NCBI RefSeq assembly: GCF_024502345.1
Contig: NZ_JALDNN010000001.1
DNA: 64,000 nucleotides
Strand: one strand, 5' to 3'
DNA from: Escherichia coli
GTDB taxonomy: Bacteria > Pseudomonadota > Gammaproteobacteria > Enterobacterales > Enterobacteriaceae
Shown: one piece after another, positions 1-64,000 of the stretch
Layout of the letters: each line of letters starts with the position of its first letter
Numbering within the stretch: position 1 is the first letter of the stretch
Notes under the pieces: model-generated
Seen by the model: the letters and a program-made list of their open reading frames with translations, nothing else
Told to the model about the DNA's origin: nothing
Database searches by the model: none
Translations under genes and position numbers: made by a program

Positions 1-1541
1 GGCCACATTTTCAGATGCAACTGCAAGGTGACATCTGCATCTTCGGCGGCGTAACGTCCGGCTTCTTCGAGGGCAATCTGGTTAAAGGTCAGTTGATTTT
101 TGCCTTTACCAGCAATCTCTTCAAAAGTGATGGTTTTGTGCTTCAACCAACGTTCCGCGAGGCTGTCCATATCGTGACGCCCGGCAACGCTATTGAGAAT
201 GTAGGACTCCAGCATGGTATCAAACGCAATCCCACGCAGTTCAATGCCGTAGTTCGCCAGAATACCGCGATCGTATTTCAGGTTTTGCCCGACCTTCAGC
301 GCCTTTTCATCTTCCAGCAGCGGTTTTAGCAACTCGAGTGCACGCTCGCGAGAGATTTGATCGGGCGCATCAAGATAATCATGAGCAACCGGAATATATG
401 CCGCTACGCCTGGCTCGATAGCAAAAGAAAGCCCGACCAGGTTAGCAGAGATGTTATCAAGGCTGTCGGTTTCGGTATCAAATGCAAATACCGGCGCTTT
501 TTCCAGCTTCGCAATCCACGCTTTCAGTGTTTCTTCATCAAGGATGGTGACGTAGTTGTCATAAGAAATCACCGTTGCCGTCACTTCTGGTGCTTCGTCT
601 GCAACACTGGTTTCCTGTGGCTTCGCGGCTGGTTTTGCCCCTTTGGCCTGTAACCATTTGCCCGCTTCGACATCAGCAGTCCAGCGTTTGAACTCATACT
701 TTTTGAACAGCCCCAACAACTCTTCCGCTGCCGGTTGCTGCACTTCCAGTTGTTCACAGGTCAGCTCCAGTTCAACGTCGGTTTTAATCGTCGCCAGCTG
801 GTATGAGAGATAAGCAACTTCTTTGTTTTGCTCGAGCTTCGCTGCCATTGTTTTCGCGCCACGGAAGCTCAACCCAGCAATTTTTTCTGGCTCGGCATAC
901 AGCGTATCCAGCCCGCCCAGACCTTGCAGCAATGCCTGCGCGGTTTTTTCACCGACGCCCGGTACGCCAGGGATGTTATCGGAGGAGTCACCCATCAGCG
1001 CCAGGAAATCGATGATCAGTTCTGGCGGCACGCCGTACTTATTCACCACCTCTTCCGGTCCGAGGATGGTATTCGTCATGGTATTGATAAGCGTAATATT
1101 TGGCGTCACCAGCTGCGCCATATCTTTATCGCCAGTGCTGATCAGCACCGGACGCCCGGCTTTTTCGGCTTCGCGCGCCAGAGTACCGATAACGTCGTCC
1201 GCTTCTACGCCAGAAACCGCCAGCAGCGGCAGTCCCATCGCTTTAACCATCGCGTGCAGAGGTTCGATTTGTGCTCGCAGATCGTCCGGCATTGGCGGGC
1301 GATGTGATTTGTAATGTTCAAACAGTTCATCACGAAAGGTTTTTCCCTTGGCGTCAAAGACCACCGCTGCATGCGTCGGTTTATATTGCATGATCAGACT
1401 GCGCAGCATGTTGAGGACACCATACATCGCACCGGTCGGCTCGCCTGCGCTGTTAGTCAGCGGGGGAAACGCGTGATATGCGCGATAAAGATAAGATGAA
1501 CCATCTACAAGGATAAGTGGATTTTGGGGGATCTGAACCAT
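1..1541 (-). CDS. polA: DNA polymerase I, 5' portion (N-terminal ~513 codons; gene continues beyond window start)
   Basis: Reverse-strand translation from ATG at 1539-1541 reads [25 protein letters not shown]..., the Pol I 5'-3' exonuclease domain. The frame stays open to the window edge, which is why it is missing from the ORF track. Confidence 0.9.
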
Positions 1542-1904
1542 AATGTCCGTGCCTGTTTATCAGATTATAGGTAAAGGATGCCACAGACAGGATAAAAACA
1601 TGAGTTTTTCACCGCTTTTCGTGAAAATCTTTTGTAGATCTTCTGGATCGCTCGCAAATCGTCATGTGGATAACTTTGTGCATAAATTATTTACATCGCT
1701 TTTAATTTATTATCATGCTTTTTGCAGTATGATGTTTGTCTTTGTTTTTCATGTAGTTAAAAATAAAGCCATCCCTAATAATTGAGATAATGGGATTTTT
1801 TCTAATGTGGATAGATATGAATTATTTTTCTCCTTAAGGATCATCCGTTATTTGGGTCGTTTTCTGCTAAAATCTGCGCCTTGCGCTTCTTTAGCGCACT
1901 GTCT

Positions 1905-2837
1905 ATGGCTAACCTTTTGAATAAATTCATTATGACGAGAATACTCGCTGCGATAACCCTTTTGCTGAGTATCGTATTGACCATTTTGGTCACTATTTTT
2001 TGCTCCGTTCCGATCATCATTGCCGGGATTGTAAAACTATTGCTACCTGTGCCAGTCATTTGGCGAAAGGTTTCGCGTTTTTGTGATTTTATGATGTATT
2101 GCTGGTGTGAAGGTCTGGCGGTATTACTGCATCTGAACCCACACCTGCAATGGGAAGTTCACGGGCTGGAAGGGTTAAGTAAGAAGAACTGGTATCTGCT
2201 TATTTGTAACCACCGTAGTTGGGCAGATATTGTCGTACTGTGCGTGCTGTTTCGTAAGCACATTCCGATGAATAAATATTTCCTCAAGCAGCAGCTGGCC
2301 TGGGTGCCTTTTCTTGGCCTGGCGTGCTGGGCGCTGGATATGCCGTTTATGAAGCGTTATTCCCGCGCTTATTTATTACGTCATCCGGAGCGACGTGGTA
2401 AAGATGTTGAAACCACTCGGCGTTCTTGTGAAAAGTTTCGCCTGCATCCCACCACCATTGTCAATTTCGTTGAAGGCTCCCGTTTCACGCAAGAAAAACA
2501 TCAGCAAACCCACTCCACTTTTCAAAACTTGTTGCCACCAAAGGCGGCAGGCATTGCGATGGCGCTAAATGTACTGGGTAAACAATTCGATAAACTGCTT
2601 AATGTTACGTTGTGTTATCCGGACAATAACCGTCAGCCGTTCTTCGATATGTTAAGCGGTAAACTGACGCGGATTGTCGTACATGTGGATTTACAACCTA
2701 TTGCCGATGAGTTACATGGCGACTACATCAATGACAAAAGCTTTAAGCGCCATTTTCAGCAATGGCTGAACTCACTGTGGCAGGAAAAAGACCGGCTTCT
2801 GACGTCGTTGATGTCATCACAGCGGCAGGACAAGTAA
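1905..2837 (+). CDS. yihG: putative acyltransferase YihG (PlsC family)
   Basis: ORF 1881..2837; the start is probably the internal MANLLNKF at 1905. Membrane N-terminus; position divergent from polA. Confidence 0.8.
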
Positions 2838-2877
2838 ATTTTGCTCGCCTCTGAATGAGCAGAGGCGAGTGAGTATT

Positions 2878-4308
2878 TTAATGAACAAAACGTCCGGCAC
2901 GAGACATAAATTCTTCTTCGCTCATCTCCTGTCCGTTAAAAACAACTTTACCCGGTGTATAACGCAGTTGCAGCGAGGCGGTATTGTTGTCAATCGTGAT
3001 TAACTGAAACATCTGACCTAATGTCATCATCCCGCTGATTTGTTTATCCGCCTGCTTTTGCGCTTTTTCCGCATCCATTCCTTCAGATAAATTAAGCTGT
3101 TTTGCGGTTTCTGTGACGACATTAAGCGGTAACTTCACATCAAAATTGAGCGATTTGATATCTTTGTTTGTGGATGATGAAGATTTGGCTGGGTCGGCAA
3201 TACTGATATCCAGATTGGCATTTAGTTCGCCGAGTGCGTTCTTCCATCTTACCGGTTGTTTAATGGTCGGCTCACTTTTTTGTAATAACGGTAAATACTC
3301 TTTGAACAATGCAGCATTCACTTCTTGCAGAGCAACTTCATCGTTTGCTAACTCAGGGTGTGCAGCAAGCTGCTTCTGCATCGCAATGTTATACTGGATG
3401 ATAAATTGGCGCACTGCTGAGGGATCAATAGATTCAGCAATCAATGACCACTCACCACTACCGAGTTGCTGATTCCCTTTTGTTAACTTATCAAGTTCGT
3501 AGGTCAGATTGACATTGATATAATCTTTGTCTTTAACGCGATCCAGCCTGGTTTTTGCAACGAAAGCATCGATTTGGGCAACGTCTTCCCCGTGATTGAT
3601 AATGTTAATCTGATTAAATTTCGACTCGCTTTCACCAACCGGAAATTTCTTTTCTTCTAATCGCGCCAGAGAATCAATGGTAAAACTTTTTGCCGTTACT
3701 TTGTTCATTGGTGATAATTGCAGAACAATATCTTCGACTTTGCCTTCAATATCCAGGTTAGACAATGAACTACCATCACCATTAAAAGTAAACTGGCCCT
3801 CACCAAAAGAAAACTTTCCATACTCTGCAGGGGCAACATCTAATGTCGTAGAGAATGAGCCACCAAACGCGAATCGCAATGTCGCTTCCACGGGCGATTT
3901 ATTTTTCACGGCGATAAATAGCGGTTGTGTCAGTTCATTATTCACTAAGTTCACTTTTGCCGCTGCCAGTGCTGGGATGACATTACCATGCATTAACATT
4001 GTGATGGGCAACGGACCGTGCTCAACATCCACATCAAATACAACTTTCTGGCCTGGCTTGATATTGAGATCGGGTGCACCGTTATCGAATGTCATTTGCA
4101 TTTGAAAACGAGAATTAAAAAAACCTTTGTCAAAATTTTTATAACTTAACGTCATATCGTAGGCATGTTCACCTTTCTTTTTAGCATCGTTAAAATCTTT
4201 AATAAACTTTTCGACACCAGGCTGAATTTGCGTACCTGTGTACCATGTGCCACCACCCCAGATTACGGCTAACGCAACAATAACACCTGTAGCTGACTTA
4301 CGTATCAT
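2878..4308 (-). CDS. yihF: DUF945-family protein YihF
   Basis: 476-aa ORF with N-terminal signal/TM; position between yihG and dsbA. Confidence 0.8.
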   Translation of the reverse strand: MIRKSATGVIVALAVIWGGGTWYTGTQIQPGVEKFIKDFNDAKKKGEHAYDMTLSYKNFDKGFFNSRFQMQMTFDNGAPDLNIKPGQKVVFDVDVEHGPLPITMLMHGNVIPALAAAKVNLVNNELTQPLFIAVKNKSPVEATLRFAFGGSFSTTLDVAPAEYGKFSFGEGQFTFNGDGSSLSNLDIEGKVEDIVLQLSPMNKVTAKSFTIDSLARLEEKKFPVGESESKFNQINIINHGEDVAQIDAFVAKTRLDRVKDKDYINVNLTYELDKLTKGNQQLGSGEWSLIAESIDPSAVRQFIIQYNIAMQKQLAAHPELANDEVALQEVNAALFKEYLPLLQKSEPTIKQPVRWKNALGELNANLDISIADPAKSSSSTNKDIKSLNFDVKLPLNVVTETAKQLNLSEGMDAEKAQKQADKQISGMMTLGQMFQLITIDNNTASLQLRYTPGKVVFNGQEMSEEEFMSRAGRFVH

Positions 4309-4414
4309 ATAAATATTCCCTGATAAAACAGCAAAACTTTAAATATCCGCTTATGCTGAAATAATGTCCAGCGGCAGGACGCATTATCAGAATGTATTTA
4401 TATTTATTAAATAA

Positions 4415-4443
4415 TAAAAAAAACCCGTGAATATTCACGGGCC
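4415..4443 (-). terminator. rho-independent terminator downstream of dsbA
   Basis: Hairpin cccgtgaatattcacggg followed by a U-run on the minus-strand transcript, just past the dsbA stop. Confidence 0.6.
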
Positions 4444-4462
4444 TTATGTAATTTACATTGAA

Positions 4463-5089
4463 TTATTTTTTCTCGGACAGATATTTCACTGTATCAGCAT
4501 ACTGCTTAACAAAAACATCCATATTGCTGGTATCCATACCCTGCGGATTCAGCTGATATTTACCGTTAACAAACATCGCCGGAACGCCACGCAATTGCAC
4601 GTCAGCTGCAGCTTTTTCCTGCTGAGCGACCAGAGATTTGACCACGAAGCTGTTCCACGCCGCGTCGTACTCTTCACCTTTAATACCTGCGTTGATAAAT
4701 ACATCGCGGATATCAGATGCTGAACGAATGGTCTGGGTTTTCTGTACGCCTTCAAACAGCGGAACAGTGACTTTGTCTTCCACGCCCAGCGCCATCGCCA
4801 CAGCCCATGCCTGAGTCAGATCTTTGCCCAGGTCACCACCCATGAAGTCGACGTGGTATTTAGTCATCTTCACGCCTTCCGGCAGTTTTTTCTTCACATT
4901 ATCAGAAATATGCAGAACTTCTTCAAACTGATAGCAGTGCGGACAGAAGAAAGAGAAAAACTCCAGCACTTGCGGCGCGCCAGCTACCGGTTTTTCCAGG
5001 GTAGTGTACTGTTTACCATCTTCATACTGCGCCGCCGATGCGCTAAACGCTAAAACTAAACCAGCCAGCGCCAGCCAAATCTTTTTCAT
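4463..5089 (-). CDS. dsbA: periplasmic thiol:disulfide oxidoreductase DsbA
   Basis: 208 aa, signal peptide, CPHC active-site motif ([12 protein letters not shown]). Confidence 0.95.
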
Positions 5090-5105
5090 GATCTACTCTC
5101 TCCGA

Positions 5106-6092
5106 TTAATACATAGGTGTTAATTGTAAAGGGGGTTCTTGTAGAACTTTTGCCTGTTCTATAAAAGTCGCCGTTTGTCGCAGCCAGTAATCTTCCCCGG
5201 TTAACCACGGGAAATTTTTCGGGAACGCGGGATCAGCCCAACGCCGCATTAGCCAGGCAAGATAATAAACCAAACGCATGGCGCGTAAAGGTTCAATCAG
5301 TCCGATTTCAGCGGTGTCGAACTCGCTAAATTCTTCATAAGCTTCAATAATAGTTTCCAGTTGCATCCGCTGCTCGGCTTTATCGCCATTGAGCAACATC
5401 CACAAATCCTGAATAGCTGGACCATTACGTGCATCATCCAGATCAACAAACATTGGACCATCGCGCCAGAGAATATTCCCGGCGTGGCAGTCTCCATGTA
5501 GCCGCAGAACGGTGAAATCTTCCCGCCAGTGTGCTGTAACGGCGGCGATCAGCTCATCTGTCGCTTTCAGGAATGCCGCTTTCAACCCGGAAGGTATCAG
5601 TGTAGCGTCCTCAAACAGCTTGCGTGGCTCAATGAGATATTCATTCAGACCGATGGTCGGGCGATGGATAAAAAGCTGTTTGTGCCCCGTCTGGTGCATA
5701 CGCCCTAAATAACGCCCAACCGCTTCCGTCTGATCGATATTATCAGCTTCGAACTGGCGACCACCGACGCTTGGAAAAACAGCGAAATAAAATCCCTGAT
5801 GATTCAATAAAGTCTGACCGTTAAAGGCCACAGGTGCTGCGACCGGAACTTCATCATTTACCAGCTGCAACGCAAATTGATGTTCTTCGAGGATTTGATC
5901 GGCTGTCCAACGTTCAGGGCGATAAAATTTGACGACAAAACGTCGACGCTCTTCGTCCTGAAATTGATAGACACGGTTTTCATAGCTGTTAAGCGGGGTA
6001 AGACCGGAATCCACCCGGATCCCTTGCTCAAACAGAGCGTCCATGATGGTATCCGGGTGTAGTGTCTGGAAAGTAAAAGCGCTGTTGTTCAT
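5106..6092 (-). CDS. srkA: stress-response Ser/Thr kinase SrkA (YihE/RdoA)
   Basis: 328-aa ORF; kinase-like HGDCHAGNILW motif; immediately upstream of dsbA. Confidence 0.9.
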   Translation of the reverse strand: MNNSAFTFQTLHPDTIMDALFEQGIRVDSGLTPLNSYENRVYQFQDEERRRFVVKFYRPERWTADQILEEHQFALQLVNDEVPVAAPVAFNGQTLLNHQGFYFAVFPSVGGRQFEADNIDQTEAVGRYLGRMHQTGHKQLFIHRPTIGLNEYLIEPRKLFEDATLIPSGLKAAFLKATDELIAAVTAHWREDFTVLRLHGDCHAGNILWRDGPMFVDLDDARNGPAIQDLWMLLNGDKAEQRMQLETIIEAYEEFSEFDTAEIGLIEPLRAMRLVYYLAWLMRRWADPAFPKNFPWLTGEDYWLRQTATFIEQAKVLQEPPLQLTPMY

Positions 6093-6168
6093 CCCATCAT
6101 CCGGAAAACATTACGAATGATGAAGGATATCATTTCACGATGATTTTGGTGGCGCCGCTTACAAGCTT

Positions 6169-6438
6169 TTACTCTTTAATTACGCCGCGAGCGCGTAACA
6201 GCGCCGTTTTGAAGTCTTCTTCATAATCTTTCTGCAAACCCGGGATCACCGCATCTTTCGCGGAATCACGCATTTTCAGGTGATAGATCAGAATGTCATC
6301 CGTCAAATCCGCCAGTTCGCCGTCAAAACCTGACTCTTTCGCCAGTTTCTGCAAAAATTGCAACAGGTTAAGGTCTGGCTCTTTTTGCCAGGCTGGCTGG
6401 AGGAGTTCAATAACTTCATTCAGACGTTTACATTTCAT
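6169..6438 (-). CDS. yihD: DUF1040 protein YihD
   Basis: ORF 6169..6468; the likely start is MKCKRLNEV at 6438 (89 aa). Confidence 0.8.
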
Positions 6439-6507
6439 AGTGATGCTCCTTACTCTTGAGACAGACACGTTAGCAGGGTCAATCCCACAATAAAAGAGGC
6501 GATATCG

Positions 6508-7092
6508 GTGAATCTGATGACGACGATAACAGGCGTTGTGCTGGCAGGCGGTAAAGCCAGACGAATGGGCGGCGTAGATAAAGGATTGCTGGAATTAAAT
6601 GGCAAACCGCTGTGGCAACATGTCGCTGACGCGCTTATGGCGCAGCTCTCTCACGTCGTGGTTAATGCTAATCGTCATCAGGAAATCTATCAGGCAAGCG
6701 GTCTGAAAGTGATTGAAGATTCACTGGCGGATTACCCAGGCCCTCTGGCAGGAATGCTTTCAGTAATGCAGCAGGAAGCAGGCGAGTGGTTTTTGTTTTG
6801 TCCGTGCGATACTCCTTATATTCCCGAGGATTTAGCAGCCCGGCTTAATCATCAGCGCAAAGATGCGCCTGTCGTGTGGGTCCATGACGGTGAACGCGAT
6901 CACCCGACTATTGCTCTGGTAAACCGCGCTATTGAGCCTTTATTACTGGAATATCTGCAAGCAGGAGAACGCCGGGTAATGGCATTTATGCGTCTGGCTG
7001 GCGGTCATGCGGTTGATTTCAGCGATCATAAAGATGCATTTGTTAACGTGAATACGCCAGAGGAGCTTGCCCGATGGCAGGAAAAACGATGA
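6508..7092 (+). CDS. mobA: molybdenum cofactor guanylyltransferase MobA
   Basis: 194 aa with [11 protein letters not shown] nucleotide-binding motif. Confidence 0.9.
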
Positions 7093-7601
7093 TACCGTTA
7101 CTCGCCTTTGCCGCGTGGAGTGGTACCGGAAAAACTACGCTTTTGAAAAAACTGATCCCGGCATTATGCGCCAGAGGGATCCGTCCAGGGCTGATTAAGC
7201 ATACGCACCATGATATGGATGTTGATAAGCCAGGCAAAGATAGCTATGAGCTGCGCAAGGCTGGCGCGGCACAAACCATCGTTGCCAGCCAGCAACGATG
7301 GGCCTTGATGACGGAAACACCAGACGAAGAAGAGCTGGATCTACAGTTTCTCGCAAGTCGAATGGATACCTCAAAGCTGGATTTGATTCTGGTCGAAGGG
7401 TTTAAGCATGAAGAGATCGCAAAGATTGTGCTGTTTCGCGATGGAGCCGGACATCGACCTGAAGAATTAGTGATAGACAGGCATGTTATTGCTGTAGCCA
7501 GTGATGTGCCGCTTAATCTTGATGTCGCATTACTGGATATTAATGATGTTGAGGGGCTGGCTGATTTTGTGGTGGAGTGGATGCAAAAGCAGAACGGATA
7601 A
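7074..7601 (+). CDS. mobB: molybdopterin-guanine dinucleotide biosynthesis adapter MobB
   Basis: 175 aa with Walker A motif (GTGKTT); overlaps the mobA 3' end. Confidence 0.9.
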
Positions 7602-7609
7602 GCAAGAGT

Positions 7610-7645
7610 AGGCTGGATAAGACGCGCCAGCGTCGCATCCGGCAT
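7610..7645. repeat. REP (repetitive extragenic palindrome) element
   Basis: ggctggataagacgcgccagcgtcgcatccggcat, the canonical REP palindrome. Confidence 0.7.
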
Positions 7646-7659
7646 TTTTCTGCACCAGC

Positions 7660-7690
7660 GCAAAAAGGCCCAGTCTTCCGACCGGGCCTT
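7660..7690 (-). terminator. rRNA operon terminator downstream of 5S
   Basis: GC-rich hairpin (aaggcccggtcggaagactgggcctt) followed by a U-run on the minus-strand transcript, just past the 5S 3' end. Confidence 0.65.
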
Positions 7691-7702
7691 CTGCTTAATT
7701 TG

Positions 7703-7822
7703 ATGCCTGGCAGTTCCCTACTCTCGCATGGGGAGACCCCACACTACCATCGGCGCTACGGCGTTTCACTTCTGAGTTCGGCATGGGGTCAGGTGGGACC
7801 ACCGCGCTACGGCCGCCAGGCA
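7703..7822 (-). rRNA. rrfA: 5S ribosomal RNA
   Basis: Reverse complement matches E. coli 5S (TGCCTGGCGGC...GGAACTGCCAGGCAT), 120 nt. Confidence 0.95.
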
Positions 7823-7912
7823 AATTCTGTTTTATCAGACCGCTTCTGCGTTCTGATTTAATCTGTATCAGGCTGAAAATCTTCTCTCATCCGCCAAAAC
7901 ATCTTCGGCGTT

Positions 7913-10817
<2,905 letters not shown>

Positions 10818-11000
10818 TCACAACCCGAAGATGTTTCTTGCGATCCATCATCGTGTTGCGAAAATTTGAGAGACTCACGAACAACTTTCGTTGTTCAGTG
10901 TTTCAATTTTCAGCTTGATCCAGATTTTTAAAGAGCAAAACTTCGCAGTGAACCTTTTCAGGTACACTCTGAAGTATTTTTTATTTAATCACTACAGAGA

Positions 11001-11076
11001 TGGTGGAGCTATGCGGGATCGAACCGCAGACCTCCTGCGTGCAAAGCAGGCGCTCTCCCAGCTGAGCTATAGCCCC
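11001..11076 (-). tRNA. alaT: tRNA-Ala (UGC), spacer tRNA
   Basis: Reverse complement GGGGCTATAGCTCAGCTGGGAGAGCGCCTGCTTTGCACGCAGGAGGTCTGCGGTTCGATCCCGCATAGCTCCACCA. Confidence 0.95.
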
Positions 11077-11118
11077 ATAACATGTAGTTAAAACCTCTTC
11101 AAATTTGCCGTGCAAATT

Positions 11119-11195
<77 letters not shown>

Positions 11196-11263
11196 GTAGA
11201 GGTTTTACTGCTCATTTTCATCAGACAATCTGTGTGAGCACTGCAAAGAACGCTTCTTTAAGG

Positions 11264-12805
<1,542 letters not shown>

Positions 12806-12976
12806 AAGTTTGATGCTCAAAGAATTAAACTTCGTAATGAATTACGTGTTCACTCTTGAGACTTGGTATTCATTTTTCGTCTTGCGACGTTAAGAATCCG
12901 TATCTTCGAGTGCCCACACAGATTGTCTGATAAATTGTTAAAGAGCAGTGCCGCTTCGCTTTTTCTCAGCGGCGCG

Positions 12977-13131
12977 GGGTGTGCATAATACGCTTTCCCG
13001 CCACAGAGTCAAGCATTTATTTTTGCTTTCTCTGTTGAGATTCTCAGGAGAACCCCGCTGACCCGGCGGCGTGTTTGCCGTTGTTCCGTGTCAGTGGTGG
13101 CGCATTATAGGGAGTTATTCCGGCCTGACAA
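12977..13131 (-). promoter_or_regulatory. tandem rRNA promoters P1 and P2
   Basis: On the minus strand: P1 -35 TTGTCA (13126-13131) and -10 TATAAT (13104-13109) with a 16-bp spacer; P2 -35 TTGACT (13007-13012) and -10 TATTAT (12985-12990). Confidence 0.8.
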
Positions 13132-13180
13132 GAGGAAATTTAAAATAATTTTCTGACCGCGCATTTTTTATTCTTTATGC

Positions 13181-13726
13181 TTATTTCAGCGTCGGTTTGT
13201 CGGTTAAATGGGCGATTTCTCGGGCGAAATTCGCCACCTGCTCCCAATCGGTATAGACAACTTCTTTGCGCGTATCCGTTTCACCGCCTGACATCTTCAT
13301 AATCAGCTTGATCATAAAACGGTCGTACCAGCGATAACGTGGGTAACGCAGCGCCCCGGCAATGACCGCGCAGCGATCGGGACGCCATTGCGAGTTCATC
13401 AGAAACTTCCGCGCGTAGCTGTTGGTCTGTGGAGTACGCTTCTCCGGTTTGCGCGCCACCAGGTTTACGGAATAAAAGGCGCTCGGCATCGAATTCAGTC
13501 GCGTCGCATGTTTTTTGACAAATTCCTGGAACGCAGAGTGGTAGTGACCATAGCGAATAGAAGCACCAATGACCACACGGTCATAATTTTCCCATTGTGG
13601 TTCTTCAATGCGGTGCACATTGGCGACATCCGTCTGGATCCCCAGTTCTTTCAGTTCCGAAGCCAGGTAGGAGGCAATCTCGCGCGTTTGTCCGTCCCTT
13701 GTTGAGAAAAGAATTAATGTTTTCAC
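13181..13726 (-). CDS. hemG: protoporphyrinogen oxidase HemG (flavodoxin-like)
   Basis: 181 aa; flavodoxin-like N-terminus [14 protein letters not shown]. Confidence 0.9.
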
Positions 13727-13737
13727 GTATTACTCCA

Positions 13738-15189
13738 TCATTCACGCCAGAAAGTCGGGGTAAAGAGCACCAGCAATGTAAAGACCTCGAGACGACCAAA
13801 CAGCATGTTGGCAATCAGGATCCATTTAGCCACCGGGTTCATACTGGTAAAGTTATCAGCAACCACGCCAAGCCCTGGCCCCAGGTTATTCAATGTCGCA
13901 ACAACTGAGGCAAAGGCAGAAAAATCATCCACGCCCGTGGCGATAATCGCCAGCATACTGACAATAAACACCAATGCATAGGCGGAGAAAAATCCCCAAA
14001 CGGCTTCGAGGATACGTTCCGGCAGTGCGCGATTCCCCAGCTTAATGCTATAGACGGCGTTCGGATGCACCAGTCGTTTCAGCTCACGGTTCCCCTGCTT
14101 AAACAGCAGCAGGATGCGGATCACTTTCAGGCCACCGCCCGTTGATCCGGCGCAACCGCCGATAAAAGCTGAACATAAAAGCAGTACCGGCAAAAAGAGC
14201 GGCCAGCGGGCAATGCTGTCAGTCGTAAACCCGGCGGTTGTCGCCATCGATACCACCTGGAAAAACGCCTGGTTAATTGTCATCAGCGCCGAACTGTAGA
14301 CATTATGAAACCACAGTACGAGTGTACAAATAACCACCAGCGTAAACTGTACGCCGATAAACATGCGAAATTCCGGATCGCGCCAATAAACCTTCAGACT
14401 ACGCCCACTTAACAGTGAAAAGTGCAGACCGTAGTTACAGCCGGAGATCAGCAGGAAGATAGCAATGATAGTGTTAATAGTCGGGCTGTCGAAATAACCG
14501 ATACTGGCATCATGTGTCGAGAAGCCGCCAATAGCGATAGTCGCAAAGCTATGGCCGATGGCATCAAAGGCATCCATTCCGGCAAACCACAACGCCAGCG
14601 CACAGGCGACGGTCAGCAAGACATAAATCAACCACAGGGTTTTCGCCGTTTCCGCAATTCGCGGGCGCATTTTGTTATCTTTCAGCGGGCCGGGCATTTC
14701 TGCGCGATAGAGCTGCATCCCACCCACGCCGAGGATAGGCAGTATCGCAACCGCTAACACGATGATCCCCATCCCGCCAAACCATTGCAGCATCTGGCGA
14801 TAAAAGAGGATGGCATGAGGGAGCGAATCCAGCCCCACCAGCGTAGTGGCCCCGGTGGTGGTCAGGCCAGAGAAAGATTCAAAAAACGCATCGGTAATCG
14901 TGAGGTTCGGGCTTTCCGAGAAGATAAAAGGGAGCGCACCGACACTACCCAGCACGGTCCAGAACAGCACCACTATCAGAAACCCCTCACGGGATTTCAG
15001 TTCGCCCTTCTCTTTACGGTTCGGCCACCACAGCATAGAACCAATGGCGAGGGCGACAAAAAAGGTCTGGGTAAAAGCGCGGCCCGCTCCATCCCGGTAG
15101 ATGAGTGCTACCAGCCCAGGGATAATCATGGTCCCTGAAAATAAGATGACCAGTAGTCCAACGATTCGGGTAATGGCGCGAAAATGCAT
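13738..15189 (-). CDS. trkH: potassium uptake protein TrkH
   Basis: 483-aa polytopic membrane protein; synteny with hemG and pepQ. Confidence 0.9.
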   Translation of the reverse strand: MHFRAITRIVGLLVILFSGTMIIPGLVALIYRDGAGRAFTQTFFVALAIGSMLWWPNRKEKGELKSREGFLIVVLFWTVLGSVGALPFIFSESPNLTITDAFFESFSGLTTTGATTLVGLDSLPHAILFYRQMLQWFGGMGIIVLAVAILPILGVGGMQLYRAEMPGPLKDNKMRPRIAETAKTLWLIYVLLTVACALALWFAGMDAFDAIGHSFATIAIGGFSTHDASIGYFDSPTINTIIAIFLLISGCNYGLHFSLLSGRSLKVYWRDPEFRMFIGVQFTLVVICTLVLWFHNVYSSALMTINQAFFQVVSMATTAGFTTDSIARWPLFLPVLLLCSAFIGGCAGSTGGGLKVIRILLLFKQGNRELKRLVHPNAVYSIKLGNRALPERILEAVWGFFSAYALVFIVSMLAIIATGVDDFSAFASVVATLNNLGPGLGVVADNFTSMNPVAKWILIANMLFGRLEVFTLLVLFTPTFWRE

Positions 15190-15227
15190 CTCTGCCGCTT
15201 CCTTAGTTCTGCAAAACGAAGTGGGGA

Positions 15228-15842
15228 TTATTCTTCAATCGCTAACAATTGCAATGAACCACGGCTAAAATCCGCCAGCTTTGCGGAAAATTCAGCCACT
15301 TTCGCCGCCGGAAGCGCCACCCGCAGCAGAACGAATGCCTGATAATCACTGTTGATAATTTTGCCGTCACACTGCCCCAGCAACGCTTCAATGCCGGTTA
15401 ACTGATGATATTCACATTGCAAAGTATATTCGGTTAATGGCGTCTTGCGTTGGGTCGTTAGCTGGCGCAGCGCCTGATTCACGCCGCCGCCATACGCTTT
15501 CACTAACCCACCGGTGCCAAGCAATATGCCGCCGTAGTAGCGCACTACCACAGCGGTAATTTCCCCGACGCCGCTGCCCATTAGCTGGGCGAGCATCGGT
15601 TTACCTGCCGTTCCTGCCGGCTCCCCGTCGTCAGAGAAACCCAGCTGTTGAGAATCATCCGGCGCACCCGCCACCCACGCCACGCAATGGTGGCGGGCAT
15701 CGGGGTGTTCTGCCCGCACCGATTCAACAAACGCTTTCGCCGCCTCAACGCCATCGGTATGCGCCAACATCGTTATGAAGCGGCTTTTTTTGATCTCTTC
15801 AACGACCGTGACCGGTGCCGCAGGAATTAACCAGCTTTCCAT
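15228..15842 (-). CDS. yigZ: IMPACT-family protein YigZ
   Basis: ORF 15228..15845; the likely start is [10 protein letters not shown] at 15842, overlapping the pepQ stop. Confidence 0.85.
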   Translation of the reverse strand: MESWLIPAAPVTVVEEIKKSRFITMLAHTDGVEAAKAFVESVRAEHPDARHHCVAWVAGAPDDSQQLGFSDDGEPAGTAGKPMLAQLMGSGVGEITAVVVRYYGGILLGTGGLVKAYGGGVNQALRQLTTQRKTPLTEYTLQCEYHQLTGIEALLGQCDGKIINSDYQAFVLLRVALPAAKVAEFSAKLADFSRGSLQLLAIEE

Positions 15843-17173
15843 CACGCCAGTTTCAGATCCCGGGTCATGTTTTCCACGTTGTTTTCGTGGATCACCACGT
15901 TGTCTTCGATACGAATGCCGCCGAACGGTTTCAGTGCTTCAATTTTCTGCCAGTTGAAGTGCTTGCTGAACTGCCCTTCACGCCACGGTGCCAGTAGCGA
16001 TTCAATGAAGTAGATACCCGGTTCGATGGTTAACACCATACCCGGCTGGAGAATACGGGTGCAGCGCAGGTACGGATATTTTGCCGGTGCCGCGAGGTGT
16101 GTACCGCTATCATCCTGCATAAAACCGGCTACGTCATGCACCTGCAGGCCCAGCGGATGACCGATACCGTGCGGCATAAACGGTCCGGTGAGATCGTTTT
16201 CGACCATCGCTTCTTCACTCATATCGGTGATGATTTGATGTTTACGCAGCAGTTTGGCGATGCGCTGATGGAACTGGATGTGGTAATCCACATAGCTAAC
16301 GCCTGCTTTCATGGTGGCGATCAGCGCCAGTTGTTCATCATTTACGTCTTTCACCAGCTGTGCGTAGTCGTTGTCGCTTTTTGCCGACCAGGTACGAGTC
16401 AGGTCAGCCGCATAGCCGTTATATTCGGCCCCGGCATCCAGCAGGAAGCTGCGCATCTCTTCCGGTGCCTGGTGGTCCAGTTTGGTGTAATGCAGCACCG
16501 CAGCGTGTTCGTTAAGCGCCACAATGTTGCTGTAAGGTACGTCGGTATCACGATGACCGGTCGCGGTCAGATAGGCAATGTTGATATCGAACTCGCTCAT
16601 GCCAGAACGGAACGCTTCTTCTGCCGCGCGATGACCGTTGACCGCCATTTTCTGCGCTTCACGCATACAGGCCAGTTCGTACTCGGTTTTGAAGGAGCGG
16701 TAGTAATGCAGGTAGTCGATCACCCCTTTCGGGTTGATGTTGCTGGCCTCAATACCCAGTTGCAGCGCACGTTCCGGCACCGGACCGATATAACCGATAT
16801 TGCCGCGCGCAGCAGGCAGCAGGCTACCAATGCCATCGGCTTTCGGCAGCGCGATCACTTCCACATCTTCAGTCCAGAAGGAGGTCGGCAGCGGTTCGAC
16901 GTTGTGCCAGTAATCAACCGGCAGATAGAACCACAGTTTCGGCTTGTTCACGCCATCCACCAGCAACCAGCAGTTTGGCACCTGAGTTACCGGCACCCAC
17001 GCTTTGAATTGCGGGTTCACTTTAAACGGATAGGGATGATCGTCGAGAAAAACGTTGAACAGCTCGCCGGAGTGAATAAGTAATGCATCCAGCTTGAAGC
17101 GCGCCAGCGCATCGCGAGTCCGTTCTTGTAAGGTAGCTATATGATTTTTATAGAGCGAGGCCAGTGATTCCAT
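15842..17173 (-). CDS. pepQ: Xaa-Pro dipeptidase (prolidase) PepQ
   Basis: 443 aa, M24 metallopeptidase motifs. Confidence 0.9.
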
Positions 17174-17320
17174 TTTTTACCCTTCTGTTTTTTTGACCTT
17201 AAGTCTCCGCATCTTAGCACATCGTTCATCCAGAGCGTGATTTCTGCCGAGCGTGATCAGATCGGCATTTCTTTAATCTTTTATTTGCATATTTTTAACA
17301 CAAAATACAGACTTCGATGC

Positions 17321-17337
17321 ATCTGGTACGACCAGAT
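17321..17337. promoter_or_regulatory. FadR operator in the fadBA promoter
   Basis: Palindrome ATCTGGTACGACCAGAT ~25 bp upstream of the fadB start; fits the FadR consensus. Confidence 0.7.
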
Positions 17338-17362
17338 CACCTTGCGGATTCAGGAGACTGAC

Positions 17363-19552
17363 ATGCTTTACAAAGGCGACACCCTGTACCTTGACTGGCT
17401 GGAAGATGGCATTGCCGAACTGGTATTTGATGCCCCAGGTTCAGTTAATAAACTCGACACTGCGACCGTCGCCAGCCTCGGCGAGGCCATCGGCGTGCTG
17501 GAACAGCAATCAGATCTAAAAGGGCTGCTGCTGCGTTCGAACAAAGCAGCCTTTATCGTCGGTGCTGATATCACCGAATTTTTGTCCCTGTTCCTCGTTC
17601 CTGAAGAACAGTTAAGTCAGTGGCTGCACTTTGCCAATAGCGTGTTTAATCGCCTGGAAGATCTGCCGGTGCCGACCATTGCTGCCGTCAACGGCTATGC
17701 GCTGGGTGGTGGCTGCGAATGCGTGCTGGCGACCGATTATCGTCTGGCGACGCCGGATCTGCGCATCGGTCTGCCGGAAACCAAACTGGGCATCATGCCG
17801 GGCTTTGGCGGTTCTGTACGTATGCCACGTATGCTGGGCGCTGACAGTGCGCTGGAAATCATTGCCGCCGGTAAAGATGTCGGCGCGGATCAGGCGCTGA
17901 AAATCGGTCTGGTGGATGGGGTAGTCAAAGCAGAAAAACTGGTTGAAGGCGCAAAGGCGGTTTTACGCCAGGCCATTAACGGCGACCTCGACTGGAAAGC
18001 GAAACGCCAGCCGAAGCTGGAACCGCTAAAACTGAGCAAGATTGAAGCCACCATGAGCTTCACCATCGCTAAAGGAATGGTCGCGCAAACGGCGGGGAAA
18101 CATTATCCGGCCCCCATCACCGCAGTAAAAACCATTGAAGCTGCGGCCCGTTTTGGTCGTGAAGAAGCCTTAAATCTGGAAAACAAAAGTTTTGTCCCGC
18201 TGGCGCATACCAACGAAGCTCGCGCACTGGTCGGCATTTTCCTTAACGATCAATATGTAAAAGGCAAAGCGAAGAAACTCACCAAAGACGTTGAAACCCC
18301 GAAACAGGCCGCGGTGCTGGGTGCAGGCATTATGGGCGGCGGCATCGCTTACCAGTCTGCGTGGAAAGGCGTGCCGGTTGTCATGAAAGATATCAACGAC
18401 AAGTCGTTAACCCTCGGCATGACCGAAGCCGCGAAACTGCTGAACAAGCAGCTTGAGCGCGGCAAGATCGATGGTCTGAAACTGGCTGGCGTGATCTCCA
18501 CAATCCACCCAACGCTCGACTACGCCGGGTTTGACCGCGTGGATGTTGTGGTAGAAGCGGTTGTCGAAAACCCGAAAGTGAAAAAAGCCGTACTGGCAGA
18601 AACCGAACAAAAAGTACGCCCGGATACCGTGCTGGCGTCTAACACTTCAACCATTCCTATCAGCGAACTGGCCAACGCGCTGGAACGCCCGGAAAACTTC
18701 TGCGGAATGCACTTTTTTAACCCGGTACACCGGATGCCGTTGGTAGAAATTATTCGCGGCGAGAAAAGCTCCGACGAAACCATCGCGAAAGTTGTCGCCT
18801 GGGCGAGCAAGATGGGCAAGACGCCGATTGTGGTTAACGACTGCCCCGGCTTCTTTGTTAACCGCGTGCTGTTCCCGTATTTCGCCGGTTTCAGCCAGCT
18901 GCTGCGCGACGGCGCGGATTTCCGCAAGATCGACAAAGTGATGGAAAAACAGTTTGGCTGGCCTATGGGTCCGACATATCTGCTGGATGTCGTGGGCATT
19001 GATACCGCGCATCACGCTCAGGCTGTCATGGCAGCAGGCTTCCCGCAGCGGATGCAGAAAGATTACCGCGATGCCATCGACGCGCTGTTTGATGCCAACC
19101 GCTTTGGTCAGAAGAACGGCCTCGGTTTCTGGCGTTATAAAGAAGACAGCAAAGGTAAGCCGAAGAAAGAAGAAGACGCCGCCGTTGAAGACCTGCTGGC
19201 AGAAGTGAGCCAGCCGAAGCGCGATTTCAGCGAAGAAGAGATTATCGCCCGCATGATGATCCCGATGGTCAACGAAGTGGTGCGCTGTCTGGAGGAAGGC
19301 ATTATCGCCACTCCGGCGGAAGCGGATATGGCGCTGGTCTACGGCCTGGGCTTCCCTCCGTTCCACGGCGGCGCGTTCCGCTGGCTGGACACCCTCGGTA
19401 GCGCAAAATACCTCGATATGGCACAGCAATATCAGCACCTCGGCCCGCTGTATGAAGTGCCGGAAGGTCTGCGTAATAAAGCGCGTCATAACGAACCGTA
19501 CTATCCTCCGGTTGAGCCAGCCCGTCCGGTTGGCGACCTGAAAACGGCTTAA
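17363..19552 (+). CDS. fadB: fatty-acid oxidation complex alpha subunit (enoyl-CoA hydratase / 3-hydroxyacyl-CoA dehydrogenase)
   Basis: ORF 17237..19552; the real start is [12 protein letters not shown] at 17363 (729 aa). Confidence 0.95.
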
Positions 19553-20725
<1,173 letters not shown>

Positions 20726-20731
20726 CCACTT

Positions 20732-20845
20732 GCCGGATGCGGCGTGAACGCCTTATCCGGTCTACCGATCCGGCACCAATGTAGGCCTGATAAGACGCGC
20801 CAGCGTCGCATCAGGCGTCGTGCACCAATTGCCGGATGCGACATA
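20732..20845. repeat. BIME (cluster of REP palindromes)
   Basis: Several gccggatgcggcgtgaacgccttatccgg / gcctgataagacgcgccagcgtcgcatcaggc units in alternating orientation. Confidence 0.75.
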
Positions 20846-20884
20846 GATCTAAATGCCACTGAATAAAGTTTTAGTTGCCGTTCT

Positions 20885-20911
20885 TCCCGCCTGTCAGGGG
20901 CGGGTTTTTTT
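20885..20911 (+). terminator. rho-independent terminator between fadA and fre
   Basis: cccgcctgtcaggggcggg hairpin followed by a T7 run. Confidence 0.7.
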
Positions 20912-20916
20912 ATATC

Positions 20917-21618
20917 TCAGATAAATGCAAACGCATCGCCAAACAGGCGATCTTCCCGCGCATTACGCTCACTGCAAAACAGGTCACGGGCAATTTTCGC
21001 CATCTCAAAACGTCCGGCAATATAGATATCATGCTCTGCCAGCGTACCATGATCCTGCAATACCGCCGTTAACACGGTACCAGTACGCCCACGCCAGCCT
21101 GCTTCCGGTTGTTCAACCACCGGCACCACTTGCAGACCAGGGTGCTTTAGCGAAAGCGCCTCAAGCTCGCAGAGATCATACAGATGTTGCTCTTCACGCC
21201 CGCCCCAGTAAATGGTGATATCGCGATTGGGATTACGCGCCAACGCCGTCAATAAAATCGAGCGCGCATAGGAGAACCCGGTGCCGCCCGCAATCAAAAT
21301 CATCGGACGCTCTTCATCATCGCGCAGCCACGCTTCTCCGTGGGGAATATCGACCACGATTTGATGATCTTTGAGGATGCGGTCCATGACTGCTTTCGCG
21401 TAAAGGTTGATTTCAGAAGCGCCAATATGCAGCTCGATAAACCCTTTTTCATCCGGCGTCGAAGCCATTGAAAACGGACGTTTGTCGCGCTCATCCATCA
21501 CTACCATCAAATACTGACCAGCACGAAAAGAAAAGGCCGCGTCTGGCACGATGCGGACACGATATACGGTATCCGTGATAGCTTCTACCGAGGTCACTTT
21601 ACAGCTTAAGGTTGTCAT
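20917..21618 (-). CDS. fre: NAD(P)H-flavin reductase Fre
   Basis: ORF 20917..21651; the likely start is [14 protein letters not shown] at 21618 (233 aa). Confidence 0.9.
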
Positions 21619-21663
21619 GCGCTTTCTCTGTCGGATCGATAAATAGGGCAAAACAAACGCGCA

Positions 21664-23157
21664 TCAGGCGCTTTTACCGTTGTTAAAAATAGCCAGTTCA
21701 TCCCAGATGGCGTCAATATGCGCGACAACATCTGGATCTTTTTTGATGGGACGTCCCCATTCACGCTGGGTTTCCCCCGGCCATTTATTCGTGGCATCCA
21801 GCCCCATTTTTGAACCCAGCCCGGAGACAGGCGAGGCAAAATCCAGATAATCAATAGGCGTATTTTCTACCAGAACAGTATCCCGCGCCGGGTCCATACG
21901 GGTGGTAATCGCCCAAATCACATCGTTCCAGTCGCGTGCGTTGACGTCATCATCGCAAACGATCACAAATTTAGTGTACATAAACTGGCGTAAGAACGAC
22001 CAGACGCCCATCATGACGCGCTTCGCGTGTCCGGCGTACTGTTTTTTGATCGTCACTACCGCCAGACGATAAGAACAGCCTTCCGGCGGCAGGTAAAAAT
22101 CGACAATTTCCGGGAACTGTTTTTGCAGAATCGGTACAAACACTTCGTTCAACGCCACGCCCAGTACCGCGGGCTCATCTGGCGGACGCCCGGTATAGGT
22201 GGAATGGTAAATCGCATCTTCACGCTGGGTAATATGCGTCACGGTAAATACCGGGAAACTATCGACTTCGTTATAGTAACCGGTGTGGTCGCCATACGGC
22301 CCTTCCGGCGCCGTTTCACCTTGTTCGATATACCCTTCCAGCACAATCTCCGCACTGGCGGGCACTTCAAGGTCATTGGAGATACACTTCACCACTTCGG
22401 TCTTGGTACCGCGCAGCAATCCGGCAAACGCATACTCTGAAAGTGTATCCGGAACGGGGGTGACTGCACCGAGAATCGTGGCGGGATCGGCACCCAGCGC
22501 CACAGAAACCGGGAAACGTTCGCCCGGATGCGCCGCACACCACTCCTGATAATCCAGCGCGCCGCCGCGATGCGACAGCCAGCGCATAATCAGTTTGTTT
22601 TTACCAATCAGCTGCTGGCGATAAATGCCCAGATTCTGCCGCTCTTTATGCGGGCCGCGCGTCACTGTCAGCCCCCAGGTAATCAGCGGCGCGGCATCTT
22701 CCGGCCAGCAGGTCATAATGGGAATGCGATTGAGATCGACGTCATCGCCAGAGACGATTTTTTGTTGGCAGGGCGCACCACGCAGCCGCTTTGTCGGCAT
22801 GTTCAATACTTGCTTAAACTGCGGCAGTTTATCAAACAGGTCGCGGAAACCTTTTGGCGGCTCCGGCTCTTTCAGAAACGCCAATAATTTACCAACTTCA
22901 CGCAGCGCCGAAACATCTTCCTGCCCCATGCCCATCGCCACGCGCTTTGGCGTACCGAACAGGTTGCACAGCACCGGCATTGAGTAGCCTTTAGGGTTTT
23001 CGAACAACAGCGCAGGCCCACCGGCACGCAAAGTGCGGTCAGCAATTTCAGTGATTTCCAGATGCGGATCCACCGGGAGCGTGATACGTTTTAGCTCACC
23101 CTGCAGTTCAAGCAGCGTCAAGAAGTCGCGTAAATCGTTATATTTCATGGCGTCCAT
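21664..23157 (-). CDS. ubiD: 3-octaprenyl-4-hydroxybenzoate decarboxylase UbiD
   Basis: 497 aa; synteny. Confidence 0.9.
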
Positions 23158-23278
23158 TGTAGCCTCTTAATCTACGCCCATTATACGGCGTTCATCTTTG
23201 CGATGCTGTAAATTTGTTAAATTAGCGTGAACTCTGACGGTATAACGCAAACCGGGGAATATAATTAACTTAGCGTAA

Positions 23279-24591
<1,313 letters not shown>

Positions 24592-24632
24592 CCTGTACTC
24601 CATATGACAACCGCCCTGACGGGCGGTTGAAT

Positions 24633-25409
24633 TTATTCTTCAGTTTTTTCGCTTTCTGCTTCAGCGTCGTTTTCCTCTTCCCGATTTCGCCCTTTACCAA
24701 CGTAAAAGCGTGAGAAGAAGACACCGATTTCAAACAGACAGTACATCGGGATCGCCAACAGCGTTTGCGAGAAGACATCCGGCGGCGTCAGCAACATCCC
24801 GACAACGAATGCACCAACCAGCACATACGGGCGTTTTTTGCGTAAGTCTTCTGGCGAGGTAATCCCCATCCAGCACAGCAGCACTATTGCCACAGGCACT
24901 TCAAAGGAGACACCAAACGCCATAAACAACGCCATAACGAAGCTTAAATAACTGGCGATGTCGGTGGATACCTGTACCCCTTCCGGCGCGGTATTGGCAA
25001 GGAAGCCAAATGCCAGCGGAAAGACCACAAAGTAGGCGAACGCCATACCGATATAAAACAGCAGAGAGCTGGAAACCAGCAGCGGCACCACCAGGCGACG
25101 CTCATGCTTATACAGCGCTGGGGCGATAAATGCCCACACCTGATAGAGAATCACCGGCGCTGACAGAATCAGCGACACCATAAAGGTCAGTTTGATCGGC
25201 GTAAAGAACGGCGAGGCCACGTCGGTGGCGATCATCGTTGAACCTTGCGGCAACTGCTTGATCAATGGCGCGGATACCAGGTGATAGATGTCATTGGCGA
25301 AATAGACCAGACACAGGAATATCACGATCACCGCGATAATGCAGTTCAGCAGACGCTTACGCAGCTCAATCAGATGCGTGATAAGCGGTTGAGTATCTTC
25401 TACAGACAT
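24633..25409 (-). CDS. tatC: twin-arginine translocase subunit TatC
   Basis: 258-aa polytopic membrane protein. Confidence 0.95.
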
Positions 25410-25411
25410 GT

Positions 25412-25927
25412 TTACGGTTTATCACTCGACGAAGGGGAAGGTGCAGCGGTTTTCGGTTCAGCGTCCGCAGCAGGTTTTACCACCGGCTCTGGCGTGGTTT
25501 CTGGCTTCTGTTCCGGCGAACTGGCCTGCGTTTGTGCAGCGGCAGGCGTTACGCCTTCATGCGCAGCTTCATTGTCTTTCACCACCGGGTTATGGATGGT
25601 GTGCGCTTCATCGCTCGCCTTTTCAGGATCGTTTGCAACGTAGGAACGCTTCATCGACTCCGCGGCCTGGCGTAATTCATCCATCGACGCTTTCAGTTCG
25701 GGCGTCAGGTTAGTGAGGCTCGCCTTTTCAACCTTTTTCAGACTGTCCTGAAACTCCTGGAGTTTTAACTCCTGGGTCAGTTCGTTCTGCACCGTTGTCG
25801 CCAGTGAACGCAACGCGCGAATCCAGCCCGCTACCGTTTTTACCGCCACAGGCAGTCGTTGCGGCCCCAGAACGACGAGGCCGATGATGAACACCAATAG
25901 CAGTTCGCTAAAACCGATATCAAACAC
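25412..25927 (-). CDS. tatB: twin-arginine translocase subunit TatB
   Basis: 171 aa, begins [26 protein letters not shown]. Confidence 0.95.
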
Positions 25928-25930
25928 GGA

Positions 25931-26200
25931 TTACACCTGCTCTTTATCGTGGCGCTTCGCGTCTTCTGTTTTAGCCTGTTCCTGATTCGTATCCGCCTGC
26001 TTATCGGCGATAGTTTTCGCAGTAAAATCAGCATCCTGACTGGTTTTATCCTGCTTTGGTTCATCATCGCTCATTGCTTTTTTAAAGCCTTTGATCGACG
26101 CACCAAGATCGGAACCGATGGAGCCGAGCTTTTTGGTGCCAAAAAGCAGTACAACGATGACGGCAATAATCAATAACTGCCAAATACTGATACCACCCAT
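25931..26200 (-). CDS. tatA: twin-arginine translocase subunit TatA
   Basis: ORF 25931..26242; the start is [16 protein letters not shown] at 26200 (89 aa). Confidence 0.95.
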
Positions 26201-26278
26201 ACATGTTCCTCTGTGGTAGATGATGATTAAACAAAGCCGCATTATACGTTACACGGCCCGCCTTGAGCGATGAAAAAA

Positions 26279-28521
<2,243 letters not shown>

Positions 28522-28534
28522 TTCCGGTCTCCTG

Positions 28535-29290
28535 TCAGAACTTATAACCACGATGCAGCGCCACAACCCCTGCCGTCAGATTGTAGTAGTCGACACTTTC
28601 GAATCCGGCATCCTGCATCATGGCTTTCAGGGTATCCTGATCGGGATGCATACGGATGGATTCTGCCAGATAACGGTAGCTGTCGGCGTCGTTCGCGACC
28701 AGTGAGCCAATACGCGGCAGCACATGGAAGGAGTATGCATCATAGGCTTTGCTCAGCGGCTCGATAATTGGCTTCGAGAACTCAAGCACCAGCAGGCGGC
28801 CGCCGGGTTTCAGCACGCGATACATTGAACGCAGTGCTTTATCTTTGTCGGTGACGTTACGCAGACCAAACGAAATGGTGATGCAATCAAAGGTGTTATC
28901 CGGGAACGGCAGCGCCTCAGCGTTCGCCTGAACATACTCAACGTTGCCAATCACACCGATATTACGCAGCTTCTCGCGGCCCATTTTGAGCATGGATTCA
29001 TTGATATCAGCAAGGACCACTTTGCCAGTTTCTCCGACCAGGCGGGAGAATTTCGCTGTCAGGTCGCCGGTGCCACCAGCCAGATCCAGCACGGTCTGCC
29101 CACGGCGTACGCCGCTGCAATCAATCGTGAATCGCTTCCACAAACGATGAATACCAAATGACATCAAATCATTCATGACATCGTATTTTGATGCCACGGA
29201 ATGGAAAACGTGGGCGACCATATCCGCTTTTTGTTCCTTCGCGACGGTCTGAAAACCAAAGTGCGTCGTTTCTTGTGACTTATCCACCAT
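28535..29290 (-). CDS. ubiE: ubiquinone/menaquinone C-methyltransferase UbiE
   Basis: 251 aa, SAM-binding motif LDLAGGTGD. Confidence 0.95.
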
Positions 29291-29384
29291 CTCAATGCCT
29301 GCTCATCAAAAAATTGTTCCAGAAGTGTAACAGATTGGGCGTCGATGCCCTAGATTTCTACCCGGCTTAACTACTCCCAATGGG

Positions 29385-30812
29385 CTAGCGCGACTGCTGA
29401 TTATATTCATCATCGCGTTGATAAGCTTCATCATTCGGCTGCTCCGGAACCGACCGAAGTCGATACTCTTCATCCTGGCTCACCGCCTGTTCAGCCAAAT
29501 CCGGATTAATCTCGCGTTTAATTTCTACTCCTAAACCGCGAAACGCTTCTGCCTGCGCCAGCACATTTCCGCGACCTGAAGAGAGTTTTTTCATTGCCTG
29601 GCGGTAGTTATCCTGCGCTTTGTCGAGACTTTGACCAATCGCTGACATGTCATCGATGAACAAACGCATCTTGTCGTACAGCTTGCTGGCACGATCGGCG
29701 ATTTGCTGGGCGTTGCGGCTTTGATGCTCATAACGCCACAGGTTGGCGATAGTGCGCAGCGCCACCAGCAGCGTAGTCGGGCTAACCAGCATGATATTGT
29801 TTTTCAACGCTTCGGTGATCAGCTCCGGCTGGCGGTCAAGCGCCAGTAAAAAAGCGGGTTCAACGGGAATAAACATCAGCACGTAATCCAGAGTTCGCAG
29901 CCCCGGCAGCTGTTGATAATCTTTGCGTCCCAGCAAACGGATATGGTTACGCACCGACGCGATATGTTCCTGTAGCGCGCTTTCGCGGGTGTAGTCGTCT
30001 TCGGCGTTAAAATAGCGTTCATAGGCGACCAGCGTCATTTTGGCGTCGATCACCACATCTTTTCCCTGCGGCAGCCGCACGATGACATCCGGCTGCATCC
30101 GCGAGCGGGCGTCATTTTCGATGCTGACCTGGGTTTCATATTCATACCCTTCACGCAGACCGGAAGCCTCCAGCACCCGCGTCAATACTACCTCGCCCCA
30201 GTTGCCCTGGGTTTTATTGTCGCCTTTCAGCGCGCGCGTCAGGTTGATCGCTTCCTGGGCCATTTGCGCGTTGAGTTGCTGGAGATTGCGAATTTCGTGG
30301 GTCAGGGTATGGCGTTCTTGTGCTTCTTTACCGAAGCTGTCCTGAACCTGACGGCGGAAACCGTCCAGTTGTTCACGTAGCGGCGACAACAGGCTGTTCA
30401 GACTCTGACGGTTTTGCTCATCAACCCGGCGATTGCTGTGCTCAAAAATACGGTTGGCGAGGTTTTCAAACTGCTCACTGAGGCGCTGCTCGCTGTTAAT
30501 CATCTGGCGAATTTTATCGTCAGCATGTTGCTGTGCGGCTTCCATCCGCGTGGTTACTTCACGCAGATCGGCCTCCAGAGAGGTGTTAATACTTTGCAGG
30601 CTGCGCACTTCGTTATTGAGTAACTCGCACTCTGCACGCCAGTGCTCGCTTTGGGTAATTTGTTGTTTTGCCGCGCTTAACTCCGCGACCATCTCTTCAC
30701 GTTCAGCTAATTGCTCGGCTTTTTGCTGCGCATGTTGATAACTGGCAAACAGCCAGCCAATTGCCACACCCACCAACGCAATAACTGCGTAAACCATGAT
30801 TGAGAAATCCAC
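29385..30812 (-). CDS. rmuC: DNA recombination protein RmuC
   Basis: 475 aa, N-terminal TM then coiled coil. Confidence 0.9.
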   Translation of the reverse strand: MDFSIMVYAVIALVGVAIGWLFASYQHAQQKAEQLAEREEMVAELSAAKQQITQSEHWRAECELLNNEVRSLQSINTSLEADLREVTTRMEAAQQHADDKIRQMINSEQRLSEQFENLANRIFEHSNRRVDEQNRQSLNSLLSPLREQLDGFRRQVQDSFGKEAQERHTLTHEIRNLQQLNAQMAQEAINLTRALKGDNKTQGNWGEVVLTRVLEASGLREGYEYETQVSIENDARSRMQPDVIVRLPQGKDVVIDAKMTLVAYERYFNAEDDYTRESALQEHIASVRNHIRLLGRKDYQQLPGLRTLDYVLMFIPVEPAFLLALDRQPELITEALKNNIMLVSPTTLLVALRTIANLWRYEHQSRNAQQIADRASKLYDKMRLFIDDMSAIGQSLDKAQDNYRQAMKKLSSGRGNVLAQAEAFRGLGVEIKREINPDLAEQAVSQDEEYRLRSVPEQPNDEAYQRDDEYNQQSR

Positions 30813-30952
30813 AACGCCTCCTGACGCAACAACTTACCCGCACAAAATAGAATTGTGCTGTACAAACGTCCAGTTGGAAAGGCATTTCCTGCGAGGCGCT
30901 ACGCAAAAATACAAAAGGCCGAACGCGTCGGCCTTCAGACAGGAGAAGAGAA

Positions 30953-31714
30953 TTACAGCAGACGACGCGCCGCTTCCACCACGATTTTCACCGCTTGGCT
31001 TTCAGTTTGTTTCATCGTCTCAGCATTCGGGATCTCTTGCTGGGTGCGGTTAACGATAACACCCGCTACCATACCGGCACGCAGGCCCTGACTTGCACAC
31101 ATGGTCAGCAGGGTTGCAGATTCCATTTCATAGTTCATTACGCCCATCGCCTGCCACTCTTCCATAGAACCTTTAAAGTGACGAACTACGCGACCAGAGT
31201 AAGTATCGTAACGTTCCTGACCTGGGTAGAAGGTATCAGAAGAAGCTGTCACGCCAACGTGAGTTGTCGCGCCAATGGATTTCGCAGCTTCAACCAGCGC
31301 AGTCGTACATTCGAAATCAGCGACAGCCGGGAATTCCAGCGGTGCGAAGTGCAGGCTCGCGCCATCCAGACGGACAGACGCCGTGGTAACCAGGACATCA
31401 CCCACATTAATATGCGGCTGAATAGCGCCCGTTGTACCGATACGCAGGAAGGTGCGAATGCCCAGCTGTGCCAGCTCTTCAACAGCAATAGAGGTAGACG
31501 GGCCGCCGATACCGGTAGAGCAGACGATAACAGGTTTACCATCCAGCTCTGCACGCCAGGTAGTGAATTCGCGGTGAGATGCCAGCTTAACCGGCTTATC
31601 CATCAGCGCGGCGATCTTTTCCACACGATCCGGGTCGCCAGGGACGATGGCAAGCGTAGCCCCTTGTAAATCGTTTTTAGTGAGGCCGAGATGAAAAACA
31701 TCAGACTTGGACAT
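30953..31714 (-). CDS. udp: uridine phosphorylase
   Basis: ORF 30953..31720; the start is [13 protein letters not shown] at 31714 (253 aa). Confidence 0.95.
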
Positions 31715-31975
31715 ATACAACTCCTCTGTGAATCGGTTTAGTCAGAAGAAGCAAAAAGACACTTTACCGAAGGGTTTAACATTTTTTCGTGATACTCATC
31801 ACCATGACGCAAATGCGTTGCATAAATTTACCCACCAAAAGTGATGCAAATCACATAAATCACTCTTCATTCTGCAGGACTGCATAAAAGATGAGCCGAT
31901 TCAGGCAATGTGATTTGTTGCATGCTGACTATAGTTAACATTGCGCAACATTTTTATAAGGGTACGGAGAATACC

Positions 31976-32788
31976 ATGGCAACAACACAACAATCTGGAT
32001 TTGCACCTGCTGCATCGCCTCTCGCTTCGACCATCGTTCAGACCCCGGACGACGCGATTGTGGCGGGCTTCACCTCTATCCCTTCACAAGGGGATAACAT
32101 GCCTGCTTACCATGCCAGACCAAAGCAAAGCGATGGCCCACTGCCAGTGGTCATTGTAGTGCAGGAAATTTTTGGCGTGCATGAACATATCCGCGACATT
32201 TGTCGCCGTCTGGCGCTGGAGGGGTATCTGGCTATCGCACCTGAACTTTACTTCCGCGAAGGCGATCCGAATGATTTTGCCGATATCCCCACGTTGCTTA
32301 GCGGTCTGGTAGCAAAAGTGCCTGACTCGCAGGTGCTGGCCGATCTCGATCATGTCGCCAGTTGGGCTTCCCGCAACGGCGGCGATGTTCATCGTTTAAT
32401 GATCACCGGATTCTGCTGGGGTGGACGTATCACCTGGCTGTATGCCGCGCATAATCCACAGCTAAAAGCCGCAGTGGCGTGGTACGGCAAACTGACGGGC
32501 GACAAGTCGTTGAATTCACCGAAACAACCTGTTGATATCGCAACCGATCTTAACGCGCCGGTTCTCGGCTTATATGGCGGTCTGGATAACAGTATTCCGC
32601 AGGAGAGCGTTGAAACCATGCGCCAGGCGCTGCGGGCTGCTAATGCGAAAGCAGAGATTATCGTGTACCCGGATGCCGGGCATGCATTCAACGCTGATTA
32701 TCGCCCGAGCTATCATGCCGAATCTGCGAAAGATGGCTGGCAGCGTATGCTGGAATGGTTTAAGCAGTATGGTGGGAAGCGGAGTTAG
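31976..32788 (+). CDS. ysgA: dienelactone hydrolase-family protein YsgA
   Basis: ORF 31910..32788; the start is MATTQQSGF at 31976; alpha/beta hydrolase motif GFCWGG. Confidence 0.85.
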   Translation: MATTQQSGFAPAASPLASTIVQTPDDAIVAGFTSIPSQGDNMPAYHARPKQSDGPLPVVIVVQEIFGVHEHIRDICRRLALEGYLAIAPELYFREGDPNDFADIPTLLSGLVAKVPDSQVLADLDHVASWASRNGGDVHRLMITGFCWGGRITWLYAAHNPQLKAAVAWYGKLTGDKSLNSPKQPVDIATDLNAPVLGLYGGLDNSIPQESVETMRQALRAANAKAEIIVYPDAGHAFNADYRPSYHAESAKDGWQRMLEWFKQYGGKRS

Positions 32789-33181
32789 TTTCCTCTTAGT
32801 CTATATTTGAGATGGTGAGTGAACGAGTGCGTTTTGCTGCCATCTCTGTCCCCCAAAAAATAATCAGTATGAATTGATTGGAGATTACGACTCCGCTATT
32901 TGACCTTAAAAAAGTCGGCAAGTCATAGTCATAAATGAGTCTCTTCAATGGAAGACACCTTAGAGATTTACCATCAACTCCCATTCACAAACAAACATTA
33001 ATTATTATCAACACATTCACATTAATTATAAATCATCTCAGACCTTCCTGATAAAAAGATATTAAAGTGAAACATTTTGTTTTTCACATTTTAGTTCATC
33101 ACTTTTAGGCGTAAATAAAGGTAAAAAAAACAACAATACTATTTCTCTTTCACAAAAGAATTAACAAAAGGTTTTTCAAGG

Positions 33182-33657
33182 ATGAGTGATATTATTTACC
33201 TGACCATAACCGGAGAACAACAAGGATGTATTTCCTCTCGTTGTGGAACGAGCGCATCAATAGGTAATCGCTGGCAGATTGGCCATGATGATGAAATCTT
33301 CGCGTTCTCGCTCTCTAATAGTATTACGAATACAGGCAAAGGGTCATAATTGCATGGCCTTAGTTTCTGTAAATTGATTGACAAAAGCTCCCCGTTACTT
33401 ATTAACGCTATTAACAATAACGAGCAGTTGTTCATGGAGTTTGACTTCTATCGGATCAATAGGTTTGGTCGATGGGAGAAATATTACAACATTCAACTCC
33501 GCGGCGCGCTCTTATCAGCAATCAATCACCTGTTTACTGAGAACAATCTGGATACAGAAGCCATCACTGTCAGTTATGAATATATACTCTCCAGGCATCT
33601 GATTGCTAATACTGAATTTAGTTATTTGGCATTTCCCGATAACTACAACCGTCTGTT
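33182..33657 (+). pseudogene. Hcp-family (T6SS tube protein) domain, N-terminal part of a disrupted Hcp-fused toxin gene
   Basis: ATG at 33182 gives MSDIIYLTITGEQQG...; the frame hits TAA at 33347-33349 and resumes in the same frame with the Hcp-like stretch FCKLIDKSSPLL. The reading frame then runs into the IS903 end at 33658. Confidence 0.7.
33649..33657. repeat. IS903 target-site duplication, left copy (CCGTCTGTT)
   Basis: The identical 9-mer recurs at 34715-34723, immediately outside the two inverted repeats. Confidence 0.9.
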
Positions 33658-34714
33658 GGCTTTGTTGAATAAATCGAACTTTTGCTGAGTTGAAGGATCA
33701 GATCACGTATCTTCCCGACAACGCAGACCGTTCCGTGGCAAAGCAAAAGTTCAAAATCACCAACTGGCCCACCTACAATAAAGCCCTCATCAACCGTGGC
33801 TCCATAACTTTCTGGCTGGATGATGAAGCTATTCAGGCCTGGTATGAGTCAGCAACACCTTCTTCACGAGGCAGACCTCAGCGCTATTCTGACCTTGCCA
33901 TCACGACTGTGCTGGTCATTAAACGCGTATTCAGGCTGACCCTGCGCGCTGCGCAGGGCTTTATTGATTCCATTTTTTCTCTGATGAACGTTCCGCTACG
34001 CTGCCCGGATTACAGCTGTGTCAGCAGGCGGGCAAAGTCGGTTAATGTCAGTTTCAAAACGCCCACCCGGGGTGAAATCGCACACCTGGTAATTGATTCC
34101 ACCGGGCTGAAGGTCTTCGGTGAAGGCGAGTGGAAAGTCAAAAAGCATGGCCAGGAACGCCGCCGTATCTGGCGTAAGCTGCATCTCGCCGTTGACAGTA
34201 AAACACATGAAATCATCTGCGCTGACCTGTCGCTGAACAACGTTACGGACTCAGAGGCCTTCCCCGGGTTAATCCGGCAAACCCACCGGAAAATCAGGTC
34301 AGCCGCCGCCGATGGCGCTTACGATACCCGGCTATGTCACGATGAACTGCGGCGTAAGAAAATCAGCGCGCTTATCCCTCCCCGAAAAGGTGCGGGTTAC
34401 TGGCCCGGTGAATATGCAGACCGTAACCGTGCAGTGGCTAATCAGCGAATGACCGGGAGTAATGCGCGGTGGAAATGGACAACAGATTACAACCGTCGCT
34501 CGATAGCGGAAACGGCGATGTACCGGGTAAAACAGCTGTTCGGGGGTTCACTGACACTGCGTGACTACGATGGTCAGGTTGCAGAGGCTATGGCCCTGGT
34601 ACGAGCGCTGAACAAAATGACGAAAGCAGGTATGCCTGAAAGCGTGCGTATTGCCTGAAAACACAACCCGCTACGGGGGAGACTTACCCGAAATCTGATT
34701 TATTCAACAAAGCC
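33658..34714 (+). mobile_element. IS903-type insertion sequence (IS5 family), 1057 bp
   Basis: Terminal 18-bp inverted repeats GGCTTTGTTGAATAAATC (33658-33675, and reverse complement at 34697-34714); internal 322-aa ORF; flanked by a 9-bp direct repeat. Confidence 0.9.
33690..34658 (+). CDS. IS903-type DDE transposase
   Basis: 322-aa ORF matching my recollection of the IS903/IS102 transposase. Confidence 0.85.
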   Translation: MKDQITYLPDNADRSVAKQKFKITNWPTYNKALINRGSITFWLDDEAIQAWYESATPSSRGRPQRYSDLAITTVLVIKRVFRLTLRAAQGFIDSIFSLMNVPLRCPDYSCVSRRAKSVNVSFKTPTRGEIAHLVIDSTGLKVFGEGEWKVKKHGQERRRIWRKLHLAVDSKTHEIICADLSLNNVTDSEAFPGLIRQTHRKIRSAAADGAYDTRLCHDELRRKKISALIPPRKGAGYWPGEYADRNRAVANQRMTGSNARWKWTTDYNRRSIAETAMYRVKQLFGGSLTLRDYDGQVAEAMALVRALNKMTKAGMPESVRIA

Positions 34715-34723
34715 CCGTCTGTT
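34715..34723. repeat. IS903 target-site duplication, right copy (CCGTCTGTT)
   Basis: Exact 9-bp match to 33649-33657. Confidence 0.9.
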
Positions 34724-34753
34724 TATACCACGGCCAAAAACTAAAGCTGGTAA

Positions 34754-35395
34754 TGGTTCAAAACACTTAATAGTAAAGCGGTTGGCAGACTGCTTGCTGC
34801 TGGCGGCATATACAATGGGAATATCGAAGGATTCAGGGAAACAGCAGACAAGTTGGGGGGAGATGCACCTGCTGGTTACGATCAATTTATGGATAACAAA
34901 GGGTTACTCATCGCTGGTGCTTCAATAGTTGCTGGAGCAGTTCTGGGGAGAATGAGACTCCCTGATTTGGAATCACTTGAGCATTTCGGAGCCAGAGGAG
35001 CAGTATCAGGAAGACCATTTAATCCCGACCTTGCCGGTGGTCCAATAGAAAATCTGACGACAGATGGCGTAACAATCAACAGGGAAGGTATCGCTATTGT
35101 TGAAAAACACATAGCCAGATTTGGTCATGACCCTGTAAATGAAGTGATGATCAATAGACTGAAAGACATTGAGAAAGGAAAAATCCCCCCAGAACAAGTA
35201 GATCTTAACTTCTATACTCATGAGTGTCGGGAATATCAGCGTTACTGTAATCTTGGTTGGGAAACAGGACAACCTGATGGTGACGCAGGCTATGCACTCT
35301 GGAATCATACGCATACTGCTACTCTAGAAGATTATAAACTTAAGGGAGAACTTAATGACTTATACCACCAGGATGCACTTGACTATGATAACTGA
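34754..35395 (+). pseudogene. toxin-like C-terminal domain of the disrupted Hcp-fused gene (family not identified)
   Basis: Open frame of 213 codons after a stop at 34751; no ATG near its 5' end (the ORF track uses TTG at 34853). It begins with a Gly/Ala-rich linker (GRLLAAGGIYNGNIEGF...DKLGGDAPAGYDQF). It is in a different frame from the pre-insertion Hcp frame. Confidence 0.5.
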
Positions 35396-35630
35396 AACTG
35401 AAATTAACGTACTGAAAGTTATGGCTGAGAAAGATATAAACTGGAACTGGATGAATCTCGATCGCACACTATCCATAAGGCAAATTCCAGGATTCGGTAA
35501 TGTTGTTAACATTGTTAACAAATTAGCTAACGAGGGTTTGGTTATTATTGAGGATAGCGGACATAAGTCTATGCCTCACTACCACGTTACTGAAAAGGGA
35601 TACAATTTCGTGAAAAGTGAGAATAAATAA
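35355..35630 (+). CDS. putative cognate immunity protein (small cytoplasmic protein)
   Basis: 91-aa ORF with AAGGGAGAA Shine-Dalgarno 6 bp upstream of the ATG at 35355; overlaps the 3' end of the toxin-like ORF (alternative ATG at 35385 overlaps its TGA). Confidence 0.5.
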   Translation: MTYTTRMHLTMITETEINVLKVMAEKDINWNWMNLDRTLSIRQIPGFGNVVNIVNKLANEGLVIIEDSGHKSMPHYHVTEKGYNFVKSENK

Positions 35631-35777
35631 CGTAGCGTTGATTACTGAACAAATCGCTCAGGATTATATTTTGCGTAAAAATGATTCGGTTATTTCTGTA
35701 TCTGAACGGGCGCAGATAGCAAAATGGCTTCCGGTGATGGAAGCCATCAGATTATTGGCAAAGTGCGCGTTGTTCAT

Positions 35778-35818
35778 GCCGGATGCGGCGTGAACGCCTT
35801 GTCCGGCCAACAAAACTC
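35778..35818. repeat. REP element
   Basis: gccggatgcggcgtgaacgccttgtccggcc. Confidence 0.7.
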
Positions 35819-35914
35819 AAAAATTCAATAAATTGCATAAATTATGTAGGCCTGGTATCAGGCAGTTTTGCCTCTTTCATCGTACTGCAATTTACAGTGA
35901 CTCGTTAATATTCA

Positions 35915-38176
35915 TCATCCCCGACGCAAATTCTGCGCCGCCTGCACCATGTTCGCCAGTGCCGCGCGGGTTTCTGGCCAGCCGCGCGTTTTCAGGCCAC
36001 AGTCCGGGTTGACCCACAGGCGCTCTGCCGGAATGCGTTTTGCCGCTTTCTTCAGCAAGGCTTCAATCCATTCCACGCTCGGTACGTTTGGCGAGTGAAT
36101 GTCATAGACGCCTGGACCGATTTCATTCGGATAATCAAACTCTTCAAACGACTCCAGCAACTCCATGTCGGAACGCGAGGTTTCGATGGTGATGACGTCT
36201 GCATCCAGTGCCGCAATCGAATCCATGATGTCGTTGAACTCGCAATAACACATGTGAGTGTGGATTTGTGTGTCATCTTTCGCCACGGCGGCGTTGATAC
36301 GGAAGGCCTCCACGCCCCACTGGAGATATGCATCCCAGTCGCTACGACGCAGCGGTAAACCTTCGCGCAGCGCCGGTTCATCAATCTGGATGATGCCAAT
36401 TCCTGCGGCTTCCAGGTCCGCCACTTCATCACGCAGCGCCAGCGCAATTTGTTTGGCGATGGTTTCACGGCTGACATCTTCACGCGGGAACGACCAGCAG
36501 AGAATGGTCACCGGGCCAGTCAGCATCCCTTTCACCGGTTTATCAGTCAGAGATTGCGCATACTTCGCCCACTCCACGGTAATCGGTGCCGGGCGGCTAA
36601 TGTCACCAATGACAATCGGTGGCTTCACGCAGCGGGAACCGTAGCTCTGTACCCAACCGTTTTGCGTAAAGACAAATCCGTCGAGGTGCTCGCCAAAGTA
36701 TTCCACCATGTCATTACGCTCGGCCTCGCCATGTACCAGCACATCCAGTCCCAAACGTTCCTGTTCAACAATGGCCTGCTTGATATGTTCCGCAATGCCC
36801 GTGCGGTAGTTGTTGGCGTCGAGATTACCCTTTTTGAAATCCAGACGCAGGGTACGAATTTCCGTGGTTTGCGGGAAGGAACCAATCGTGGTGGTCGGCC
36901 ACGCTGGCAGTTTAAAACGCGCACGCTGGGCTTCGGCACGCACTTCATAGACATTCGCACGCTGGCTGTCCTGGGCGGTGATCGCCGCCAGACGCTTTTC
37001 TACTGCCGGGTTATGTACACGAGTAGAGTGACGACGCGCCTGAATTGGAGCGCTCCACTCTGCCAGAGCTGCCGTATCACCACTGTTCAGCGCATCTCGC
37101 AGCAGTGCCAGTTCATGACATTTTTGCAGGGCGAAGGCAAACCAGCTTTTCACTTCTGCATCAAGACGCGTTTCCACGCTCAGGTCGATGGGGCTGTGCA
37201 GCAACGAGCAGGAAGATGCCACCCACAAATCACGTTTGCCGACAATGTCCTTAATTTGCGCATATTTCTCAGTAAGATCGGCGCGCCAGACGTTACGACC
37301 ATTGATCAGACCCGCAGACAGCAGCCAGTCAGAAGGCAGGCGCTTGTGCAGTTCAACAACGTCATCTTTACCATGTACAAGGTCCACATGCAGCCCCTGA
37401 ACAGGCAGCGCAGTAATCGTGTCGAGATTTGGCGTTACGCCTTCAAAATAGGTGGTCAGCAGCAGTTTCACCTGTCCCTGGAGCGCGTCGTAAGCGGGTT
37501 TGTATGCGTCCAGCCACGCCTGTGGTAGTTCCAGTACCAGCGCGGGTTCATCAATCTGTACCCACTCGATGCCGCGTTTCGCCAGTTCTGCCAGCACTTG
37601 CTGATAAACCGGCAGAATGTCGTTCAGCAGGCTAAGGCGGTCAAACTGTTCACCTTTCACTTTCCCCAGCCACAGGTAAGTAACCGGCCCCAGCAGCACA
37701 GGCTTAACGTTGTGGCCCAGCGCCAGCGCCTCGTCCACTTCCTCCAGCAGCTGCGTCCAGGTCAGTTTGAACTGTTGGCCTTTAACGAACTCCGGCACCA
37801 TGTAGTGATAGTTGGTGTTAAACCATTTGGTCATTTCCGCTGCCGCCGCAGGTTCGCCAGTCGGCGCACGTCCACGACCAATACGGAACAGGGTGTCGAT
37901 ATCTACCGAACCGTCTTTGTTCTGATGACGTGGCGGAACATTACCCAGCAGCAAACTGGTGGTCAGTACATGATCGTACCAGGCAAAATCGCCCACCGGC
38001 AGCAGGTCGATACCCGCTTGCTTTTGTTGATCCCAGTGACGAGCACGCAGTTCACGCCCTACTGTCAGCAGTTCTTCACGCGTGGAGTTCCCCGCCCAAT
38101 AACTTTCTTGCGCTTTTTTCAGCTCGCGACGCAGGCCAACGCGAGGGAAACCGAGGGTGTGATTCAATATTGTCAT
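35915..38176 (-). CDS. metE: cobalamin-independent methionine synthase
   Basis: 753 aa, begins [30 protein letters not shown]. Confidence 0.95.
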
Positions 38177-38411
38177 TTTTCTTCCTCTAATTATATGTAA
38201 ATCCTATGGATTTTGAATTTAGGGAAGGCGGCAAGTTTATTCATCCCCGGGAGCTTACTGAAGTAAGTGACCGGGGTGGAGAAACGCAGCCAACGCACCA
38301 TAAATTTAAAAGACGAAGGATTTTAGCCGTCCAGATGTTTACACATCCATAATTGGCGGTTACTGTATATTCCTCAAGCGCAAATTATTCATGCCGAAGT
38401 GAAGGACTTTC

Positions 38412-39365
38412 ATGATCGAAGTAAAACACCTGAAAACGCTACAAGCGTTGCGGAACTGCGGCTCTCTCGCAGCCGCTGCGGCGACGTTGCATCAGACGCA
38501 ATCCGCCCTGTCTCACCAGTTTAGCGATCTGGAACAACGCCTTGGCTTCCGGCTATTTGTGCGTAAGAGCCAGCCGCTACGCTTTACACCGCAGGGAGAA
38601 ATCCTGTTGCAACTGGCAAACCAGGTGCTGCCGCAAATCAGCCAGGCACTGCAAGCCTGCAATGAACCGCAGCAGACGCGTCTGCGCATTGCCATTGAGT
38701 GCCATAGCTGTATTCAGTGGCTGACGCCCGCGTTAGAAAATTTCCATAAGAACTGGCCGCAGGTAGAGATGGATTTTAAATCGGGCGTGACGTTTGACCC
38801 GCAGCCCGCGTTGCAACAGGGCGAGCTGGATCTGGTGATGACCTCCGATATCCTGCCGCGCAGTGGCCTGCATTATTCGCCGATGTTCGATTATGAAGTA
38901 CGCCTGGTGTTAGCACCTGACCATCCACTGGCGGCAAAAACGCGTATTACACCGGAAGATCTCGCCAGCGAGACGCTATTAATTTATCCGGTGCAGCGTA
39001 GTCGACTGGATGTCTGGCGGCATTTTCTTCAGCCGGCAGGCGTCAGCCCGTCACTGAAAAGCGTCGATAACACCTTATTGTTGATTCAGATGGTTGCCGC
39101 GCGGATGGGTATTGCCGCGCTACCGCATTGGGTAGTAGAGAGTTTTGAGCGCCAGGGTCTGGTGGTGACCAAAACCCTGGGCGAAGGCTTGTGGAGCCGA
39201 CTGTACGCCGCCGTGCGCGATGGCGAGCAGCGTCAGCCAGTTACGGAAGCGTTTATTCGCTCAGCGCGCAATCACGCCTGCGATCATCTGCCGTTTGTGA
39301 AGAGCGCGGAGCGACCCACTTACGATGCACCCACAGTGAGGCCAGGATCACCAGCGCGCCTGTAA
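38412..39365 (+). CDS. metR: LysR-family transcriptional regulator MetR
   Basis: 317 aa, begins [41 protein letters not shown]; divergent from metE. Confidence 0.95.
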
Positions 39366-40152
39366 TAAACGTTGGCCAGTGCGGCTGTTGGTGCCAGATA
39401 GCCAGGTTAACCAGCAGCCCTGCCGGAACGTGCATATTATTCATAATGCCCAGCGTTCCGGCGTCCACCTGCGTCGCGCCGTAGTTCCACATAAAGTAGC
39501 CAATCCCGGAAGCCACCACGCCAAGAAACACCAGAATGCCCCATTGCAACGTGGTTTGCGGCATTTTCTGCGCATTTCCCAGCAAGAACCATGCAATTAC
39601 CGCCACCAGGAACGCGCCAAGATAGAACCACGCAAAGGCGTTATGCTGCGGCATCGGGCGAGTTTCCATCAGGCGTTTGTAACCCACCATGCCGATGGCA
39701 AAAGTGATATTGGAGAGTTGCACCAGCAACAAGCCAGTCCAGAAATGGTCGGTGACCTGATCATAGCGAATAATCCCGGCACCAATCACCGCCAACAAGG
39801 CACTAAAAGCATATCCCCAGCGCAGACGGCGCTTACTCATGATGTCATAAATCAGCGTGATGTAGAGCGGCGTCAGTACGGTGAACAGCAGCAGTTCGGA
39901 AACCGTCAGGTAGAGATAAGCGCGGAAACTCAGCATATACATCACGCCGAGCTGCATCGCGCCCACCAGCATATACAGGCCGACTGTTTTCAGGCTATTG
40001 CCACGGGTACGCAGAAACGGCAGAAAAACGAGTGCCGCCAGGCCAACGCGCACCAGCACCGCAAAATAGCTATCGACGTGCCCCGCAAGGTACTCGCCAT
40101 AAAAGCTAAAGGAGAAGGCCCACAGAATCGTGGTGATGATAAGTAGCGCCAC
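39253..40152 (-). CDS. yigM: EamA/DMT-family membrane transporter YigM (biotin transporter BioP)
   Basis: 299-aa polytopic membrane protein; its 3' end overlaps the metR 3' end convergently by 113 bp. Confidence 0.85.
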
Positions 40153-40227
40153 AATGGAAAACTCTTTGATTAACGAGTATCCATTGTAGCGAAGTATCAG
40201 GTTGACAACTGACCAAATAAAGAACGA

Positions 40228-41028
40228 TTACGATAAATAGAGTTTACGCAGATAATGCGGCACCGCGTCGTCGGCATTAGTACCAATCACTTCCAGCTCG
40301 GGATGAAGGTCTTTCAGACGCTGGTGCGCACTGCCCATAATGCAGCCTTTCCCCGCCATCGACAGCATTTCGGCATCGTTCATCCCGTCACCAAACGCAA
40401 TACAATCCTTCAGGCTGTAGCCCAGTTTCTTCGCCACCGCTTCCAGCGCATGGCCTTTTGAAACGCCGCCCGCCATCACTTCCAGACAGGTTAAGGTAGA
40501 GAAACTAACGTTGACGCGATCGCCCCAACGAGCGTTAATCGCCTGCTCCAGCGGCAGCAGTTGTTCATGGGAATCGCAGGTGAAGAACACTTTGCTGACG
40601 CCTTCCGGCTCCAGTAATCCAGGCTCATACAGCGCATATTTGAACACCGCTTCTTTAAAAAAGCGCATCTCTTCCGGGCGATGGCGATTCATAAACCATT
40701 CGTCGTCGCGATAAACGTTAGTAATGATGTCCGGATTGTCGTTGACTACGCCAAACAGATCGCTGGCAATGTCGCGATCCAGGTTATGAGCAAAAATCAG
40801 ATTGCCATCCAGATCGTGAACGCGCGCGCCGTTGGAGGTGATCATGTACGACTTGATCTCCAGATTATCGCGAATTTGCCCCACATCAACGTGGTGACGA
40901 CCGGTCGCAAACACAAAGTTGATGCCGCGCGCGGTGAGCAGCTTCAGGGTTTCTTTGGCGTAAGGGGATAACGTATGGTCGGGAGAAAGTAACGTGCCAT
41001 CTAAATCAGACGCAACAACCTGGTACAT
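40228..41028 (-). CDS. yigL: HAD-family sugar/pyridoxal phosphate phosphatase YigL
   Basis: ORF 40228..41154; the start is MYQVVASDLDGTLL at 41028 (266 aa); HAD motif DLDGT. Confidence 0.9.
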   Translation of the reverse strand: MYQVVASDLDGTLLSPDHTLSPYAKETLKLLTARGINFVFATGRHHVDVGQIRDNLEIKSYMITSNGARVHDLDGNLIFAHNLDRDIASDLFGVVNDNPDIITNVYRDDEWFMNRHRPEEMRFFKEAVFKYALYEPGLLEPEGVSKVFFTCDSHEQLLPLEQAINARWGDRVNVSFSTLTCLEVMAGGVSKGHALEAVAKKLGYSLKDCIAFGDGMNDAEMLSMAGKGCIMGSAHQRLKDLHPELEVIGTNADDAVPHYLRKLYLS

Positions 41029-41035
41029 AAGAAAT

Positions 41036-42058
41036 TTAAACCTCTGTAGAGCGGTTTCCGCTGGGTGAGTTATGCCTGTTGAAAAAATCAACAATGGCGT
41101 GGAGCGCGACTGAGCGCATTGCGTCCTTTTCAAAAAGGATCTCATGGTAAGCACCTTTAATTACCAACGGTCGTCCTCCTTCGACAGGATGGCCCGCGGC
41201 GGTGCGGAGTTCACAAAAACGGTCATGCATGCGGTTATCCACCACGCGTTCCTCTTCAGCCTGCAAGAGAAGCGTTGGCGTGGCGTCATCACCCGCACCG
41301 GCTAACACCTGTTCGCCAGCCAGAATACTTTCGCGTACCCAATGGTAGGTCGGCCCACCGACGCGAATCGTTGGGTCATCAGCATAGAAGCGTAAGTTAC
41401 GTCGATATCGCTGTCTGCTGTGGGTCAGTACGTTGATAGCAAACGGCAACGCGCGCCAGCGCCCGGTGCCTATTGCATAGCCATCACGGAAACGTGGATG
41501 CGCTTCGGCCCAGTTGAGGATCTGCCGTGCCATAAATGACGGCATACGAATCACGATCCCAAACATTGGCGCAGTTAGCGCAATGGCGTCACATACACCT
41601 GGATGGCGTTGCAGAAATAATGTGGAGATCGCACCGCCCATCGAATGTGCCAGTATATAGCGTTTACGCCACGGACCGGGCTGGACCTCCTGTTGCCAGA
41701 ATGCCGCCAGATCATCAACATAATCATTAAAGCGATTAACATGCCCGAGATGCGGATCGGCTAACAGGCGACCGGAACGTCCCTGCCCGCGATGGTCGAT
41801 GATTAAGACATCAAACCCCAAATGGAACAAATCGTAGGCCAGTTCCGCATATTTTACGTAGCTCTCAATACGCCCCGGGCAGATGACTACCACCCGGTCA
41901 TGGTGCTGTGCGCGAAAACGGACAAAGCGCACCGGAATGTCATCCACACCAGTAAACTCTGCTTCATCACGCTGACGCCAGAAATCAGTCAGCGGTCCCA
42001 TGGTAAAAGCAGCAAACGCGTTTTCTCTTGTTTCCCAGTCTTTTTGCTGTTGAAACAT
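41036..42058 (-). CDS. pldB: lysophospholipase L2
   Basis: 340 aa, alpha/beta hydrolase GHSMGG motif. Confidence 0.9.
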   Translation of the reverse strand: MFQQQKDWETRENAFAAFTMGPLTDFWRQRDEAEFTGVDDIPVRFVRFRAQHHDRVVVICPGRIESYVKYAELAYDLFHLGFDVLIIDHRGQGRSGRLLADPHLGHVNRFNDYVDDLAAFWQQEVQPGPWRKRYILAHSMGGAISTLFLQRHPGVCDAIALTAPMFGIVIRMPSFMARQILNWAEAHPRFRDGYAIGTGRWRALPFAINVLTHSRQRYRRNLRFYADDPTIRVGGPTYHWVRESILAGEQVLAGAGDDATPTLLLQAEEERVVDNRMHDRFCELRTAAGHPVEGGRPLVIKGAYHEILFEKDAMRSVALHAIVDFFNRHNSPSGNRSTEV

Positions 42059-42168
42059 CGGGTAATCTGCCTCTTAAACCACGTAAAATCGTTTTTTTTA
42101 GCGTGCCTGACACAACGCTGCGACAGTAGCGTATTGTGGCACAAAAATAGACACACCGGGAGTTCATC

Positions 42169-42798
42169 ATGACCTTAGAATGGTGGTTTGCCTACCTGCT
42201 GACATCGATCATTTTAAGCCTGTCGCCAGGCTCTGGTGCAATCAACACTATGACCACCTCGCTCAACCACGGTTATCGCGGCGCGGTGGCGTCTATTGCT
42301 GGGCTTCAGACCGGACTGGCGATTCATATTGTGCTGGTTGGCGTGGGGTTGGGGACGCTATTTTCCCGCTCAGTGATTGCGTTTGAAGTGTTGAAGTGGG
42401 CAGGCGCGGCTTACTTGATTTGGCTTGGGATCCAGCAATGGCGCGCCGCTGGCGCAATTGATCTTAAATCGCTGGCCTCTACTCAATCGCGTCGACATTT
42501 GTTCCAGCGCGCAGTTTTTGTGAATCTCACCAATCCCAAAAGTATTGTGTTTCTGGCGGCGCTATTTCCGCAATTCATCATGCCGCAACAGCCGCAACAG
42601 CCGCAACTGATGCAGTATATCGTGCTCGGCGTCACCACTATTGTGGTCGATATTATTGTGATGATCGGTTACGCCACCCTTGCTCAACGGATTGCTCTAT
42701 GGATTAAAGGACCAAAGCAGATGAAGGCGCTGAATAAGATTTTCGGCTCGTTGTTTATGCTGGTGGGAGCGCTGTTAGCATCGGCGAGGCATGCGTGA
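42169..42798 (+). CDS. rhtB: homoserine/homoserine-lactone efflux protein RhtB (LysE family)
   Basis: 209 aa, begins [27 protein letters not shown]; contains an in-frame CCGCAACAG-type repeat (QQPQQPQ). Confidence 0.9.
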
Positions 42799-42807
42799 AA
42801 AATAATG

Positions 42808-42837
42808 TCGGATGCGGCGTAAACGCCTTATCCGACT
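42808..42837. repeat. REP element
   Basis: gtcggatgcggcgtaaacgccttatccgac. Confidence 0.7.
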
Positions 42838-42859
42838 TACTCTGAAGACGCGTCTGGCA

Positions 42860-43480
42860 TCACCGCGAAATAATCAAATGAATGCCAAATCCGGCAAATA
42901 ACGCCCCGGCAAAACCATCAATCCACTTCGCCAGACGTTGATAACCACGGCGCATTTGCGGCAGGGCAAACAGGCTGGCAACGACGGTAAACCACGCCAG
43001 TGTTTCGATAATAATCAACGCGAAAATGCCCCAGCGCTCAGTGGTGCCGACGTTATCGCCGACAAACAGCGAGAATACCGAACCAAAGTAGATAATCGCT
43101 TTCGGATTAGCGAGATTGGTCAGTAAACCTTTCAGGAAACTGCGCCCGCTTTTCGCCAGCTCAATCTGTGGTGCAGGCGCAGATACAGCCTCTTTTTTCA
43201 GTGCACCGCGTAGCATCTGGTAACCCATCCAGCAGAGATACAGGCCACCGCCAACCATAATCAGCGTATGCAGCCAGGCCATTTTTTCGATAATCAAATG
43301 CAGGCCAAGCAACGCAATCCCAGCCCAAACCATTACACCGCAGGTAATGCCCAGCACGCCCATCATCGCTTCTTTACGGGAACGACTGACAGCGGTCTGA
43401 GAGACAAAAAAGAAATCGGGACCGGGGCTCATAAGCGCCACAATATGCACCATGGCGACGGTGAGAAATAACATCAACAT
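42860..43480 (-). CDS. rhtC: threonine efflux protein RhtC (LysE family)
   Basis: 206 aa, begins MLMLFLTVAMVHIVALMSPGPDFFFV. Confidence 0.9.
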   Translation of the reverse strand: MLMLFLTVAMVHIVALMSPGPDFFFVSQTAVSRSRKEAMMGVLGITCGVMVWAGIALLGLHLIIEKMAWLHTLIMVGGGLYLCWMGYQMLRGALKKEAVSAPAPQIELAKSGRSFLKGLLTNLANPKAIIYFGSVFSLFVGDNVGTTERWGIFALIIIETLAWFTVVASLFALPQMRRGYQRLAKWIDGFAGALFAGFGIHLIISR

Positions 43481-43543
43481 ACATTTGACTCGCGGGGGAA
43501 ACGTTTACGGAGTCTTCATCCTGGCACTTTTTTATGCCGCTGA

Positions 43544-45373
43544 CTACTCTTCGTCGTCGCCGTCGACATGCGCACGAATCAGCGTCATAAACGGTTTGCC
43601 AAAGCGTTCCAGCTTGCGCATCCCAACGCCGTTAACGCTGAGCATTTCGCTGGCGGTGATCGGCATCTGTTCAGCCATCTCAATCAAGGTTGCGTCGTTA
43701 AACACCACGTACGGCGGGACATTGCTTTCATCGGCAATCGATTTACGCAGTTTGCGTAATTTGGCGAACAGTTTGCGATCATAGTTGCCGCCGAACGATT
43801 TCTGCATCGCTTTCGGTTTGAGCGCCACGATACGCGGCACGGCAAGTTGCAAAGAGGATTCGCCGCGCAGCACCGGGCGCGCGGCCTCTGTCAGTTGGAG
43901 GGCAGAATGCTGGGCAATATTTTGCGTCACCAGGCCGAGGTGAATCAGCTGGCGGATCACGCTCACCCAATGTTCATGGCTTTTATCACGGCCCATGCCA
44001 TAGACTTTCAGTTTGTCATGACCATAGTCGCGGATACGCTGGTTATTAGCACCACGAATCACTTCCACCACATAACCCATCCCAAACCGCTGATTCACAC
44101 GACCAATGGTGGAAAGCGCAATCTGTGCATCGGTTGAACCGTCGTACTGTTTCGGCGGATCGAGGCAGATATCGCAGTTTCCGCACGGCTCCTGCCGCCC
44201 TTCGCCAAAGTAGTTCAGCAGTACCAGACGACGGCAAGTTTGCGCTTCGGCAAACGCGCCCATCGCATTGAGTTTGTGGCGCTCGATATCCTGCAACTGC
44301 CCCTGCGGCTTCTCTTCCAGACAACGGCGCAGCCACGCCATATCAGCCGGATCGTAAAACAGCATCGCTTCCGCAGGCAGGCCATCACGCCCGGCGCGAC
44401 CGGTTTCCTGATAATAGGATTCGATATTGCGCGGAATATCAAAGTGGACCACGAAGCGAACGTTTGGTTTATTGATGCCCATGCCGAACGCCACCGTCGC
44501 CACCACAATTTGCAGGTCATCGCGCTGGAATTTCTCCTGCACGTCGGCGCGGACATTATTTTCCAGCCCGGCATGATAGGCCGCCGCGCTAATACCCTTG
44601 CTTTGCAGGCGCGCAGCGGTGTCTTCTACTTTCGCCCGGCTGTTGCAGTAGATAATGCCGGACTTACCGCGCTGTTCCTGCACGTAGCGCATCAACTGAT
44701 CGAGCGGTTTGAATTTCTCCATCAGCATGTAGCGAATATTCGGACGGTCAAAACTGCTGATTTGAATCAGCGGATCGTTCAGCCCCAGCAGGCGCACGAT
44801 ATCCTGGCGCGTGGTGTCGTCGGCTGTGGCGGTCAGCGCCATAAACGGCAGCGTCGGGAACCGCTGGCGCAACTGACCGAGCGCGGCATATTCCGGGCGG
44901 AAATCGTGGCCCCATTGGGAGATACAGTGCGCTTCATCAACGGCTAATAACACCGGATTCCAGTGCGCCAGATGCTCAAGAAAGTTATCCAGCATCAGGC
45001 GTTCCGGGGCGATATAAAGCAGACGAATTTGCCCGGTGCGGCAGCCTGTCATCACTTCAAGTTGCTGTTCGCGGGTTTGCGTCGAGTTAAGGCACGCCGC
45101 CGCCACGCCGTTGGCTTGCAGTTGATCCACCTGATCTTTCATCAACGAAATCAGCGGTGAAACAATCACGGTAAGGCCGTTTAGCAATAAGGCAGGAATT
45201 TGATAGCAAAGGGATTTTCCGCCACCGGTGGGCATGACGACCAGGCAATCGCGACCGGAAAGCACAGTGTCGATAATTTCTTCCTGGCCGGGGCGAAACT
45301 GTTGGTAGCCAAAGGTTTCTTGTAAAACCTGTTTAGCTCCGGACTCCAGATTCAACACTTCCGCCTGCGCCAC
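43544..45373 (-). CDS. recQ: ATP-dependent DNA helicase RecQ
   Basis: ORF 43544..45379; helicase motifs ([16 protein letters not shown]) and Zn-binding CxxC cluster. The start is either ATG at 45379 or GTG at 45373. Confidence 0.95.
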
Positions 45374-45505
45374 ATTCACCCCGATTGCCTGAAATAAAAA
45401 CAGGCGCTATTTTCAGCGCCTGCGCGAGAAACTGCAATGCTTTTAGTCTCTGAGAGGGTAATCCTGGATGCTGGATTCCAGATTTGCCAACCACTCAACC
45501 GTTCA

Positions 45506-46375
45506 TCAAAACAAATCGTTTAGCATAACCCCCACACCGACACGGGTCTGGTTGAAGTTATAGTCGATGAGCGATTCGCCATAGCCGCTGTAAACCTGAG
45601 TATAAAGGCGCACATGTTTGGTGATCGGGTAACTTAAGCCTAACTCCGCGCCGCCGTAGCCGGTGTTCCAGTTGTACTGTCCTTTCGCACTGAGCACCGC
45701 ATCACCGAGGTGATAGCCGATTTTAAGCTGGTAGTAACCCATATATTTGGTGATATCCGGGTTATCGTCAGTATTACCCACCACATACCACGGCTTCACT
45801 TCTACCAGCCAGTTACCGTTTTCTGCCATCAGGCGAGTATAAAGGCGGTTCCAGCTGCGGGAGGTCGGGTCTGAACGCCCGTTAGAGTCGTGGTTATACC
45901 CCATCTCCACATCGCGCAGTGTCCAGCCTGCAAAACGGTAATCGGTGGCAAAACCGAGGAACAATTGCGGTTCGTAGTTGGTTTCACGAAACGGTGAAGA
46001 CTCTTCGCTATTGGACAGTTGCCACCAGGATTTTTGCGTATAAGACGCACCCAACACCGAGTTCGGGCCTAAAATCCCACGCCACAGCGGAAATGCCAGG
46101 CTCAACTGAAACTTTACTTCATCCTTACGCGCATTTTCCGCCCAGTCGTAACTGGCAATCGCTTCTTTATTCAGATCGCTGGTTTGTGTGTAGATGAGGT
46201 AGTTGGTGTCATAAGGATAGAGCGTGAACGGATTATCATGCTCCTGCAGCATATTGGCGATAATACTGCCACGCACCGCTGGCGCGTCATGCACCTCTTT
46301 CACCGTTGCCTCTTGTGCATATACTGCCATAGGCAACATAAACACCGGCAACAACCAGCCCTGCAGAGTCCGCAT
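45506..46375 (-). CDS. pldA: outer-membrane phospholipase A
   Basis: 289 aa with signal peptide and beta-barrel pattern. Confidence 0.9.
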   Translation of the reverse strand: MRTLQGWLLPVFMLPMAVYAQEATVKEVHDAPAVRGSIIANMLQEHDNPFTLYPYDTNYLIYTQTSDLNKEAIASYDWAENARKDEVKFQLSLAFPLWRGILGPNSVLGASYTQKSWWQLSNSEESSPFRETNYEPQLFLGFATDYRFAGWTLRDVEMGYNHDSNGRSDPTSRSWNRLYTRLMAENGNWLVEVKPWYVVGNTDDNPDITKYMGYYQLKIGYHLGDAVLSAKGQYNWNTGYGGAELGLSYPITKHVRLYTQVYSGYGESLIDYNFNQTRVGVGVMLNDLF

Positions 46376-46539
46376 CGGTCGTGTTCTCCGTAACGAATTA
46401 TTGATAAGGTGAATGTTTTTCTGCGGGCTATTTTACATACTTAACTCCATTGCCGTTAGTTATCCCTTCCTAAAGTAGAAACCAACAACAAAGAAGCATA
46501 AAATCAACATTTCATTAACCAATGAAGTGTAAGGATGAT

Positions 46540-47007
46540 ATGTCTGCCGTACTGACCGCTGAACAAGCCCTGAAATTAGTGGGTGAGATGTTTGTTTATC
46601 ACATGCCATTTAACCGCGCATTGGGGATGGAACTGGAGCGTTACGAAAAAGAGTTCGCACAGCTGGCCTTTAAAAATCAGCCGATGATGGTGGGTAACTG
46701 GGCGCAAAGCATTTTGCACGGCGGAGTCATTGCGTCGGCGCTGGATGTCGCCGCCGGTCTGGTGTGCGTGGGAAGTACCTTAACCCGCCACGAAACCATC
46801 AGTGAAGATGAACTACGCCAGCGGCTATCGCGGATGGGGACCATTGATCTTCGCGTTGATTATCTGCGCCCAGGCAGGGGCGAGCGTTTTACTGCTACCA
46901 GTAGCCTGTTGCGTGCAGGCAATAAAGTCGCCGTCGCCCGCGTTGAATTACACAATGAAGAACAGCTTTATATTGCCAGTGCCACCGCCACCTATATGGT
47001 AGGTTGA
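46540..47007 (+). CDS. yigI: thioesterase-superfamily (hotdog) protein YigI
   Basis: ORF 46522..47007; the start is [12 protein letters not shown] at 46540 (155 aa). Confidence 0.85.
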
Positions 47008-47058
47008 AGACATAAAAGCAGGTAAACTGCTGTTACCAATTAAAAATGAGTATTCCCG

Positions 47059-47946
47059 ATGGATGCAAAACAAACGCGGCAGGGCGTATTACTCGCTCTT
47101 GCCGCTTATTTTATTTGGGGTATTGCGCCAGCATACTTCAAGCTGATTTACTACGTGCCCGCCGATGAAATCCTGACGCATCGCGTGATCTGGTCGTTTT
47201 TCTTTATGGTGGTGCTGATGAGCATTTGCCGCCAGTGGTCCTATTTAAAAACGCTGATTCAGACGCCACAGAAAATTTTTATGCTGGCAGTCTCTGCCGT
47301 GCTGATTGGTGGCAACTGGCTACTGTTTATCTGGGCGGTGAACAATCACCATATGCTGGAAGCGAGCCTTGGTTACTTTATTAACCCGCTGGTGAACATT
47401 GTGCTGGGGATGATTTTCCTCGGCGAGCGATTCCGCCGGATGCAATGGCTGGCGGTGATTCTGGCGATATGTGGCGTGTTAGTCCAGCTGTGGACTTTTG
47501 GTTCGCTACCTATTATCGCGCTGGGACTGGCATTTAGTTTTGCCTTCTACGGTCTGGTACGCAAGAAGATTGCCGTTGAAGCGCAAACCGGCATGTTAAT
47601 TGAAACCATGTGGCTGCTGCCCGTGGCGGCAATTTACCTGTTTGCTATTGCCGACAGCTCAACCAGCCATATGGGGCAAAACCCGATGTCGCTGAATTTA
47701 CTGCTGATCGCCGCCGGTATTGTCACTACCGTACCGCTGTTGTGTTTTACCGCCGCTGCCACGCGCTTGCGTCTCTCAACGTTAGGCTTTTTCCAGTACA
47801 TTGGCCCGACGCTGATGTTCCTGCTGGCTGTGACGTTTTATGGTGAAAAACCGGGTGCCGATAAGATGGTGACTTTCGCCTTTATTTGGGTGGCGCTGGC
47901 AATTTTTGTGATGGATGCGATTTATACGCAGCGTAGAAAAAGTTAA
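47059..47946 (+). CDS. rarD: EamA-family transporter RarD
   Basis: 295-aa membrane protein. Confidence 0.9.
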   Translation: MDAKQTRQGVLLALAAYFIWGIAPAYFKLIYYVPADEILTHRVIWSFFFMVVLMSICRQWSYLKTLIQTPQKIFMLAVSAVLIGGNWLLFIWAVNNHHMLEASLGYFINPLVNIVLGMIFLGERFRRMQWLAVILAICGVLVQLWTFGSLPIIALGLAFSFAFYGLVRKKIAVEAQTGMLIETMWLLPVAAIYLFAIADSSTSHMGQNPMSLNLLLIAAGIVTTVPLLCFTAAATRLRLSTLGFFQYIGPTLMFLLAVTFYGEKPGADKMVTFAFIWVALAIFVMDAIYTQRRKS

Positions 47947-47992
47947 GAATTAACATGGGTAGGCCGTTTAATGAGCCTACCCACTGACTTAT

Positions 47993-48337
47993 TTATCTTT
48001 TTTTGAAAAAAATTAAGATAAGAAAAAGAACAATATTTGTTACAGGAAGTACCCCCAAAACTCCCCAGTACTTACTCCATCCTAGAGACATCGTATATCT
48101 ACCAAGGATTTGACAAAACCCAAAACTTAACCCTATACCTATACTTCTTAAATTTAATGTCGTAGTCAGGCTTAAAATAAATAGAACAAGGATGGTAATA
48201 GCCCACCACAATAACCATGCCTTAACAAAATCAGATTTTTTGCTGTAAGGTTCTTTACCCAAGAACAACTGCCAAAAGTTACCATTCCCCATATAGAATC
48301 CATTCCCCAAGATATTGTTTATAGAATAAAAATACAT
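47993..48337 (-). CDS. hypothetical small inner-membrane protein (possibly the yigG equivalent)
   Basis: 114-aa ORF with two or three hydrophobic segments in an AT-rich stretch; strand and identity not verified. Confidence 0.35.
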   Translation of the reverse strand: MYFYSINNILGNGFYMGNGNFWQLFLGKEPYSKKSDFVKAWLLWWAITILVLFILSLTTTLNLRSIGIGLSFGFCQILGRYTMSLGWSKYWGVLGVLPVTNIVLFLILIFFKKR

Positions 48338-48616
48338 TCCAATTATATTTAATTAAAATATACCCCATCAATAAAAACTTACACACTCTAAATTACTACT
48401 GTATAGTTATCAATGCAAAGACTGCTATATTGCATATATATATGCAAACCTCATAATTCAGGTAATATATATATTCAAAACAATTATATATAAAAAACAA
48501 TGTAAAAAATATTCAAATCATCCATCAGAAATATATTCTACCCATCCAGGCTTGAGCATTTATCACGCTTTCAGTTCATAATCTATACATTAACATCATG
48601 GTCAATATTAATAACT

Positions 48617-48895
48617 TTGAATGATATCAACCTGGCTTTGAGTTTTATTCTGGTTATTAATAATACCTATGTAAATATCAATATTGGAGCAAAAAGAATA
48701 AGAGATACTGGATGTAAGGCAATCTACTTTGTATTGATTTCATTGGGTTTGACACTTTTTTCTATTATCTCTGCAGCAATTGAAGGGGTGAGATGTGAGT
48801 CATTAAGCGTCCAACTCAACGTGGCATGGATATTATTCACAACAATTATGTTATCTGCGATTCCCTCGGCTAAAATGTCGCTGTCAGCACACTAA
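48617..48895 (+). CDS. hypothetical small membrane protein (possibly the yigF equivalent)
   Basis: 92-aa ORF, hydrophobic, AT-rich context. Confidence 0.3.
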   Translation: MNDINLALSFILVINNTYVNINIGAKRIRDTGCKAIYFVLISLGLTLFSIISAAIEGVRCESLSVQLNVAWILFTTIMLSAIPSAKMSLSAH

Positions 48896-48920
48896 CTTAC
48901 TCACAGCGACATCGTATAGT

Positions 48921-49047
48921 TACAGCCAGTTCTTGCGCTTAAAGTACAGATACGGTGCCAGGCCCGCGAGGATCATAAAGATAATCGCGCCTGGGTAGCC
49001 GAAACTCCACTTCAGTTCTGGCATAAACTCAAAGTTCATGCCATAGC
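48921..49047 (-). pseudogene. displaced duplicate of the corA 3' end (last ~40 codons)
   Basis: ~127 bp, ~94% identical to the corA 3' end at 51419-51545; encodes ...[43 protein letters not shown] with no upstream corA body. Confidence 0.8.
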
Positions 49048-49209
49048 TGGAGGCAATCGGCGTAGGAAAAAGTTTCCTAATCGGTAAATTCAATATTTTG
49101 TTATTAACAATGAGCAAGACCAATCATTAACGACGTTCTCTTCAGAGATGTAATGAAAAAATGTGAAGTGTACTTCTTTTTTAAATATTTTTTTACCCTA
49201 GCATTTGTT

Positions 49210-49218
49210 CTCAAATTG
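49210..49218. repeat. IS1 target-site duplication, left copy (CTCAAATTG)
   Basis: Identical 9-mer at 49987-49995. Confidence 0.9.
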
Positions 49219-49233
49219 GGTAATGACTCCAAC

Positions 49234-49737
49234 TTATTGATAGTGTTTTATGTTCAGATAATGCCCGATGACTTTGTCATGCAGCTCCACCGATTTTGAG
49301 AACGACAGCGACTTCCGTCCCAGCCGTGCCAGGTGCTGCCTCAGATTCAGGTTATGCCGCTCAATTCGCTGCGTATATCGCTTGCTGATTACGTGCAGCT
49401 TTCCCTTCAGGCGGGATTCATACAGCGGCCAGCCATCCGTCATCCATATCACCACGTCAAAGGGTGACAGCAGGCTCATAAGACGCCCCAGCGTCGCCAT
49501 AGTGCGTTCACCGAATACGTGCGCAACAACCGTCTTCCGGAGCCTGTCATACGCGTAAAACAGCCAGCGCTGGCGCGATTTAGCCCCGACGTATCCCCAC
49601 TGTTCGTCCATTTCCGCGCAGACGATGACGTCACTGCCCGGCTGTATGCGCGAGGTTACCGACTGCGGCCTGAGTTTTTTAAATGGCGGAAAATCGTGTT
49701 GAGGCCAACGCCCATAATGCGGGCGGTTGCCCGGCAT
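49234..49737 (-). CDS. insB: IS1 transposase InsB reading frame
   Basis: 167 aa, begins [16 protein letters not shown]. Confidence 0.9.
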
Positions 49738-49931
49738 CCAACGCCATTCATGGCCATATCAATGATTTTCTGGTGCGTACCGGGTTGAGAAGCGGTGTAA
49801 GTGAACTGCAGTTGCCATGTTTTACGGCAGTGAGAGCAGAGATAGCGCTGATGTCCGGCGGTGCTTTTGCCGTTACGCACCACCCCGTCAGTAGCTGAAC
49901 AGGAGGGACAGCTGATAGAAACAGAAGCCAC
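49656..49931 (-). CDS. insA: IS1 InsA
   Basis: 91 aa, begins [42 protein letters not shown]. Confidence 0.9.
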
Positions 49932-49986
49932 TGGAGCACCTCAAAAACACCATCATACACTAAATCAGTAAGTTGGCAGCATCACC

Positions 49987-49995
49987 CTCAAATTG
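49987..49995. repeat. IS1 target-site duplication, right copy (CTCAAATTG)
   Basis: Exact match to 49210-49218. Confidence 0.9.
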
Positions 49996-50121
49996 ATATT
50001 GAGCTTAAATATAACCAAGGAAAATGTAAATGAATAACACATTACTTCCATCAATTAATATTCCCTGTACACTTTTCGAAACTATTAGTTTATTTGATGA
50101 TTATTCTGCTGATGATATGCA

Positions 50122-50145
50122 ATATGGTGATATGGTGATATGGTA
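50122..50145. repeat. 8-bp tandem repeat (ATATGGTG x3, last copy imperfect) spanning the start codon of ORF 50140
   Basis: atatggtg atatggtg atatggta; each unit contains an ATG, and only the third is in frame with the long ORF. Confidence 0.8.
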
Positions 50146-50886
50146 GAACAAGATTTTCTCTCACTCGGCCTAAGCGATATCTCAGCAAAAGTTGATCCTT
50201 ACAGACTTATTAAATACCATTTCCCTAGCCCAGGTTCTATTAATGTTGCTTTTAGTGCCTCAAGTTCCGGAACAAAAATATCACAACGTGAATGCACTGA
50301 TATTTTATTTGCAGAAATGAAAGAACTAGCAAAAATGTTTTCCTTTTTTGGACAATATAAAACACTTATCGAAGATCTGATTGAACATTTTAGATATGGA
50401 AATGGCAGCAATTTTCATAGCCAACAATTAAATTTATCTTTTCATGAAAAAATAAATAAATATGGTTATAATAGTCCAATACGAATAATCAAAGAATGTA
50501 TCGAAAATGGCATTAATTCAACTCCCTCGACAGGATACCAACCTCTTATCCTGCAAAGCATTAAAACCAAATTACTTTCATCAAGACTAAATAAATTTAA
50601 TGACTTCGAGGACAGTTTTAATGGCTTAGGAATCAGTGTTCATGATATTTCAGCTCAAAAAATATCTCTTTTAAGTTTTCAAAAATACGCTATAGGATGG
50701 AGTGCAACAATTCATTTTGTAGCACAGGACCACTTCGGTCTTGATGTAACTGATATCAAAAACAAGACTTACAGCAAATATAGATTTTTTCGCATATGGT
50801 TCTTTTTACAACGGCATAAAGACTTTGCTTTCAAACCTTTTTTCACCAATTTTAACACTATCGAAAGAATCGAAAATTATCTATGA
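50140..50886 (+). CDS. hypothetical protein, 248 aa, no signal peptide (candidate effector/toxin of a two-gene module)
   Basis: Long ORF in AT-rich DNA; its stop overlaps the next ORF's start (ATGA at 50883-50886). Confidence 0.5.
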   Translation: MVEQDFLSLGLSDISAKVDPYRLIKYHFPSPGSINVAFSASSSGTKISQRECTDILFAEMKELAKMFSFFGQYKTLIEDLIEHFRYGNGSNFHSQQLNLSFHEKINKYGYNSPIRIIKECIENGINSTPSTGYQPLILQSIKTKLLSSRLNKFNDFEDSFNGLGISVHDISAQKISLLSFQKYAIGWSATIHFVAQDHFGLDVTDIKNKTYSKYRFFRIWFFLQRHKDFAFKPFFTNFNTIERIENYL

Positions 50887-51374
50887 AAAGCAAACTCCAG
50901 AAAATTATATTATGTTTATTTCTTCTATGCTGCATCTATAATTTATGGACATTGCGTCCTGTACAGATTTTGTATACATACTCTGATGCTGGCAATTCAG
51001 TCTTTCTGGTCGTTGATCATCTGCCATGGACTGACAGCGATAAAATAAATTGGTATCTGAAGCATCAGAATGAAATTAAAAATCAACATCCCCTACCAGA
51101 AGGTAGTTGGCATACCTGGTATGTCATTGATATCGGTAATGGCTTCACTGACTATAAAAAATATATCGAAGGGCCGTATGAAGATCTCTACTGTTTCCCG
51201 ACAATTAAGAGCAATGATAATTGCATCGTGAAAAATTACTTAATGGTTATTAATGAATACCCTTATCGTAACACTCATATTGTTATTAACGATTTTACTG
51301 AGTATCAATTAACACAAGAAAATAAAATAGAGCGAGTTTTCAATCCGCATGACTTTAAAAAAGACAATTTTTAG
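50883..51374 (+). CDS. hypothetical exported/membrane-anchored protein, 163 aa (candidate immunity partner)
   Basis: N-terminal MKSKLQKIILCLFLLCCIYNLWTL is a signal or anchor sequence; translationally coupled to the upstream ORF. Confidence 0.5.
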   Translation: MKSKLQKIILCLFLLCCIYNLWTLRPVQILYTYSDAGNSVFLVVDHLPWTDSDKINWYLKHQNEIKNQHPLPEGSWHTWYVIDIGNGFTDYKKYIEGPYEDLYCFPTIKSNDNCIVKNYLMVINEYPYRNTHIVINDFTEYQLTQENKIERVFNPHDFKKDNF

Positions 51375-51415
51375 AAATAAGCCGGATAAAAAAATAGCTT
51401 TATCCGGCACTCATA

Positions 51416-52366
51416 TTACAACCAGTTCTTCCGCTTAAAGTACAGATACGGTGCCAGGCCCGCGAGGATCATAAAGATAATCGCGCCTGGGTAGCCGAAA
51501 CTCCACTTCAACTCTGGCATAAATTCAAAGTTCATCCCGTAGCTGGAAGCCACCAGCGTCGGTGGCAGGAACACCACGGATACCACCGAGAAGATTTTGA
51601 TGATGCGGTTCTGCTCGATGTTGATAAAGCCCATCGCCGCCTGCATCAGGAAGTTCACCTTCTGGAACAGGGATTCGTTATGCGGCAGCAGGGATTCGAT
51701 ATCTCGCAGGATTTCACGCGCCTGCTCCAGTTGCCCACCCGGTAAACGCGCCTTGCGTACCAGGAAGTTGAGCGCACGCTGGGTATCCATCAGACACAGG
51801 CGAACTTTCCAGCCGATATCTTCCAGTTCCGCCAGCGTGGAGAGCGCCTCATCGTACTCATCGCCCTGATGCCCTTCCATAATTACCCGGCTCAACTGCT
51901 CCAGATCGCTGTAGATATTTTCAATTTCATCTGCCAGCTGTTCGATTTTGGTTTCGAACAGATCCAACAGCAGCTCGTAGGCGTTACCGTCCACCATTGA
52001 CTGGCTACGGGCGCGCATACGATACAGACGGAATGCAGGCAGTTCACGCTCACGCAGAGTAAACAGACGACCATCACGGATGGTAAATGCCACAGTGGAG
52101 TTACCGGCGTGATCTTCCGCATCTTCAAAGAAGAAGAAGGAGTGAATATGCAGGCCGTCATCGTCTTCAAAGAAACGTGCCGATGCTTCGATGTCTTCCA
52201 GTTCCGGGCGGGTTGCCAGGCTCTGGCCAAGTTCAGATTGTACGCGCAGTCGCTCGTCGTCGTCCGGTTCGACAAGATCAATCCATACTGCATTTACAAG
52301 GGGTTGTGACTCTTCGACTTCCAGCCGGGTCAGTCGGTTATTTTCCAGTTGAAATGCGCTCAGCAT
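51416..52366 (-). CDS. corA: magnesium/cobalt transport protein CorA
   Basis: ORF 51416..52381; the start is [16 protein letters not shown] at 52366 (316 aa); GMN motif (YGMNF) and two C-terminal TM helices. Confidence 0.95.
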
Positions 52367-52735
52367 GACCGGGACTCCCAATGCTTAAAATATCGGACAG
52401 TTCGGTGGGCACACAGAAACAAATTGGGTTTCAGACCATTAAACAGCCTGACTCAGCGCGACGGGAAAAATTGAGGTCGCTGACAACCGCTAAGGCTATC
52501 AGCAAAAAGGGATAGCCTTAGGAGTTGATCCTGGATGACAGGATAGTGAGGCAGTATCTACTGGGTGTGTCCAAGGCGAATGTCCTCTTAGAGTGATCGT
52601 GCGCGCATGTTACGCCAGCAAAATTTTGCCGTCAACACGCAACAGAACACCACAGAACAATAGTTGAACTTCGCGCTTTTTGGTACTCGTCAAGGTCGCT
52701 AACAGGATAAAAAAATCCAACATCCAGGACCTATA

Positions 52736-53500
52736 ATGGCGCATCGGCTACTCATTGGTAAAGGAATGATCACCTTGAATCTCAAACGGATTTTTCTCAC
52801 CCTCACCTTACTTCCCTTGTTTGCTGTTGCCGCTGATGATTGCGCACTCTCAGATCCGACGCTGACCGTACAGGCGTATACCGTTAATCCTCAAACAGAG
52901 CGGGTGAAAATGTACTGGCAAAAAGCTAATGGCGAAGCGTGGGGAACGTTACATGCTCTGCTGGCGGATATGAATAGTCAGGGTCAGGTGCAGATGGCGA
53001 TGAACGGCGGCATCTATGATGAAAGCTATGCGCCGCTCGGTTTGTACATCGAAAACGGTCAGCAGAAGGTGGCGTTAAATCTCGCTTCAGGTGAAGGGAA
53101 TTTCTTTATCCGTCCTGGCGGCGTGTTTTATGTCGCGGGAGATAAAGTCGGCATCGTTCGTCTGGATGCCTTCAAAACCAGTAAAGAGATTCAGTTTGCG
53201 GTGCAGTCAGGGCCAATGTTGATGGAAAACGGTGTAATTAATCCGCGTATTCATCCCAACGTCGCCTCACGCAAAATTCGTAACGGTGTTGGGATTAATA
53301 AACATGGGAATGCCGTGTTTTTGTTGAGCCAGCAGGCGACAAATTTTTATGATTTTGCCTGTTATGCCAAAGCGAAACTGAACGTTGAGCAGCTGCTTTA
53401 TCTTGATGGCACGATTTCACATATGTATATGAAAGGCGGGGCAATCCCGTGGCAACGCTATCCTTTTGTCACCATGATTTACGTCGAGCGGAAAGGTTAG
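52736..53500 (+). CDS. yigE: DUF2233-family periplasmic protein YigE
   Basis: 254 aa with signal peptide; position between corA and uvrD. Confidence 0.8.
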   Translation: MAHRLLIGKGMITLNLKRIFLTLTLLPLFAVAADDCALSDPTLTVQAYTVNPQTERVKMYWQKANGEAWGTLHALLADMNSQGQVQMAMNGGIYDESYAPLGLYIENGQQKVALNLASGEGNFFIRPGGVFYVAGDKVGIVRLDAFKTSKEIQFAVQSGPMLMENGVINPRIHPNVASRKIRNGVGINKHGNAVFLLSQQATNFYDFACYAKAKLNVEQLLYLDGTISHMYMKGGAIPWQRYPFVTMIYVERKG

Positions 53501-53539
53501 AATGATAGTTTTGTGTCAGATACTAAATATGCTGCTGAT

Positions 53540-53646
<107 letters not shown>

Positions 53647-55809
53647 TTACACCGACTCCAGCCGGGCATAAGCCGCCACCAGCCATTTAATACCCTGGCC
53701 CTGAAATGCCACCTGCAAACGGCTATGCTCACCGCTGCCTTCCATATTGACAATGGTGCCTTCACCAAACTTAGCGTGGCGTACGCGCTGGCCGAGCTTG
53801 TAGCCGCTGTCGTTCTCGACCATCGGCGTACCCATCCGTTGATGGCTGACCGGGCGGCTTACCGTGGCGCGCAGGCGCACCTCTTCCACACACTCTTCCG
53901 GCAGCTCGCCGATAAAGCGCGACGGGCGATGGTAAACCTCTTTGCCATACAGACGGCGAGTTTCCGCGTAGGTCAGCGTCAGTTTCTGCATCGCGCGGGT
54001 TACGCCAACGTAGGCCAGACGGCGTTCTTCTTCCAGACGCCCGCCTTCATCCAGCGACATCTGGCTTGGGAACATGCCCTCTTCCATACCGACGATAAAC
54101 ACCTGCGGGAACTCCAGACCTTTCGCCGAGTGCATGGTCATCAGTTGTACCGCATCCTGCCAGGTATCCGCCTGCCCTTCGCCTGCTTCCAGCGCCGCAT
54201 GGGATAGGAACGCCTGCAGCGGCATTAAATCTTCGTCTTCTTCGTTGTAGCTGAACTGGCGCGTTGCCGTCACCAGTTCCTCTAAGTTTTCGATACGCGT
54301 CTGACCTTTTTCGCCCTTCTCCTGCTCGTACATGGTACGCAGGCCGGAGTCTTTAATTACCCGGTCAGTCTGTACATGCAGCGGCATATCGGCAGTTTCC
54401 TGCGCTAAGGCGTCGATCAGTTCCATAAACCGCTGTAAGGCGCTGGCAGCACGTCCGGCGAGGGCTTTTTCCTGCAACAGTTCACGACATGCCTGCCAGA
54501 GTGTTAACTGGCGATCGCGCGATGTCTGACGTACCACGTCCAGCGTCCGGTCACCAATACCCCGCGTTGGCGTATTCACCACACGCTCAAAGGCCGCGTC
54601 GTCGTTACGGTTGGCAATCAGGCGCAGATACGAGAGCGCATCTTTGATTTCCTGGCGTTCGAAGAAGCGCATCCCGCCGTAAATACGGTACGGCATACTC
54701 GCCTGCAACAGTGCTTCTTCCAGCACACGCGACTGGGCGTTACTGCGGTAGAGAATGGCGCACTCGGCAAGCGCCCCGCCGTTGTCCTGCCAGGTTTTGA
54801 TGCGGTTAACCACAAAACGCGCTTCATCGAGTTCGTTAAAAGCGCAATAGAGGGAAATAGGCTCACCGTCCGCGCCATCGGTCCACAGTTTTTTACCCAG
54901 ACGCCCGTTATTGTTTTCAATCAGGGCGTTAGCGGCGCTCAGAATATTGCTGGTAGAGCGGTAGTTTTGCTCCAGACGAATAGTTTCGGCACCGGGGAAA
55001 TCATTAAGGAAACGCTGAATATTCTCCACCTGCGCCCCGCGCCAGCCGTAGATTGACTGGTCGTCATCACCGACGATCATCACTTTGCCGGTGTCGCCCG
55101 CCAGCAGGCGGATCCACGCGTACTGAATGTTGTTGGTATCCTGGAATTCGTCCACCAGGATATTGGTAAAACGTTCGCGGTAGTGTTGTAGGATATGCGG
55201 CTTGTTAAGCCACAGTTCGTGAGCGCGCAGCAGCAGCTCGGCGAAGTCCACCAGGCCCGCGCGGTCACACGCTTCCTGATACGCCTGATACACCTTCTGC
55301 CAGGTCTGCTCCACCGGATTACCGTAGCTTTGAATATGATGCGGACGCAGGCCTTCATCTTTCTGGCTGTTGATGTACCACATTGCCTGGCGCGGCGGCC
55401 ACTGCTTCTCGTCGAGGTTCATGGCTTTGATCAGACGCTTAAGCAGGCGTAGCTGGTCTTCACTGTCGAGGATCTGGAAATCCTGCGGTAGATTGGCGTC
55501 CATATGGTGCGCACGCAGCAAACGGTGCGCCAGCCCGTGGAAGGTGCCGACCCACATGCCGCCCTGGCTGGTGCCCATCAGTTGCCCGATACGATGACGC
55601 ATCTCCGCCGCCGCTTTGTTGGTAAACGTCACAGCCATAATCGAGTATGGCGAGCAGTTTTCCACGCTCATCAGCCAGGCGATACGATGCACCAGTACGC
55701 GCGTCTTACCACTGCCCGCGCCCGCCAGCACCAGAAGGTTGCTGCGTGGCGCGGCCACCGCTTCGCGCTGTTTGTCATTAAGGCTGTCGAGCAGGTAAGA
55801 AACGTCCAT
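53647..55809 (-). CDS. uvrD: DNA helicase II (UvrD)
   Basis: ORF 53647..55998; the real start is MDVSYLLDSLNDKQREAV at 55809 (720 aa); Walker A GAGSGKT. Confidence 0.95.
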   Translation of the reverse strand: MDVSYLLDSLNDKQREAVAAPRSNLLVLAGAGSGKTRVLVHRIAWLMSVENCSPYSIMAVTFTNKAAAEMRHRIGQLMGTSQGGMWVGTFHGLAHRLLRAHHMDANLPQDFQILDSEDQLRLLKRLIKAMNLDEKQWPPRQAMWYINSQKDEGLRPHHIQSYGNPVEQTWQKVYQAYQEACDRAGLVDFAELLLRAHELWLNKPHILQHYRERFTNILVDEFQDTNNIQYAWIRLLAGDTGKVMIVGDDDQSIYGWRGAQVENIQRFLNDFPGAETIRLEQNYRSTSNILSAANALIENNNGRLGKKLWTDGADGEPISLYCAFNELDEARFVVNRIKTWQDNGGALAECAILYRSNAQSRVLEEALLQASMPYRIYGGMRFFERQEIKDALSYLRLIANRNDDAAFERVVNTPTRGIGDRTLDVVRQTSRDRQLTLWQACRELLQEKALAGRAASALQRFMELIDALAQETADMPLHVQTDRVIKDSGLRTMYEQEKGEKGQTRIENLEELVTATRQFSYNEEDEDLMPLQAFLSHAALEAGEGQADTWQDAVQLMTMHSAKGLEFPQVFIVGMEEGMFPSQMSLDEGGRLEEERRLAYVGVTRAMQKLTLTYAETRRLYGKEVYHRPSRFIGELPEECVEEVRLRATVSRPVSHQRMGTPMVENDSGYKLGQRVRHAKFGEGTIVNMEGSGEHSRLQVAFQGQGIKWLVAAYARLESV

Positions 55810-55892
55810 TGGCACCGCCGCGTAAAAATAGGTTGGGCGGAGAAGCGCAACGCCCTCCGCCAAAAAGCTGGGTATATATACAGATTTGCTGA

Positions 55893-56609
55893 TTATATCA
55901 GCGAGGTCAGAGATGCCAACCGGGAAATTTCCAGATGCGGCAGTAAACGGCTGTCCCAGGTTTGCATCAGATCGCCATTTTCCGGTCTGATCCAACAAGC
56001 CTGCATTCCGCTGCGAATTGCCCCACCCACGTCAGTGGTGAGATCGTCCCCAACATGTAAGATCTCGCCGATCGGCACGTTGAGTTTTTCCGCAGCCAAA
56101 AAGTACATATCGCTGAACGGTTTTGAGCGCCCGTGCGGGCCAGCGCGCAGCACAAACTCAAAATAATCCCCCAAACCAAACAGTTCCGGCTGGGCGTTAC
56201 CGTTGGTGATCGCCACCAGCGGCCATTTCTTCGCCAGCTGTTTTAAGGTGTCGTGAGTTTGCTGCGGGACGTCGATTCGGCTGCGCCATTTGGCAAAGTT
56301 AATCATTGCTGCGTGTGCGCCTGCACTGGCTTCTTCGGCACTCAGCCCGGCGTCGAGCATCGCTTGTTCAATCGAACGAAAACGCCAACGCGTCACGTCG
56401 TGATAAATCTCGGGTTCCGCTTCCCGTACCGCCTGGCGCAGGCGTTGCAGATCTTCATTCTGGAAGCTGCGCAGCGCCGGATGATAATTTTGCACAAAGG
56501 TAAGCGCCTCTCGCTCGGTGCGCAAAATCACCGGACGGTTATCGTAAAGGGTATCATCCAGGTCAAAGGTGAGCGCCGAGATGCGCCCCAAAGGCCGGTA
56601 AAAACGCAT
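55893..56609 (-). CDS. yigB: HAD-family phosphatase YigB
   Basis: 238 aa; HAD motif DLDDTLYD. Confidence 0.9.
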
Positions 56610-57505
56610 TATTTCCCCCGTTTGGCGCGTGGATGCGCCGCATCGTACACCGAGGCAAGGTGTTGAAAATCAAGATGAGTATAGATTTGCGTGGTGGAGA
56701 GGTTGGCATGACCCAGCAGCTCCTGCACACCACGAAGATCGCCGCTCGACTCCAGCATATGCGTGGCGAACGAGTGACGTAATTTATGCGGATGAACGTG
56801 ATTATTCAGCCCTTGTTTTATGCCCCATTCGGCAAAGCGTTTCTGCACATTACGCGCGGAGATACGCTTGCCCAGTTTCGACAGAAAAAGCGCGTCGTCT
56901 TCGCTACCAAACAGGTCGCGCAAATCAAGCCAGTGCTCAATCCACGCCACAGCGTTGCGACCAATCGGCAGGCGGCGCTCTTTGCTGCCTTTCCCCATTA
57001 CCCACACTTCACCAGACTCCAGGTCGAGGTGTTTGATATCCAGCCCCACCAGCTCGGAAAGACGCAGACCCGCGCCGTACATCACTTCCAGCATCGCACG
57101 GTCGCGTACAGCGAGGGGATCGTTGATATCAATATCCAGCAGCCGATTCATATCGTCGACGTCGATGTTTTTCGGCAGATGACGCGGCGCTTTCGGTGCC
57201 GAAACTCCTTTCGCCGGGTTAGCTTTGAGTTCGTTCTGGCTGACCAGCCAGTCAAAAAAGCTACGTAGCGCAGAAAGCCGTAACGCCAGACTTGCTGCTC
57301 CCAGCCCTTTACGGCGACTGCGTACAGCAAAATTGCGTACCATCGCTGCATCGCATTGTTGCCAGCTTTGCAGGCCGTTTTCGCTGGCAAAATTGATGAT
57401 CGCCTCAAGCTGACGCTGGTAGTTAAGTAGGGTTATCGGGCTAAGCTGACGCTCCACGCTCAGATAACGTAGGTAGCGTTCTACATCGGTGTGTAAATCG
57501 GTCAT
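56609..57505 (-). CDS. xerC: tyrosine site-specific recombinase XerC
   Basis: 298 aa; catalytic motif [12 protein letters not shown]...Y. Confidence 0.95.
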
Positions 57506-58209
57506 ACGCGTTCAATCCAACGCTCCAGAAGCTCCGGCAACATCAGCGCAATTTCATGAAGTAACTGCGTTCCCTGCCCTTGTTGATAGTGACTGGCATC
57601 GCGACTGGTAAACAGCACGACACCCAAATCAGCATCGCTTCCCAGCATCGACATCGCCACCGATCCCACCGCTTTCGCTTCCGGTAGCACCACCAGCAGC
57701 TCTGGTCCGTTAAGCGGCCCAAGATAGTGCTGTTCCTGCCCCAAACGCTGAATACGCAGCGGTTCGAAAGACTGACGGCTTAATGCCAGATGAGTGTGGT
57801 TCGACGGCGCACCTAAGCGCCAGCGATCCGGAAACAGGCGCAGACTCGCACCTGCCAGGCCGAGATCGCGCGCCCAGCGGTGAAAGCGCATCAGCATATC
57901 GTCGAGACTGCTGGCGGCGGTGAGACTGCGCTGCAGGTAGAGTAGGCGATAAAACAGGCCTTCGTTGGCGATAGCCTGTTCCATCAACAGTGCCATGTTC
58001 TCTTCCAGAACATGAATATGATTACGTGCGCGGGCCATGTGCCACTCGACCAACGAAACGGTGCCGCGTACCGGATGCGGCACACGTATCGCTTCTACTG
58101 CGCGCGCATTGCGGATAAAAAACTCAGGATTTTTAATCAGATAATCGACAACCGCCCGGTCATCAAGCTCCGTGAGTGTTTCCTGCAGTTCTTCCCCTGG
58201 TTGCTTCAT
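57502..58209 (-). CDS. yigA: DUF484-family protein YigA
   Basis: 235 aa; position in the dapF-yigA-xerC-yigB operon. Confidence 0.85.
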
Positions 58210-59030
58210 AGATGAATAAATCCGTCGTAGACATGTACCGCCGGGCCAGTCATATATAACGGGTGACCCGGACCTTTCCAGGCGATATCAAGACGACCGC
58301 CGGGGAGTTCCACGCGTACTTCTTCGGCCAGCAAACCTTGCTGAATCCCTACTGCAACCGCCGCACACGCGCCGCTGCCGCAGGCTTGGGTTTCTCCTGC
58401 CCCACGCTCATAAACGCGTAAACGAATATGCTCGCGCTTAACCACTTGCATAAAACCGATATTGGCTCGCTCCGGAAAACGCTCGTGGCTTTCCAGAACA
58501 GGACCAAGCGTTTCTACCGCCGCGGTATCGACATCATCGACCTGAATCACGCAATGCGGATTTCCCATCGACACCACGCCGCATAAGATTGTCTGCTCGG
58601 CGGCGCGCATAATATAGGTCTTTTCCGCTTTGTTAGCGCGAAACGGCACAGCGGAAGGTTCGAAGTTGGGTTCGCCCATATTTACGCGGACCAGATCATC
58701 ATCGGTGACGGTCAGAACCATCCGCCCGTTGGCGGTGCTGACGCGGATATCGCGCTTATTGGTCAGCCCTTTCAGGCGCACAAAACGGGCAAAGCAGCGC
58801 GCACCGTTGCCGCACTGCGCCACTTCACTGCCATCAGCATTGAAAATGCGATAGTGAAAATCCAGTTCAGGATCATACGGCGGCTCAACCACCAGCAGCT
58901 GGTCAAACCCTACCCCCAGGTGCCGATCCGCCAGGCGACGAATCAGCTCCGGTGAAAAAAAGACATTCTGCGTTACCGCGTCGACGACCATAAAATCGTT
59001 GCCAAGGCCATGCATTTTCGAGAACTGCAT
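58206..59030 (-). CDS. dapF: diaminopimelate epimerase
   Basis: ORF 58206..59033; the start is [17 protein letters not shown] at 59030 (274 aa). Confidence 0.95.
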
Positions 59031-59066
59031 CATTTACTCCAATCACGCGGGTACAGAAACTGACTT

Positions 59067-59270
59067 TTAGTAATTCACCTGGGATGGACCATCGCCAGTG
59101 GCGCGATCGTTTTTATCCGGCACCGTGGATTGCGTTTGCGTCTCTACCGGTTTGGTCGGCGGCGGTGCGTTTTTATCTGCAGGCGGGAAATAGAGCGGAC
59201 CTTTCAGACCGCAGCCCGTCAGGCTGAAGAGAGTAAGTAATACAGTGAGTGCCTTAAACACGTTTTTCAT
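59067..59270 (-). CDS. yifL: small lipoprotein YifL
   Basis: 67 aa, lipobox LTGC (MKNVFKALTVLLTLFSLTGCGLKG). Confidence 0.85.
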   Translation of the reverse strand: MKNVFKALTVLLTLFSLTGCGLKGPLYFPPADKNAPPPTKPVETQTQSTVPDKNDRATGDGPSQVNY

Positions 59271-59428
59271 TATGGATTGCCTGTAAAGTTCATCGCTTTC
59301 TGCTTTCTATCATCGCAGGAGAAGGCGTAAAAGCAAGCGTTTAGCGACTCTTTATGAAGTCTGAAAAGTGAGGAAATGCTGCGAGTATAACGCTTACTCG
59401 TGAGGATTTATGTTCTGCTGGCAGTTTC

Positions 59429-60937
59429 GTGATCAACACCTCGCGCCAGGATGGCTTTATGCACTATCGCAATGTGGTTTGTTTGTTGGCTTGTTCATTG
59501 TTCTTATCGTCGGCATGGGGATGTCGGCTTGATGCACCTGAACATAATATTTACCAGAAACAGGGAAAAGGCGTGGTGTACCTGCGCCCTTATAAAGAAA
59601 CAAATCTTTCTCTACCTGACGTGAATTACAAGAGTTTGCGCCGTTTACCCAATTTATTAATAGACCCAACAACACAAGATGAATGGACTAAAGAACCACC
59701 TCTGACTGATCTAACAACCGACTACCTCTATGAAGGCGCACAAGCCTGGTATCCTCATTACTCCTGGCATAGCGATGGCCGCAATATCCTCTACGCGGGT
59801 GAAGTTGTGCAAAACCCGCCAGACAAACCTCCCGTCGATGTCGCCTCGTTCAAGGCATGAGGTGATTTTGCCGCAGATAAACACAGTCTCTATTTCGAAG
59901 GCAAGCGCACTGATGACAATGGTGGGGGAAATAGCGTAGATATCAAAACACTGCATCAGGTGGAATTCCGGCCTCCCTGGGATCCTGACTTACTGGGGCT
60001 GATATTACGTGACGCTAATTTCTTATATGTCGATGGGCATCGCCTCGCTGACCCCGAGAGTTTCCGTGTGCTGGCACAAAAGTCATGGGATCAAAGAGGA
60101 AAGTTTTCTACCGCGTTTAATCCCTGTGTGGCTATGCCATTTGGCCCCTGGGATACCCTGGCTCGTACAAGAACCAAAATCCTGATCAACGGCGAACAGC
60201 TTGATGCCGACCCGGACACTTTTTCCGTCGTGCGCTGGATGCCCGGCTCACTCTTGACCTGGCGTGATAAAAACGGGCTGCAGCGTAAAGTCCTCGACAA
60301 GGAAAATCTGGCGTGGGATGAAGATTTAACAAAGCACTGTCTGGATTTTTCTCTGCTGGAAAAGAAAGTGTTCTGGCGTCAGGGGCCTGACTGTAAACAG
60401 GAAGAATTACCGGGACTCGATCCGGAACAGTTTCACCCCATCAGTGATGCTGTCGCACAGTATCAGGACTCGCTTTATACCATCATCGAAACAGAGTCTG
60501 GTGACCGCAAGCTGGAGATCGTGAAACTTGATGATCCCAATCTTATTATCAACAAACGTTTCAACGCCGGGAAACGCCACGGCTATTTACTTACGCGTGC
60601 CGAAGGGTGGCCATACCATTCCGGTTTACACGTGTTTGAATCTGACGGACCGCTGATCTTACTGGATAACCGCTCTCCGGATGAACGCGAAGCCCATCTT
60701 AATGACCATCCCTTTTTGCGCAGATGGTATGCCCGCGATAACCGCTACGTTTACAGCTTTGATGGCGCGCAGCTCTGGCGATACCGCACCGCTGATCCGA
60801 AACAAGTTCGCTTAATCTGGAAGGAACAACATTCGGGATATGGCTACGGGGTAAATTACAAAACGGGATATCTGGACGGAAAAATTACCGATGACGGCGA
60901 ATTTATTCCTGCCCCGCGCAATGAGGCGACAAAATGA
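59429..60937 (+). pseudogene. secreted repeat protein (DKNYY-like repeats by eye), split by an in-frame TGA at 59858-59860
   Basis: ORFs 59429..59860 and 59960..60937 are in the same frame with only the one TGA between them; the joined product is paralogous to the downstream 440-aa ORF. Confidence 0.6.
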
Positions 60938-62256
60938 AGGGTCAAATAATCACAGTTGCACTCATCCTGTTGGGGCACACATGTCTGACACCTGCTGTAC
61001 AGGCCATAGGGTTCGACTATTACAATGATCACGGTGTTATGTCTTACGGTAAAGGTTATGGGGAGGATGAGAAAATCATTGCCCAATTTCCGAAGATGAA
61101 CAGAGCCGATTTGCGCCTTGTGACAAATATATCCGGGGAGCGGGAGTTAGTGGAAGGCTATATACCCACTGATGAAATAAGCATAAAAAATGAGGAATAC
61201 TACTGGGTGACAGACGGCCGCGTTATTCTCTGGCGTGGCAAAATCGTTAGCAATCCACCGGGAATACCCACTGTCGATATTGCCAGCTTTCAGGCTATGG
61301 GCCGCTTCGCGGTCGATAAATATAGCCTCTATTTTGATGGACAGCGCACCGAAAGTAATAGCGGCGCGTCACGTGTTGATCTGGCGACACTAAAAGCTAT
61401 CGAAGGTAACTCTACCACGCTGGTGGATAGTAAAAATCTCTATTTGTCCGGTCGACGTCAGGGGAGCAGCAGTAATGTTACTGTATTAGAAAAAAGATGG
61501 TGGGGTATTAATCCACGTCTTATGAGTGTAAACAGAAATTTGTATTCCAATGATCTGCTTATCCGCAGTGGGCAGAATATTTATTTAAATGGCGTTCACC
61601 TTACGGCGAATGCAGACTCATTTGAGATAATTCGCTGGATACCTCATTCACTGCTGGTTTTTCGCGACAACAATGGTCTGCATCGTTATCCCTTTGGGCA
61701 ATTATCTGGCAAAGCGATACCCGTAGATGATGACGTCTCTTTTGAAGTGGGGGAAAGTCGCGTTCGCTGGCGTAAACAGCTCTCGCCCGACCGTCAGTGG
61801 AGCAAGTGGATAGACCTACCGGATATTGAACCTGAACAATTTCATCTGATTACTGGCAATATTGCGCAGTATAAAGATCGTCTGTATGTAACAAAATTAT
61901 CGACTTTTGGTGAAGACCAGCTTGAAATAATTCCGCTGGATTCGCCAGACCTGGTCATTGATAACTCATTTAATGGCGGCAAACAACATGTTTACTTTAT
62001 CCGCCAATTACGGTCAAAGAGCGTGCAAATTATTCCAGTTAACGGCCCGCTAATTAAAAACGATCGCTTCGCTTATGACGATCGCAATGTTTATACCTGG
62101 ACCGATACAGAGGTCAGGATTACGCCATCCCCCTGTCCGGCGAAAACACGCGTCAGAGAAGAGAATGTGCGTGAACTTCACAACAGAGACATTATTATTC
62201 CGTTGACGGATGAATCATGCCAGAACGCAGCAGACGAGCAAACTTTGAAGCCCTGA
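60934..62256 (+). CDS. secreted repeat protein, paralogue of the upstream gene (DKNYY-like repeats by eye)
   Basis: 440 aa; Sec-type signal peptide MKGQIITVALILLGHTCLTPAVQA; start overlaps the upstream stop (ATGA). Confidence 0.6.
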   Translation: MKGQIITVALILLGHTCLTPAVQAIGFDYYNDHGVMSYGKGYGEDEKIIAQFPKMNRADLRLVTNISGERELVEGYIPTDEISIKNEEYYWVTDGRVILWRGKIVSNPPGIPTVDIASFQAMGRFAVDKYSLYFDGQRTESNSGASRVDLATLKAIEGNSTTLVDSKNLYLSGRRQGSSSNVTVLEKRWWGINPRLMSVNRNLYSNDLLIRSGQNIYLNGVHLTANADSFEIIRWIPHSLLVFRDNNGLHRYPFGQLSGKAIPVDDDVSFEVGESRVRWRKQLSPDRQWSKWIDLPDIEPEQFHLITGNIAQYKDRLYVTKLSTFGEDQLEIIPLDSPDLVIDNSFNGGKQHVYFIRQLRSKSVQIIPVNGPLIKNDRFAYDDRNVYTWTDTEVRITPSPCPAKTRVREENVRELHNRDIIIPLTDESCQNAADEQTLKP

Positions 62257-62303
62257 CCCCATGCCGCTATACTGCCGCCATCACTTAAAAACAGGGTACA
62301 ACA

Positions 62304-62624
62304 ATGAACGACAGTGAATTTCATCGCCTGGCTGATCAACTGTGGCTGACCATTGAAGAGCGTCTGGACGACTGGGATGGCGATAGCGATATCGACTGCG
62401 AAATCAACGGCGGCGTACTGACCATTACCTTTGAAAATGGCAGCAAAATCATTATCAACCGCCAGGAACCGCTGCACCAGGTATGGCTGGCAACCAAACA
62501 AGGCGGCTACCATTTTGATCTGAAAGGCGATGAGTGGATTTGCGATCGCAGCGGCGAAACCTTCTGGGATTTGCTGGAACAGGCGGCGACGCAGCAGGCG
62601 GGTGAAACAGTCAGTTTCCGCTAA
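62304..62624 (+). CDS. cyaY: frataxin-like iron donor CyaY
   Basis: 106 aa, begins [33 protein letters not shown]. Confidence 0.95.
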
Positions 62625-62663
62625 GATTGCATGCCGGATAAGCCTCGCTTTCCGGCACGTTCA

Positions 62664-64000
62664 TCACGAAAAATACTGCTGTAATAGCGGCGTATCGTGA
62701 TCCTGATTGGCAGGCGGCATGTTACCGATAGATTTTGTGCGGAACGGAATCACCTGTTCACGACCATCAACCTTCACAATCTGATAGAACTGCGGCAGGT
62801 TGAAGTTGATGAAGCTTGAGCCGTAGGTAAAACGGTCATGCGATGACGAGTAGAAGCGACTGACGTCACGTACCAGCTCCTCTTTGCTGCCTTCGCAGTG
62901 GTGATATACCTCAACCCGGTTGCTTTCGTCGAGAATGTAGATATTAAAGCCATTCTCGTCTTGCGTTTCTTCGAAAAAGAACTGGATGATCCCTTCGCTG
63001 GCAAAGCCGTCCACCACCGCCGGTAATTTGACGTGATTGGTTTCAACCTGCACTGACAGGCCGTGCAGTTTGTTATGCGAAATCGCGCCATAAAACTCGA
63101 TGGCGTTTTCCAGTTTCTGTACCGATACATTCAGGCGTTCGAAGAACACCCCCCAGGTTTGACCAGAAACGCGCAGCGCCTTGAAACGCCCGGTTTCCTG
63201 GCGGGTGCTGGAAAGACGCAATTCAATACACTCAGAAACCAGTTGCTGCACGCGAGTACGGATTAACCCGCGCAGATGCTGACTATAACAGAAGACTTCC
63301 ACGCTATCTGGCGGTGCGGCGTCCTGATGCATTTTGCCGAGAATAGTTTTCAGGGCTTCGATCATCGATTGCTCGCCGTTGAAGTGCAGCGTACGCACTT
63401 CGTTCCACGAGTTGCGGTACAGCAGGTCAACGCTACCTACCAGGCAATTTTGATTCTCGCCAAAGCTGAAGACATCCAGCTTACGGAAATCGAAATGCAC
63501 CACCTGATTGCGGAACGCAGCTGTCGGGTCATATTCCAGGTTAACGATAATCGCCAGATGGCGGATCTCACACGGGCTGTAGAGCGCCTTCGGTGTCGGT
63601 GCAGGTAAGCGCAGCGGGAAATGGTGCGACACGTCGGCGACCATCTCCTGCAACTTAGGCAAATCGACAATGCCGTTACCTTTAATATACAAACGGGTGC
63701 GCGAGGTCAGCAGGCCGTTAAACCATGCCCACGCCACCAGTTTATTCAGGTAACGGTTATATTCCAGCGGCTGATGGCTGATGATCGACTCAATATTTGG
63801 CGCGCGGTTATACAGATACCAACCTGAACGGTTAGCCCGGCCCGGCGGCACATAAATAAAGGTCAGATTCGGTTCCGAGAGATCGGGTGAAATCTGCGGG
63901 TTTACCAGCGTCACTTTACCTGGTAATGCTTCAAACGCGGCATACAGCTTACGCGTCAGCACGCCGATATCCTGCGGACTGGCGGAGACGCTAAGGTTAT
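62664..64000 (-). CDS. cyaA: adenylate cyclase, 3' portion (C-terminal regulatory region; gene continues beyond window end)
   Basis: Minus-strand frame with stop at 62664, open to the window edge; C-terminus ...[10 protein letters not shown]. Confidence 0.9.

Follow-up and report, generated by a model that had tools for sequence, protein, structure and literature searches.

A degraded, probable Hcp-fused effector gene and its candidate immunity gene between ysgA and metE of Escherichia coli

Results

An Islet between ysgA and metE

The window analysed here is a stretch of 64,000 nucleotides of Escherichia coli DNA in which two housekeeping genes, ysgA and metE, flank a variable islet of 3.14 kb (32780..35918, 3139 bp; stranded features are all on the plus strand). 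Its borders are set by K-12 homology, which breaks at 32779 and restarts at 35919. In K-12 MG1655, 39 bp lie between the 3′ end of metE and that of ysgA, which bears out an earlier note on this DNA that described the two genes as close neighbors and remarked on the roughly 3.1 kb between them here; the islet stands in place of the 39-bp K-12 intergenic hairpin and the final codons of both genes. When IS903B and one copy of its target duplication are subtracted, 2073 bp remain, and this sequence is 100% identical to that of E. coli FDAARGOS_943. The nearest complete E. coli genomes match the left flank at 99.4% identity and the right flank at about 98.5%. In the collinear reference regions spanning the window, no core genes of a type VI secretion system (T6SS) are annotated, in agreement with the same note. 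Between the candidate immunity gene and metE lies a palindromic element read from the sequence, GCCGGATGCGGCGTGAACGCCTTGTCCGGCC (35778..35808), which we take to be REP-like by E. coli REP consensus sequences.

A Disrupted Gene for a Probable Hcp Effector

The islet carries an Hcp-family gene (hcp-ET) that starts at the ATG at 33182, and its 5′ part (33182..33657) encodes an Hcp (TssD) tube-protein domain and the beginning of a linker, as far as the IS insertion point. The Hcp domain that had been proposed to begin at 33182 was recognized by both profiles searched: Pfam T6SS_HCP (PF05638) matches the read-through translation from 33182 with an i-E of 8.9e-14, and TIGR03344, with a cut-off of 58.9 bits, gives the intact allele 126 bits over residues 1–147. 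At the same position in other genomes, PGAP annotates tssD pseudogenes.

Three lesions break the reading frame, and each of those that the earlier note had listed is real: an in-frame TAA, an IS903 insertion and a frame break. Codon 56, a CAA (Gln) in intact alleles, is a TAA nonsense codon in the window (33347..33349); this is the oldest lesion and is shared with FDAARGOS_943 and the O103 strain ML775. The second is a −1 frameshift in the effector linker (34724..34954), where, relative to ML775, a single T has been lost from a TTT run (TTT to TT, about 34754–34756, placed at about 34756). The linker also contains a conserved Gly/Ala-rich hydrophobic segment, GLLIAGASIVAGAVLG (34901–34948), and is conserved among non-Hcp carriers of about 350 aa. 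The third lesion is the IS903B element at 33658..34714. The order of inactivation is the change of Gln56 to TAA, then the −1 frameshift in the T run, then IS903B; the window copy of the effector is a pseudogene from which production of the toxin is impossible.

The inserted element has the traits of IS903B, a member of the IS5 family: it is 1057 bp long, is 100% identical to annotated IS903B copies, and encodes an IS5-family DDE transposase (307 aa, GTG at 33735 to 34658; NF033579, 6e-107). Its terminal inverted repeats are imperfect, with 17 of the first 20 bases matching and the first 17 identical, and it is flanked by a 9-bp target duplication, CCGTCTGTT, at 33649–33657 and 34715–34723. None of 5,426 complete E. 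coli genomes has IS903B at this site; the insertion is strain-specific.

The Predicted C-Terminal Toxin Domain

Behind the Hcp domain the effector has a C-terminal extension of about 235 aa, above the minimum of 120 aa set for a domain. Its last 146 aa, followed by a TGA stop, form a putative toxin domain (34955..35395). The toxin-like frame ending at 35395 that the earlier note had opened at 34754 holds up with a small correction; it is placed at 34757–35395 and is uninterrupted within itself. The domain finds 121 matches in AFDB50. Alignment shows nine invariant residues (H52, R55, H89, E90, E93, R96, Y97, W116 and H120, in domain numbering). The AlphaFold2 (AF2) model is all-alpha, with a pLDDT of 89.8. 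No Pfam family matches the domain at E ≤ 10; searches of NCBIfam, PADLOC and PHROGs returned no match to it, NCBIfam detecting only the Hcp part, and sequence searches of the PDB, run both from one sequence and from a profile, likewise returned none.

The same 146 aa recur behind other carriers: the domain is fused to Hcp, to DUF8093-type carriers, to PAAR, to RHS and to a PT-TG-like N-terminus. Many S-type bacteriocins end in it, behind a Pyocin_S domain, and cyanobacteria encode it as stand-alone proteins of 136 aa. Judged by these relatives, it is polymorphic-toxin-like. Two named effectors were considered as counterparts and set aside: T6EC4 of Citrobacter koseri (Geller et al., PMC11148199) is Tox-REase-5-like and not all-alpha, and Hcp-ET1 carries a Pfam HNH domain, with an immunity protein, ETI1, that is apparently larger than the one described below.

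A Small Overlapping Gene Downstream

A small intact open reading frame overlaps the end of the toxin gene. The earlier note had read it from 35355 to 35630, behind a ribosome-binding site, and both features are present: this start gives 91 aa and follows the Shine-Dalgarno sequence AAGGGAG at 35342–35348. Family-wide alignment and PGAP favor the ATG at 35385, which gives 81 aa (35385..35630), while other annotators use the 91-aa form. An AF2 model of a fusion of toxin, Gly-Ser linker and small protein, a proxy for the complex without PAE, reached a pTM of 0.62, a value that falls short of demonstrating a complex.

The position of this gene is reproduced well beyond the window. Its small homologues run across the stop codon of the toxin gene in E. 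coli variants, Pantoea, Citrobacter and Phytobacter, and do so under an unrelated carrier. A motif scan across species-representative genomes covered 37 loci, and in 32 of them an ORF of 85–100 aa lay between −20 and +19 nt from the stop of the toxin; toxins of the window clade were paired with the window ORF family in all three cases, and 29 toxins of the bacteriocin clade with a second family. The two families (type A in the window, type B in the bacteriocin clade) align with an hhalign probability of 55%. The small gene and the variable C-terminal third of the toxin vary together, and intact variant loci carry a cognate and an orphan copy in tandem. By synteny, homologues of the gene stand directly 3′ of the same toxin clade under other carriers, in the arrangement of toxin and cognate immunity gene that the earlier note suggested, and the small ORF is very probably the toxin's cognate immunity gene. 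The alternative of an unrelated housekeeping locus fails, since the 34754 frame and the small ORF make a toxin/immunity-like pair under several delivery domains.

Intact Alleles and Distribution

Of the 5,426 complete genomes of E. coli, 848, about one in six, carry the hcp-ET gene, so most of them lack the interval. The intact allele that had been sought in the ysgA-metE interval of other strains exists in several: PCN033 and TUM14759 have one of 382 aa (WP_001280045.1), in which the toxin domain takes up residues of about 237–382, and AR_0015 has a variant of 377 aa, all of them at this position. In the extraintestinal pathogenic (ExPEC) strain PCN033 the 382-aa allele is known as hcp3; its sequence agrees at 100% with the intact 1149-bp allele of TUM14759 and at 98.3% with the window sequence without the IS. 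In one genome the toxin has been lost by an IS1-associated deletion and the immunity gene alone is kept.

Discussion

It seems likely that the islet is a degraded, orphan module of a specialized Hcp effector, of the kind called Hcp-ET, together with its immunity gene. In a live allele, the intact N-terminal Hcp domain would be built into a T6SS tube encoded elsewhere in the genome, and the C-terminal extension, consisting of about 75 aa of linker with a predicted hydrophobic, Gly-rich helix and then the 146-aa all-alpha toxin domain, would be fired into neighboring bacteria. The producing cell should be protected by the downstream winged-helix protein, which we suppose binds and blocks the toxin. 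If it is expressed, the immunity gene of the window could still protect its host against relatives that carry a live allele.

What the toxin does can be approached through its relatives. Since the domain ends many S-type bacteriocins, it may be of the pyocin G/SX2/carocin D type, an assignment judged from indirect likeness rather than from the sequences of those proteins. By description (PMC7322526, PMC10422930), pyocin G (ETV05907.1), SX2 (EHF11209.1), carocin D (ADH95192.1) and carocin S3 share with the window a domain of about 145 aa with no Pfam family or structural relative, and behind it an immunity gene of about 87 aa that in many cases overlaps by 1 nt; moreover, the Pseudomonas and Pectobacterium relatives of the window domain end S-type bacteriocins behind Pyocin_S. 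The window differs in that its carrier is Hcp and not a receptor-binding bacteriocin, and in having an immunity protein of type A where the bacteriocin clade has type B. Because the Pyocin_S domain behind which the toxin stands serves inner-membrane translocation, the target is most likely cytoplasmic; it is probably nucleic acid or the translation apparatus. We propose tentatively, with slightly more doubt than belief, that the domain is a structurally new all-alpha cytotoxic fold with an invariant His/His-Glu/His cluster, lacking a Pfam family or PDB relative, common to Hcp, PAAR and Rhs effectors and S-type bacteriocins, and neutralized by small winged-helix proteins that fall into two families of distant kinship.

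Other identities for the two proteins deserve consideration. We give very little credence to the idea of an HNH (His-Me finger) DNase toxin identical to that of the published Hcp-ET1. PGAP does name fragments of the toxin "HNH endonuclease" or "colicin," and a review table places carocin D, a possible relative, in the His-Me finger superfamily (PMC9990079). These product names are unsupported, however, because the domain has no Pfam match, an all-alpha predicted fold and no match in the PDB: at E ≤ 10 neither PF01844, PF12639 nor any related family appears, whereas Hcp-ET1 carries PF01844 (PMC9990079), NCBIfam recognizes only the Hcp part, and the confident AF2 model offers no beta-beta-alpha motif around a catalytic His. 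As a weaker point, O104:H4 and 55989, hosts of Hcp-ET1, are absent among the best 60 of the 848 carriers and a spread of 60. For the small ORF, a role as a MarR/PadR-like transcriptional regulator of the module would account for its predicted winged-helix fold, in which three helices are followed by a beta hairpin and a further helix (helix-helix-helix-strand-strand-helix, pLDDT 90–98), for profile matches to PadR and MarR structures (E 2e-4 to 1e-2), for weak Pfam matches to HTH_45 and EarA, and for the name "MarR family transcriptional regulator" in some NCBI records. Yet the ORF in every case adjoins the 3′ end of the toxin gene or runs into it, no matter which carrier forms the N-terminus, it switches with the toxin clade, and it exists in tandem orphan copies; this combination is the signature of an immunity gene and not of a regulator. 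At 81 aa the protein also lacks the MarR dimerization helices, and a regulatory role is very improbable in our view.

Whether selection has kept the immunity gene is a separate matter. The earlier note saw in the islet an orphan immunity gene retained while its toxin decays, and of this the observable half stands: the ORF is intact and the toxin is dead. Retention by selection does not follow from it. Three lesions in 1149 bp lead one to expect about 0.64 in 246 bp, with a probability of about 0.5 of seeing none, so that the intactness of the 246-bp ORF is statistically uninformative. The islet may then be neutral debris, its immunity ORF intact through shortness and recent decay, unexpressed, and conferring nothing on its host; we regard this as a serious possibility while leaning against it. 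Across the sampled loci the toxin gene has been disrupted about 8 times independently and the 81-aa gene not once, where about 1.7 disruptions would be expected (probability of none, about 0.18), and a scan between the IS and the immunity gene found no promoter-like site. Against neutrality, the 81-aa gene is still intact, as an orphan, in the genome from which the toxin has been deleted, it is intact as the second gene of a tandem in B2/D strains, and its exact sequence occurs on at least 1000 contigs. The dN/dS of immunity alleles is below 1, at 0.24–0.52, a range that rests on very few sites.

Modules of the kind that we favor for the islet have been described in Enterobacteriaceae. As summarized in later papers (PMC6730261, PMC9990079), the Hcp-ET effectors of Ma et al. 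(2017, Virulence 8:1189) comprise ET1 (HNH), ET2 (DUF2235/Tle1), ET3 ("pyocin S3") and ET4 (colicin DNase), and orphan immunity genes have been reported for modules of this kind. The window locus resembles them in its N-terminal Hcp, its C-terminal toxin extension, the immunity gene directly downstream and a location away from the T6SS cluster. It differs in that its immunity gene encodes an 81-aa winged-helix protein, in that the window copy is a pseudogene, and in its toxin, which, having no Pfam match, falls outside the types ET1–ET4 as they are summarized there.

The closest counterpart is hcp3 of PCN033, which is this very gene in an identical position between ysgA and metE, with an intact ORF where the window allele is broken by three lesions. 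It was described by Peng et al. (2016, PMC4882540) as a gene of 1149 bp, far from the T6SS cluster, whose second half was without homology; its deletion did not reduce killing of K-12, a result that tells against our reading, and affected host-cell phenotypes instead, and Hcp3 was treated as an Hcp paralogue acting in invasion and colonization, its toxin and immunity gene going unrecognized. Our reading would recast the published Hcp3 as part of a toxin-immunity module. It would likewise correct the database labels "Colicin," "HNH endonuclease" and "MarR regulator," which appear to name pieces of a single Hcp-fused effector and its immunity gene.

The window locus itself is of little weight, being a common pseudogene that PGAP has already annotated piecemeal. 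Found in about one-sixth of E. coli genomes, the islet is ordinary apart from its toxin domain, which is widespread and has neither a family annotation nor a solved structure. Should the domain be of the pyocin G/SX2/carocin D type, the activities published for that type conflict, DNase being reported for carocins and, for SX2, inhibition of translation with no DNase; the E. coli Hcp version and its 81-aa partner would be a convenient pair with which to settle the question.

E. coli harbors live alleles beside dead ones, as well as orphan immunity genes, which makes the species a natural system for the study of orphan-immunity protection. Comparable situations are known from the orphan immunity genes and arrays of T6SS, Rhs and CDI loci (for example, Kirchberger et al. 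2017, as presented in PMC6730261), where, as in the window, an intact immunity gene lies beside a dead or missing toxin and, as in related strains of the window, cognate and orphan copies stand in tandem. The arrays presented there belong to a different setting from that of the window locus, which consists of two genes in an islet between housekeeping genes, outside any T6SS auxiliary cluster.

The ysgA–metE Interval

The interval between ysgA (31910-32788, plus strand) and metE (35915-38176, minus strand) contains a decayed Hcp-fused T6SS effector gene with a probable immunity gene downstream, a feature of a known kind. Homology to K-12 ends at 32779 and starts again at 35919, and the window thus carries about 3.14 kb of extra DNA where the 3′ ends of the two genes in K-12 MG1655 are separated by a hairpin-containing 39 bp; the unusual spacing remarked on in an earlier note is therefore real. 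The site is a known polymorphic one, and its contents are already annotated piecemeal in RefSeq. The final codons of both flanking genes differ from those of K-12: at 32779-32788 the YsgA C-terminus reads GGKRS* rather than GGKKSL*, and at 35915-35919 the islet alters the metE stop codon. The K-12 hairpin, which looks like a bidirectional terminator, is lost through the islet.

The remainder of the window is ordinary, collinear E. coli backbone (polA, an rRNA operon, fadBA, the tat and ubi genes, and on to metR, recQ, corA, uvrD, and cyaA). No T6SS core genes are annotated in the reference regions that match the window, in keeping with what had been said of the 64 kb. The sole other window-specific segment, 768 bp at 49219-49986 near the rarD-corA region, is missing from OkiPb01688 and no107, reference strains that are collinear with the window, and its size fits that of an IS1.

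Three Lesions in the Effector Gene

Read through its stop, the open reading frame that begins at ATG 33182 matches Pfam T6SS_HCP (i-E 8.9e-14), and the intact allele scores 126 bits against TIGR03344 (cut-off 58.9), as expected from the Hcp-family N-terminus recognized at the outset. The three lesions described for the gene were all found. Codon 56 is TAA (33347-33349), where intact alleles have CAA. An insertion of 1057 bp (33658-34714) is flanked on both sides by a perfect 9-bp duplication, CCGTCTGTT; the first 20 bases of its terminal inverted repeats match at 17 positions, the first 17 being identical, its transposase belongs to the IS5 family (NF033579, 6e-107), and annotated IS903B copies match it at 100% identity. 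When the element and one copy of the duplication were deleted in silico, the reading frame was still broken, one T being missing from a TTT run at about 34756 relative to strain ML775. The shifted frame, the toxin-like frame of the earlier note, is open from 34757 up to a TGA at 35393-35395.

Between the Hcp and toxin domains, the linker (34757-34954) holds a Gly/Ala-rich hydrophobic helix, GLLIAGASIVAGAVLG, at 34901-34948. Carriers of about 350 aa that lack Hcp, from Pantoea, Klebsiella, and Cronobacter, have a conserved version of this linker (about 75 aa), and in bacteriocins its place is taken by a Pyocin_S domain; the linker could be an alternative module for membrane entry.

The Toxin Domain

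For the C-terminal 146 aa, Pfam gives no match even at E ≤ 10, none of NCBIfam, PADLOC, and PHROG has a family, and PDB contains no sequence relative. The PGAP names "HNH endonuclease" and "colicin" are supported by none of these tests. Homologues of the domain are nevertheless numerous (282 and 599 proteins in separate searches) and are joined to varied N-terminal carriers: Hcp in E. coli and Salmonella bongori; proteins of about 350 aa, some annotated PF26362 or DUF8093, in Pantoea, Klebsiella, Cronobacter, Citrobacter, and Phytobacter; PAAR and RHS proteins; a PT-TG-like N-terminus; and, most commonly, Pyocin_S (PF06958) bacteriocins of 580-840 aa in Serratia, Salmonella, Klebsiella, Erwinia, Morganella, Pseudomonas, and Pectobacterium. 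Microcoleus and other filamentous cyanobacteria encode it as a stand-alone protein of 136-137 aa (P0170-P0200). Far outside Enterobacterales, the domain ends a 744-aa protein of the flavobacterium Kordia jejudonensis. A Serratia plymuthica locus (L012 1-3361) is an array of toxin-immunity modules, in which three bacteriocin-like ORFs stand one after another, each with an immunity-like gene (87-90 aa, KGPNWK...EKKYGIE family) behind it. One of these ORFs is cut by the end of the locus and has no Pfam match on record; the other two are short Pyocin_S proteins, and the toxin domain is confirmed only in the last (P0110).

Invariant residues of the domain include H52, R55, H89, E90, E93, R96, Y97, W116, and H120, possibly forming a metal or catalytic site. 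From the position of the domain behind the Pyocin_S inner-membrane translocation domain of bacteriocins, we infer that the target is cytoplasmic. Pfam models exist for every other cytotoxic type among the pyocins, and by elimination the domain may be of the pyocin G/SX2/carocin D type. Consistent with this assignment are the occurrence of the domain in proteins of P. aeruginosa and Pectobacterium carotovorum, a size of about 145 aa, and an immunity gene of about 87 aa with a 1-nt overlap. DNase activity is reported for carocins; SX2 has no DNase activity and inhibits translation, and its authors found its predicted structure to be like no known bacteriocin domain (PMC7322526, PMC10422930). The toxin domain and its winged-helix partner, which have neither an annotated family nor a solved structure, are the sole unusual aspect of the islet.

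The Candidate Immunity Gene

The small ORF overlaps the end of the toxin gene and stops at 35630. It is intact, and a good Shine-Dalgarno sequence (AAGGGAG, 35342-35348) precedes ATG 35355, which gives the 91-aa form called by other annotators; PGAP chose ATG 35385 (81 aa), the position at which homologues also start and which they favor. Its family is small, with 44 clusters (50% identity) in a set of 1.84 billion representatives. Throughout the window's toxin clade (marked by an "NLGWETG" loop), a homologue lies directly downstream of the toxin in every case, at 62% identity in E. coli variant loci, 55% in Pantoea, and 34% behind an unrelated carrier; in a species-wide motif scan, 3 of 3 toxins of this clade (Pantoea agglomerans, Citrobacter freundii, and Phytobacter ursingii) were paired with such a homologue. 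The same position in 29 loci of the bacteriocin clade is occupied by another family, of 85-100 aa, whose members end in KGPNWKxPxFVTEKKYGIE. Profile comparison (hhalign probability 55%, E 1e-4) points to a possible distant relationship between the two families.

The NCBI name "MarR family transcriptional regulator" reflects the predicted winged-helix fold (AF2, pLDDT 90-98) and the profile's weak matches to PadR and MarR structures. The small ORF, however, overlaps the toxin stop at a constant position, is paired with a toxin clade, varies together with the toxin's variable C-terminal third, and occurs as tandem orphan copies, and these are marks of immunity genes, not regulators. Judged by its sequence and setting, it is very likely the cognate immunity gene. 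Together with the Hcp profile match, the synteny in the toxin clade bears out the effector-immunity architecture proposed earlier, and both the observation and its interpretation were essentially right. A fused AF2 prediction of toxin and candidate immunity protein gave a pTM of 0.62, which does not establish a complex.

Alleles and Retention

The gene is carried by 848 of 5,426 complete E. coli genomes, chromosomally in all, and the interval is thus not universal in the species. Without its IS, the islet is 100% identical to that of E. coli FDAARGOS_943, TAA and frameshift included; ML775 (O103) has the TAA and lacks the frameshift, and IS903B was found at this site in none of the complete genomes searched. 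This sharing implies the order nonsense mutation, frameshift, IS insertion. Intact alleles do occur in the same interval of other strains. Among the sampled loci, a 382-aa allele with the 81-aa ORF is present in TUM14759, PCN033, and about 35 more at 99.9-100% identity; the allele in PCN033 corresponds to the published hcp3, which is 1149 bp long and distant from the T6SS cluster (PMC4882540). An intact 377-aa variant, followed by its own 85-aa ORF and then a second, 81-aa ORF, is found in AR_0015 and FDAARGOS_448; ABU 83972 and SF-468 carry this variant with a Trp-to-stop change, and several strains have IS2 or IS3 insertions. At least 1000 public contigs carry the window's 180-aa "colicin" fragment in identical form, and the same lower bound holds for each of the two intact alleles and of the small proteins; Shigella records are among them.

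In ABU 83972 and AR_0015 (L003 3631-4208; L017 2631-3208), the first of the tandem immunity-like genes (85 aa) overlaps the toxin stop, and the second (81 aa, GTG start) is 88% identical to the window's ORF and has the look of an orphan that stayed behind when the C-terminal end of the toxin was replaced. CFSAN061768 has lost the toxin and a portion of its first small ORF to an IS1-associated deletion, and its second, 81-aa ORF is intact. In that locus (L016 3240-3745) IS1 adjoins ysgA, and the annotation calls the truncated first gene a partial MarR regulator.

The earlier note suggested that the intact ORF would fit retention of an orphan immunity gene while the toxin decays. The ORF is indeed intact, but the contrast within the window (0 lesions in 246 bp versus 3 in 1149 bp of toxin gene) is unremarkable (P ~0.5). 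Across the sampled loci there are about 8 independent toxin disruptions versus 0 in the 81-aa gene (P ~0.18), and dN/dS among immunity alleles is 0.24-0.52, from a handful of sites. A promoter scan found no promoter-like site between IS903B and the small ORF. Selective retention is plausible and consistent with the immunity-only genome CFSAN061768.

A 58-aa ORF (35617-35793) follows the immunity gene; it has no NCBIfam or PADLOC family and is annotated in FDAARGOS_943 as a hypothetical protein. Its 3′ end enters a palindrome at 35778-35808, which we take to be REP-like.

Follow-up and report, generated by a model that had tools for sequence, protein, structure and literature searches.

A widespread, inherited nonsense codon lies inside the Hcp domain of a probable Hcp-ET pseudogene between ysgA and metE of Escherichia coli

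Hcp-ET effectors are Hcp proteins that carry a C-terminal extension toxin and are encoded with a downstream immunity gene (Ma et al. 2017, as relayed in PMC6730261 and PMC6099711). The locus analysed here lies in a 64,000-nucleotide stretch of E. coli DNA (hereafter the window) and shares much with these effectors: an N-terminal Hcp/TssD domain is joined to a C-terminal extension predicted to be a toxin, a small putative immunity gene follows directly, the locus is an orphan outside a T6SS cluster in Enterobacteriaceae, and polymorphic tips are displayed on a constant Hcp and linker. Unlike the Hcp-ET effectors, the window copy is a pseudogene. Lesions of this gene are already flagged by NCBI in relatives, under the labels ‘internal stop’ or ‘frameshifted; internal stop’, and in this respect it is an ordinary, known pseudogene. 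The tssD pseudogenes of FDAARGOS_943, LR536431 and O121 RM8352 share with the window both the locus and the in-frame TAA that is our subject, and bear the ‘internal stop’ label. Those of FDAARGOS_943 and LR536431 additionally have the 1-bp deletion of the window and are flagged as ‘frameshifted’, whereas an IS903 inside the gene is found in the window only; FDAARGOS_943 has an IS1 upstream of its tssD gene instead.

The gene order in the window is rmuC-udp-ysgA-[island]-metE-metR, as on an E. coli/Shigella chromosome, and a gene that NCBI names tssD occupies this place in approximately 840 of 5426 complete E. coli genomes. The island has a GC content of 34-46%, against 51-56% in the flanking core genes, which is consistent with horizontally acquired DNA. 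On the plus strand, the 5' part of the Hcp-ET (tssD-toxin fusion) pseudogene, delimited by translation and by the TIGR03344 and PF05638 matches, occupies 33182-33657 (gene nt 1-476, codons 1-159) and contains the Hcp domain; the 3' part, delimited by alignment to the intact allele of E. coli A30, occupies 34724-35395 on the same strand (gene nt 477-1149) and contains the linker and the toxin tip. The A30 gene is intact and encodes 382 amino acids: the Hcp domain comes first (residues 6-135 according to Pfam, 1-147 according to TIGR03344), then a linker containing a hydrophobic stretch, and last the C-terminal domain. Some 235 residues of this orthologue lie beyond the Hcp domain, so that, judged on the intact protein, the gene has the C-terminal extension with a predicted toxin domain that marks an Hcp-ET. 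The 5' part of the window copy matches the tssD pseudogene of FDAARGOS_943 at 100% identity and the intact A30 tssD at 99.2%.

In the frame opened by ATG 33182 (+), the TAA at 33347-33349 is codon 56. It is preceded by 55 sense codons, MSDIIYLTITGEQQG...NTGKGS, and past it the frame continues unchanged as LHGLSFCKLIDKSSPLL... up to 33688. When the stop is read as X, the match to TIGR03344 (TssD/Hcp, NCBIfam) runs unbroken over residues 1-147 (profile positions 1-161 of 167, E 4e-37; 127.7 bits for the window translation against a cut-off of 58.9), which puts the stop within the Hcp domain and its two flanks in one frame. PF05638 matches the portion after the stop (profile positions 51-125 of 129), with the intact orthologue scoring 52.7 bits against a cut-off of 23.5, and the Hcp chains 6a2v (E 1e-14) and 3he1 (E 1e-12) of the PDB are matched as well. 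Translation and profile match thus bear out the original prediction of an in-frame TAA after which an Hcp-like frame resumes.

Alignment with intact homologues, which had been proposed as a way to identify the ancestral codon, gave CAA (Gln56): codon 56 reads CAA in both the intact allele of A30 and in ATCC 25922, and TAA in the window and in FDAARGOS_943. Since the intact A30 orthologue reads CAA at this codon, the change that made Gln56 into a stop is a single C-to-T substitution at 33347, well defined against orthologues and no product of chance. Measured against this orthologue, the TAA is an independent inactivating mutation, as had been suggested, separate from both the IS903 and the frameshift described below. 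We considered whether Gln56 is itself a conserved residue and dropped the idea: it aligns with the Arg of the Hcp ‘GQRVH’ motif in the PDB alignment, and homologues from Citrobacter and Salmonella carry Q, H or N here. Residue 56 is variable, yet it sits mid-way in the conserved Hcp domain.

The putative toxin tip comprises the last 146 residues of the intact protein and was found here in only 77 complete genomes. Sequence and profile searches gave no match for the tip in Pfam, NCBIfam or the PDB, and it matches none of the five clan domains; nonetheless, NCBI names fragments of it ‘colicin’ or ‘HNH endonuclease’. A full HMMER search of 1.84 billion representatives recovered 469 clusters at E<=1e-3. 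Nearly all of the best 150 hits have the domain at or near the C-terminus, and the carriers among the matches listed include Rhs, SpvB/TcdB-type, LysM-containing and Hcp proteins as well as proteins of 5000 residues. His, Glu, Arg and Trp residues are invariant in the domain, namely H52, R55, H89, E93, R96, W116 and H120 in the numbering of the 146-residue tip, which spans about residues 237-382 of the A30 protein. AlphaFold run on the tip with a shallow alignment reached a pLDDT of 50; with an alignment of 43 diverse tips it returned a confident helical model with a pLDDT of 93.2 and a pTM of 0.86, for which no structural match was found in the PDB. The tip is a widespread, unclassified domain of the polymorphic-toxin kind, and its role would be that of a toxin. 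Sister alleles have the same Hcp and linker and carry other tips: that of P0085 (13,190 member sequences) has a weak HNH hit, and that of P0059 is Gln_amidase/papain-like. The toxin encoded at the locus is thus polymorphic.

The stop is one of several lesions in the window copy. The original prediction had described a single nonsense codon in the middle of a conserved domain; the mid-domain position stands, but the TAA is not the sole lesion, since the gene also carries an IS903 and a 1-bp deletion. No uninterrupted frame for a full Hcp protomer is left, the reading being broken by the TAA at codon 56, the IS903 at codon 159 and a frameshift at codon 170, and the window copy is accordingly a pseudogene of the Hcp/TssD family rather than a working member. 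The frameshift results from the loss of one base of a TTT (TTT to TT, gene nt 510-512, codon 170; 34757-34758 on the plus strand, by alignment to A30). This deletion is common to the window, FDAARGOS_943, LR536431 and a further locus, L012, and those three relatives carry the stop without the IS903. The same deletion is also present in three genomes that lack the TAA, and is therefore either recombinant or recurrent. An out-of-frame remnant ORF of 180 codons (34853-35395) retains the entire toxin tip, and NCBI calls the equivalent 3' fragment of FDAARGOS_943 ‘colicin’.

The insertion is an IS903 (IS5 family) of 1057 bp at 33658-34714 (+), recognised by its inverted repeats, the Pfam families of its transposase and hits to IS903B, and it splits the gene after nt 476, in codon 159. 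Its ends are perfect 18-bp terminal inverted repeats, GGCTTTGTTGAATAAATC, at 33658-33675 and 34697-34714, the only two matches to this repeat within the 64-kb window. The transposase ORF (33690-34658) matches DDE_Tnp_1_5 and DDE_Tnp_1 of Pfam, and the element is 98-99.7% identical to copies annotated as ‘IS5-like element IS903B family transposase’. It is flanked by a 9-bp target-site duplication, CCGTCTGTT, seen as a direct repeat at 33649-33657 (left copy) and 34715-34723 (right copy) and present as a single copy in genomes without the IS. The element thus has everything that identifies an IS903 (a length of about 1.06 kb, 18-bp terminal inverted repeats, a 9-bp duplication and a DDE transposase), and nothing notable sets it apart from IS903/IS903B. 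The IS903 junction is absent from all complete E. coli genomes searched, and the hybrid ORF products have no entry in the public protein collection; within the limits of these collections, the insertion is private to the genome of the window. It is also the newest lesion in the gene, because FDAARGOS_943, the nearest relative found, has the stop and the deletion without IS903. At the locus, this relative differs from the window by 1 mismatch over 3890 nt to the left and 2 over 2577 nt to the right.

Once the IS and one copy of the duplication are taken out, the sequence aligns end to end with A30. IS aside, the two differ over 1389 nt by 7 substitutions, the nonsense change included, and one 1-bp deletion. 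The pseudogene is young, with approximately 0.5% divergence from the intact allele.

The TAA mutation is inherited and widespread, not private to the genome of the window. Among 839 complete E. coli genomes with the gene, 15 have an exact match to a 61-mer centred on the TAA (824 have none), and the same 61-mer with CAA has an exact match in 311 complete E. coli genomes. Carriers of the TAA 61-mer include nine O121 or O121:H19 STEC, assigned as such by serotype label or strain name, together with FDAARGOS_943, FDAARGOS_944, NCTC9064, O103 ML775 and a horse isolate, among others. In the public protein collection, the exact 55-amino acid truncated product is found on at least 1000 contigs (2490 index blocks), with E. 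coli, Shigella sonnei, S. boydii and S. flexneri among the source names.

The locus has decayed repeatedly, and independent knock-outs recur in major lineages, including Nissle 1917, ATCC 25922, O121:H19 and S. sonnei-type genomes. In a sister haplotype of O121/S. sonnei type, seen in L008 (O121 RM8352), L009 and the nine loci L010-L018, the TAA is joined by another stop, E133* (GAA to TAA). These nine loci carry, in the toxin part, a 1331-bp IS with a 5-bp duplication, which by its size, duplication and end sequence we take to be IS2-like; at least three of them (CP023645, CP022457 and CP019689) are presumably S. sonnei. The B2-type allele of ATCC 25922 carries W98* (TGG to TAG, at position 4468 of locus L003), a stop separate from Q56*. 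An exact copy of the W98* 61-mer is present in 257 complete E. coli genomes; Nissle 1917, ATCC 25922 and the type strain ATCC 11775 are among them. An IS3-family insertion disrupts the gene of HCP4S3_I4, and a 22-bp deletion is found in the gene of a further lineage or lineages. Altogether, at least seven independent disrupting events were found at the locus across lineages.

The small gene that follows the toxin gene has fared differently. This intact gene of 81 codons (35385-35630, +) overlaps the end of the toxin gene, and from its position alone is presumed to encode the cognate immunity protein; apart from one weak winged-helix-like hit (E 0.023), it has no family match. Its DNA is 100% identical to that of its A30 counterpart (WP_000627421.1), which flanks the intact toxin gene. 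All 15 comparison loci with full coverage of the 81-codon gene have it intact, whereas most of them have a broken toxin gene; the sole change in the 81-codon gene, V12I, is seen in eight of the loci L010-L018. The intact gene fits a retention of orphan immunity. In ATCC 25922, a second small ORF (L003, 5639-5883) follows that strain's own immunity gene and is 94% identical to the putative immunity gene of the window, which suggests an array of orphan immunity genes at the locus.

What, then, accounts for the stop? Almost certainly, the TAA is a true nonsense mutation, passed on vertically, in a decaying orphan Hcp-ET gene, and the decay is probably neutral. The rival that survives best is an adaptive one, in which loss of the toxin with immunity kept was selected and the nonsense allele swept, for example because the delivering T6SS had been lost or silenced or because self-intoxication was avoided. 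The number of independent disruptions across lineages speaks for it, as do the existence of two common nonsense alleles (W98*, and Q56* in Shigella and O121) and the intactness of the immunity gene in every locus that covers it. However, once gene lengths and the youth of the pseudogene are taken into account, the toxin gene does not have significantly more lesions than the immunity gene: with 7 lesions in 1149 nt of toxin gene, approximately 1.2 would be expected in the 246 nt of the immunity gene, where none is seen (P(0) ~0.3). Furthermore, many genomes appear to keep intact alleles, among them the 311 with the exact CAA 61-mer. Since the counts of 7 and 0 are not meaningful, we treat selection for toxin loss as unproven, and consider an adaptive inactivation, whichever of these causes lay behind it, unlikely though worth keeping in mind. 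Held just as tentatively is the broader idea that the ysgA-metE Hcp-ET locus might be, in E. coli and Shigella, a hotspot of recurrent, selected toxin loss with immunity kept, the toxin having a helical fold without a solved relative.

Far less probable is programmed recoding or a functional split gene, in which the TAA is read through, or else a 55-amino acid peptide is made alongside a fragment started at TTG 33350. This TTG directly abuts the TAA and has a weak Shine-Dalgarno-like AAGGG six bases upstream, and the allele is widespread, all of which could be read in favour of such a scheme. Against it, the great majority of gene-carrying complete genomes lack an exact match to the TAA 61-mer, and those with the exact CAA 61-mer far outnumber those with TAA. 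The window has a frameshift and an IS downstream of the stop and the sister haplotype has E133*, so the downstream frame is not preserved; purifying selection on the codons after the stop is contradicted by the frameshift and the IS. Nor is there any evident recoding signal. The base 3' of the stop is a T, and in E. coli termination is most efficient at TAAT, making for a strong terminator. A fragment starting from residue 57 would be without about a third of the Hcp domain. Programmed readthrough would go with a stop conserved in orthologues and a constrained downstream frame; here the orthologues are without the stop and the downstream frame is broken, and we rejected readthrough and recoding on these grounds.

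Finally, although errors can produce single-base differences such as the one that separates this copy from the intact allele, a sequencing or assembly error, with C as the real base at 33347 and no stop, has next to no chance of being correct, because the identical T is present in at least 15 independent, finished E. coli genomes and the 55-amino acid product comes from many laboratories and under several species labels, the window agrees with FDAARGOS_943 across the whole 5' part, and the site is not a homopolymer; this part of the original prediction is refuted.

On the preferred reading, that of an inherited nonsense mutation in a decaying gene, translation from ATG 33182 would end after 55 residues, short of the Hcp fold. 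As 55 residues are too few for this fold, the window copy would be expected to yield no tube-competent, toxin-carrying protein and no delivered toxin, and we infer loss of function from the sequence. A fragment re-initiated from TTG 33350, if made, would be without the N-terminal strands and would run into the IS903. Decay would then have gone on, with the 1-bp deletion shifting the frame at codon 170 in a sub-lineage and, later, IS903 entering codon 159 in the genome of the window, while leaving the putative immunity gene downstream intact. For annotation, the gene is to be called a single tssD/Hcp-ET pseudogene bearing three lesions instead of being split into two or three small genes, and the 81-codon ORF next to it should be retained as a probable orphan immunity gene. 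Biologically, the case carries little weight, as accessory toxin genes often decay.

Some further features of the window were seen. The GC content is 34-44% at 33000-33500 and at 35000-36000. A 769-bp IS1 copy at 49219-49987, 99% identical to the IS1A of FDAARGOS_943 and with an apparent 9-bp target duplication, lies in an intergenic position near genes of a corA fragment and the YPO3983 family, and is absent there in FDAARGOS_943. A 2.5-kb segment at 59616-62182 is likewise absent from FDAARGOS_943, which has only a DKNYY pseudogene remnant at the equivalent place; its ORFs are 59960-60937, with no Pfam hit, and 60934-62256, of the DKNYY family. Identity to FDAARGOS_943 is approximately 99.95% over 29210-37300 and 98.5-98.8% from about 37300 rightward, and this drop suggests a recombination boundary in or near metE/metR.

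Follow-up and report, generated by a model that had tools for sequence, protein, structure and literature searches.

A probably recent insertion of IS903B into an already degraded hcp-toxin gene of Escherichia coli

Does an insertion sequence lying inside an hcp-toxin fusion gene mark the loss of a working T6SS effector, or did it enter a gene that had already ceased to function? The question is raised by a locus between ysgA, which encodes dienelactone hydrolase, and metE, in a 64-kb stretch of Escherichia coli DNA (hereafter the window, to which all coordinates refer). The original prediction for this locus was an IS903-type element inserted into an Hcp-fused gene. The evidence presented below points, with a probability of about 0.95, to a simple and recent insertion of a complete IS903B into an hcp-toxin gene that was already dead, confined to one lineage within the collections searched.

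The element and its target-site duplication

The insertion comprises a complete element, its terminal repeats, its transposase gene and two copies of a short flanking duplication, as follows.

33658-34714, plus strand: complete IS903B, 1057 bp, with 100% identity to many copies annotated as IS903B
33658-33675, plus strand: left terminal inverted repeat, 18 bp, GGCTTTGTTGAATAAATC
34697-34714, minus strand: right terminal inverted repeat, 18 bp, fully complementary to the left repeat
33690-34658, plus strand: transposase gene, 322 aa from TTG (the RefSeq form) or 307 aa from GTG at 33735
33649-33657, no strand: left copy of the 9-bp target-site duplication, CCGTCTGTT, which occurs once at the empty site of strain FDAARGOS_943
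34715-34723, no strand: right copy of the 9-bp target-site duplication, CCGTCTGTT, abutting the end of the element

The terminal inverted repeats of IS903 are 18 bp long. Those of the present element begin with GGC and are complementary at 18 of 18 positions, the complementarity being broken from position 19. Allowing up to two mismatches, GGCTTTGTTGAATAAATC occurs at two sites only in the window, where 0.01 would be expected by chance, thus indicating a single copy of the IS and no composite transposon at this place. For the flanking 9-mer, the chance of a match at fixed positions is 4^-9, or about 4e-6. The predicted length of 1057 bp, the perfect 18-bp repeats, the uninterrupted transposase ORF and the 9-mer on both sides were all borne out on recheck, and the designation as IS903-type could be made more precise.

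The element is identical at 1057 of 1057 bp, over its full length, to copies on many E. coli chromosomes and on plasmids of Escherichia, Salmonella, Citrobacter and other enterobacteria, and such exactly identical copies are common on enterobacterial plasmids. In RefSeq, the coding sequence of these identical copies is named 'IS5-like element IS903B family transposase', and WP_000654812.1, the TTG-start 322-aa transposase carried by one of them, is the same protein as the one encoded here. About half of the E. coli records matching the element do so at less than 99% identity. The transposase scored 357.6 bits against the NCBIfam equivalog NF033579 (IS5 family transposase; cutoff 140), covering 289 of the 289 positions of the profile. 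Residues D121, D193 and E259 (307-aa numbering), which we take to be the catalytic triad of the IS903 transposase, are all in place, and the 307-aa form starting from GTG at 33735 is presumably the classical IS903 transposase. Based on the 100% identity over 1057 bp and on the NF033579 score, the element is designated IS903B (IS5 family, IS903 group), an ISfinder name taken over from the RefSeq-annotated copies.

IS903 elements have been described as 1057 bp long, with a tnp of 969 nt starting from TTG and with 9-bp target duplications (PMC9282650). The copy studied here shares all of these features with IS903 of Tn903 and IS602 of Tn602; these are isoforms a few per cent apart, while the present copy is of the IS903B sequence class. 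Compared with the IS903B copies in RefSeq on chromosomes and plasmids of E. coli, Klebsiella, Salmonella and Citrobacter, the element, its inverted repeats, its transposase and the 9-bp duplication are the same. IS903B is thus a known element with nothing new in itself, and the insertion site alone is new among the collections searched. No Rfam family was found in or near the element. Within the window, we observed a match to the Erse sRNA family at 27916-28167 and a complete minus-strand rRNA operon (7705-12805), comprising 5S, 23S, two tRNAs and 16S.

Following what is established for DDE transposases and for IS903, the transposase would bind both 18-bp terminal inverted repeats, its 3' ends would be joined to a target whose strands are cut with an offset of 9 bp, and gap repair would then duplicate the 9 bp CCGTCTGTT. 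IS903 can yield simple insertions and cointegrates alike. Its transposition has been described as primarily replicative (PMC3003695), and a 9-bp duplication and the preferred target motif WTTYA-N9-TRAAW have been reported for it (PMC2577343). The target used here, TACAA-CCGTCTGTT-TATAC, agrees with this motif at about 5 of the 10 specified positions, which is consistent with a non-targeted event. The insertion site is not an IS903 hotspot, the motif being a preference and not a requirement.

The nature of the event was examined with an empty-site query of 2065 bp, obtained by deleting the element together with a single 9-mer copy. This query was found in one piece at 100.0% identity in E. coli FDAARGOS_943, at 100.0% in FDAARGOS_944 and at 99.9% in LR536431. 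The existence of the exact empty site in another strain demonstrates a simple insertion with a real 9-bp duplication, and the duplication is therefore intact, as had been claimed. The same result bears on the proposal that the IS903B copy is an assembly artefact, that is, a repeat copy misplaced where contigs were joined. Misassemblies often arise at IS copies, and the window consists of assembled sequence only; however, a misjoin would not yield a perfect 9-bp duplication of a single-copy target at both ends, nor would precise removal of the element then recreate an empty site that really exists. We consider an artefact to be practically negligible as an explanation and retain the simple insertion.

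The host gene and its older lesions

The element separates the two parts of a fusion gene, and the parts carry further lesions of their own.

33182-33657, plus strand: 5' part of the hcp-ET pseudogene (Hcp/TssD domain), up to the insertion point; TIGR03344 and PF05638 matched on the intact allele
33347-33349, plus strand: nonsense codon TAA at codon 56 (CAA, Gln56, in the intact allele), read as older than the IS
34724-35395, plus strand: 3' part of the hcp-ET pseudogene, linker and C-terminal toxin domain, with a 180-aa ORF at 34853-35395
34757-34758, plus strand: 1-bp deletion causing a frameshift (TT, compared with TTT in intact alleles), read as older than the IS
35385-35630, plus strand: candidate immunity gene, 81 aa, intact, overlapping the toxin stop codon by 11 nt

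An intact allele is present in strain 88-3493 (WP_001612076.1, 382 aa). Its residues 1-147 match TIGR03344 with 125.8 bits (cutoff 58.9), PF05638 is matched with an E value of 1.3e-13, and a C-terminal extension of about 235 aa follows the Hcp domain. In other genomes, the locus is named tssD, and fragments of it are named 'colicin'. The IS903B lies where the Hcp domain meets the linker in this orphan hcp-toxin fusion gene. Once the element and one 9-mer copy are taken out, the junction reads ...PDNYNRLFIPRPKTKAGNG..., which agrees residue for residue with the intact 88-3493 allele. The claim that a continuous Hcp reading frame is restored by this removal thus holds locally, but not for the gene as a whole, which is interrupted by the TAA at codon 56 and by the 1-bp deletion. 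The frameshift lies 34 nt downstream of the junction and leaves the 180-aa toxin-domain ORF (34853-35395) in a different frame from the Hcp part. In the same way, the location within an Hcp-fused gene was correctly predicted, but the gene was already a pseudogene with two older lesions.

The order of these events follows from the distribution of the lesions. Both the TAA and the 1-bp deletion are present in FDAARGOS_943, where the gene is annotated as 'frameshifted; internal stop'. An exact 61-mer bearing the TAA was found in 15 complete genomes, O121 strains among them, and the TAA was also seen by alignment in the O103 strain ML775. An exact 65-mer bearing the deletion was found in six complete genomes, including FDAARGOS_943. 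Since both lesions occur in a strain with the empty site, they predate the insertion, and the IS entered a pseudogene. As judged from these comparisons, the TAA and the 1-bp deletion both precede IS903B, whatever their mutual order.

These observations also decide against the opposite reading, in which the IS903B insertion inactivated a functional Hcp-toxin effector. This reading draws support from the junction, which is in frame and locally reproduces the intact protein sequence. However, the two lesions are already carried by FDAARGOS_943, in which the site is empty and the identity is 100.0% over 2065 bp, and by other genomes, so that the IS-free haplotype was already dead. For the insertion to be the inactivating event, the lesions would have to arise after it and then be transferred into strains with the empty site, which is far less parsimonious. 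We thus regard inactivation of a working effector by the IS as very improbable, and favor an insertion into a gene that was dead beforehand. Because the target gene was already non-functional, the insertion would be without effect on effector function, and we infer that it was neutral.

A scheme in which the TAA is the older lesion and the 1-bp deletion is nested within the TAA-bearing alleles was rejected, since three genomes carry the deletion without the TAA and with a 22-bp deletion. Besides, the 1-bp deletion was observed on two different 5' haplotypes, a pattern that suggests either intragenic recombination or recurrent slippage.

The locus is affected by various lesions in other strains. 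An IS3-family insertion is present at the locus in HCP4S3_I4 and in O145 strains, an IS1 lies just upstream of it in FDAARGOS_943, at the 3' end of ysgA, and a 22-bp deletion (equivalent to 33376-33397) occurs in other strains. In Shigella sonnei, a protein labelled 'IS1 orfB' covers 58% of a 214-aa query at 96% identity. This variety of lesions across strains indicates that the locus is decaying independently in many E. coli lineages, and the IS903B insertion is one more decay event at the locus, not a targeted one.

The two sides of the insertion point also differ in their distribution. A 61-mer from the N-terminal part of the Hcp domain (33317-33377) was found in 839 complete genomes, compared with only 77 for a 65-mer from the linker (34724-34788), which shows that strains differ far more in what lies downstream of the insertion point. 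Such a pattern would be expected where diverged toxin tails follow a conserved Hcp domain.

Relatedness, distribution and age of the insertion

The segment carrying the insertion and the remainder of the window are unequally related to the empty-site strain. Over positions 27948-37225 (about 9.3 kb), the window differs from FDAARGOS_943 by a single base (32757), IS elements aside; the IS differences in this segment are the IS903B here and, in FDAARGOS_943, the IS1 lying at the 3' end of ysgA. Outside 27948-37225, the core genes of the window differ from FDAARGOS_943 by about 1%, and the best backbone identity over 36000-49200 (13 kb) among complete E. coli genomes is 99.1%. This mosaic relatedness suggests recombinational exchange of a segment of about 9.3 kb and a source lineage that may be poorly sampled.

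A mosaic window of this kind leads to the possibility that the transposition took place in another strain and that the segment, already carrying the element, was imported by homologous recombination. The contrast between the tract of about 9.3 kb, one base away from FDAARGOS_943, and the difference of about 1% in the rest of the window is in line with such an import, as is a backbone that is at most 99.1% identical to any complete genome. On the other hand, a strain bearing the junction was not found in any collection searched, and an import would alter only the place of transposition and not the nature of the feature. We therefore consider import of the insertion unlikely, and a simple insertion in the present lineage remains our preferred reading.

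The distribution of the junction is consistent with this. With a query of 600 bp over the left junction, no place covered at 80% or more was found in 5,426 complete E. coli genomes, and an exact 34-mer spanning the junction was absent from the species-representative genome collection and from the metagenome contig collection. Within the collections searched, the insertion thus appears private to its lineage, and it is probably recent. Four lines of evidence argue for a recent event, namely the perfect duplication, the zero divergence from the common IS903B sequence, the flanks that are one base away from the empty-site strain over about 9.3 kb, and the absence of the junction from every collection searched. 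The view that the insertion is relatively recent, which had been put forward from the clean signature of the insertion, is therefore supported.

It had also been proposed that the element is possibly still active. IS903B has been observed to transpose both in a patient and in vitro, the donor copy on the plasmid and the newly inserted chromosomal copy sharing 1057 of 1057 bp (PMC10513040). Together with the intact ends and ORF and the presence of D121, D193 and E259, this makes the proposal reasonable, and the present copy may possibly still be able to move.

Two further regions of the window vary between strains. A complete IS1 of 768 bp (49219-49986) lies between the two copies of a 9-bp duplication, CTCAAATTG (49210-49218 and 49987-49995), within a variable region between rarD and corA; its site is empty in FDAARGOS_943 and LR536431, where the flanks overlap by exactly 9 bp, and it represents a second strain-specific insertion. 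Between lptM and cyaY, about 2.6 kb (59616-62182) are absent from FDAARGOS_943 save for a fragment annotated as 'DKNYY family protein'. This region contains tandem paralogous ORFs, one of them apparently split (59429-59860 and 59960-60937) and one intact (60934-62256, 440 aa).

The toxin module and the meaning of the insertion

The toxin domain encoded downstream of the insertion showed no match to a Pfam family, to a PDB sequence or to a solved fold, and it is thus not assignable to Hcp-ET1-5. Structure prediction gave a confident model. Homologues of the domain are labelled 'colicin' or 'HNH endonuclease' in the sources, and in these homologues it stands behind different N-termini, i.e., pyocin-S (PF06958), PF26362, PF14449 and PF21431. 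Such varied N-terminal delivery modules are what one would expect of a polymorphic toxin module. Among the 5,426 complete E. coli genomes, 848 contain DNA resembling this toxin-immunity module; in 112 of these the identity is 99% or higher, and in the others it is mostly 60-90%. UTI89 and 536 are among the carriers.

The 81-aa ORF corresponds to WP_000627421.1, a hypothetical protein, and occupies the same position in all genomes compared. No NCBIfam family matched this candidate immunity protein, and its putative role in immunity is deduced from its position. In HCP4S3_I4, the toxin ORF is cut by the IS3-family element; every other allele compared has it without interruption. The candidate immunity ORF is intact in every allele examined, a set that does not include HCP4S3_I4. 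Among the alleles compared, most of those that decayed independently (TAA, 1-bp deletion, 22-bp deletion and IS903B) consequently keep both ORFs whole. One might suppose that the toxin domain has an uncharacterised fold and has been mislabelled as 'colicin' or 'HNH endonuclease', and explain the retention of the ORFs by selection for immunity or by an internally initiated toxin-immunity cassette instead of neutral decay; we regard this as a speculative and rather doubtful interpretation. A search for an outward promoter at the right end of the IS was negative, and the number of promoter-like sites (9, compared with 5.8 ± 1.9 by chance) was not above chance, so there is no sign of an effect on the downstream ORFs.

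The intact form of the host gene resembles the Hcp-ET/ETI architecture (Ma et al. 2017, as reviewed in PMC6730261), with which it shares the Hcp/TssD domain, the C-terminal extension of about 235 aa and, downstream, a small gene that overlaps the stop codon of the fusion. In contrast to functional Hcp-ET effectors, the gene in the window is interrupted by the TAA, the IS903B and the 1-bp frameshift. A correct annotation would therefore describe the Hcp-toxin gene as a pseudogene bearing three lesions, of which two predate the IS, and the insertion should not be taken as the loss of a working T6SS effector.

A comparison can also be made with the IS903B insertions in mgrB of Klebsiella that confer colistin resistance, in which the same element is found as a simple chromosomal insertion with 9-bp direct repeats, plasmid copies being the likely donors (PMC10513040). 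While the mgrB insertions were selected because they inactivate a working gene, the insertion described here lies in a broken gene and has no apparent selective benefit. It is an ordinary and functionally inconsequential insertion that matters little beyond annotation, and it could be used as a strain-specific marker, since a PCR across 33600-34800 would type the lineage. Overall, these results document IS903B, an element best known from resistance plasmids and from the disruption of mgrB in Klebsiella, inserting into the chromosome of this E. coli strain.

Follow-up and report, generated by a model that had tools for sequence, protein, structure and literature searches.

Hcp–toxin fusions, known as "Hcp-ET" or specialised Hcp effectors, have been described for Enterobacteriaceae (PMC6730261, PMC6099711). 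In the scheme of Ma et al. (2017), as those two papers relay it, an N-terminal Hcp/TssD domain is followed by a linker, a C-terminal toxin and then a small immunity gene, and the locus analyzed here has the same layout. As in that account, it is an orphan locus on the E. coli chromosome whose toxin and immunity alleles are polymorphic; some strains carry an additional, orphan immunity gene. [quoted passage not shown] Another relative is Usp/Hcp-ET3-4 of uropathogenic E. coli, which joins an Hcp-like domain to Pyocin_S/IMT and Colicin-DNase domains and has three immunity genes. The two share an Hcp-fused bacteriocin-type toxin with immunity genes downstream, but Usp occupies a different locus (UTI89_C0121) and carries a different toxin. 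A Pfam search detected no Pyocin_S/IMT domain in the linker of the gene described here.

Our analysis concerns a stretch of E. coli DNA of 64,000 nucleotides (the window), in which the reading frame is broken between an Hcp domain and a toxin-like domain. The explanation that we favor, at a probability of roughly 0.94, is an inherited 1-bp deletion in an orphan T6SS specialised-Hcp effector gene, which was later hit by a premature TAA codon and by IS903B while the immunity gene was kept. The gene belongs to an AT-rich islet (GC 0.37–0.42 vs. 0.51 for the whole window) that is bracketed on the chromosome by ysgA (31910–32788) and metE (35915–38176, minus strand). Within the islet, an hcp (tssD) gene that starts at 33182 is accompanied by an IS element, a toxin-like ORF and, downstream, a small ORF. 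A megablast search with the IS-excised sequence recovered the locus from 848 of 5426 complete E. coli genomes, chromosomal every time, and the 64 kb of the window show no T6SS cluster. The features on which the argument rests are the following.

33182..33657, + strand: 5′ part of the hcp–toxin fusion pseudogene, Hcp/TssD domain, from the ATG to the IS903B insertion point (RefSeq tssD at the same position; Pfam and NCBIfam on the intact homologue).
33347..33349, + strand: premature TAA in the Hcp domain, from C>T at 33347; the intact codon is CAA, Gln56 (alignment; RefSeq internal stop flags).
33649..33657, no strand: left copy of the 9-bp target-site duplication CCGTCTGTT (direct repeat).
33658..34714, + strand: IS903B (IS5 family), 1057 bp, transposase ORF intact (perfect 18-bp terminal inverted repeats; plasmid IS903B copies 100% identical over the full length).
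34715..34723, no strand: right copy of the 9-bp target-site duplication CCGTCTGTT (direct repeat).
34724..34757, + strand: last authentic in-frame stretch after the IS, ending …FIPRPKTKAGNG (translation equal to the intact L003 protein).
34757..34758, + strand: site of the 1-bp deletion and hence of the frame break, a C missing between two T (alignment with intact alleles).
34758..34928, + strand: out-of-frame tail of the Hcp reading frame, 56 codons and TAG (frame reading).
34760..34954, + strand: linker of the fusion protein, now in frame 2 (KTLNSKAVGRLLAAGG…GLLIAGASIVAGAVLGRM), with a hydrophobic Gly/Ala-rich helix-like segment (translation matches intact homologues).
34855..34860, + strand: G6 run, not the cause of the frame break (same G6 in intact L003).
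34955..35395, + strand: C-terminal toxin domain, 146 aa and TGA, in frame 2, undamaged but cut off from Hcp (AlphaFold2, homologues).
35385..35630, + strand: putative cognate immunity gene, 81 aa, intact, with an 11-nt overlap with the toxin stop (position and polymorphism).

Since the window copy is disrupted, it is useful to begin with its intact counterpart. We ran the Hcp profile tests on L003, an intact homologue that is 99% identical to the window gene. Its protein matches Pfam T6SS_HCP (PF05638) at residues 6–135 with an E value of 1.3e-13, scores 125.8 bits against NCBIfam TIGR03344 (cut-off 58.9) and matches the PDB Hcp structure 6a2v at E 1e-14. By these sequence matches, the N-terminal 147 residues are assigned to a bona fide Hcp. 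Intact alleles encode Hcp and toxin as one protein, of 382 aa in both L002 and L003 and of 377 aa in L004, while in the window the two parts lie in separate frames. From this architecture, the Hcp–toxin protein was probably delivered by a T6SS, and its C-terminal domain would be toxic to bacteria.

The element that splits the Hcp domain from the rest of the gene has every hallmark of IS903 in the IS5 family, namely a length of ∼1057 bp, 18-bp inverted repeats, a 9-bp target duplication and a single transposase ORF. Its inverted repeats, GGCTTTGTTGAATAAATC, account for the only two matches to that sequence in the whole window, where 0.01 would be expected by chance. When positions 33658–34723 are removed, what remains matches NZ_CP065615.1 (E. 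coli FDAARGOS_943, L001), which is IS-free at this site, with 100% identity over 1535 bp. Conceptual excision is therefore exact. The insertion junction itself was not found in any complete E. coli genome of the collection.

A previous reading of the window, made from its sequence only, had placed a 1-bp indel within ∼30 bp of the IS junction, and alignment with intact homologues bears this out. The references, ws5-3 (L003) and MLI121 (L002), are respectively 99.4% and 98.5% identical to the window at the DNA level, and in both a single continuous tssD CDS of 382 aa encodes Hcp, linker and toxin. Compared with these alleles, the window has exactly one indel across the gene, a lone missing C at 34757|34758, 4 nt past the second frame-2 stop. 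Where L003 reads GGT CTC AAA and L002 reads GGC CTC AAA, the window reads GGT TC AAA; over a longer stretch, the deleted reading is GGTTCAAAA and the undeleted reading GGTCTCAAAA. With this C lost, linker and toxin leave frame 0 for frame 2. Indeed, beyond the break site the intact protein (…GNG-LKTLNSKAVGRLLAAGGIYNGNIEGF…) is exactly what frame 2 of the window encodes.

The same alignment clarifies what the two frames contain. Frame 2 is closed by TAA codons at 34742–34744 and 34751–34753, just where the sequence-only reading had put its stops, and is open from 34754 to the TGA at 35393–35395. After excision of the IS, the Hcp frame (frame 0, codon start 34722) continues for 68 codons past the junction to a TAG at 34926–34928, so the length given earlier was right. 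Its content was misjudged in two ways. The first 12 of these codons (FIPRPKTKAGNG, 34722–34757) are authentic protein, as in the intact homologue, and the last 56, which had been taken for low-complexity sequence unlike protein, are the conserved linker read out of frame and are not of low complexity. Within the linker, at 34901–34954, a hydrophobic Gly/Ala-rich segment (GLLIAGASIVAGAVLG) precedes the toxin domain and resembles a glycine zipper or a transmembrane helix.

The plainest rival to an inherited deletion is that the break is a sequencing or assembly error and that the true gene is in frame here. Single-base indels are the commonest assembly error, and a short-read contig (L011, Logan SRR18663703) may provide an example close by: it has the intact C at the deletion site, carries G7 in place of the G6 run and has its frame broken at the G-run. 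Since G7 is found at this position in 0 of 753 complete E. coli genomes, the L011 form is a rare variant or a read error. By comparison, 6 of the 840 complete E. coli genomes surveyed have the exact 77-bp deletion allele of the window and 834 lack it; the best 60 of the 840 matches were inspected and the rest were inferred from identity bands. The 54 matches without the deletion among those 60 all span 78 bases, one more than the deletion allele. Carriers come from unrelated projects and origins (FDA-ARGOS, USDA cattle, a hospital in China, a UK pig and a VREC isolate), and in them the deletion cosegregates with a particular toxin-side haplotype. Moreover, its context, GGT[C]TCAAAA, includes no homopolymer, and RefSeq labels the same allele as frameshifted, the tssD of NZ_CP065615.1 (FDAARGOS_943) being annotated "frameshifted; internal stop". 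Because six genomes from unrelated sources have the same deletion and because no homopolymer is involved, these comparisons argue that the deletion is real, and an error at this site is most improbable.

Two further explanations accept the sequence as it stands and would make the break functional. According to one, slippage at the G6 run or at A AAG GGT (34898) joins the two frames, as a programmed or phase-variable switch. The G6 run had been pointed out as a slippage-prone site downstream of the junction, and it is indeed present at 34855–34860; an X XXY YYZ pattern also occurs once in frame 0, as the A AAG GGT just mentioned, and there is the G7 variant of one contig. However, intact alleles such as L003 have the same G6 and need no recoding, so the run has no part in the break. 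In 76 genomes the surrounding 80 bp show 100% identity, the length of the run varies in none of the 753 complete genomes, and G7 is confined to the single Logan contig; slippage at G6 is thus rejected as the cause. Nor does the site look like a programmed frameshift signal, given that 834 of 840 genomes lack the deletion allele, the intact form being the majority, and that the junction has no X XXY YYZ heptamer, the sole one being 140 nt downstream of it. With a slip so far past the break, over 30 residues of the conserved linker would be wrong, and the gene is already cut upstream by the TAA codon and IS903B. We give a recoding switch a negligible chance, the lowest of any explanation considered here.

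According to the other, Hcp naturally ends at this point and the toxin, with a start of its own, constitutes a second gene, in the manner of an Hcp with a cargo effector. This was the one outcome that the sequence-only reading had named as fatal to its proposal. RefSeq does call a separate "colicin" CDS of 150–161 aa on the toxin fragment in deletion carriers, and standalone homologues of the toxin domain (136–148 aa) exist in cyanobacteria and Pseudomonas. These separate calls, however, are confined to deletion-carrying genomes. The intact loci that we examined are annotated in RefSeq as one continuous tssD CDS (377–382 aa), and since such in-frame alleles are the majority, they contradict a two-gene arrangement. 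In addition, frame 2 has neither an ATG nor a Shine–Dalgarno-backed start upstream of the linker and is closed just upstream by its two TAA codons. An independent toxin gene is accordingly very improbable, on a par with a sequencing error, and we regard the RefSeq "colicin" calls on such fragments as annotation by-products. The inherited deletion remains as the reading that fits these observations: the frame break is a true lesion of a decaying orphan T6SS effector gene, and neither a recoding signal nor an artefact.

The lesions can also be placed in order. Carriers of the deletion have one toxin-side haplotype and fall into two groups by their second lesion, which is either the TAA at 33347 or a 22-bp deletion at 33376–33397. 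The TAA is common to the window and L001 by alignment and is absent from L002, L003, L007, L008 and L009; RefSeq flags an internal stop in the tssD of L001, L006 and L010. We placed FDAARGOS_944 and VREC0864 in the TAA group because RefSeq reports an internal stop in their tssD and the gene coordinates match those of that group. The TAA, which the sequence-only account of the break did not mention, is an inactivating lesion in its own right, independent of the frame break, and is seen in three IS-free genomes that carry the deletion. L007, L008 and L009 form a sister sublineage with the same 1-bp deletion and the 22-bp Hcp-domain deletion, without the TAA at 33347, and L009 has acquired an extra 1314-bp IS3-family insertion in the linker, after window position 34901. 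Because it is common to two sublineages with different second hits, the 1-bp deletion is the oldest lesion. IS903B is the newest and is unique to the window, since its junction occurs in no complete genome.

On this evidence, decay began with the loss of a C between 34757 and 34758, which disconnected linker and toxin from the Hcp frame. From then on, the toxin could no longer be made as part of the Hcp subunit and therefore would not be loaded into the T6SS tube. The lineage of the window next gained CAA>TAA at codon 56 (33347), and IS903B inserted last (33658–34714). Today, the window has no uninterrupted Hcp frame from which a tube subunit could be made, the frame being broken by the TAA at 33347–33349, by IS903B and by the deletion at 34757|34758. 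Throughout, the immunity gene stayed intact, which matches the outcome usually reached by decay of this kind: the strain is disarmed but would remain protected from kin that are still armed. In these respects, the window gene does not differ in substance from ordinary bacterial pseudogenes: its lesions were acquired step by step (the 1-bp deletion, the stop codon and IS903B, complete with target duplication), and of these the IS903B insertion alone is unique to the window. Its state is one of ordinary gene decay. RefSeq in fact already lists the IS-free but otherwise identical allele as a pseudogene. What the locus adds is a small, clean case of ordered pseudogenization, from deletion to nonsense mutation to IS, with the immunity gene retained.

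The only mildly novel part of the locus is the toxin module, a widespread polymorphic toxin that matches no Pfam family and no solved structure; with its 81-aa partner, it is the one lead that merits further attention. The 146-aa toxin domain has no match in Pfam, NCBIfam, PADLOC or PHROGs. In the full intact protein, Pfam gives nothing at E ≤ 10 beyond Hcp, and it gives nothing in 31 homologues of the toxin domain either. AlphaFold2 predicts a mostly alpha-helical domain (pLDDT 92), and no structural neighbor of this model was found in the PDB. Residues that are invariant or nearly so include H52, R55, D83, H89, E90, R92, E93, W116, N117, H120 and H138, and the catalogue of polymorphic toxins (PMC3482391) lists no all-alpha family with a matching motif. 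A ββα-Me (HNH) fold is absent from the predicted helical model. The source names "colicin" and "HNH endonuclease" given to fragments of this gene were considered and set aside, as no profile and no predicted fold backs either. T6EC4, another Hcp-fused toxin (PMC11148199), was likewise set aside; it is a Tox-REase-5-like nuclease with no obvious relation to the toxin domain.

Homologues of the toxin domain are nevertheless abundant. When 1.84 billion representatives (clusters at 50% identity) were searched with a profile, the domain turned up in 825 clusters, of which 283 reached E ≤ 1e-30. In the 150 of these 825 that were listed, its position is mostly C-terminal or close to the C-terminus, in carriers of 105–5214 aa, and spot checks confirmed PAAR, LysM and Hcp carriers. 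In AFDB50 it is C-terminal in Hcp, PAAR and RHS proteins and in many proteins with S-type pyocin (pyosin/cloacin) translocation domains, at 43–56% identity and TM scores of 0.83–0.89. The standalone versions of 136–148 aa belong to Microcoleus (cyanobacteria) and Pseudomonas indica. The C-terminal cytotoxic modules of S-type pyocins and colicin-like bacteriocins, which are polymorphic toxins, are among the closest known comparisons. The same domain closes proteins from Salmonella, Serratia, Pseudomonas and Yersinia that are annotated as S-type pyocins or as having a pyosin/cloacin translocation domain (43–48% identity, TM 0.83–0.89); however, it falls outside the five Pfam-profiled killing domains of the nuclease bacteriocins (PMC5536347). 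It could represent a sixth killing activity, biochemically uncharacterised, in the pool of toxins shared by bacteriocins and T6SSs, a suggestion that we make tentatively and at somewhat less than even odds. The pyocin-type inner-membrane translocation domain accompanies nucleases that act in the cytoplasm (PMC9040868). Because the pyocin-type carriers of our toxin have such a domain, a cytoplasmic target, possibly nucleic acid, is by analogy a reasonable guess, and only a guess.

The 81-aa partner of the toxin in the window is identical to the protein encoded beside the intact toxin in L003. A second allele class occupies the same ysgA–metE site (AR_0372 and ATCC 25922; L004 2709–3286, L005 2637–3214) and has a toxin that is 83% identical. 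There, the toxin is followed by its own 85-aa immunity homologue (59% identity) and then by an orphan copy that is 86% identical to the immunity protein of the window (L004/L005). This second class is intact in AR_0372 and has an internal stop in the toxin gene of ATCC 25922; thus, decay of the locus is common in other lineages too. A small adjacent gene that covaries with its toxin, as in Hcp-ET loci, is the signature of a polymorphic toxin–immunity pair. By its position and polymorphism, the 81-aa ORF presumably serves as the immunity gene, with a putative protective role. A weak Lrs14-like HTH match, the only one returned for this protein by NCBIfam (E 0.026), suggests a winged-helix-like fold. 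RefSeq gives one 81-aa immunity variant (L009 5476–5721) the name "MarR family transcriptional regulator".

The islet shows a few other features at its margins. In FDAARGOS_943, an IS1A lies between ysgA and hcp (L001 463–1160); it is absent from the window, to which that locus is otherwise equal after excision, and is another independent IS hit at the islet. On the metE side, the end of the immunity gene is overlapped by a 58-aa ORF (35617–35793), for which some RefSeq genomes give a hypothetical protein. After this ORF, and ahead of metE, comes a REP-like palindromic sequence (35760–35815).

What the first reader, a model, noticed from the sequence alone, without database searches (positions are those of the whole stretch)
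35355..35630. Candidate immunity gene, translationally coupled to the toxin domain
The 91-aa ORF has an AAGGGAGAA Shine-Dalgarno ~6 bp before its ATG and overlaps the last 40 bp of the toxin frame. A second in-frame ATG at 35385 overlaps the toxin stop as ATGATAACTGA. It has no signal peptide. This fits the usual tight effector-immunity arrangement.
Basis: inference. Interest (0 to 1): 0.6.

Follow-up and report, generated by a model that had tools for sequence, protein, structure and literature searches.

The report
Orphaned immunity gene beside dead toxin
This small E. coli gene very probably makes a protein that shields the cell from one particular toxin that neighbouring bacteria inject; the cell's own copy of that toxin gene has been wrecked, and the shield is an ordinary kind of gene from a family nobody has yet tested.

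Summary
The ORF is real and conserved, and the immunity reading is well supported by comparative evidence. No experiment has tested it.

- **Start codon.** The conserved start is the second ATG (35385, 81 aa), not 35355. All homologues begin MIT(E)TE there.
- **Upstream gene.** It is the C-terminal toxin domain of an Hcp-fused type VI effector lying between ysgA and metE. In this window it is a pseudogene, with an internal stop, frameshifts and a 1057-bp IS5-family insertion. The immunity gene is therefore effectively an orphan here.
- **Intact version.** An intact 382-aa Hcp-toxin plus this immunity gene exists in another E. coli.
- **Linkage.** In 15 cases a homologue directly follows the same toxin domain with a 4–11 nt overlap. 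The toxin is carried on Hcp, PAAR, DUF8093 and other N-terminal domains.
- **Orphan copies.** There are 12 orphan copies, 8 of them in immunity arrays behind other toxins.
- **Co-variation.** Toxin and immunity divergence co-vary (Mantel r = 0.85).
- **Fold.** The protein is a minimal winged helix, which explains NCBI's name "MarR family regulator". It fails the MarR membership tests.
- **Toxin.** The toxin is all-α and acidic, with no match among solved structures. It also ends colicin-like bacteriocins, whose ~90-aa immunity proteins look remotely homologous.

This is a new member of a known kind, of moderate interest.

The parts
35385..35630 (+). Immunity gene, conserved 81-aa reading frame (MITETEINVLKV...SENK, stop TAA). 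Predicted winged-helix protein.
   Evidence: Homologue alignment starts here. NCBI annotation of the identical locus gives WP_000627421.1. The immunity HMM matches 35385-35624. The AF2 model has pLDDT 93.9.
35355..35384 (+). Ten in-frame codons upstream (MTYTTRMHLT) with alternative ATGs at 35355 and 35373. This is the toxin's 3' end read in another frame and is not part of the conserved protein.
   Evidence: A similar upstream peptide (TRMHLTM) persists before an orphan copy in Citrobacter (L022), as expected for a retained toxin 3' remnant.
35342..35350 (+). AAGGGAGAA Shine-Dalgarno-like motif. Its GGAG core ends 6 nt before ATG 35355. It lies inside toxin codons K-G-E.
   Evidence: Read directly from the sequence. 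A weaker AGGA at 35370-35373 lies 11 nt before ATG 35385.
34889..35395 (+). C-terminal toxin domain of the Hcp-fused effector. It is all-alpha with conserved His/Glu motifs (KHxxRF, FYTHExRExxRY, WNxxHTATLED) and ends with stop TGA at 35393-35395. Here it is cut off from its N-terminal part.
   Evidence: Toxin HMM hit. Alignment A3. AF2 model pLDDT 93.1. No Pfam, NCBIfam or PDB sequence match.
34757..34954 (+). Conserved pre-toxin linker (LKTLNSKAVGRLLAAGGIYNGN...GGDAPAGY...hydrophobic stretch), out of frame with the Hcp part.
   Evidence: BLASTP to the Citrobacter Hcp-ET linker, 82% identity. The frameshifted translation is shown.
33658..34714 (+). IS5-family insertion sequence of 1057 bp, with its transposase ORF at 33690-34658. 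It is flanked by a 9-bp target duplication (33649-33657 and 34715-34723) and splits the Hcp-toxin gene.
   Evidence: Alignment to the uninterrupted locus L001. NCBIfam IS5-family transposase, E = 6e-107.
33182..33657 (+). N-terminal Hcp (TssD) tube-protein domain of the effector. It is broken by an internal stop after ...GKGS (33347-33349).
   Evidence: BLASTP to the Citrobacter Hcp-ET N-domain. NCBI annotates tssD as a pseudogene, 'frameshifted; internal stop', in the identical locus. The intact E. coli version matches TIGR03344.
35617..35793 (+). 58-aa GTG ORF overlapping the immunity stop. NCBI annotates it as hypothetical, but it is probably not a gene. It is listed only because it abuts the immunity gene.
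   Evidence: Its 3' end reads through the REP-like repeat that matches thousands of E. coli sites (query 887-941). No family match.

Best explanation
The gene at 35385-35630 encodes an 81-aa cytoplasmic immunity protein. It is specific for the C-terminal toxin domain of an Hcp-fused type VI secretion effector (an 'Hcp-ET').

In an intact locus, the toxin and immunity genes are co-transcribed. The immunity start overlaps the toxin stop (ATGATAACTGA here, ATGA in other alleles), so the two proteins are made together. The immunity protein then binds the toxin domain and keeps it inactive in the producer and in sister cells that are hit by it.

The protein is a minimal winged-helix domain used as a protein-binding module rather than a DNA-binding one.

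In this window the effector gene has been destroyed by an internal stop, frameshifts and an IS5-family insertion, while the immunity gene is intact. It is therefore now an orphan immunity gene. If it is still expressed, its only use is to protect against neighbours that carry the intact toxin, which does exist in E. coli.

Shown: gene linkage, conservation, co-variation and fold. Inferred: binding, protection, occlusion of the active site, and expression.
For: **Linkage**
- The toxin HMM and the immunity HMM hit adjacent positions on the same strand, overlapping by 4-11 nt, in 15 cases. These span E. coli, Citrobacter, Atlantibacter, Enterobacter, Pantoea, Lonsdalea, Mangrovibacter (where only a truncated toxin remnant is left) and metagenomic contigs.
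- The same toxin domain sits on Hcp, on DUF8093, on a PAAR protein preceded by a DcrB-family gene, and on at least two other N-terminal domains.
- Even at 37% immunity identity and 58% toxin identity, the pair stays together.

**Orphan arrays**
- There are 12 orphan copies. Eight sit behind other toxin/immunity genes, such as Imm35, an HNH-type Hcp-ET or a colicin-D-like toxin.
- E. coli B2 strains carry a variant toxin, its own 85-aa variant immunity gene, and then an orphan copy of the window's allele.

**Co-variation**
- Mantel r = 0.85, p = 2e-4 over 11 pairs. The correlation is strongest for the toxin's C-terminal half (r = 0.87).
- Immunity diverges faster than toxin, for example 41% against 73% identity. 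Two tandem pairs in one genome differ by 49% against 71%.

**Selection and intactness**
- The gene is present in 848 of 5426 complete E. coli genomes.
- In every locus inspected in detail (L001, L011, L012) it is an intact CDS while tssD is a pseudogene. All 30 sampled rows also show a CDS.
- Residues 15-68 show 4 synonymous and 0 nonsynonymous changes between alleles.

**Intact cognate toxin in the species**
- E. coli SCPM-O-B-8794 has a 382-aa Hcp-ET with a nearly identical C-terminal toxin domain, followed by the immunity gene.

**Compartment**
- There is no signal peptide.
- Bacteriocin relatives of the toxin carry the Pyocin_S inner-membrane translocation domain, which is linked to cytoplasm-acting toxins (PMC9040868).

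**Bacteriocin relatives**
- These are each followed by an 87-90-aa protein that aligns to this family by profile-profile comparison (probability 84%, E = 7.6e-6). The two families share DR and TEK motifs.
Against: - There is no experimental evidence of binding or protection for this protein or any close homologue.
- I could not run a complex prediction.
- The fold's nearest solved structures are all DNA-binding regulators, and NCBI names homologues 'MarR family transcriptional regulator'.
- In this window the upstream gene is broken by an IS, and no convincing promoter was found upstream on the + strand. Expression of this copy is therefore unknown.
- The Mantel test does not remove shared ancestry.
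- The most distant profile hits (E about 1e-6) were not next to this toxin. The immunity assignment should be limited to the closer subfamily.
Confidence: 0.85

Rival explanations
1. It is a small MarR/PadR-like winged-helix transcription factor, as NCBI names it. On this view it regulates the Hcp-toxin locus or neighbouring genes by binding DNA and does not neutralise the toxin.
For: - The AF2 model superposes on RosR, MarR, MepR and PadR regulators with TM about 0.7-0.8.
- There are weak Pfam hits to winged-helix families and a weak NCBIfam Lrs14 hit.
- 8 of 75 distant family members hit PadR at E <= 1e-3.
Against: - No Pfam or NCBIfam regulator family is matched at significance. The best are E = 0.12 and E = 0.023, the latter scoring 14.7 bits against a 90-bit cutoff.
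- At 81 aa the protein lacks the N- and C-terminal dimerisation helices of ~140-aa MarR proteins (targets are 110-150 aa).
- The would-be recognition helix (VVNIVNKLAN) carries one basic residue, and the protein has net charge -1.2.
- A locus regulator would not explain its strict position after the toxin domain whatever the N-terminal carrier, its co-variation with the toxin, or its presence in orphan immunity arrays.
Confidence: 0.06
2. It has a dual role. It acts as an immunity protein and, alone or in complex with the toxin, also binds DNA to autoregulate the operon, as many antitoxins of toxin-antitoxin systems do.
For: The winged-helix fold combined with the toxin linkage. This is compatible with all the comparative data.
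Against: - The helix-3 and wing surface is poor in basic residues.
- No repeated operator-like sequence was looked for or found.
- Autoregulation by immunity proteins is not a described feature of T6SS or bacteriocin systems (my knowledge).
- Orphan copies lie behind unrelated genes with no common upstream region.
Confidence: 0.08
3. In this particular genome the gene is a silent relic. It was stranded when the effector gene decayed, it is no longer transcribed or useful, and it simply has not yet been mutated.
For: - The upstream gene carries a stop, frameshifts and an IS.
- No good sigma-70 match lies upstream on the + strand.
Against: - The same toxin-dead, immunity-intact state recurs in different E. 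coli lineages and in two alleles.
- Only synonymous change is seen in the core, which argues for continued selection.
- Intact attackers exist in the species.
Confidence: 0.2
4. It is an accessory or chaperone protein needed to load or stabilise the Hcp-fused effector, rather than to neutralise it.
For: Small genes next to T6SS effectors are sometimes adaptors. The PAAR version has a DcrB-family gene upstream.
Against: - The adaptor-like gene (DcrB) lies upstream and is a different protein.
- This family follows the toxin domain, not the carrier domain, across Hcp, PAAR, DUF8093 and (remotely) diffusible bacteriocins that need no T6SS loading.
- Orphan copies without any effector are common.
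Confidence: 0.03

Closest known systems
Hcp-ET effectors and their ETI immunity proteins (Ma et al. 2017, as summarised in PMC6730261)
   Same: An Hcp tube protein carries a C-terminal toxin extension and is encoded outside the main T6SS cluster. It is followed directly by a small immunity gene, sometimes in several copies.
   Different: The described classes carry HNH-DNase, DUF2235 lipase, Pyocin S3 or colicin-DNase domains. This toxin domain matches no Pfam family and no solved fold. The immunity protein is a winged helix with no match to the Colicin_Pyocin immunity family. I could not read the original paper, so I cannot exclude that the locus is listed there.
Orphan immunity genes and displaced toxin-tip/immunity modules of polymorphic toxin systems (CDI, Rhs, T6SS, pyocins)
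   Same: Intact immunity genes persist without a functional cognate toxin. Arrays of unrelated immunity genes lie downstream of a live toxin. Remnants of the old toxin 3' end remain in front of the orphan. PMC7322526 notes that pyocin immunity genes can be orphans.
   Different: Nothing differs in principle. Here the orphaning happened by in-place decay (stop, frameshifts, IS) in one lineage and by module displacement in the B2 lineage.
Colicin-like bacteriocins of the carocin D / carocin S3 / pyocin G / pyocin SX2 cytotoxic-domain group and their ~10-kDa immunity proteins
   Same: Bacteriocins from Serratia, Klebsiella, Pseudomonas chlororaphis and Pectobacterium end in a domain about 45-50% identical to this toxin. 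The domain lies just after a Pyocin_S translocation domain, and each is followed, with ATGA overlap in several cases, by an 87-90-aa protein. The literature describes a 90-aa CaroS3I with ATGA overlap and a 10-kDa ImG, and a cytotoxic fold unlike known ones (PMC7461348, PMC7322526, PMC10422930).
   Different: I could not obtain the PyoG, SX2 or carocin sequences, so identity of the toxin family is a lead and not a result. The bacteriocin-type immunity proteins are only remotely similar to this one (BLASTP E = 0.079; hhalign probability 84%).
MarR / PadR / RosR winged-helix transcription factors
   Same: The same core fold, H1-β-H2-H3-β-β plus a C-terminal helix, with TM about 0.7-0.8.
   Different: The protein is much shorter and has no dimerisation module. 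It has no significant sequence-family match, its recognition helix is not basic, and its genomic behaviour is that of an immunity gene.

Membership tests
Toxin-immunity pair of a polymorphic toxin (T6SS Hcp-ET type) | The gene lies immediately downstream of the toxin-encoding 3' end, on the same strand, tightly spaced or overlapping. | tested here: met
   Overlap is 11 nt here. It is 4-11 nt in all 15 toxin-linked copies.
Toxin-immunity pair of a polymorphic toxin (T6SS Hcp-ET type) | The gene travels with the toxin domain, not with the delivery domain. | tested here: met
   The same toxin-plus-homologue pair is found on Hcp, DUF8093, PAAR and two further N-terminal domains.
Toxin-immunity pair of a polymorphic toxin (T6SS Hcp-ET type) | Immunity sequence co-varies with toxin sequence and diverges faster. 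| tested here: met
   Mantel r = 0.85, p = 2e-4. Immunity identity is 25-91% against toxin identity of 57-94%. Shared ancestry is not controlled for.
Toxin-immunity pair of a polymorphic toxin (T6SS Hcp-ET type) | Orphan copies occur in immunity arrays. | tested here: met
   12 orphan copies, 8 of them behind other toxin/immunity genes.
Toxin-immunity pair of a polymorphic toxin (T6SS Hcp-ET type) | The protein binds the toxin and protects cells from it. | not testable with these tools
   This needs co-expression rescue, pull-down or competition assays.
Toxin-immunity pair of a polymorphic toxin (T6SS Hcp-ET type) | The immunity protein is located in the compartment where the toxin acts. | tested here: inconclusive
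   There is no signal peptide or transmembrane segment. Bacteriocin relatives carry the Pyocin_S inner-membrane translocation domain, implying a cytoplasmic target (PMC9040868). The toxin's actual target is unknown.
MarR family transcriptional regulator (NCBI's name for homologues) | Significant match to the MarR / MarR_2 profile. | tested here: not met
   There is no MarR hit for this protein. Only 2 of 75 family members reach E <= 0.1, and none reaches E <= 1e-3. NCBIfam gives only Lrs14 at 14.7 bits against a 90-bit cutoff.
MarR family transcriptional regulator (NCBI's name for homologues) | A protein of about 140-150 aa with N- and C-terminal helices forming the dimer interface around the winged helix. 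| tested here: not met
   The protein is 81 aa and consists of the winged helix plus one C-terminal helix only. Structural matches cover only 40-60% of the targets (TMt 0.36-0.61).
MarR family transcriptional regulator (NCBI's name for homologues) | Winged helix-turn-helix fold. | tested here: met
   Foldseek probability is 1.00 with TMq up to 0.82 to RosR, MepR, MarR and PadR structures.
MarR family transcriptional regulator (NCBI's name for homologues) | Sequence-specific DNA binding. | not testable with these tools
   Only indirect evidence is available: net charge -1.2, and helix 3 (VVNIVNKLAN) has one Lys.
Colicin/pyocin DNase immunity proteins (Pfam Colicin_Pyocin, PF01320) | Match to PF01320 and a four-helix fold. 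| tested here: not met
   There is no Pfam hit. The model contains a β-hairpin wing. A genuine PF01320 gene is seen next to an HNH bacteriocin in L033 and is a different protein.
Described Hcp-ET classes ET1-ET4 (HNH, DUF2235, Pyocin S3, colicin DNase) | The C-terminal extension matches one of those toxin families. | tested here: not met
   The toxin fragment has no Pfam match even at E <= 10, no NCBIfam match and no PDB sequence or fold match. The N-terminal Hcp domain is met in intact relatives.
Carocin D / pyocin G-type cytotoxic domain with its immunity protein | Sequence homology to PyoG (ETV05907.1), carocin D (ADH95192.1) and ImG / CaroDI. | not testable with these tools
   The sequences were not retrievable. 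Only circumstantial agreement exists: a ~90-aa immunity protein, ATGA overlap, position after Pyocin_S, a fold unlike known ones, and Pectobacterium homologues.

The most novel reading that the evidence does not exclude
The ORF may belong to an unrecognised superfamily of winged-helix immunity proteins that are currently mis-annotated as MarR regulators or left as 'hypothetical'. This superfamily would guard against a single widespread, structurally novel, acidic all-α toxin domain.

That toxin domain is delivered by T6SS carriers (Hcp, PAAR, Rhs), by DUF8093 proteins and by colicin-like bacteriocins. It may be the carocin D / pyocin G / SX2 domain, whose activity is disputed in the literature (DNase versus inhibition of protein synthesis).

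If so, a DNA-binding fold has been recruited as a toxin-binding module. E. coli lineages including Nissle and UTI89-like B2 strains would then carry ready-made resistance alleles to that toxin class.
Probability: 0.45. Interest if true: 0.55.

Novelty: new member of a known kind. Interest (0 to 1): 0.4.

Why it matters
- **Annotation.** It corrects a database label: 'MarR family transcriptional regulator' or 'hypothetical protein' should read probable toxin immunity protein. It also fixes the start codon.
- **Strain compatibility.** About 16% of complete E. coli genomes keep this immunity gene. In every locus I inspected in detail their own toxin gene was dead. That bears on which strains can resist which T6SS attackers. 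Nissle carries the orphan allele, and a UTI89 protein carries the variant toxin domain.
- **A tractable system.** It supplies a matched toxin/immunity pair for a toxin domain with no known fold or activity. The same domain also ends colicin-like bacteriocins that are being considered as protein antibiotics. Pre-existing orphan immunity genes would limit their strain coverage.

Tried and rejected
**Sequence and fold searches that gave nothing significant**
- Pfam, NCBIfam and PDB sequence searches of both proteins.
- Foldseek of the toxin model against the PDB. The best hit was E = 1.3, TM 0.2, to Doc.
- Foldseek against AFDB50 returned only sequence relatives with uninformative names, so the toxin's activity stays unknown.

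**Literature**
- The original Hcp-ET paper and the carocin D paper are not held.
- Searching papers and one supplement for toxin motifs gave nothing.
- The experimentally tested Citrobacter koseri Hcp effector T6EC4 (PMC11148199) is described there as Tox-REase-5-like. I read it as probably the neighbouring, different toxin type seen in L002, but I did not compare sequences.

**Other attempts**
- The 'DTMTV' TonB-box anchor from the carocin S3 paper is present in Pectobacterium bacteriocins with this toxin domain. It is also present in one with an HNH domain, so it is not diagnostic.
The narrower one gave 14 loci.
- The promoter scan found nothing convincing upstream.
- Distant profile hits (P0165, P0142) are not beside this toxin, so I do not extend the immunity call to the whole 111-cluster set.

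**Readings considered and rejected**
- Spurious ORF: rejected because of conservation.
- Colicin_Pyocin-type immunity protein: rejected because of the fold.
- T6SS adaptor: rejected because of gene position and the bacteriocin relatives.
Full report
**1. The observation**

The window is E. coli/Shigella-type chromosome. The region lies between ysgA and metE.

The 91-aa ORF 35355-35630 exists. So do the AAGGGAGAA motif at 35342-35350, the overlap with the upstream frame (which ends TGA 35393-35395), and the second in-frame ATG at 35385 within ATGATAACTGA. There is also a third in-frame ATG at 35373.

The ORF is not a chance frame:
- 40 close homologues were found.
- A profile search of 1.84 billion representatives gave 111 clusters at E <= 1e-3.
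- The gene is present on the chromosome of 848 of 5426 complete E. coli genomes and is annotated as a CDS in all 30 sampled rows.

**2. The true start**

In an alignment of 31 sequences, the complete homologues from Citrobacter, Atlantibacter, Mangrovibacter and others begin MIT(E/N)TE(L/I)NVLKV. That corresponds to ATG 35385. NCBI's annotation of the identical locus also gives 81 aa.

The ten codons upstream are the toxin's last codons (..LNDLYHQDALDYDN) read in another frame. A similar peptide (TRMHLTM) persists in front of an orphan copy in Citrobacter youngae as a retained toxin remnant.

The strong GGAG before 35355 falls in toxin codons K-G-E. It is shared by the intact E. coli allele, so a longer isoform in E. 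coli cannot be excluded. The structured domain starts at residue 3-4 of the 81-aa form.

**3. The upstream gene**

It is what remains of an Hcp-fused effector, and its parts are as follows.
- The N-terminal Hcp domain (33182-33657) carries an internal stop.
- The linker is out of frame.
- A 1057-bp IS5-family element with a 9-bp target duplication sits at 33658-34714.

These points rest. No complete E. coli genome in the collection has this insertion.

Intact versions exist:
- A 382-aa protein in Citrobacter, with Hcp (Pfam T6SS_HCP), the linker and this toxin domain.
- A 382-aa protein in E. coli SCPM-O-B-8794, with a nearly identical toxin domain. It is followed by an immunity gene that differs at 2 residues.

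**4. Does the ORF behave like an immunity gene?**

I built HMMs of the toxin domain (A3) and the ORF family (A4) and scanned all fetched loci in six frames.
- Every Hcp-ET-type toxin domain is followed by a family member on the same strand. The overlap is 4 nt (ATGA), 7 nt or 11 nt.
- The toxin-plus-ORF module sits on different carriers:
  - Hcp.
  - DUF8093, present as two tandem pairs in Atlantibacter.
  - A 386-aa PAAR protein preceded by a DcrB-family gene, with toxin 58% and ORF 37% identical.
  - Two more unrelated N-terminal regions.
- Twelve further copies lack the toxin. Eight of these lie in arrays behind other toxins and immunity genes:
  - Beside Imm35 and other Hcp-ET types in Citrobacter.
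  - Behind a colicin-D-like toxin and its immunity gene in Kosakonia.
  - Behind the variant pair in E. coli B2 strains, including the type strain.
- Over 11 pairs, toxin and ORF identity matrices correlate (Mantel r = 0.85, p = 2e-4). The ORF diverges faster than the toxin.
- Between the window allele and the B2 orphan allele, residues 15-68 show 4 synonymous and no nonsynonymous differences. Changes cluster at the ends.

This is the standard signature of a cognate immunity gene and of orphan immunity genes.

**5. What the protein is**

AlphaFold2 on a 75-sequence alignment gives a confident model (pLDDT 93.9). Its order of elements is helix, short strand, helix, helix, β-hairpin, helix.

Foldseek finds RosR, MepR, MarR, ZitR and PadR regulators at TM about 0.7-0.8. 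This explains the NCBI name 'MarR family transcriptional regulator'. The protein nevertheless fails the MarR tests:
- It matches no regulator family significantly.
- It is 81 aa and has no dimerisation module.
- It has net charge -1.2.
- The helix that would read DNA (VVNIVNKLAN) has a single lysine.

I therefore read it as a winged helix used for protein binding. Nearly invariant residues in the close family include W20, W22, L25-D26-R27, G36-F37, N39-V40, Y66 and G72.

**6. The toxin**

The domain of about 140 aa has conserved KHxxRF, FYTHExRExxRY and WNxxHTATLED motifs. Its model is confident (pLDDT 93.1) and all-α, and the domain is acidic with pI 4.9. It has no Pfam, NCBIfam or PDB sequence match and no solved-structure match.

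AFDB50 and sequence searches find the domain at the C-terminus of several protein types:
- Hcp, DUF8093, PAAR and RHS proteins.
- Many colicin-like bacteriocins of Serratia, Salmonella, Klebsiella, Pseudomonas, Morganella and Pectobacterium. There it sits right after the Pyocin_S domain.

That Pyocin_S domain is reported to be the inner-membrane translocation domain of cytoplasm-acting nuclease bacteriocins (PMC9040868). This fits an immunity protein without a signal peptide.

Each bacteriocin copy is followed by an 87-90-aa protein. BLASTP similarity of these proteins to the window's protein is marginal (E = 0.079). Profile-profile comparison gives 84% probability (E = 7.6e-6) over 66 columns, with shared DR and TEK motifs. 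They are probably remote homologues.

The literature on pyocin G, pyocin SX2 and carocins D/S3 describes a similar set of features (PMC7322526, PMC10422930, PMC7461348):
- A cytotoxic domain unlike known folds.
- An immunity protein of ~10 kDa (90 aa).
- An ATGA overlap between the two genes.
- Conflicting activities, DNase versus inhibition of protein synthesis.

This fits, but I could not obtain those sequences. The link is a lead only.

**7. Mechanism and status in this genome**

The most likely mechanism has three steps.
- In intact loci the two genes are co-translated through the overlapping stop and start.
- The winged-helix protein binds the toxin domain, probably over its His/Glu site.
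- Binding keeps the toxin inert.

All of this is inferred.

Here the effector is dead, so the gene can only serve as defence against neighbours with the live toxin. Whether it is transcribed behind the IS is unknown.

**8. Verdict**

It is an ordinary kind of thing, an effector-immunity pair and an orphan immunity gene. The family is untested and mis-annotated, the fold is uncommon for immunity proteins, and the toxin has unknown fold and activity. Interest is moderate.

Noticed in passing
window 33658-34714 (target duplication at 33649-33657 and 34715-34723): A 1057-bp IS5-family element with a 9-bp target duplication is inserted in the Hcp-toxin pseudogene. None of the 5426 complete E. coli genomes covers the junctions (0 records cover at least 80% of 33000-36000). 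The insertion looks strain- or lineage-specific, and several near-identical proteins in the databases come from Shigella.
   Followed up: partly
window 35617-35793: NCBI annotates a 58-aa GTG ORF here as a hypothetical protein (WP_001222305.1). It overlaps the immunity stop and its 3' end translates the REP-like repeat that matches thousands of E. coli sites. It has no family match and is probably not a gene.
   Followed up: partly
window 34757-34954; L005, L008, L025-L032, L026: A conserved ~65-aa pre-toxin module (LNSKAVGRLLAAGGIYNGNIEGF..LGGDAPAGYEQVMDNKG plus a hydrophobic stretch) joins at least four unrelated N-terminal domains (Hcp, DUF8093 and two unnamed) to at least four different toxin tips. 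These are this one, an HNH type, a REase-like type and a colicin-D-like type. Its role is unknown; it may act as a recombination joint or in membrane translocation.
   Followed up: partly
L011 (E. coli ATCC 11775) 1888-3595; rows: B2-type E. coli carry a variant Hcp toxin, its own 85-aa immunity gene, and then an orphan copy of the window's allele. In the type strain the variant toxin has one internal stop. The 93.9%-identity orphan allele is also present in Nissle (EcN) and NC101, which were not inspected further. 730 of the 848 positive genomes have this 90-95% allele.
   Followed up: partly
rank 32 (AFDB A0AAP9IFZ4, Pectobacterium parvum, 507 aa): A protein annotated as carrying a 2Fe-2S ferredoxin domain ends in this toxin domain. 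This is reminiscent of the ferredoxin-containing pectocins, which use ferredoxin uptake to enter cells.
   Followed up: no
toxin domain, window 34979-35392: The toxin domain is strongly acidic (pI 4.9, charge -10.6) and its immunity protein is near neutral. This is the reverse of the usual pairing of a basic nuclease with an acidic immunity protein, and it casts doubt on the database names 'colicin' and 'HNH endonuclease'.
   Followed up: partly
L034 (Pectobacterium jejuense) 3947-6536; L033 3502-6590: Pectobacterium bacteriocin genes begin ...APNDGDTMTV (the TonB-box motif described for carocins). One, frameshifted, ends in this toxin domain and is followed by an 89-aa immunity gene. Another ends in an HNH DNase, with orphan fragments of this toxin and its immunity gene downstream.
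   Followed up: partly
L035, L036 (distant family members P0165, P0142): The most distant profile hits share the W.WYQLDRALS motif but are not next to this toxin. One follows a DUF6881 protein. The other follows, after a 575-nt gap, a protein with an unrelated C-terminus. Where the immunity family ends and PadR-like proteins begin is unclear.
   Followed up: partly

What the first reader, a model, noticed from the sequence alone, without database searches (positions are those of the whole stretch)
35638..35790. Short coding-like remnant with a hairpin between the immunity ORF and metE
A ~50-codon frame from TTG at 35638 reads LITEQIAQDYILRKNDSVISVSERAQIAKWLPVMEAIRLLAK... and runs into the REP element. 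It contains a perfect hairpin atggcttcc-ggtg-atggaagccat at 35726-35749. It may be the 3' stump of a further orphan gene or a small regulatory structure.
Basis: seen in the sequence. Interest (0 to 1): 0.3.

Follow-up and report, generated by a model that had tools for sequence, protein, structure and literature searches.

The report
Spurious ORF over metE terminator hairpin
The "coding-like remnant" is a chance open frame across three unrelated pieces of non-coding DNA, and its hairpin is most likely the ordinary transcription terminator of the neighbouring metE gene.

Summary
The ORF (TTG 35638 to TGA 35793) and the hairpin are real. The window is E. coli, at the hypervariable ysgA-metE spot.

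The ORF is not a gene. It crosses three segments of separate origin:
- 35631-35692: the non-coding tail of the Hcp-toxin/immunity module.
- 35693-35747: a metE-proximal segment shared with strains that carry a different island.
- 35748-35879: a REP/BIME-type repeat absent from other lineages. It encodes the last 16 codons and the stop.

Strains 97% identical carry a +1 frameshift that gives TGA after 15 codons. B2 strains have further indels. Searches of 5.8 billion and 1.84 billion proteins found only the ORF itself.

The hairpin has a 9-bp stem. Together with the adjacent GCAAAA (UUUUGC on the metE strand) it is invariant across eight haplotypes, while the loop and the 5' flank vary. It scores as an intrinsic terminator only on the metE strand. 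In strains without the BIME it sits about 45 nt after the metE stop, replacing the different terminator of K-12.

Only 13 nt (35693-35705) match a gene end, that of a LysR regulator gene. The finding is ordinary and of low interest.

The parts
35385..35630 (+). Immunity-type small ORF (81 aa as called by PGAP; 91 aa from ATG 35355) that ends the Hcp-toxin module. It forms the left border of the interval.
   Evidence: Homologous copy in B2 strains. Only weak sub-threshold winged-helix Pfam hits.
35638..35793 (+). Judged spurious.
   Evidence: No homologues; +1 frameshift in L009 and L006; a different N-terminus and C-terminus in B2; closed by TAA in type-1 strains.
35631..35692 (.). Non-coding 62-nt tail of the Hcp-toxin/immunity module. 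It is the right end of the 7.5-kb insertion seen in B2 strains.
   Evidence: 848 of 5426 genomes, always one copy; always immunity gene, then tail, then hairpin, then metE.
35693..35723 (.). Start of the metE-proximal segment shared by all island types. 35693-35705 (tttctgtatctga) corresponds to the last 13 nt, including TGA, of the LysR-family CDS in type-1 strains. The rest is a divergent spacer with a 12-13-nt deletion in this lineage.
35724..35747 (-). Terminator stem-loop with a 9-bp perfect stem and a 6-nt loop. On the minus (metE) strand it is followed by UUUGCUAUCU (35723 down to 35714).
   Evidence: d = +3.9 on the minus strand, -34.6 on the plus strand; stem and GCAAAA invariant in 8 haplotypes.
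35748..35879 (.). BIME/RIP-like repeat inserted between the hairpin and the metE 3' flank. It comprises a left extension, a REP (about 35777-35811), an AT-rich linker with an IHF-like motif (about 35820-35838) and an internally deleted second REP (35846-35863). It encodes the last 16 codons and the stop of the ORF.
   Evidence: searches (111 nt repeated; matches in 5425 of 5426 genomes, median 9 places; absent in B2; naRNA4 32.9 bits, ES036 25.2 bits, both below gathering), (aligned to the pitA-uspB copy; terminator-like site 35850-35863 on the + strand).
35880..35914 (-). metE-proximal 3' untranslated flank shared by all island-bearing types.
35915..38176 (-). metE (cobalamin-independent methionine synthase). 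The stop codon is at 35915-35917. This is the gene the hairpin is proposed to terminate.

Best explanation
The interval is non-coding 3' flank shared by two convergent transcription units: the Hcp-toxin/immunity module on the + strand and metE on the - strand.

The hairpin at 35724-35747, read on the minus strand, is followed by UUUUGC. It is the Rho-independent terminator of metE in E. coli lineages that carry an island between ysgA and metE. In those lineages the island displaced the bidirectional ysgA/metE terminator found in K-12. In this lineage a BIME-type REP repeat later inserted between the metE stop and the hairpin. The metE 3' UTR therefore runs as stop, 35 nt, BIME, terminator.

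The 52-codon frame is a chance open frame. It is stitched from the module tail, the terminator region and the BIME.

Shown here: the mosaic structure, the lack of frame conservation, the lack of homologues, the conservation pattern and the strand-specific terminator score. Inferred: that transcription actually stops there.
For: 1. Mosaic structure. Window versus B2 strains shows homology from the immunity gene through the hairpin, then a 132-nt insertion in the window only. The inserted element aligns over its whole length to a repeat between pitA and uspB, and matches to it occur at a median of 9 places per genome. Type-1 strains (LysR, hairpin, metE; 363 genomes) share only the part from TTTCTG rightwards (82% over 82 nt). 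The B2 arrangement equals type 1 plus a clean 7,508-bp insertion 13 nt before the LysR stop.
2. Not coding. Only self-hits in 5.8 billion proteins and in a full HMMER scan of 1.84 billion representatives. Nothing in plasmids or phages and no Pfam family. L009 and L006 (97% identical) have +1 A, giving TGA after 15 codons. B2 has frame-breaking indels upstream and a different C-terminus. In type 1 the frame has TAA six codons before the hairpin.
3. Terminator. The hairpin dG is about -13 to -15 kcal/mol. The d'Aubenton-Carafa score is +3.6 to +8.5 on the metE strand in all four haplotypes, against -12 to -35 on the other strand. The K-12 metE/ysgA terminator scores about +10.
4. Position. In B2 and type-1 strains the hairpin begins about 45 nt after the metE stop. 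K-12 has a different hairpin in the same place.
5. Conservation. GCAAAA and both stem arms are invariant in 8 haplotypes, 3 of 6 loop positions vary, and the 5' flank is full of substitutions and indels.
6. Convergence. The same hairpin sequence occurs in Vibrio penaeicida and Ferruginibacter, right after stop codons and followed by T-runs.
Against: - The U-tract is short (UUUU, then GCUAUCU) and the score is only marginally positive.
- The window's own consensus scan did not flag the hairpin on the minus strand.
- The stem never varies, so there is no covariation evidence.
- No transcript 3'-end data were available for a strain carrying this hairpin.
- In this lineage the BIME lies upstream of the hairpin on the metE transcript. 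It could itself stop or stabilise the RNA, making the hairpin partly redundant.
- The segment KNDSVIS...AKWLPV(M/L)EAI stays open in all Hcp-module variants, and the net indel there is 12 nt, which is in frame. That has a 1-in-3 chance. The amino acids between the two conserved nucleotide blocks are not conserved.
Confidence: 0.8

Rival explanations
1. The frame is the stump, or a still-functional small remnant, of a further orphan toxin, immunity or other gene at the end of the Hcp-toxin array.
For: - PGAP annotates a 40-aa hypothetical protein here in identical strains.
- The block KNDSVIS...AKWLPV(M/L)EAI stays open in the window-type and B2-type variants.
- Orphan immunity genes are known in Hcp-ET loci (PMC6730261).
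- 13 nt do match the 3' end of a LysR CDS.
Against: - No homologue in any database searched.
- The N-terminal third is frameshifted in 97%-identical strains and in B2.
- The C-terminal 16 codons and the stop come from a BIME insertion absent elsewhere.
- Residues between the conserved nucleotide blocks are unconserved.
- In type-1 strains the hairpin is conserved but the frame is closed.
- The LysR-matching 13 nt are in a different frame from the ORF.
Confidence: 0.05
2. The hairpin is a bidirectional terminator or 3'-end stabiliser that mainly serves the + strand unit: the Hcp-toxin/immunity genes here, and the LysR gene in type-1 strains.
For: - The hairpin lies 94 nt after the immunity stop, and 30-35 nt after the LysR stop in type 1.
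- Convergent gene pairs often share one terminator, as K-12 ysgA/metE does.
- The hairpin is as stable on the + strand.
Against: - On the + strand the stem is followed by CAGAUUAUUGG (window) or UAUCGUACUG (B2 and type 1).
- T-scores there are 1.2-2.4 and d is -12 to -35, well below the K-12 control.
- The conserved A-run lies on the 5' side for the + strand, which is the U-tract for the - strand.
Confidence: 0.12
3. The palindrome acts at the DNA level. It could be a protein-binding site or a recombination and insertion hotspot that marks where island modules and BIMEs are joined next to metE.
For: - In some B2 strains it is a perfect 24-bp palindrome, or 26 bp with the flanking A and T (ATGGCTTCCAGTACTGGAAGCCAT).
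- The BIME is inserted exactly at its 3' edge. The pitA-uspB copy of the same repeat also abuts a hairpin.
- Different modules end about 30-45 nt from it.
Against: - It is single-copy in every genome.
- No terminal repeats flank the 7.5-kb insertion.
- REP/BIME elements are generally found beside terminators in 3' UTRs (established knowledge), so adjacency needs no special mechanism.
- No candidate binding protein was identified.
Confidence: 0.03

Closest known systems
The ysgA/metE bidirectional intrinsic terminator of E. coli K-12 (AAAAGACCGGGTGG-TATTA-CCACCCGGTTTGGATTTT)
   Same: It has the same position, immediately downstream of the metE stop between convergent genes. It is a similar short GC-rich hairpin with a similar modest score on the metE strand (d about +10 against +4 to +8).
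   Different: The sequence is unrelated. The K-12 hairpin scores as a terminator in both directions, while this one scores only on the metE strand. This one belongs to island-bearing lineages: 848 + 363 of 5426 genomes.
BIME/RIP (REP-IHF-REP) extragenic repeats of E. coli
   Same: 35748-35879 has a canonical REP, an AT-rich linker with an IHF-like motif (AATTCAATAAATTG) and a second inverted REP. It is multi-copy and extragenic, and it lies in a 3' UTR next to a terminator.
   Different: The second REP is internally deleted relative to the pitA-uspB copy. IHF binding was not tested. The BIME-1/RIP class was assigned from memory of the literature, not from an annotated reference.
Spurious 'hypothetical protein' ORFs that read through REP sequences (typical ...MPDAA or ...CRMRRERLIRP translations)
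   Same: The ORF ends ...CALFMPDAA*, encoded by GCCGGATGCGGCGTGA of the REP. It is annotated by PGAP only where the frame happens to be open.
   Different: None of substance. This instance also runs across a terminator hairpin.
Orphan immunity genes and gene stumps downstream of Hcp-ET (Hcp with C-terminal toxin) T6SS effectors (Ma et al. 2017, as reviewed in PMC6730261)
   Same: The locus is an Hcp-toxin plus immunity module. In B2 strains the homologue of this immunity gene is the second immunity-type gene after another toxin/immunity pair and looks orphan.
   Different: The stretch under study is not such a gene. It has no protein homology and no conserved frame.

Membership tests
Rho-independent (intrinsic) terminator | Stable GC-containing stem-loop (5-14 bp stem, 3-8 nt loop) | tested here: met
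   9-bp perfect stem (5 G-C pairs), 6-nt loop, dG -13 to -15 kcal/mol.
Rho-independent (intrinsic) terminator | U-rich tract immediately 3' of the stem on the transcribed strand | tested here: met
   Minus strand: UUUUGCUAUCU, T-score 3.5, d = +3.9 (window) and +3.6 to +8.5 in other haplotypes. This is marginal but comparable to the K-12 metE terminator at +10. Plus strand: d -12 to -35, not met. The simple consensus scan did not list the hairpin.
Rho-independent (intrinsic) terminator | Lies shortly downstream of the stop codon of a gene on the same strand | tested here: met
   The hairpin begins about 45 nt after the metE stop in B2 and type-1 strains, and 167 nt after it here because of the BIME insertion.
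Rho-independent (intrinsic) terminator | Transcripts actually end at the U-tract | not testable with these tools
   No Term-seq or RNA-seq data were available for island-bearing strains.
Protein-coding gene or gene stump (orphan toxin/immunity) | Detectable homologues, or a longer intact relative | tested here: not met
   Only self-hits (P0001, P0002) in 5.8 billion and 1.84 billion protein sets. Nothing significant in plasmids or phages, and no Pfam family.
Protein-coding gene or gene stump (orphan toxin/immunity) | Reading frame preserved among related sequences | tested here: not met
   +1 frameshift and TGA in L009 and L006; indels and a different C-terminus in B2; TAA in type 1.
Protein-coding gene or gene stump (orphan toxin/immunity) | ORF lies within one evolutionary unit | tested here: not met
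   It spans the module tail, the metE-proximal segment and the BIME insertion.
REP/BIME repeat | REP consensus palindrome, multi-copy and extragenic | tested here: met
   35777-35811 matches K-12 REPs at 85-91% identity. naRNA4 (REP-derived) hit at 32.9 bits, E 5e-4, below gathering. Matches in 5425 of 5426 genomes, median 9 places.
REP/BIME repeat | Two inverted REPs separated by a linker with an IHF site (BIME-1/RIP) | tested here: inconclusive
   The linker and second REP align to the pitA-uspB copy, but the second REP is internally deleted. The IHF motif has one mismatch to WATCAANNNNTTR on direct reading of the sequence. Binding is not testable here.
3' stump of the LysR-family regulator gene of the type-1 island | Sequence collinear with the 3' end of the intact CDS | tested here: met
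   11 of 13 nt match (tttctgtatctga against tttctgttcctga), followed by a homologous spacer and the hairpin. It is only 13 nt. The LysR gene has three alternative 3' ends breaking at this point, so which is ancestral is unresolved.

The most novel reading that the evidence does not exclude
In the O121/O145/PCN033-type lineage, a young lineage-specific micro-ORF of 40-52 aa was created de novo by fusion of an island tail, a terminator hairpin and a BIME insertion. It has an AGGA 7 nt upstream of the PGAP start TTG 35671. It would be translated from read-through of the immunity transcript, making it a proto-gene born partly from a REP element.
Probability: 0.03. Interest if true: 0.35.

Novelty: new member of a known kind. 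Interest (0 to 1): 0.08.

Why it matters
It matters little biologically. The result removes a false lead and flags a RefSeq 'hypothetical protein' (WP_001230617.1 type) as a probable annotation artefact that reads through a terminator and a REP. The modest points of interest are these:
- metE uses different, unrelated terminators in different E. coli lineages, because islands at the ysgA-metE hotspot replaced the K-12 one.
- The interval records the layered history of that hotspot: module insertion, a 13-nt LysR end, then a BIME insertion.

Tried and rejected
- Protein homology. I ran a word-indexed search of 5.8 billion proteins, a full HMMER scan of 1.84 billion representatives, tblastn against plasmids and phages and Pfam. 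They returned only self-hits or noise (E of 5-8).
- LysR C-terminal stump. I briefly considered that the whole ORF might be a diverged LysR C-terminal helix ('AQDYILRKN' against 'CMEYLRN'). I rejected this because blastn shows homology to the LysR locus starting only at TTTCTG, 13 nt before the stop, and HMMER found no LysR hit.
- Rfam. All hits were sub-threshold and REP-related (naRNA4, ES036) or noise (STnc100 at 17.5 bits, snoRNAs).
- Hairpin in other species. The scan of GTDB representative genomes found two E. coli genomes plus two unrelated terminators, in Vibrio and Ferruginibacter. I take those as convergence, not homology.
- Module tail in another context. The metagenome scan of a 22-mer gave 11 contigs, all with the same B2-type E. 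coli context.
- Terminal repeats of the 7.5-kb insertion. None was significant.
- K-12 RefSeq repeat annotation. The feature table carried no REP or BIME features, so the class was inferred by alignment.

Full report
**Where we are.** The window is Escherichia coli. The interval 35600-35920 is 100% identical to E. coli O121 str. RM8352, and the full-length stretch occurs in 113 of 5,426 complete genomes. The interval lies between an Hcp-toxin/immunity module on the + strand and metE on the - strand (35915-38176, stop codon 35915-17), with metR beyond it. The Hcp-toxin gene is tssD with a C-terminal toxin domain that PGAP names 'colicin'. In K-12, ysgA and metE are convergent and separated by only 38 bp, which form a bidirectional terminator hairpin. 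In this window that spacer, including the stop codons on both sides, is replaced by an island.

**Observation check.**
- The ORF exists as described (TTG 35638 to TGA 35791-93).
- PGAP annotates a 40-aa version (35671-35793) in identical strains.
It has a 9-bp perfect stem (atggcttcc/ggaagccat) and a 6-nt loop.
- The fold is better than shuffles (z -3.3 and -3.8 for the 51-nt context).
- Perfect 9-bp hairpins are about three times more frequent in the window than in Markov simulations: 6 distinct loci, counted as 8 overlapping hits, against about 2 hits.

**Anatomy: a mosaic of three origins.** Comparison with other E. coli shows at least four states of the ysgA-metE spot.
- Type 0 is K-12.
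- Type 1 (L012 XDL, L007 E69; 363 genomes with full coverage) has an eight-gene module, from a cysteine hydrolase gene to a LysR-family regulator gene. It is followed by about 30-35 nt, the same hairpin, about 45 nt, and metE.
- Type 2 (B2 strains such as UTI89 and SF-166; 735 genomes at about 74% identity to the window stretch) equals type 1 plus a clean 7,508-bp insertion placed 13 nt before the LysR stop. The insertion carries MurR/RpiR, tkt, ptsG, hxlB, the Hcp-toxin gene and two immunity-type genes (L012 1-9197 / 9198-15691 against L011 5001-14197 / 21706-28197).
- Type 3 is the window, with only the Hcp-toxin module between ysgA and the hairpin (L009 is the version uninterrupted by the IS).

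The finding therefore decomposes as follows:
- 35631-35692 is the non-coding tail of the Hcp module. It is always single-copy and always in the order immunity gene, tail, hairpin, metE. A metagenome scan of a 22-mer from the tail gave 11 contigs, all in that context.
- 35693-35747 is the metE-proximal segment common to types 1-3. Its first 13 nt (tttctgtatctga) correspond to the last 13 nt of the type-1 LysR CDS (tttctgttcctga).
- 35748-35879 is a 132-nt insertion absent from B2 and type-1 strains.

The insertion aligns along its whole length to a repeat between pitA and uspB. It contains a canonical REP (about 35777-35811), an AT-rich linker and an internally deleted second REP. It gives sub-threshold Rfam hits to REP-derived families (naRNA4 at 32.9 bits, ES036 at 25.2 bits). 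Matches to it occur in 5,425 of 5,426 genomes, at a median of 9 places per genome. From my knowledge of the literature this is a BIME-1/RIP-type element. That class assignment was not tested against an annotated reference, because the K-12 feature table held no repeat features.

**The ORF is not a gene.**
- It spans all three segments. Its last 16 codons (IRLLAKCALFMPDAA plus the stop) are encoded by the BIME, and ...MPDAA* is the classic reading of GCCGGATGCGGCGTGA.
- L009 and L006, 97% identical, have one extra A (gcgaaaaaaatg against gcgtaaaaatg). This puts TGA after 15 codons, and PGAP calls nothing there.
- B2 strains have further indels that shift the N-terminal third and give another C-terminus. 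In type 1 the frame through the hairpin is closed by TAA six codons upstream.
- One block (KNDSVIS...AKWLPV[M/L]EAI) remains open in types 2 and 3 because a 13-nt and a 1-nt indel net to 12 nt. However, the residues between the two conserved nucleotide blocks are unrelated (VSE-RAQI against APEDQLQSGTH). Conservation is therefore at the nucleotide level, not the protein level.
- The database searches returned only the ORF itself. These were the 5.8-billion set (two clusters, both the same E. coli ORF) and the full HMMER scan of 1.84 billion representatives (one hit, itself). Plasmids and phages gave noise at E 5-8, and Pfam gave nothing.

**The hairpin is best read as the metE terminator.**
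- On the minus strand the stem is followed by UUUUGCUAUCU.
- I reimplemented the d'Aubenton-Carafa score with ViennaRNA energies. It gives d = +3.9 for the window, +3.6 for B2 and +8.5 for type 1 on the metE strand. On the + strand it gives -34.6, -12.9 and -12.4.
- The K-12 ysgA/metE terminator scores +10.0 and +10.8.
- In B2 and type-1 strains the hairpin is the first stable structure downstream of metE, beginning about 45 nt after the stop.
- Across eight haplotypes, GCAAAA (UUUUGC on the metE strand) and both stem arms are invariant. Three of six loop positions vary (GGTGAT, AGTGCT, AGTACT, GGTGTT), and the flank on the far side is riddled with substitutions and indels.
- The same hairpin sequence turns up in Vibrio penaeicida and a Ferruginibacter MAG, directly after stop codons and followed by runs of T. 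These look like textbook terminators that arose by convergence.

The caveats are these:
- The U-tract is short and the score marginal.
- The simple consensus scan did not list the hairpin.
- The stem shows no covariation because it never varies.
- I had no transcript-end data.

In this lineage the BIME lies upstream of the hairpin on the metE transcript, the usual place for REP/BIME elements. On the + strand its degenerate second REP plus AGTTTTGCC is the only terminator-like site the scan reported (35850-35863). It may therefore help to end the immunity transcript.

The 'stump of a further orphan gene' is not supported. The only gene-derived piece is 13 nt matching a LysR CDS end, in another frame. 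Even its polarity (stump or fusion) is unresolved, because the LysR gene has three alternative 3' ends that break at the same point, including one on plasmid pSCZP1. The 'small regulatory structure' is supported in the mundane sense of a transcription terminator.

**Novelty and interest.** This is an ordinary intrinsic terminator, an ordinary BIME insertion and a spurious ORF, so interest is low. The one mildly instructive point is that metE has lineage-specific, non-homologous terminators, because island traffic at the ysgA-metE hotspot replaced the K-12 one.

Noticed in passing
window 33658-34715 (IS); 33182-33688 (Hcp part); 34853-35395 (toxin part): An IS5-family insertion sequence (transposase 33690-34658, NF033579 at 357 bits) splits the Hcp-toxin (tssD-ET) gene relative to the intact copy in L009. 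The Hcp domain also carries an internal stop near 33347-33349. The effector is therefore a pseudogene while its immunity gene (35385-35630) stays intact. RM8352 itself lacks this IS.
   Followed up: partly
window 32780-35915; loci L004, L012, L011, L009: The ysgA-metE interval is a hypervariable hotspot with at least four states: the K-12 38-bp terminator, an 8-gene module ending in LysR, that module plus a clean 7,508-bp insertion (MurR/tkt/ptsG/hxlB plus the Hcp-toxin gene and two immunity-type genes), and the Hcp-toxin module alone. No terminal repeats were found at the 7.5-kb insertion.
   Followed up: partly
L012 9197/9198; L011 14197/14198; L015 about 9195: The LysR-family regulator gene has three different 3' ends (897, 906 and 891 nt) that diverge at the same nucleotide, in chromosome type 1, chromosome type 2 and plasmid pSCZP1. 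The right edge of the 8-gene module therefore lies inside the last few codons, and the flanking DNA supplies the stop.
   Followed up: partly
window 35747/35748; L014 about 1500: The left end of the BIME-like repeat (TCAGATTRTTGRCAWAGTGCGC...) abuts a terminator-type hairpin both here and in the pitA-uspB copy (GCGGGTCAGCTGGCCCGC|TTCAGATT). This hints that the repeat inserts at, or is retained next to, hairpin edges.
   Followed up: no
window 53540-53660: There is another, more diverged copy of the REP-linker-REP repeat in the same window (76-92% identity over parts).
   Followed up: no
L005 5841-5866 (Vibrio penaeicida); L008 2731-2756 (Ferruginibacter MAG): The hairpin motif AAATGGCTTCCNGTNNTGGAAGCCAT recurs in unrelated bacteria as canonical terminators, each after a stop codon and followed by T-runs. 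This is sequence convergence of terminator hairpins.
   Followed up: yes
window 35702-35715 and 35762-35776: GAACGGGCGCA and TGCGCGTTGTTC form an imperfect inverted repeat that brackets the hairpin in the predicted fold of either strand. One arm is in the lineage-specific spacer and the other is in the BIME left extension. It is probably fortuitous.
   Followed up: no
window 2844-2869, 7276-7301, 11100-11120, 24608-24629, 51382-51407: These are the other perfect 9-bp-stem hairpins in the window, presumably further terminators. I did not examine them.
   Followed up: no

Follow-up and report, generated by a model that had tools for sequence, protein, structure and literature searches.

The 113-bp convergent overlap of metR and yigM in Escherichia coli, an old junction between two unrelated genes

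Introduction

Overlaps between genes on opposite DNA strands can be long, and it has been argued that above 60 bp only the convergent ones can be real (Pallejà et al. 2008, PMC2478687). Among convergent overlaps of at least 5 nt the commonest phase, with 49% of the cases, is 123:132, and putative Rho-independent terminators were reported for just 20% (23/116) of the genes that take part in the 58 convergent overlaps of E. coli (Lillo and Krakauer 2007, PMC2174442). The pair formed by metR and yigM has itself been pointed out by Côté et al. (2016, mBio, PMC5120140), who described that the metR deletion of the Keio collection shows synthetic lethality with bioA and sensitivity to a BioA inhibitor, and who attributed these phenotypes to the concomitant disruption of yigM, with the loss of biotin uptake. 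A role of YigM in biotin transport has been treated in that paper and in two others (PMC4049904, PMC5181783).

In this work we have analysed the metR-yigM junction in a stretch of 64,000 nucleotides of an E. coli contig (NZ_JALDNN010000001.1, assembly GCF_024502345.1), hereafter the window. The overlap is real, ancient and ordinary, and it was already annotated and published. What our analysis adds, and what we did not find in the literature that we examined, is its evolutionary dissection: the point where one gene hands the DNA over to the other, the stop codons locked by the partner, the tails of chance length and the presence of the junction in three families. Very probably, we are dealing with two unrelated functional genes set tail to tail without a spacer, in a frozen geometry, where the overlap is mostly tolerated tail sequence.

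Geometry of the overlap

The features of the junction, as given by the list of open reading frames (ORFs), are:

38412-39365, plus strand: metR coding sequence, 317 aa, ATG start, TAA stop at 39363-39365 (also in RefSeq).
39253-40152, minus strand: yigM/bioP coding sequence, 299 aa, GTG start, TAA stop at 39253-39255 (also in RefSeq).
39253-39365, both strands: convergent overlap of metR and yigM, 113 bp, from the ORF coordinates.

The raw sequence and a two-frame printout show that both frames stay open throughout 39253-39365. The start-to-start distance (40152-38412 = 1740) is a multiple of 3, and the phase of the overlap is therefore 123:132, with codon position 1 facing 1, 2 facing 3 and 3 facing 2. 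RefSeq carries the same overlap in strain 2014C-3061 (metR 1613-2566, bioP 2454-3353) and in K-12 MG1655 (bioP, b3827, 4011076..4011975; metR, b3828, 4011863..4012816). A preliminary description of this DNA, made from its letters, had proposed a 113-bp overlap of two open frames and protein lengths of 317 and 299 aa; the first is borne out by the ORF list, the raw sequence and RefSeq, and the second by both reference annotations, where neither MetR nor YigM ends earlier.

The same description considered that this was a genuine antiparallel overlap and not an artefact, and this also holds, given the identical overlap in RefSeq and the lengths kept in Enterobacteriaceae and beyond, in Yersiniaceae and Pectobacteriaceae. 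We followed here the criteria of Rogozin et al. (2002) and Pallejà et al. (2008, PMC2478687). The two genes share their 3′-end nucleotides on convergent strands with both frames open; MetR and YigM have, at 317 and 299 aa, the lengths of their orthologues in nearly all Enterobacteriaceae matches, with no genome-specific 3′ extension; and the overlap is kept in at least two species (76/80 with exactly 113 bp, and also Yersinia, Dickeya and Rahnella). That one of the proteins truly ends earlier, and that the overlap is just an annotation artefact, is extremely improbable: the first in-frame stop fixes a 3′ end and there is no earlier stop in either frame, both lengths match the orthologues in three families, which is the criterion of Pallejà et al. 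for real overlaps, and a frozen stop codon and last residue of YigM (TAA and Glu299, see below) show selection acting on the end of yigM.

The two genes and their surroundings

MetR is a LysR-type regulator of metE and metH, with the Pfam domains HTH_1 at residues 5-63 and LysR_substrate at residues 86-288. The structure 5fo5 of the PDB covers residues 1-92 of the E. coli protein, and the regulatory domain of the Neisseria MetR (PDB 4ab5) aligns to MetR no further than residue 296. YigM, named in RefSeq “bioP: biotin transporter”, belongs to the EamA/DMT family of transporters, and its Pfam EamA domain reaches residue 275. In the predicted structure of YigM, the last helix (transmembrane helix 10) spans residues 259-280, and residues 284-299 show pLDDT values below 50. 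Distant YigM homologues align only up to about residue 270-285, and have short, unrelated tails of their own. The structure model of MetR was not usable for judging tail disorder (mean pLDDT of 39.7, from a 20-sequence alignment that is too shallow), and the Pfam and PDB limits were used instead. Both C-terminal tails sit past these independent domain limits (Pfam, PDB and the YigM model), in agreement with the substitution pattern described below.

Several other elements occur around the junction. The genes yigL and pldB lie upstream of yigM on the same (minus) strand, and no terminator-like site occurs in the 75-bp gap between yigL and yigM (40153-40227); given the shared strand, the gap and this lack of a terminator-like site, yigM may be co-transcribed with pldB-yigL. 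For yigL, the 308-aa ORF in the list (40228-41154) begins upstream of the annotated 266-aa gene. Two long shadow ORFs run antisense to known genes, one of 255 aa inside yigM (39379-40146, plus strand) and another of 359 aa inside metE (36449-37528, plus strand). The one inside yigM is in phase 123:321, which has the rarest antisense stops (0.023 per codon), so that it is expected by chance and offers no evidence of a gene. The metE-metR intergenic region (38197-38371, plus strand) gave sub-threshold Rfam matches to Ysr49 (27.7 bits against a gathering threshold of 95, E = 0.012) and to the Vibrio AS5 RNA (26.7 bits against 96, E = 0.008), which are probably either chance matches or a reflection of a conserved metE/metR control region.

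Hand-over of constraint across the overlap

The distribution of variable sites along the overlap was followed in 78-81 aligned sequences, with 73-99.8% nucleotide identity to the window. The site-wise tests given here and below treat related sequences as independent, and hence all their p values are approximate. Three parts can be told apart:

39253-39300, both strands: metR-dominated part, with the conserved MetR 281-296/297 opposite the variable YigM tail (~285-299) and the yigM stop.
39301-39317 (~17 nt), both strands: two-frame core, with MetR 297-302 (K/R-S/N-A-E-R-P) opposite YigM 279-284 (W-V-A-P-R/H-S).
39318-39365, both strands: yigM-dominated part, with YigM 263-278 (the end of helix 10) opposite the variable MetR tail (303-317) and the metR stop.

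From 39253 to ~39310, variation falls at the third positions of metR codons, the second positions being almost invariant, and from ~39313 onwards it falls at the third positions of yigM, which are the second positions of metR. That is, the DNA evolves as metR up to ~39310 and as yigM from ~39313. The protected residues are MetR 281-296/297 and YigM 263-282 (the end of helix 10 plus the motif WVHRKWVAP), and in each case it is the tail encoded on the opposite strand that varies. The amino-acid entropy amounts to 1.10 in the MetR tail (301-317) versus 0.19 in the body of the protein, and to 0.80 in the YigM tail (283-299) versus 0.35 in its body.

Both frames are held at once in the small core between the two parts. 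The YigM codons for V280, A281 and P282 are invariant at their third positions (3/14 sites in the core versus 0/191 elsewhere in yigM); these are the second positions of MetR E300, R301 and P302, where R301 is encoded by CGA in 81/81 sequences and P302 by CCC in 80/81. These frozen positions place the end of the conserved MetR at about P302 and that of the conserved YigM at about S284. With two more in MetR (F281 and I282, see below), the sites frozen by the partner frame are five in total, and strong constraint in two frames is confined to some 6 codons, plus a few isolated positions.

This pattern bears on a different reading of the junction, true dual coding, where both C-terminal tails would be functional and the whole 113 bp would be selected in both frames. 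The invariant third positions on both sides of the core count in its favour. Against it, full dual coding calls for low non-synonymous variation in the frames of the tails, and this is absent: the tails have an entropy 2.3-fold to 5.8-fold above that of the protein bodies, and they vary at the second codon positions of their own frame. The disorder predicted for the YigM tail, and the position of both tails past the Pfam and PDB domain limits, point in the same direction.

Stop codons locked in the partner gene

Each of the two stop codons lies within conserved codons of the partner gene, and is thereby held in place:

39252-39257, plus strand: MetR F281-I282 codons TTT-ATT, which contain the yigM TAA stop and set YigM Glu299.
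39361-39366, minus strand: YigM codons 263-264 ([I/L]-[I/T/M]), which contain the metR stop.

Read on the opposite strand, the last two bases of the MetR Phe281 codon and the first base of Ile282 give the yigM TAA, and any TTY-ANN combination yields either TAA or TGA. In the same way, two codons of YigM determine the metR stop, which is TAA in 50 sequences and TGA in 29: codon 263 (Ile/Leu, NTY) contributes its positions 2-3, and codon 264 (Ile/Thr/Met, ANN) its position 1. In the species L036 and L079, where YigM has either Val264 or ATA at codon 263, MetR is one codon longer (318 aa). The persistence of both stop positions in 76/80 species could be taken as a sign of dual coding, but it is sufficiently explained by the conserved residues of the partner, which fix them.

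One aspect of the yigM stop goes beyond this explanation. The codons of MetR F281 and I282 are TTT and ATT in 81/81 sequences, which makes 2/20 frozen sites versus 1/248 elsewhere in metR (hypergeometric p ~0.015, approximate as stated above), and their invariant third positions fix the YigM stop as TAA and its last residue as Glu299. The frozen TAA and Glu299 would be an indirect sign that yigM is translated up to its annotated end.

Length and residual constraint of the tails

In phase 123:132, antisense stops number 0.048 per codon; they leave gaps of 20 codons on average, and the probability of finding at least 18 open codons is 0.41, as calculated from 32 long ORFs of the window. The observed tails, of ~15-17 residues (YigM 283-299, MetR 303-317), have the length expected by chance in this phase, which rules out that they are unusually long open antisense runs and counts against dual coding as well.

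Neither tail has a fixed length in nature. YigM has 284-285 aa in L064, a species of Enterobacteriaceae from the gut, and in two clusters, one of 66 members that is named for Salmonella Gaminara (P0076) and one of 42 members (P0075). In L064, the new yigM stop arises from the MetR codons GTC-AGG, which still encode Val296-Arg297. MetR in turn has 311-312 aa in Dickeya, Pectobacterium, Rahnella and Citrobacter gillenii. These shorter variants indicate that both tail ends are evolutionarily labile, an argument against dual coding along the whole overlap. Two other MetR entries, those of Citrobacter braakii (P0126, 323 aa) and P0210 (332 aa), have tails that are frameshifted past ...LPFVR. They may be sequencing errors or true frameshifts within the overlap, and if the frameshift were real, helix 10 of YigM would be disrupted too.

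Some constraint on the tails can nevertheless be detected, and it makes up the rest of the case for dual coding. The synonymous codon diversity of MetR 281-300 falls to 0.67 of the norm of the gene body (Mann-Whitney, approximate p = 0.001), and that of YigM 264-282, more weakly, to 0.75 (approximate p = 0.09). The MetR codons for H288, C290 and F295 are strongly skewed in a way that retains R293, R291 and Q286 of YigM, keeping the basic cluster R291/R293, and V268 of YigM is almost always encoded by GTG, so that no stop appears in the MetR tail. We read these data as a real but modest selection on a short, basic and probably cytoplasmic YigM tail and on its stop. That both tails are functional and that the whole 113 bp is selected in the two frames is, on balance, unlikely. 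The preliminary description had suggested the conservation of both frames across Enterobacteriaceae as a check of the overlap, and this held in part: the stop positions are conserved, but most of each tail is not, except through the constraint that the partner gene exerts on the DNA.

Transcript ends and RNA

No intrinsic terminator-like site was detected on either strand of the region 38200-40400, so the junction has no bidirectional terminator. On this ground, both mRNAs presumably undergo Rho-dependent termination within the partner gene. Immediately after each stop, C is abundant and G scarce on the transcribed strand, with a GC skew of -0.14 to -0.29 at 39400-39600 (plus strand) and of +0.15 to +0.28 at 39050-39250 (C-rich on the minus strand), a composition which is compatible with Rho-dependent termination in the partner gene.

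An overlap of this kind could also have a regulatory meaning, if collisions of RNA polymerases or a sense-antisense duplex of at least 113 nt coupled metR and bioP, thus linking the supply of methionine and SAM to the uptake of biotin. Biotin synthesis consumes SAM, which gives such a link some sense, and each mRNA, lacking an intrinsic terminator in 38200-40400, must reach into the partner gene, where the C-rich and G-poor stretches past the stops fit Rho-dependent ends; the arrangement is, in addition, very old. We consider this reading quite improbable. The RNA fold of the junction is no better than that of shuffled sequences (z = -1.44 and +0.63), no Rfam match was found within 39253-39365, the conservation is fully explained by coding constraints, and two distant YigM homologues (51% identity) are not adjacent to metR, and function without having it as a neighbour. 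Our literature search found no paper linking the expression of metR and yigM, nor anything relevant on the ends of yigM transcripts or on Rho termination at this gene. In the more specific form in which MetR and BioP would tune each other, through colliding polymerases or a duplex of at least 113 nt between their mRNAs, the idea is very improbable; if it were true, an interaction at the RNA level would be the target of the selection seen in the invariant TAA/Glu299 and in the reduced synonymous variation.

Distribution and age of the junction

A 2-kb query across the locus gave matches in 5425/5426 complete E. coli genomes, and the junction occurs at 95% identity or more in 5423 of these 5426, always beneath the annotations of both genes. 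The preliminary description had supposed that the overlap was a known feature of the chromosomal backbone, and these counts, together with its earlier publication (PMC5120140), confirm that guess. Among the ~5430 locus matches, one falls on a plasmid-typed record, and a few genomes carry two copies. The only genome found with a destroyed junction is that of E. coli Z135-6 (L002, NZ_CP159632.1, locus 1591-3410), in which the first ~139 codons of metR and the first ~75 of bioP are left, separated by ~1.2 kb of other DNA with a 636-bp hypothetical gene (minus strand). Neither MetR nor BioP is expected in this strain.

A genome scan with MetR gave 80 species-level loci, all of them in Enterobacteriaceae, where the overlap measures exactly 113 bp in 76/80 and indels occur in 0/80. 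The four exceptions are an overlap of 98 bp in Citrobacter gillenii (MetR of 312 aa), two of 116 bp (MetR of 318 aa) and one of 68 bp in L064 (YigM of 284 aa). In targeted look-ups, the overlap was found in Yersinia (113 bp), Dickeya (98 bp), Rahnella (95 bp) and a Dickeya-like contig (98 bp), all with the yigM stop at a constant offset from the metR start. The presence of the overlap across the Enterobacteriaceae loci scanned and in Yersinia, Dickeya and Rahnella rules out that it is confined to Escherichia and its closest relatives. Judging from the sequences of the three Enterobacterales families sampled, the junction would be at least as old as the common ancestor of Enterobacteriaceae, Yersiniaceae and Pectobacteriaceae.

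A probable passive packing of two genes

The most satisfactory explanation, as advanced in the Introduction, is a passive one. The packing of metR and yigM without a spacer would have become fixed in an ancestor common to Enterobacteriaceae, Yersiniaceae and Pectobacteriaceae at the least. The two conserved protein cores would meet at ~39301-39317, and past its core each frame would run antisense to the conserved coding sequence of the partner until the first in-frame stop, a run-on that would yield the tails of ~15-17 residues (YigM 283-299 and MetR 303-317). The geometry would have stayed frozen because the stops are locked in codons of the partner and because any indel would harm both genes. 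The tails would be translated, with a sequence that matters little and an apparent conservation that comes mainly from the partner gene, although the YigM tail seems to retain some constraint of its own, at its basic residues R291 and R293, its last residue Glu299 and the TAA that follows. As far as can be told from sequence comparison, both tails would be largely dispensable.

Consequences for mutants

The value of the metR-yigM overlap is practical rather than conceptual: deletions, insertions or recoding at either 3′ end change the other gene too, and a silent change in one gene can truncate its neighbour, as the natural case of L064 shows. With the standard Keio design, the deletions would span 39274-40149 for yigM and 38415-39344 for metR. 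Such a yigM deletion should remove residues 288-317 of MetR, truncating the protein at about residue 287. The shared 3′ ends imply that the phenotypes assigned to Keio metR or yigM mutants need checking.

The loss of YigM function in the Keio metR deletion (PMC5120140) fits well with an overlap that encodes part of the needed helix 10 of YigM. As to the reciprocal effect, MetR may tolerate the loss of its last ~30 residues, since mineral salts medium served to grow a bioH yigM::Km strain in a paper which, as excerpted, does not mention a methionine supplement (PMC4049904).

Comparison with other overlapping genes

With respect to the pair of K-12 (metR b3828 and yigM b3827), the locus of the window agrees in its genes, in the 113-bp overlap and in both protein lengths, and we found no difference in this feature. 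It also shares the main characters of the long convergent overlaps described in prokaryotes (Rogozin et al. 2002, Trends Genet; Pallejà et al. 2008, PMC2478687; Lillo and Krakauer 2007, PMC2174442), that is, the convergent orientation, a length above 60 bp, the conservation in many genomes and the phase 123:132. As in other convergent overlaps, a terminator for either gene would have to sit within coding sequence. Most of the 54 possibly real long convergent overlaps of Pallejà et al. (PMC2478687) are kept only in very close species, whereas that of metR and yigM spans at least three families of Enterobacterales.

The locus can finally be compared with overprinted antisense genes, such as laoB of EHEC (PMC5810103) and other novel antisense genes (PMC9927249), with which it would share the translation of two frames from opposite strands of one piece of DNA. 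Overprinting embeds a new gene in an old one, whereas in metR-yigM only the presumably non-essential tails of two old and independent genes overlap, with no new protein or domain. The locus is thus a clean textbook case of a long convergent overlap that has persisted for a very long time, and it opens no new biological question.
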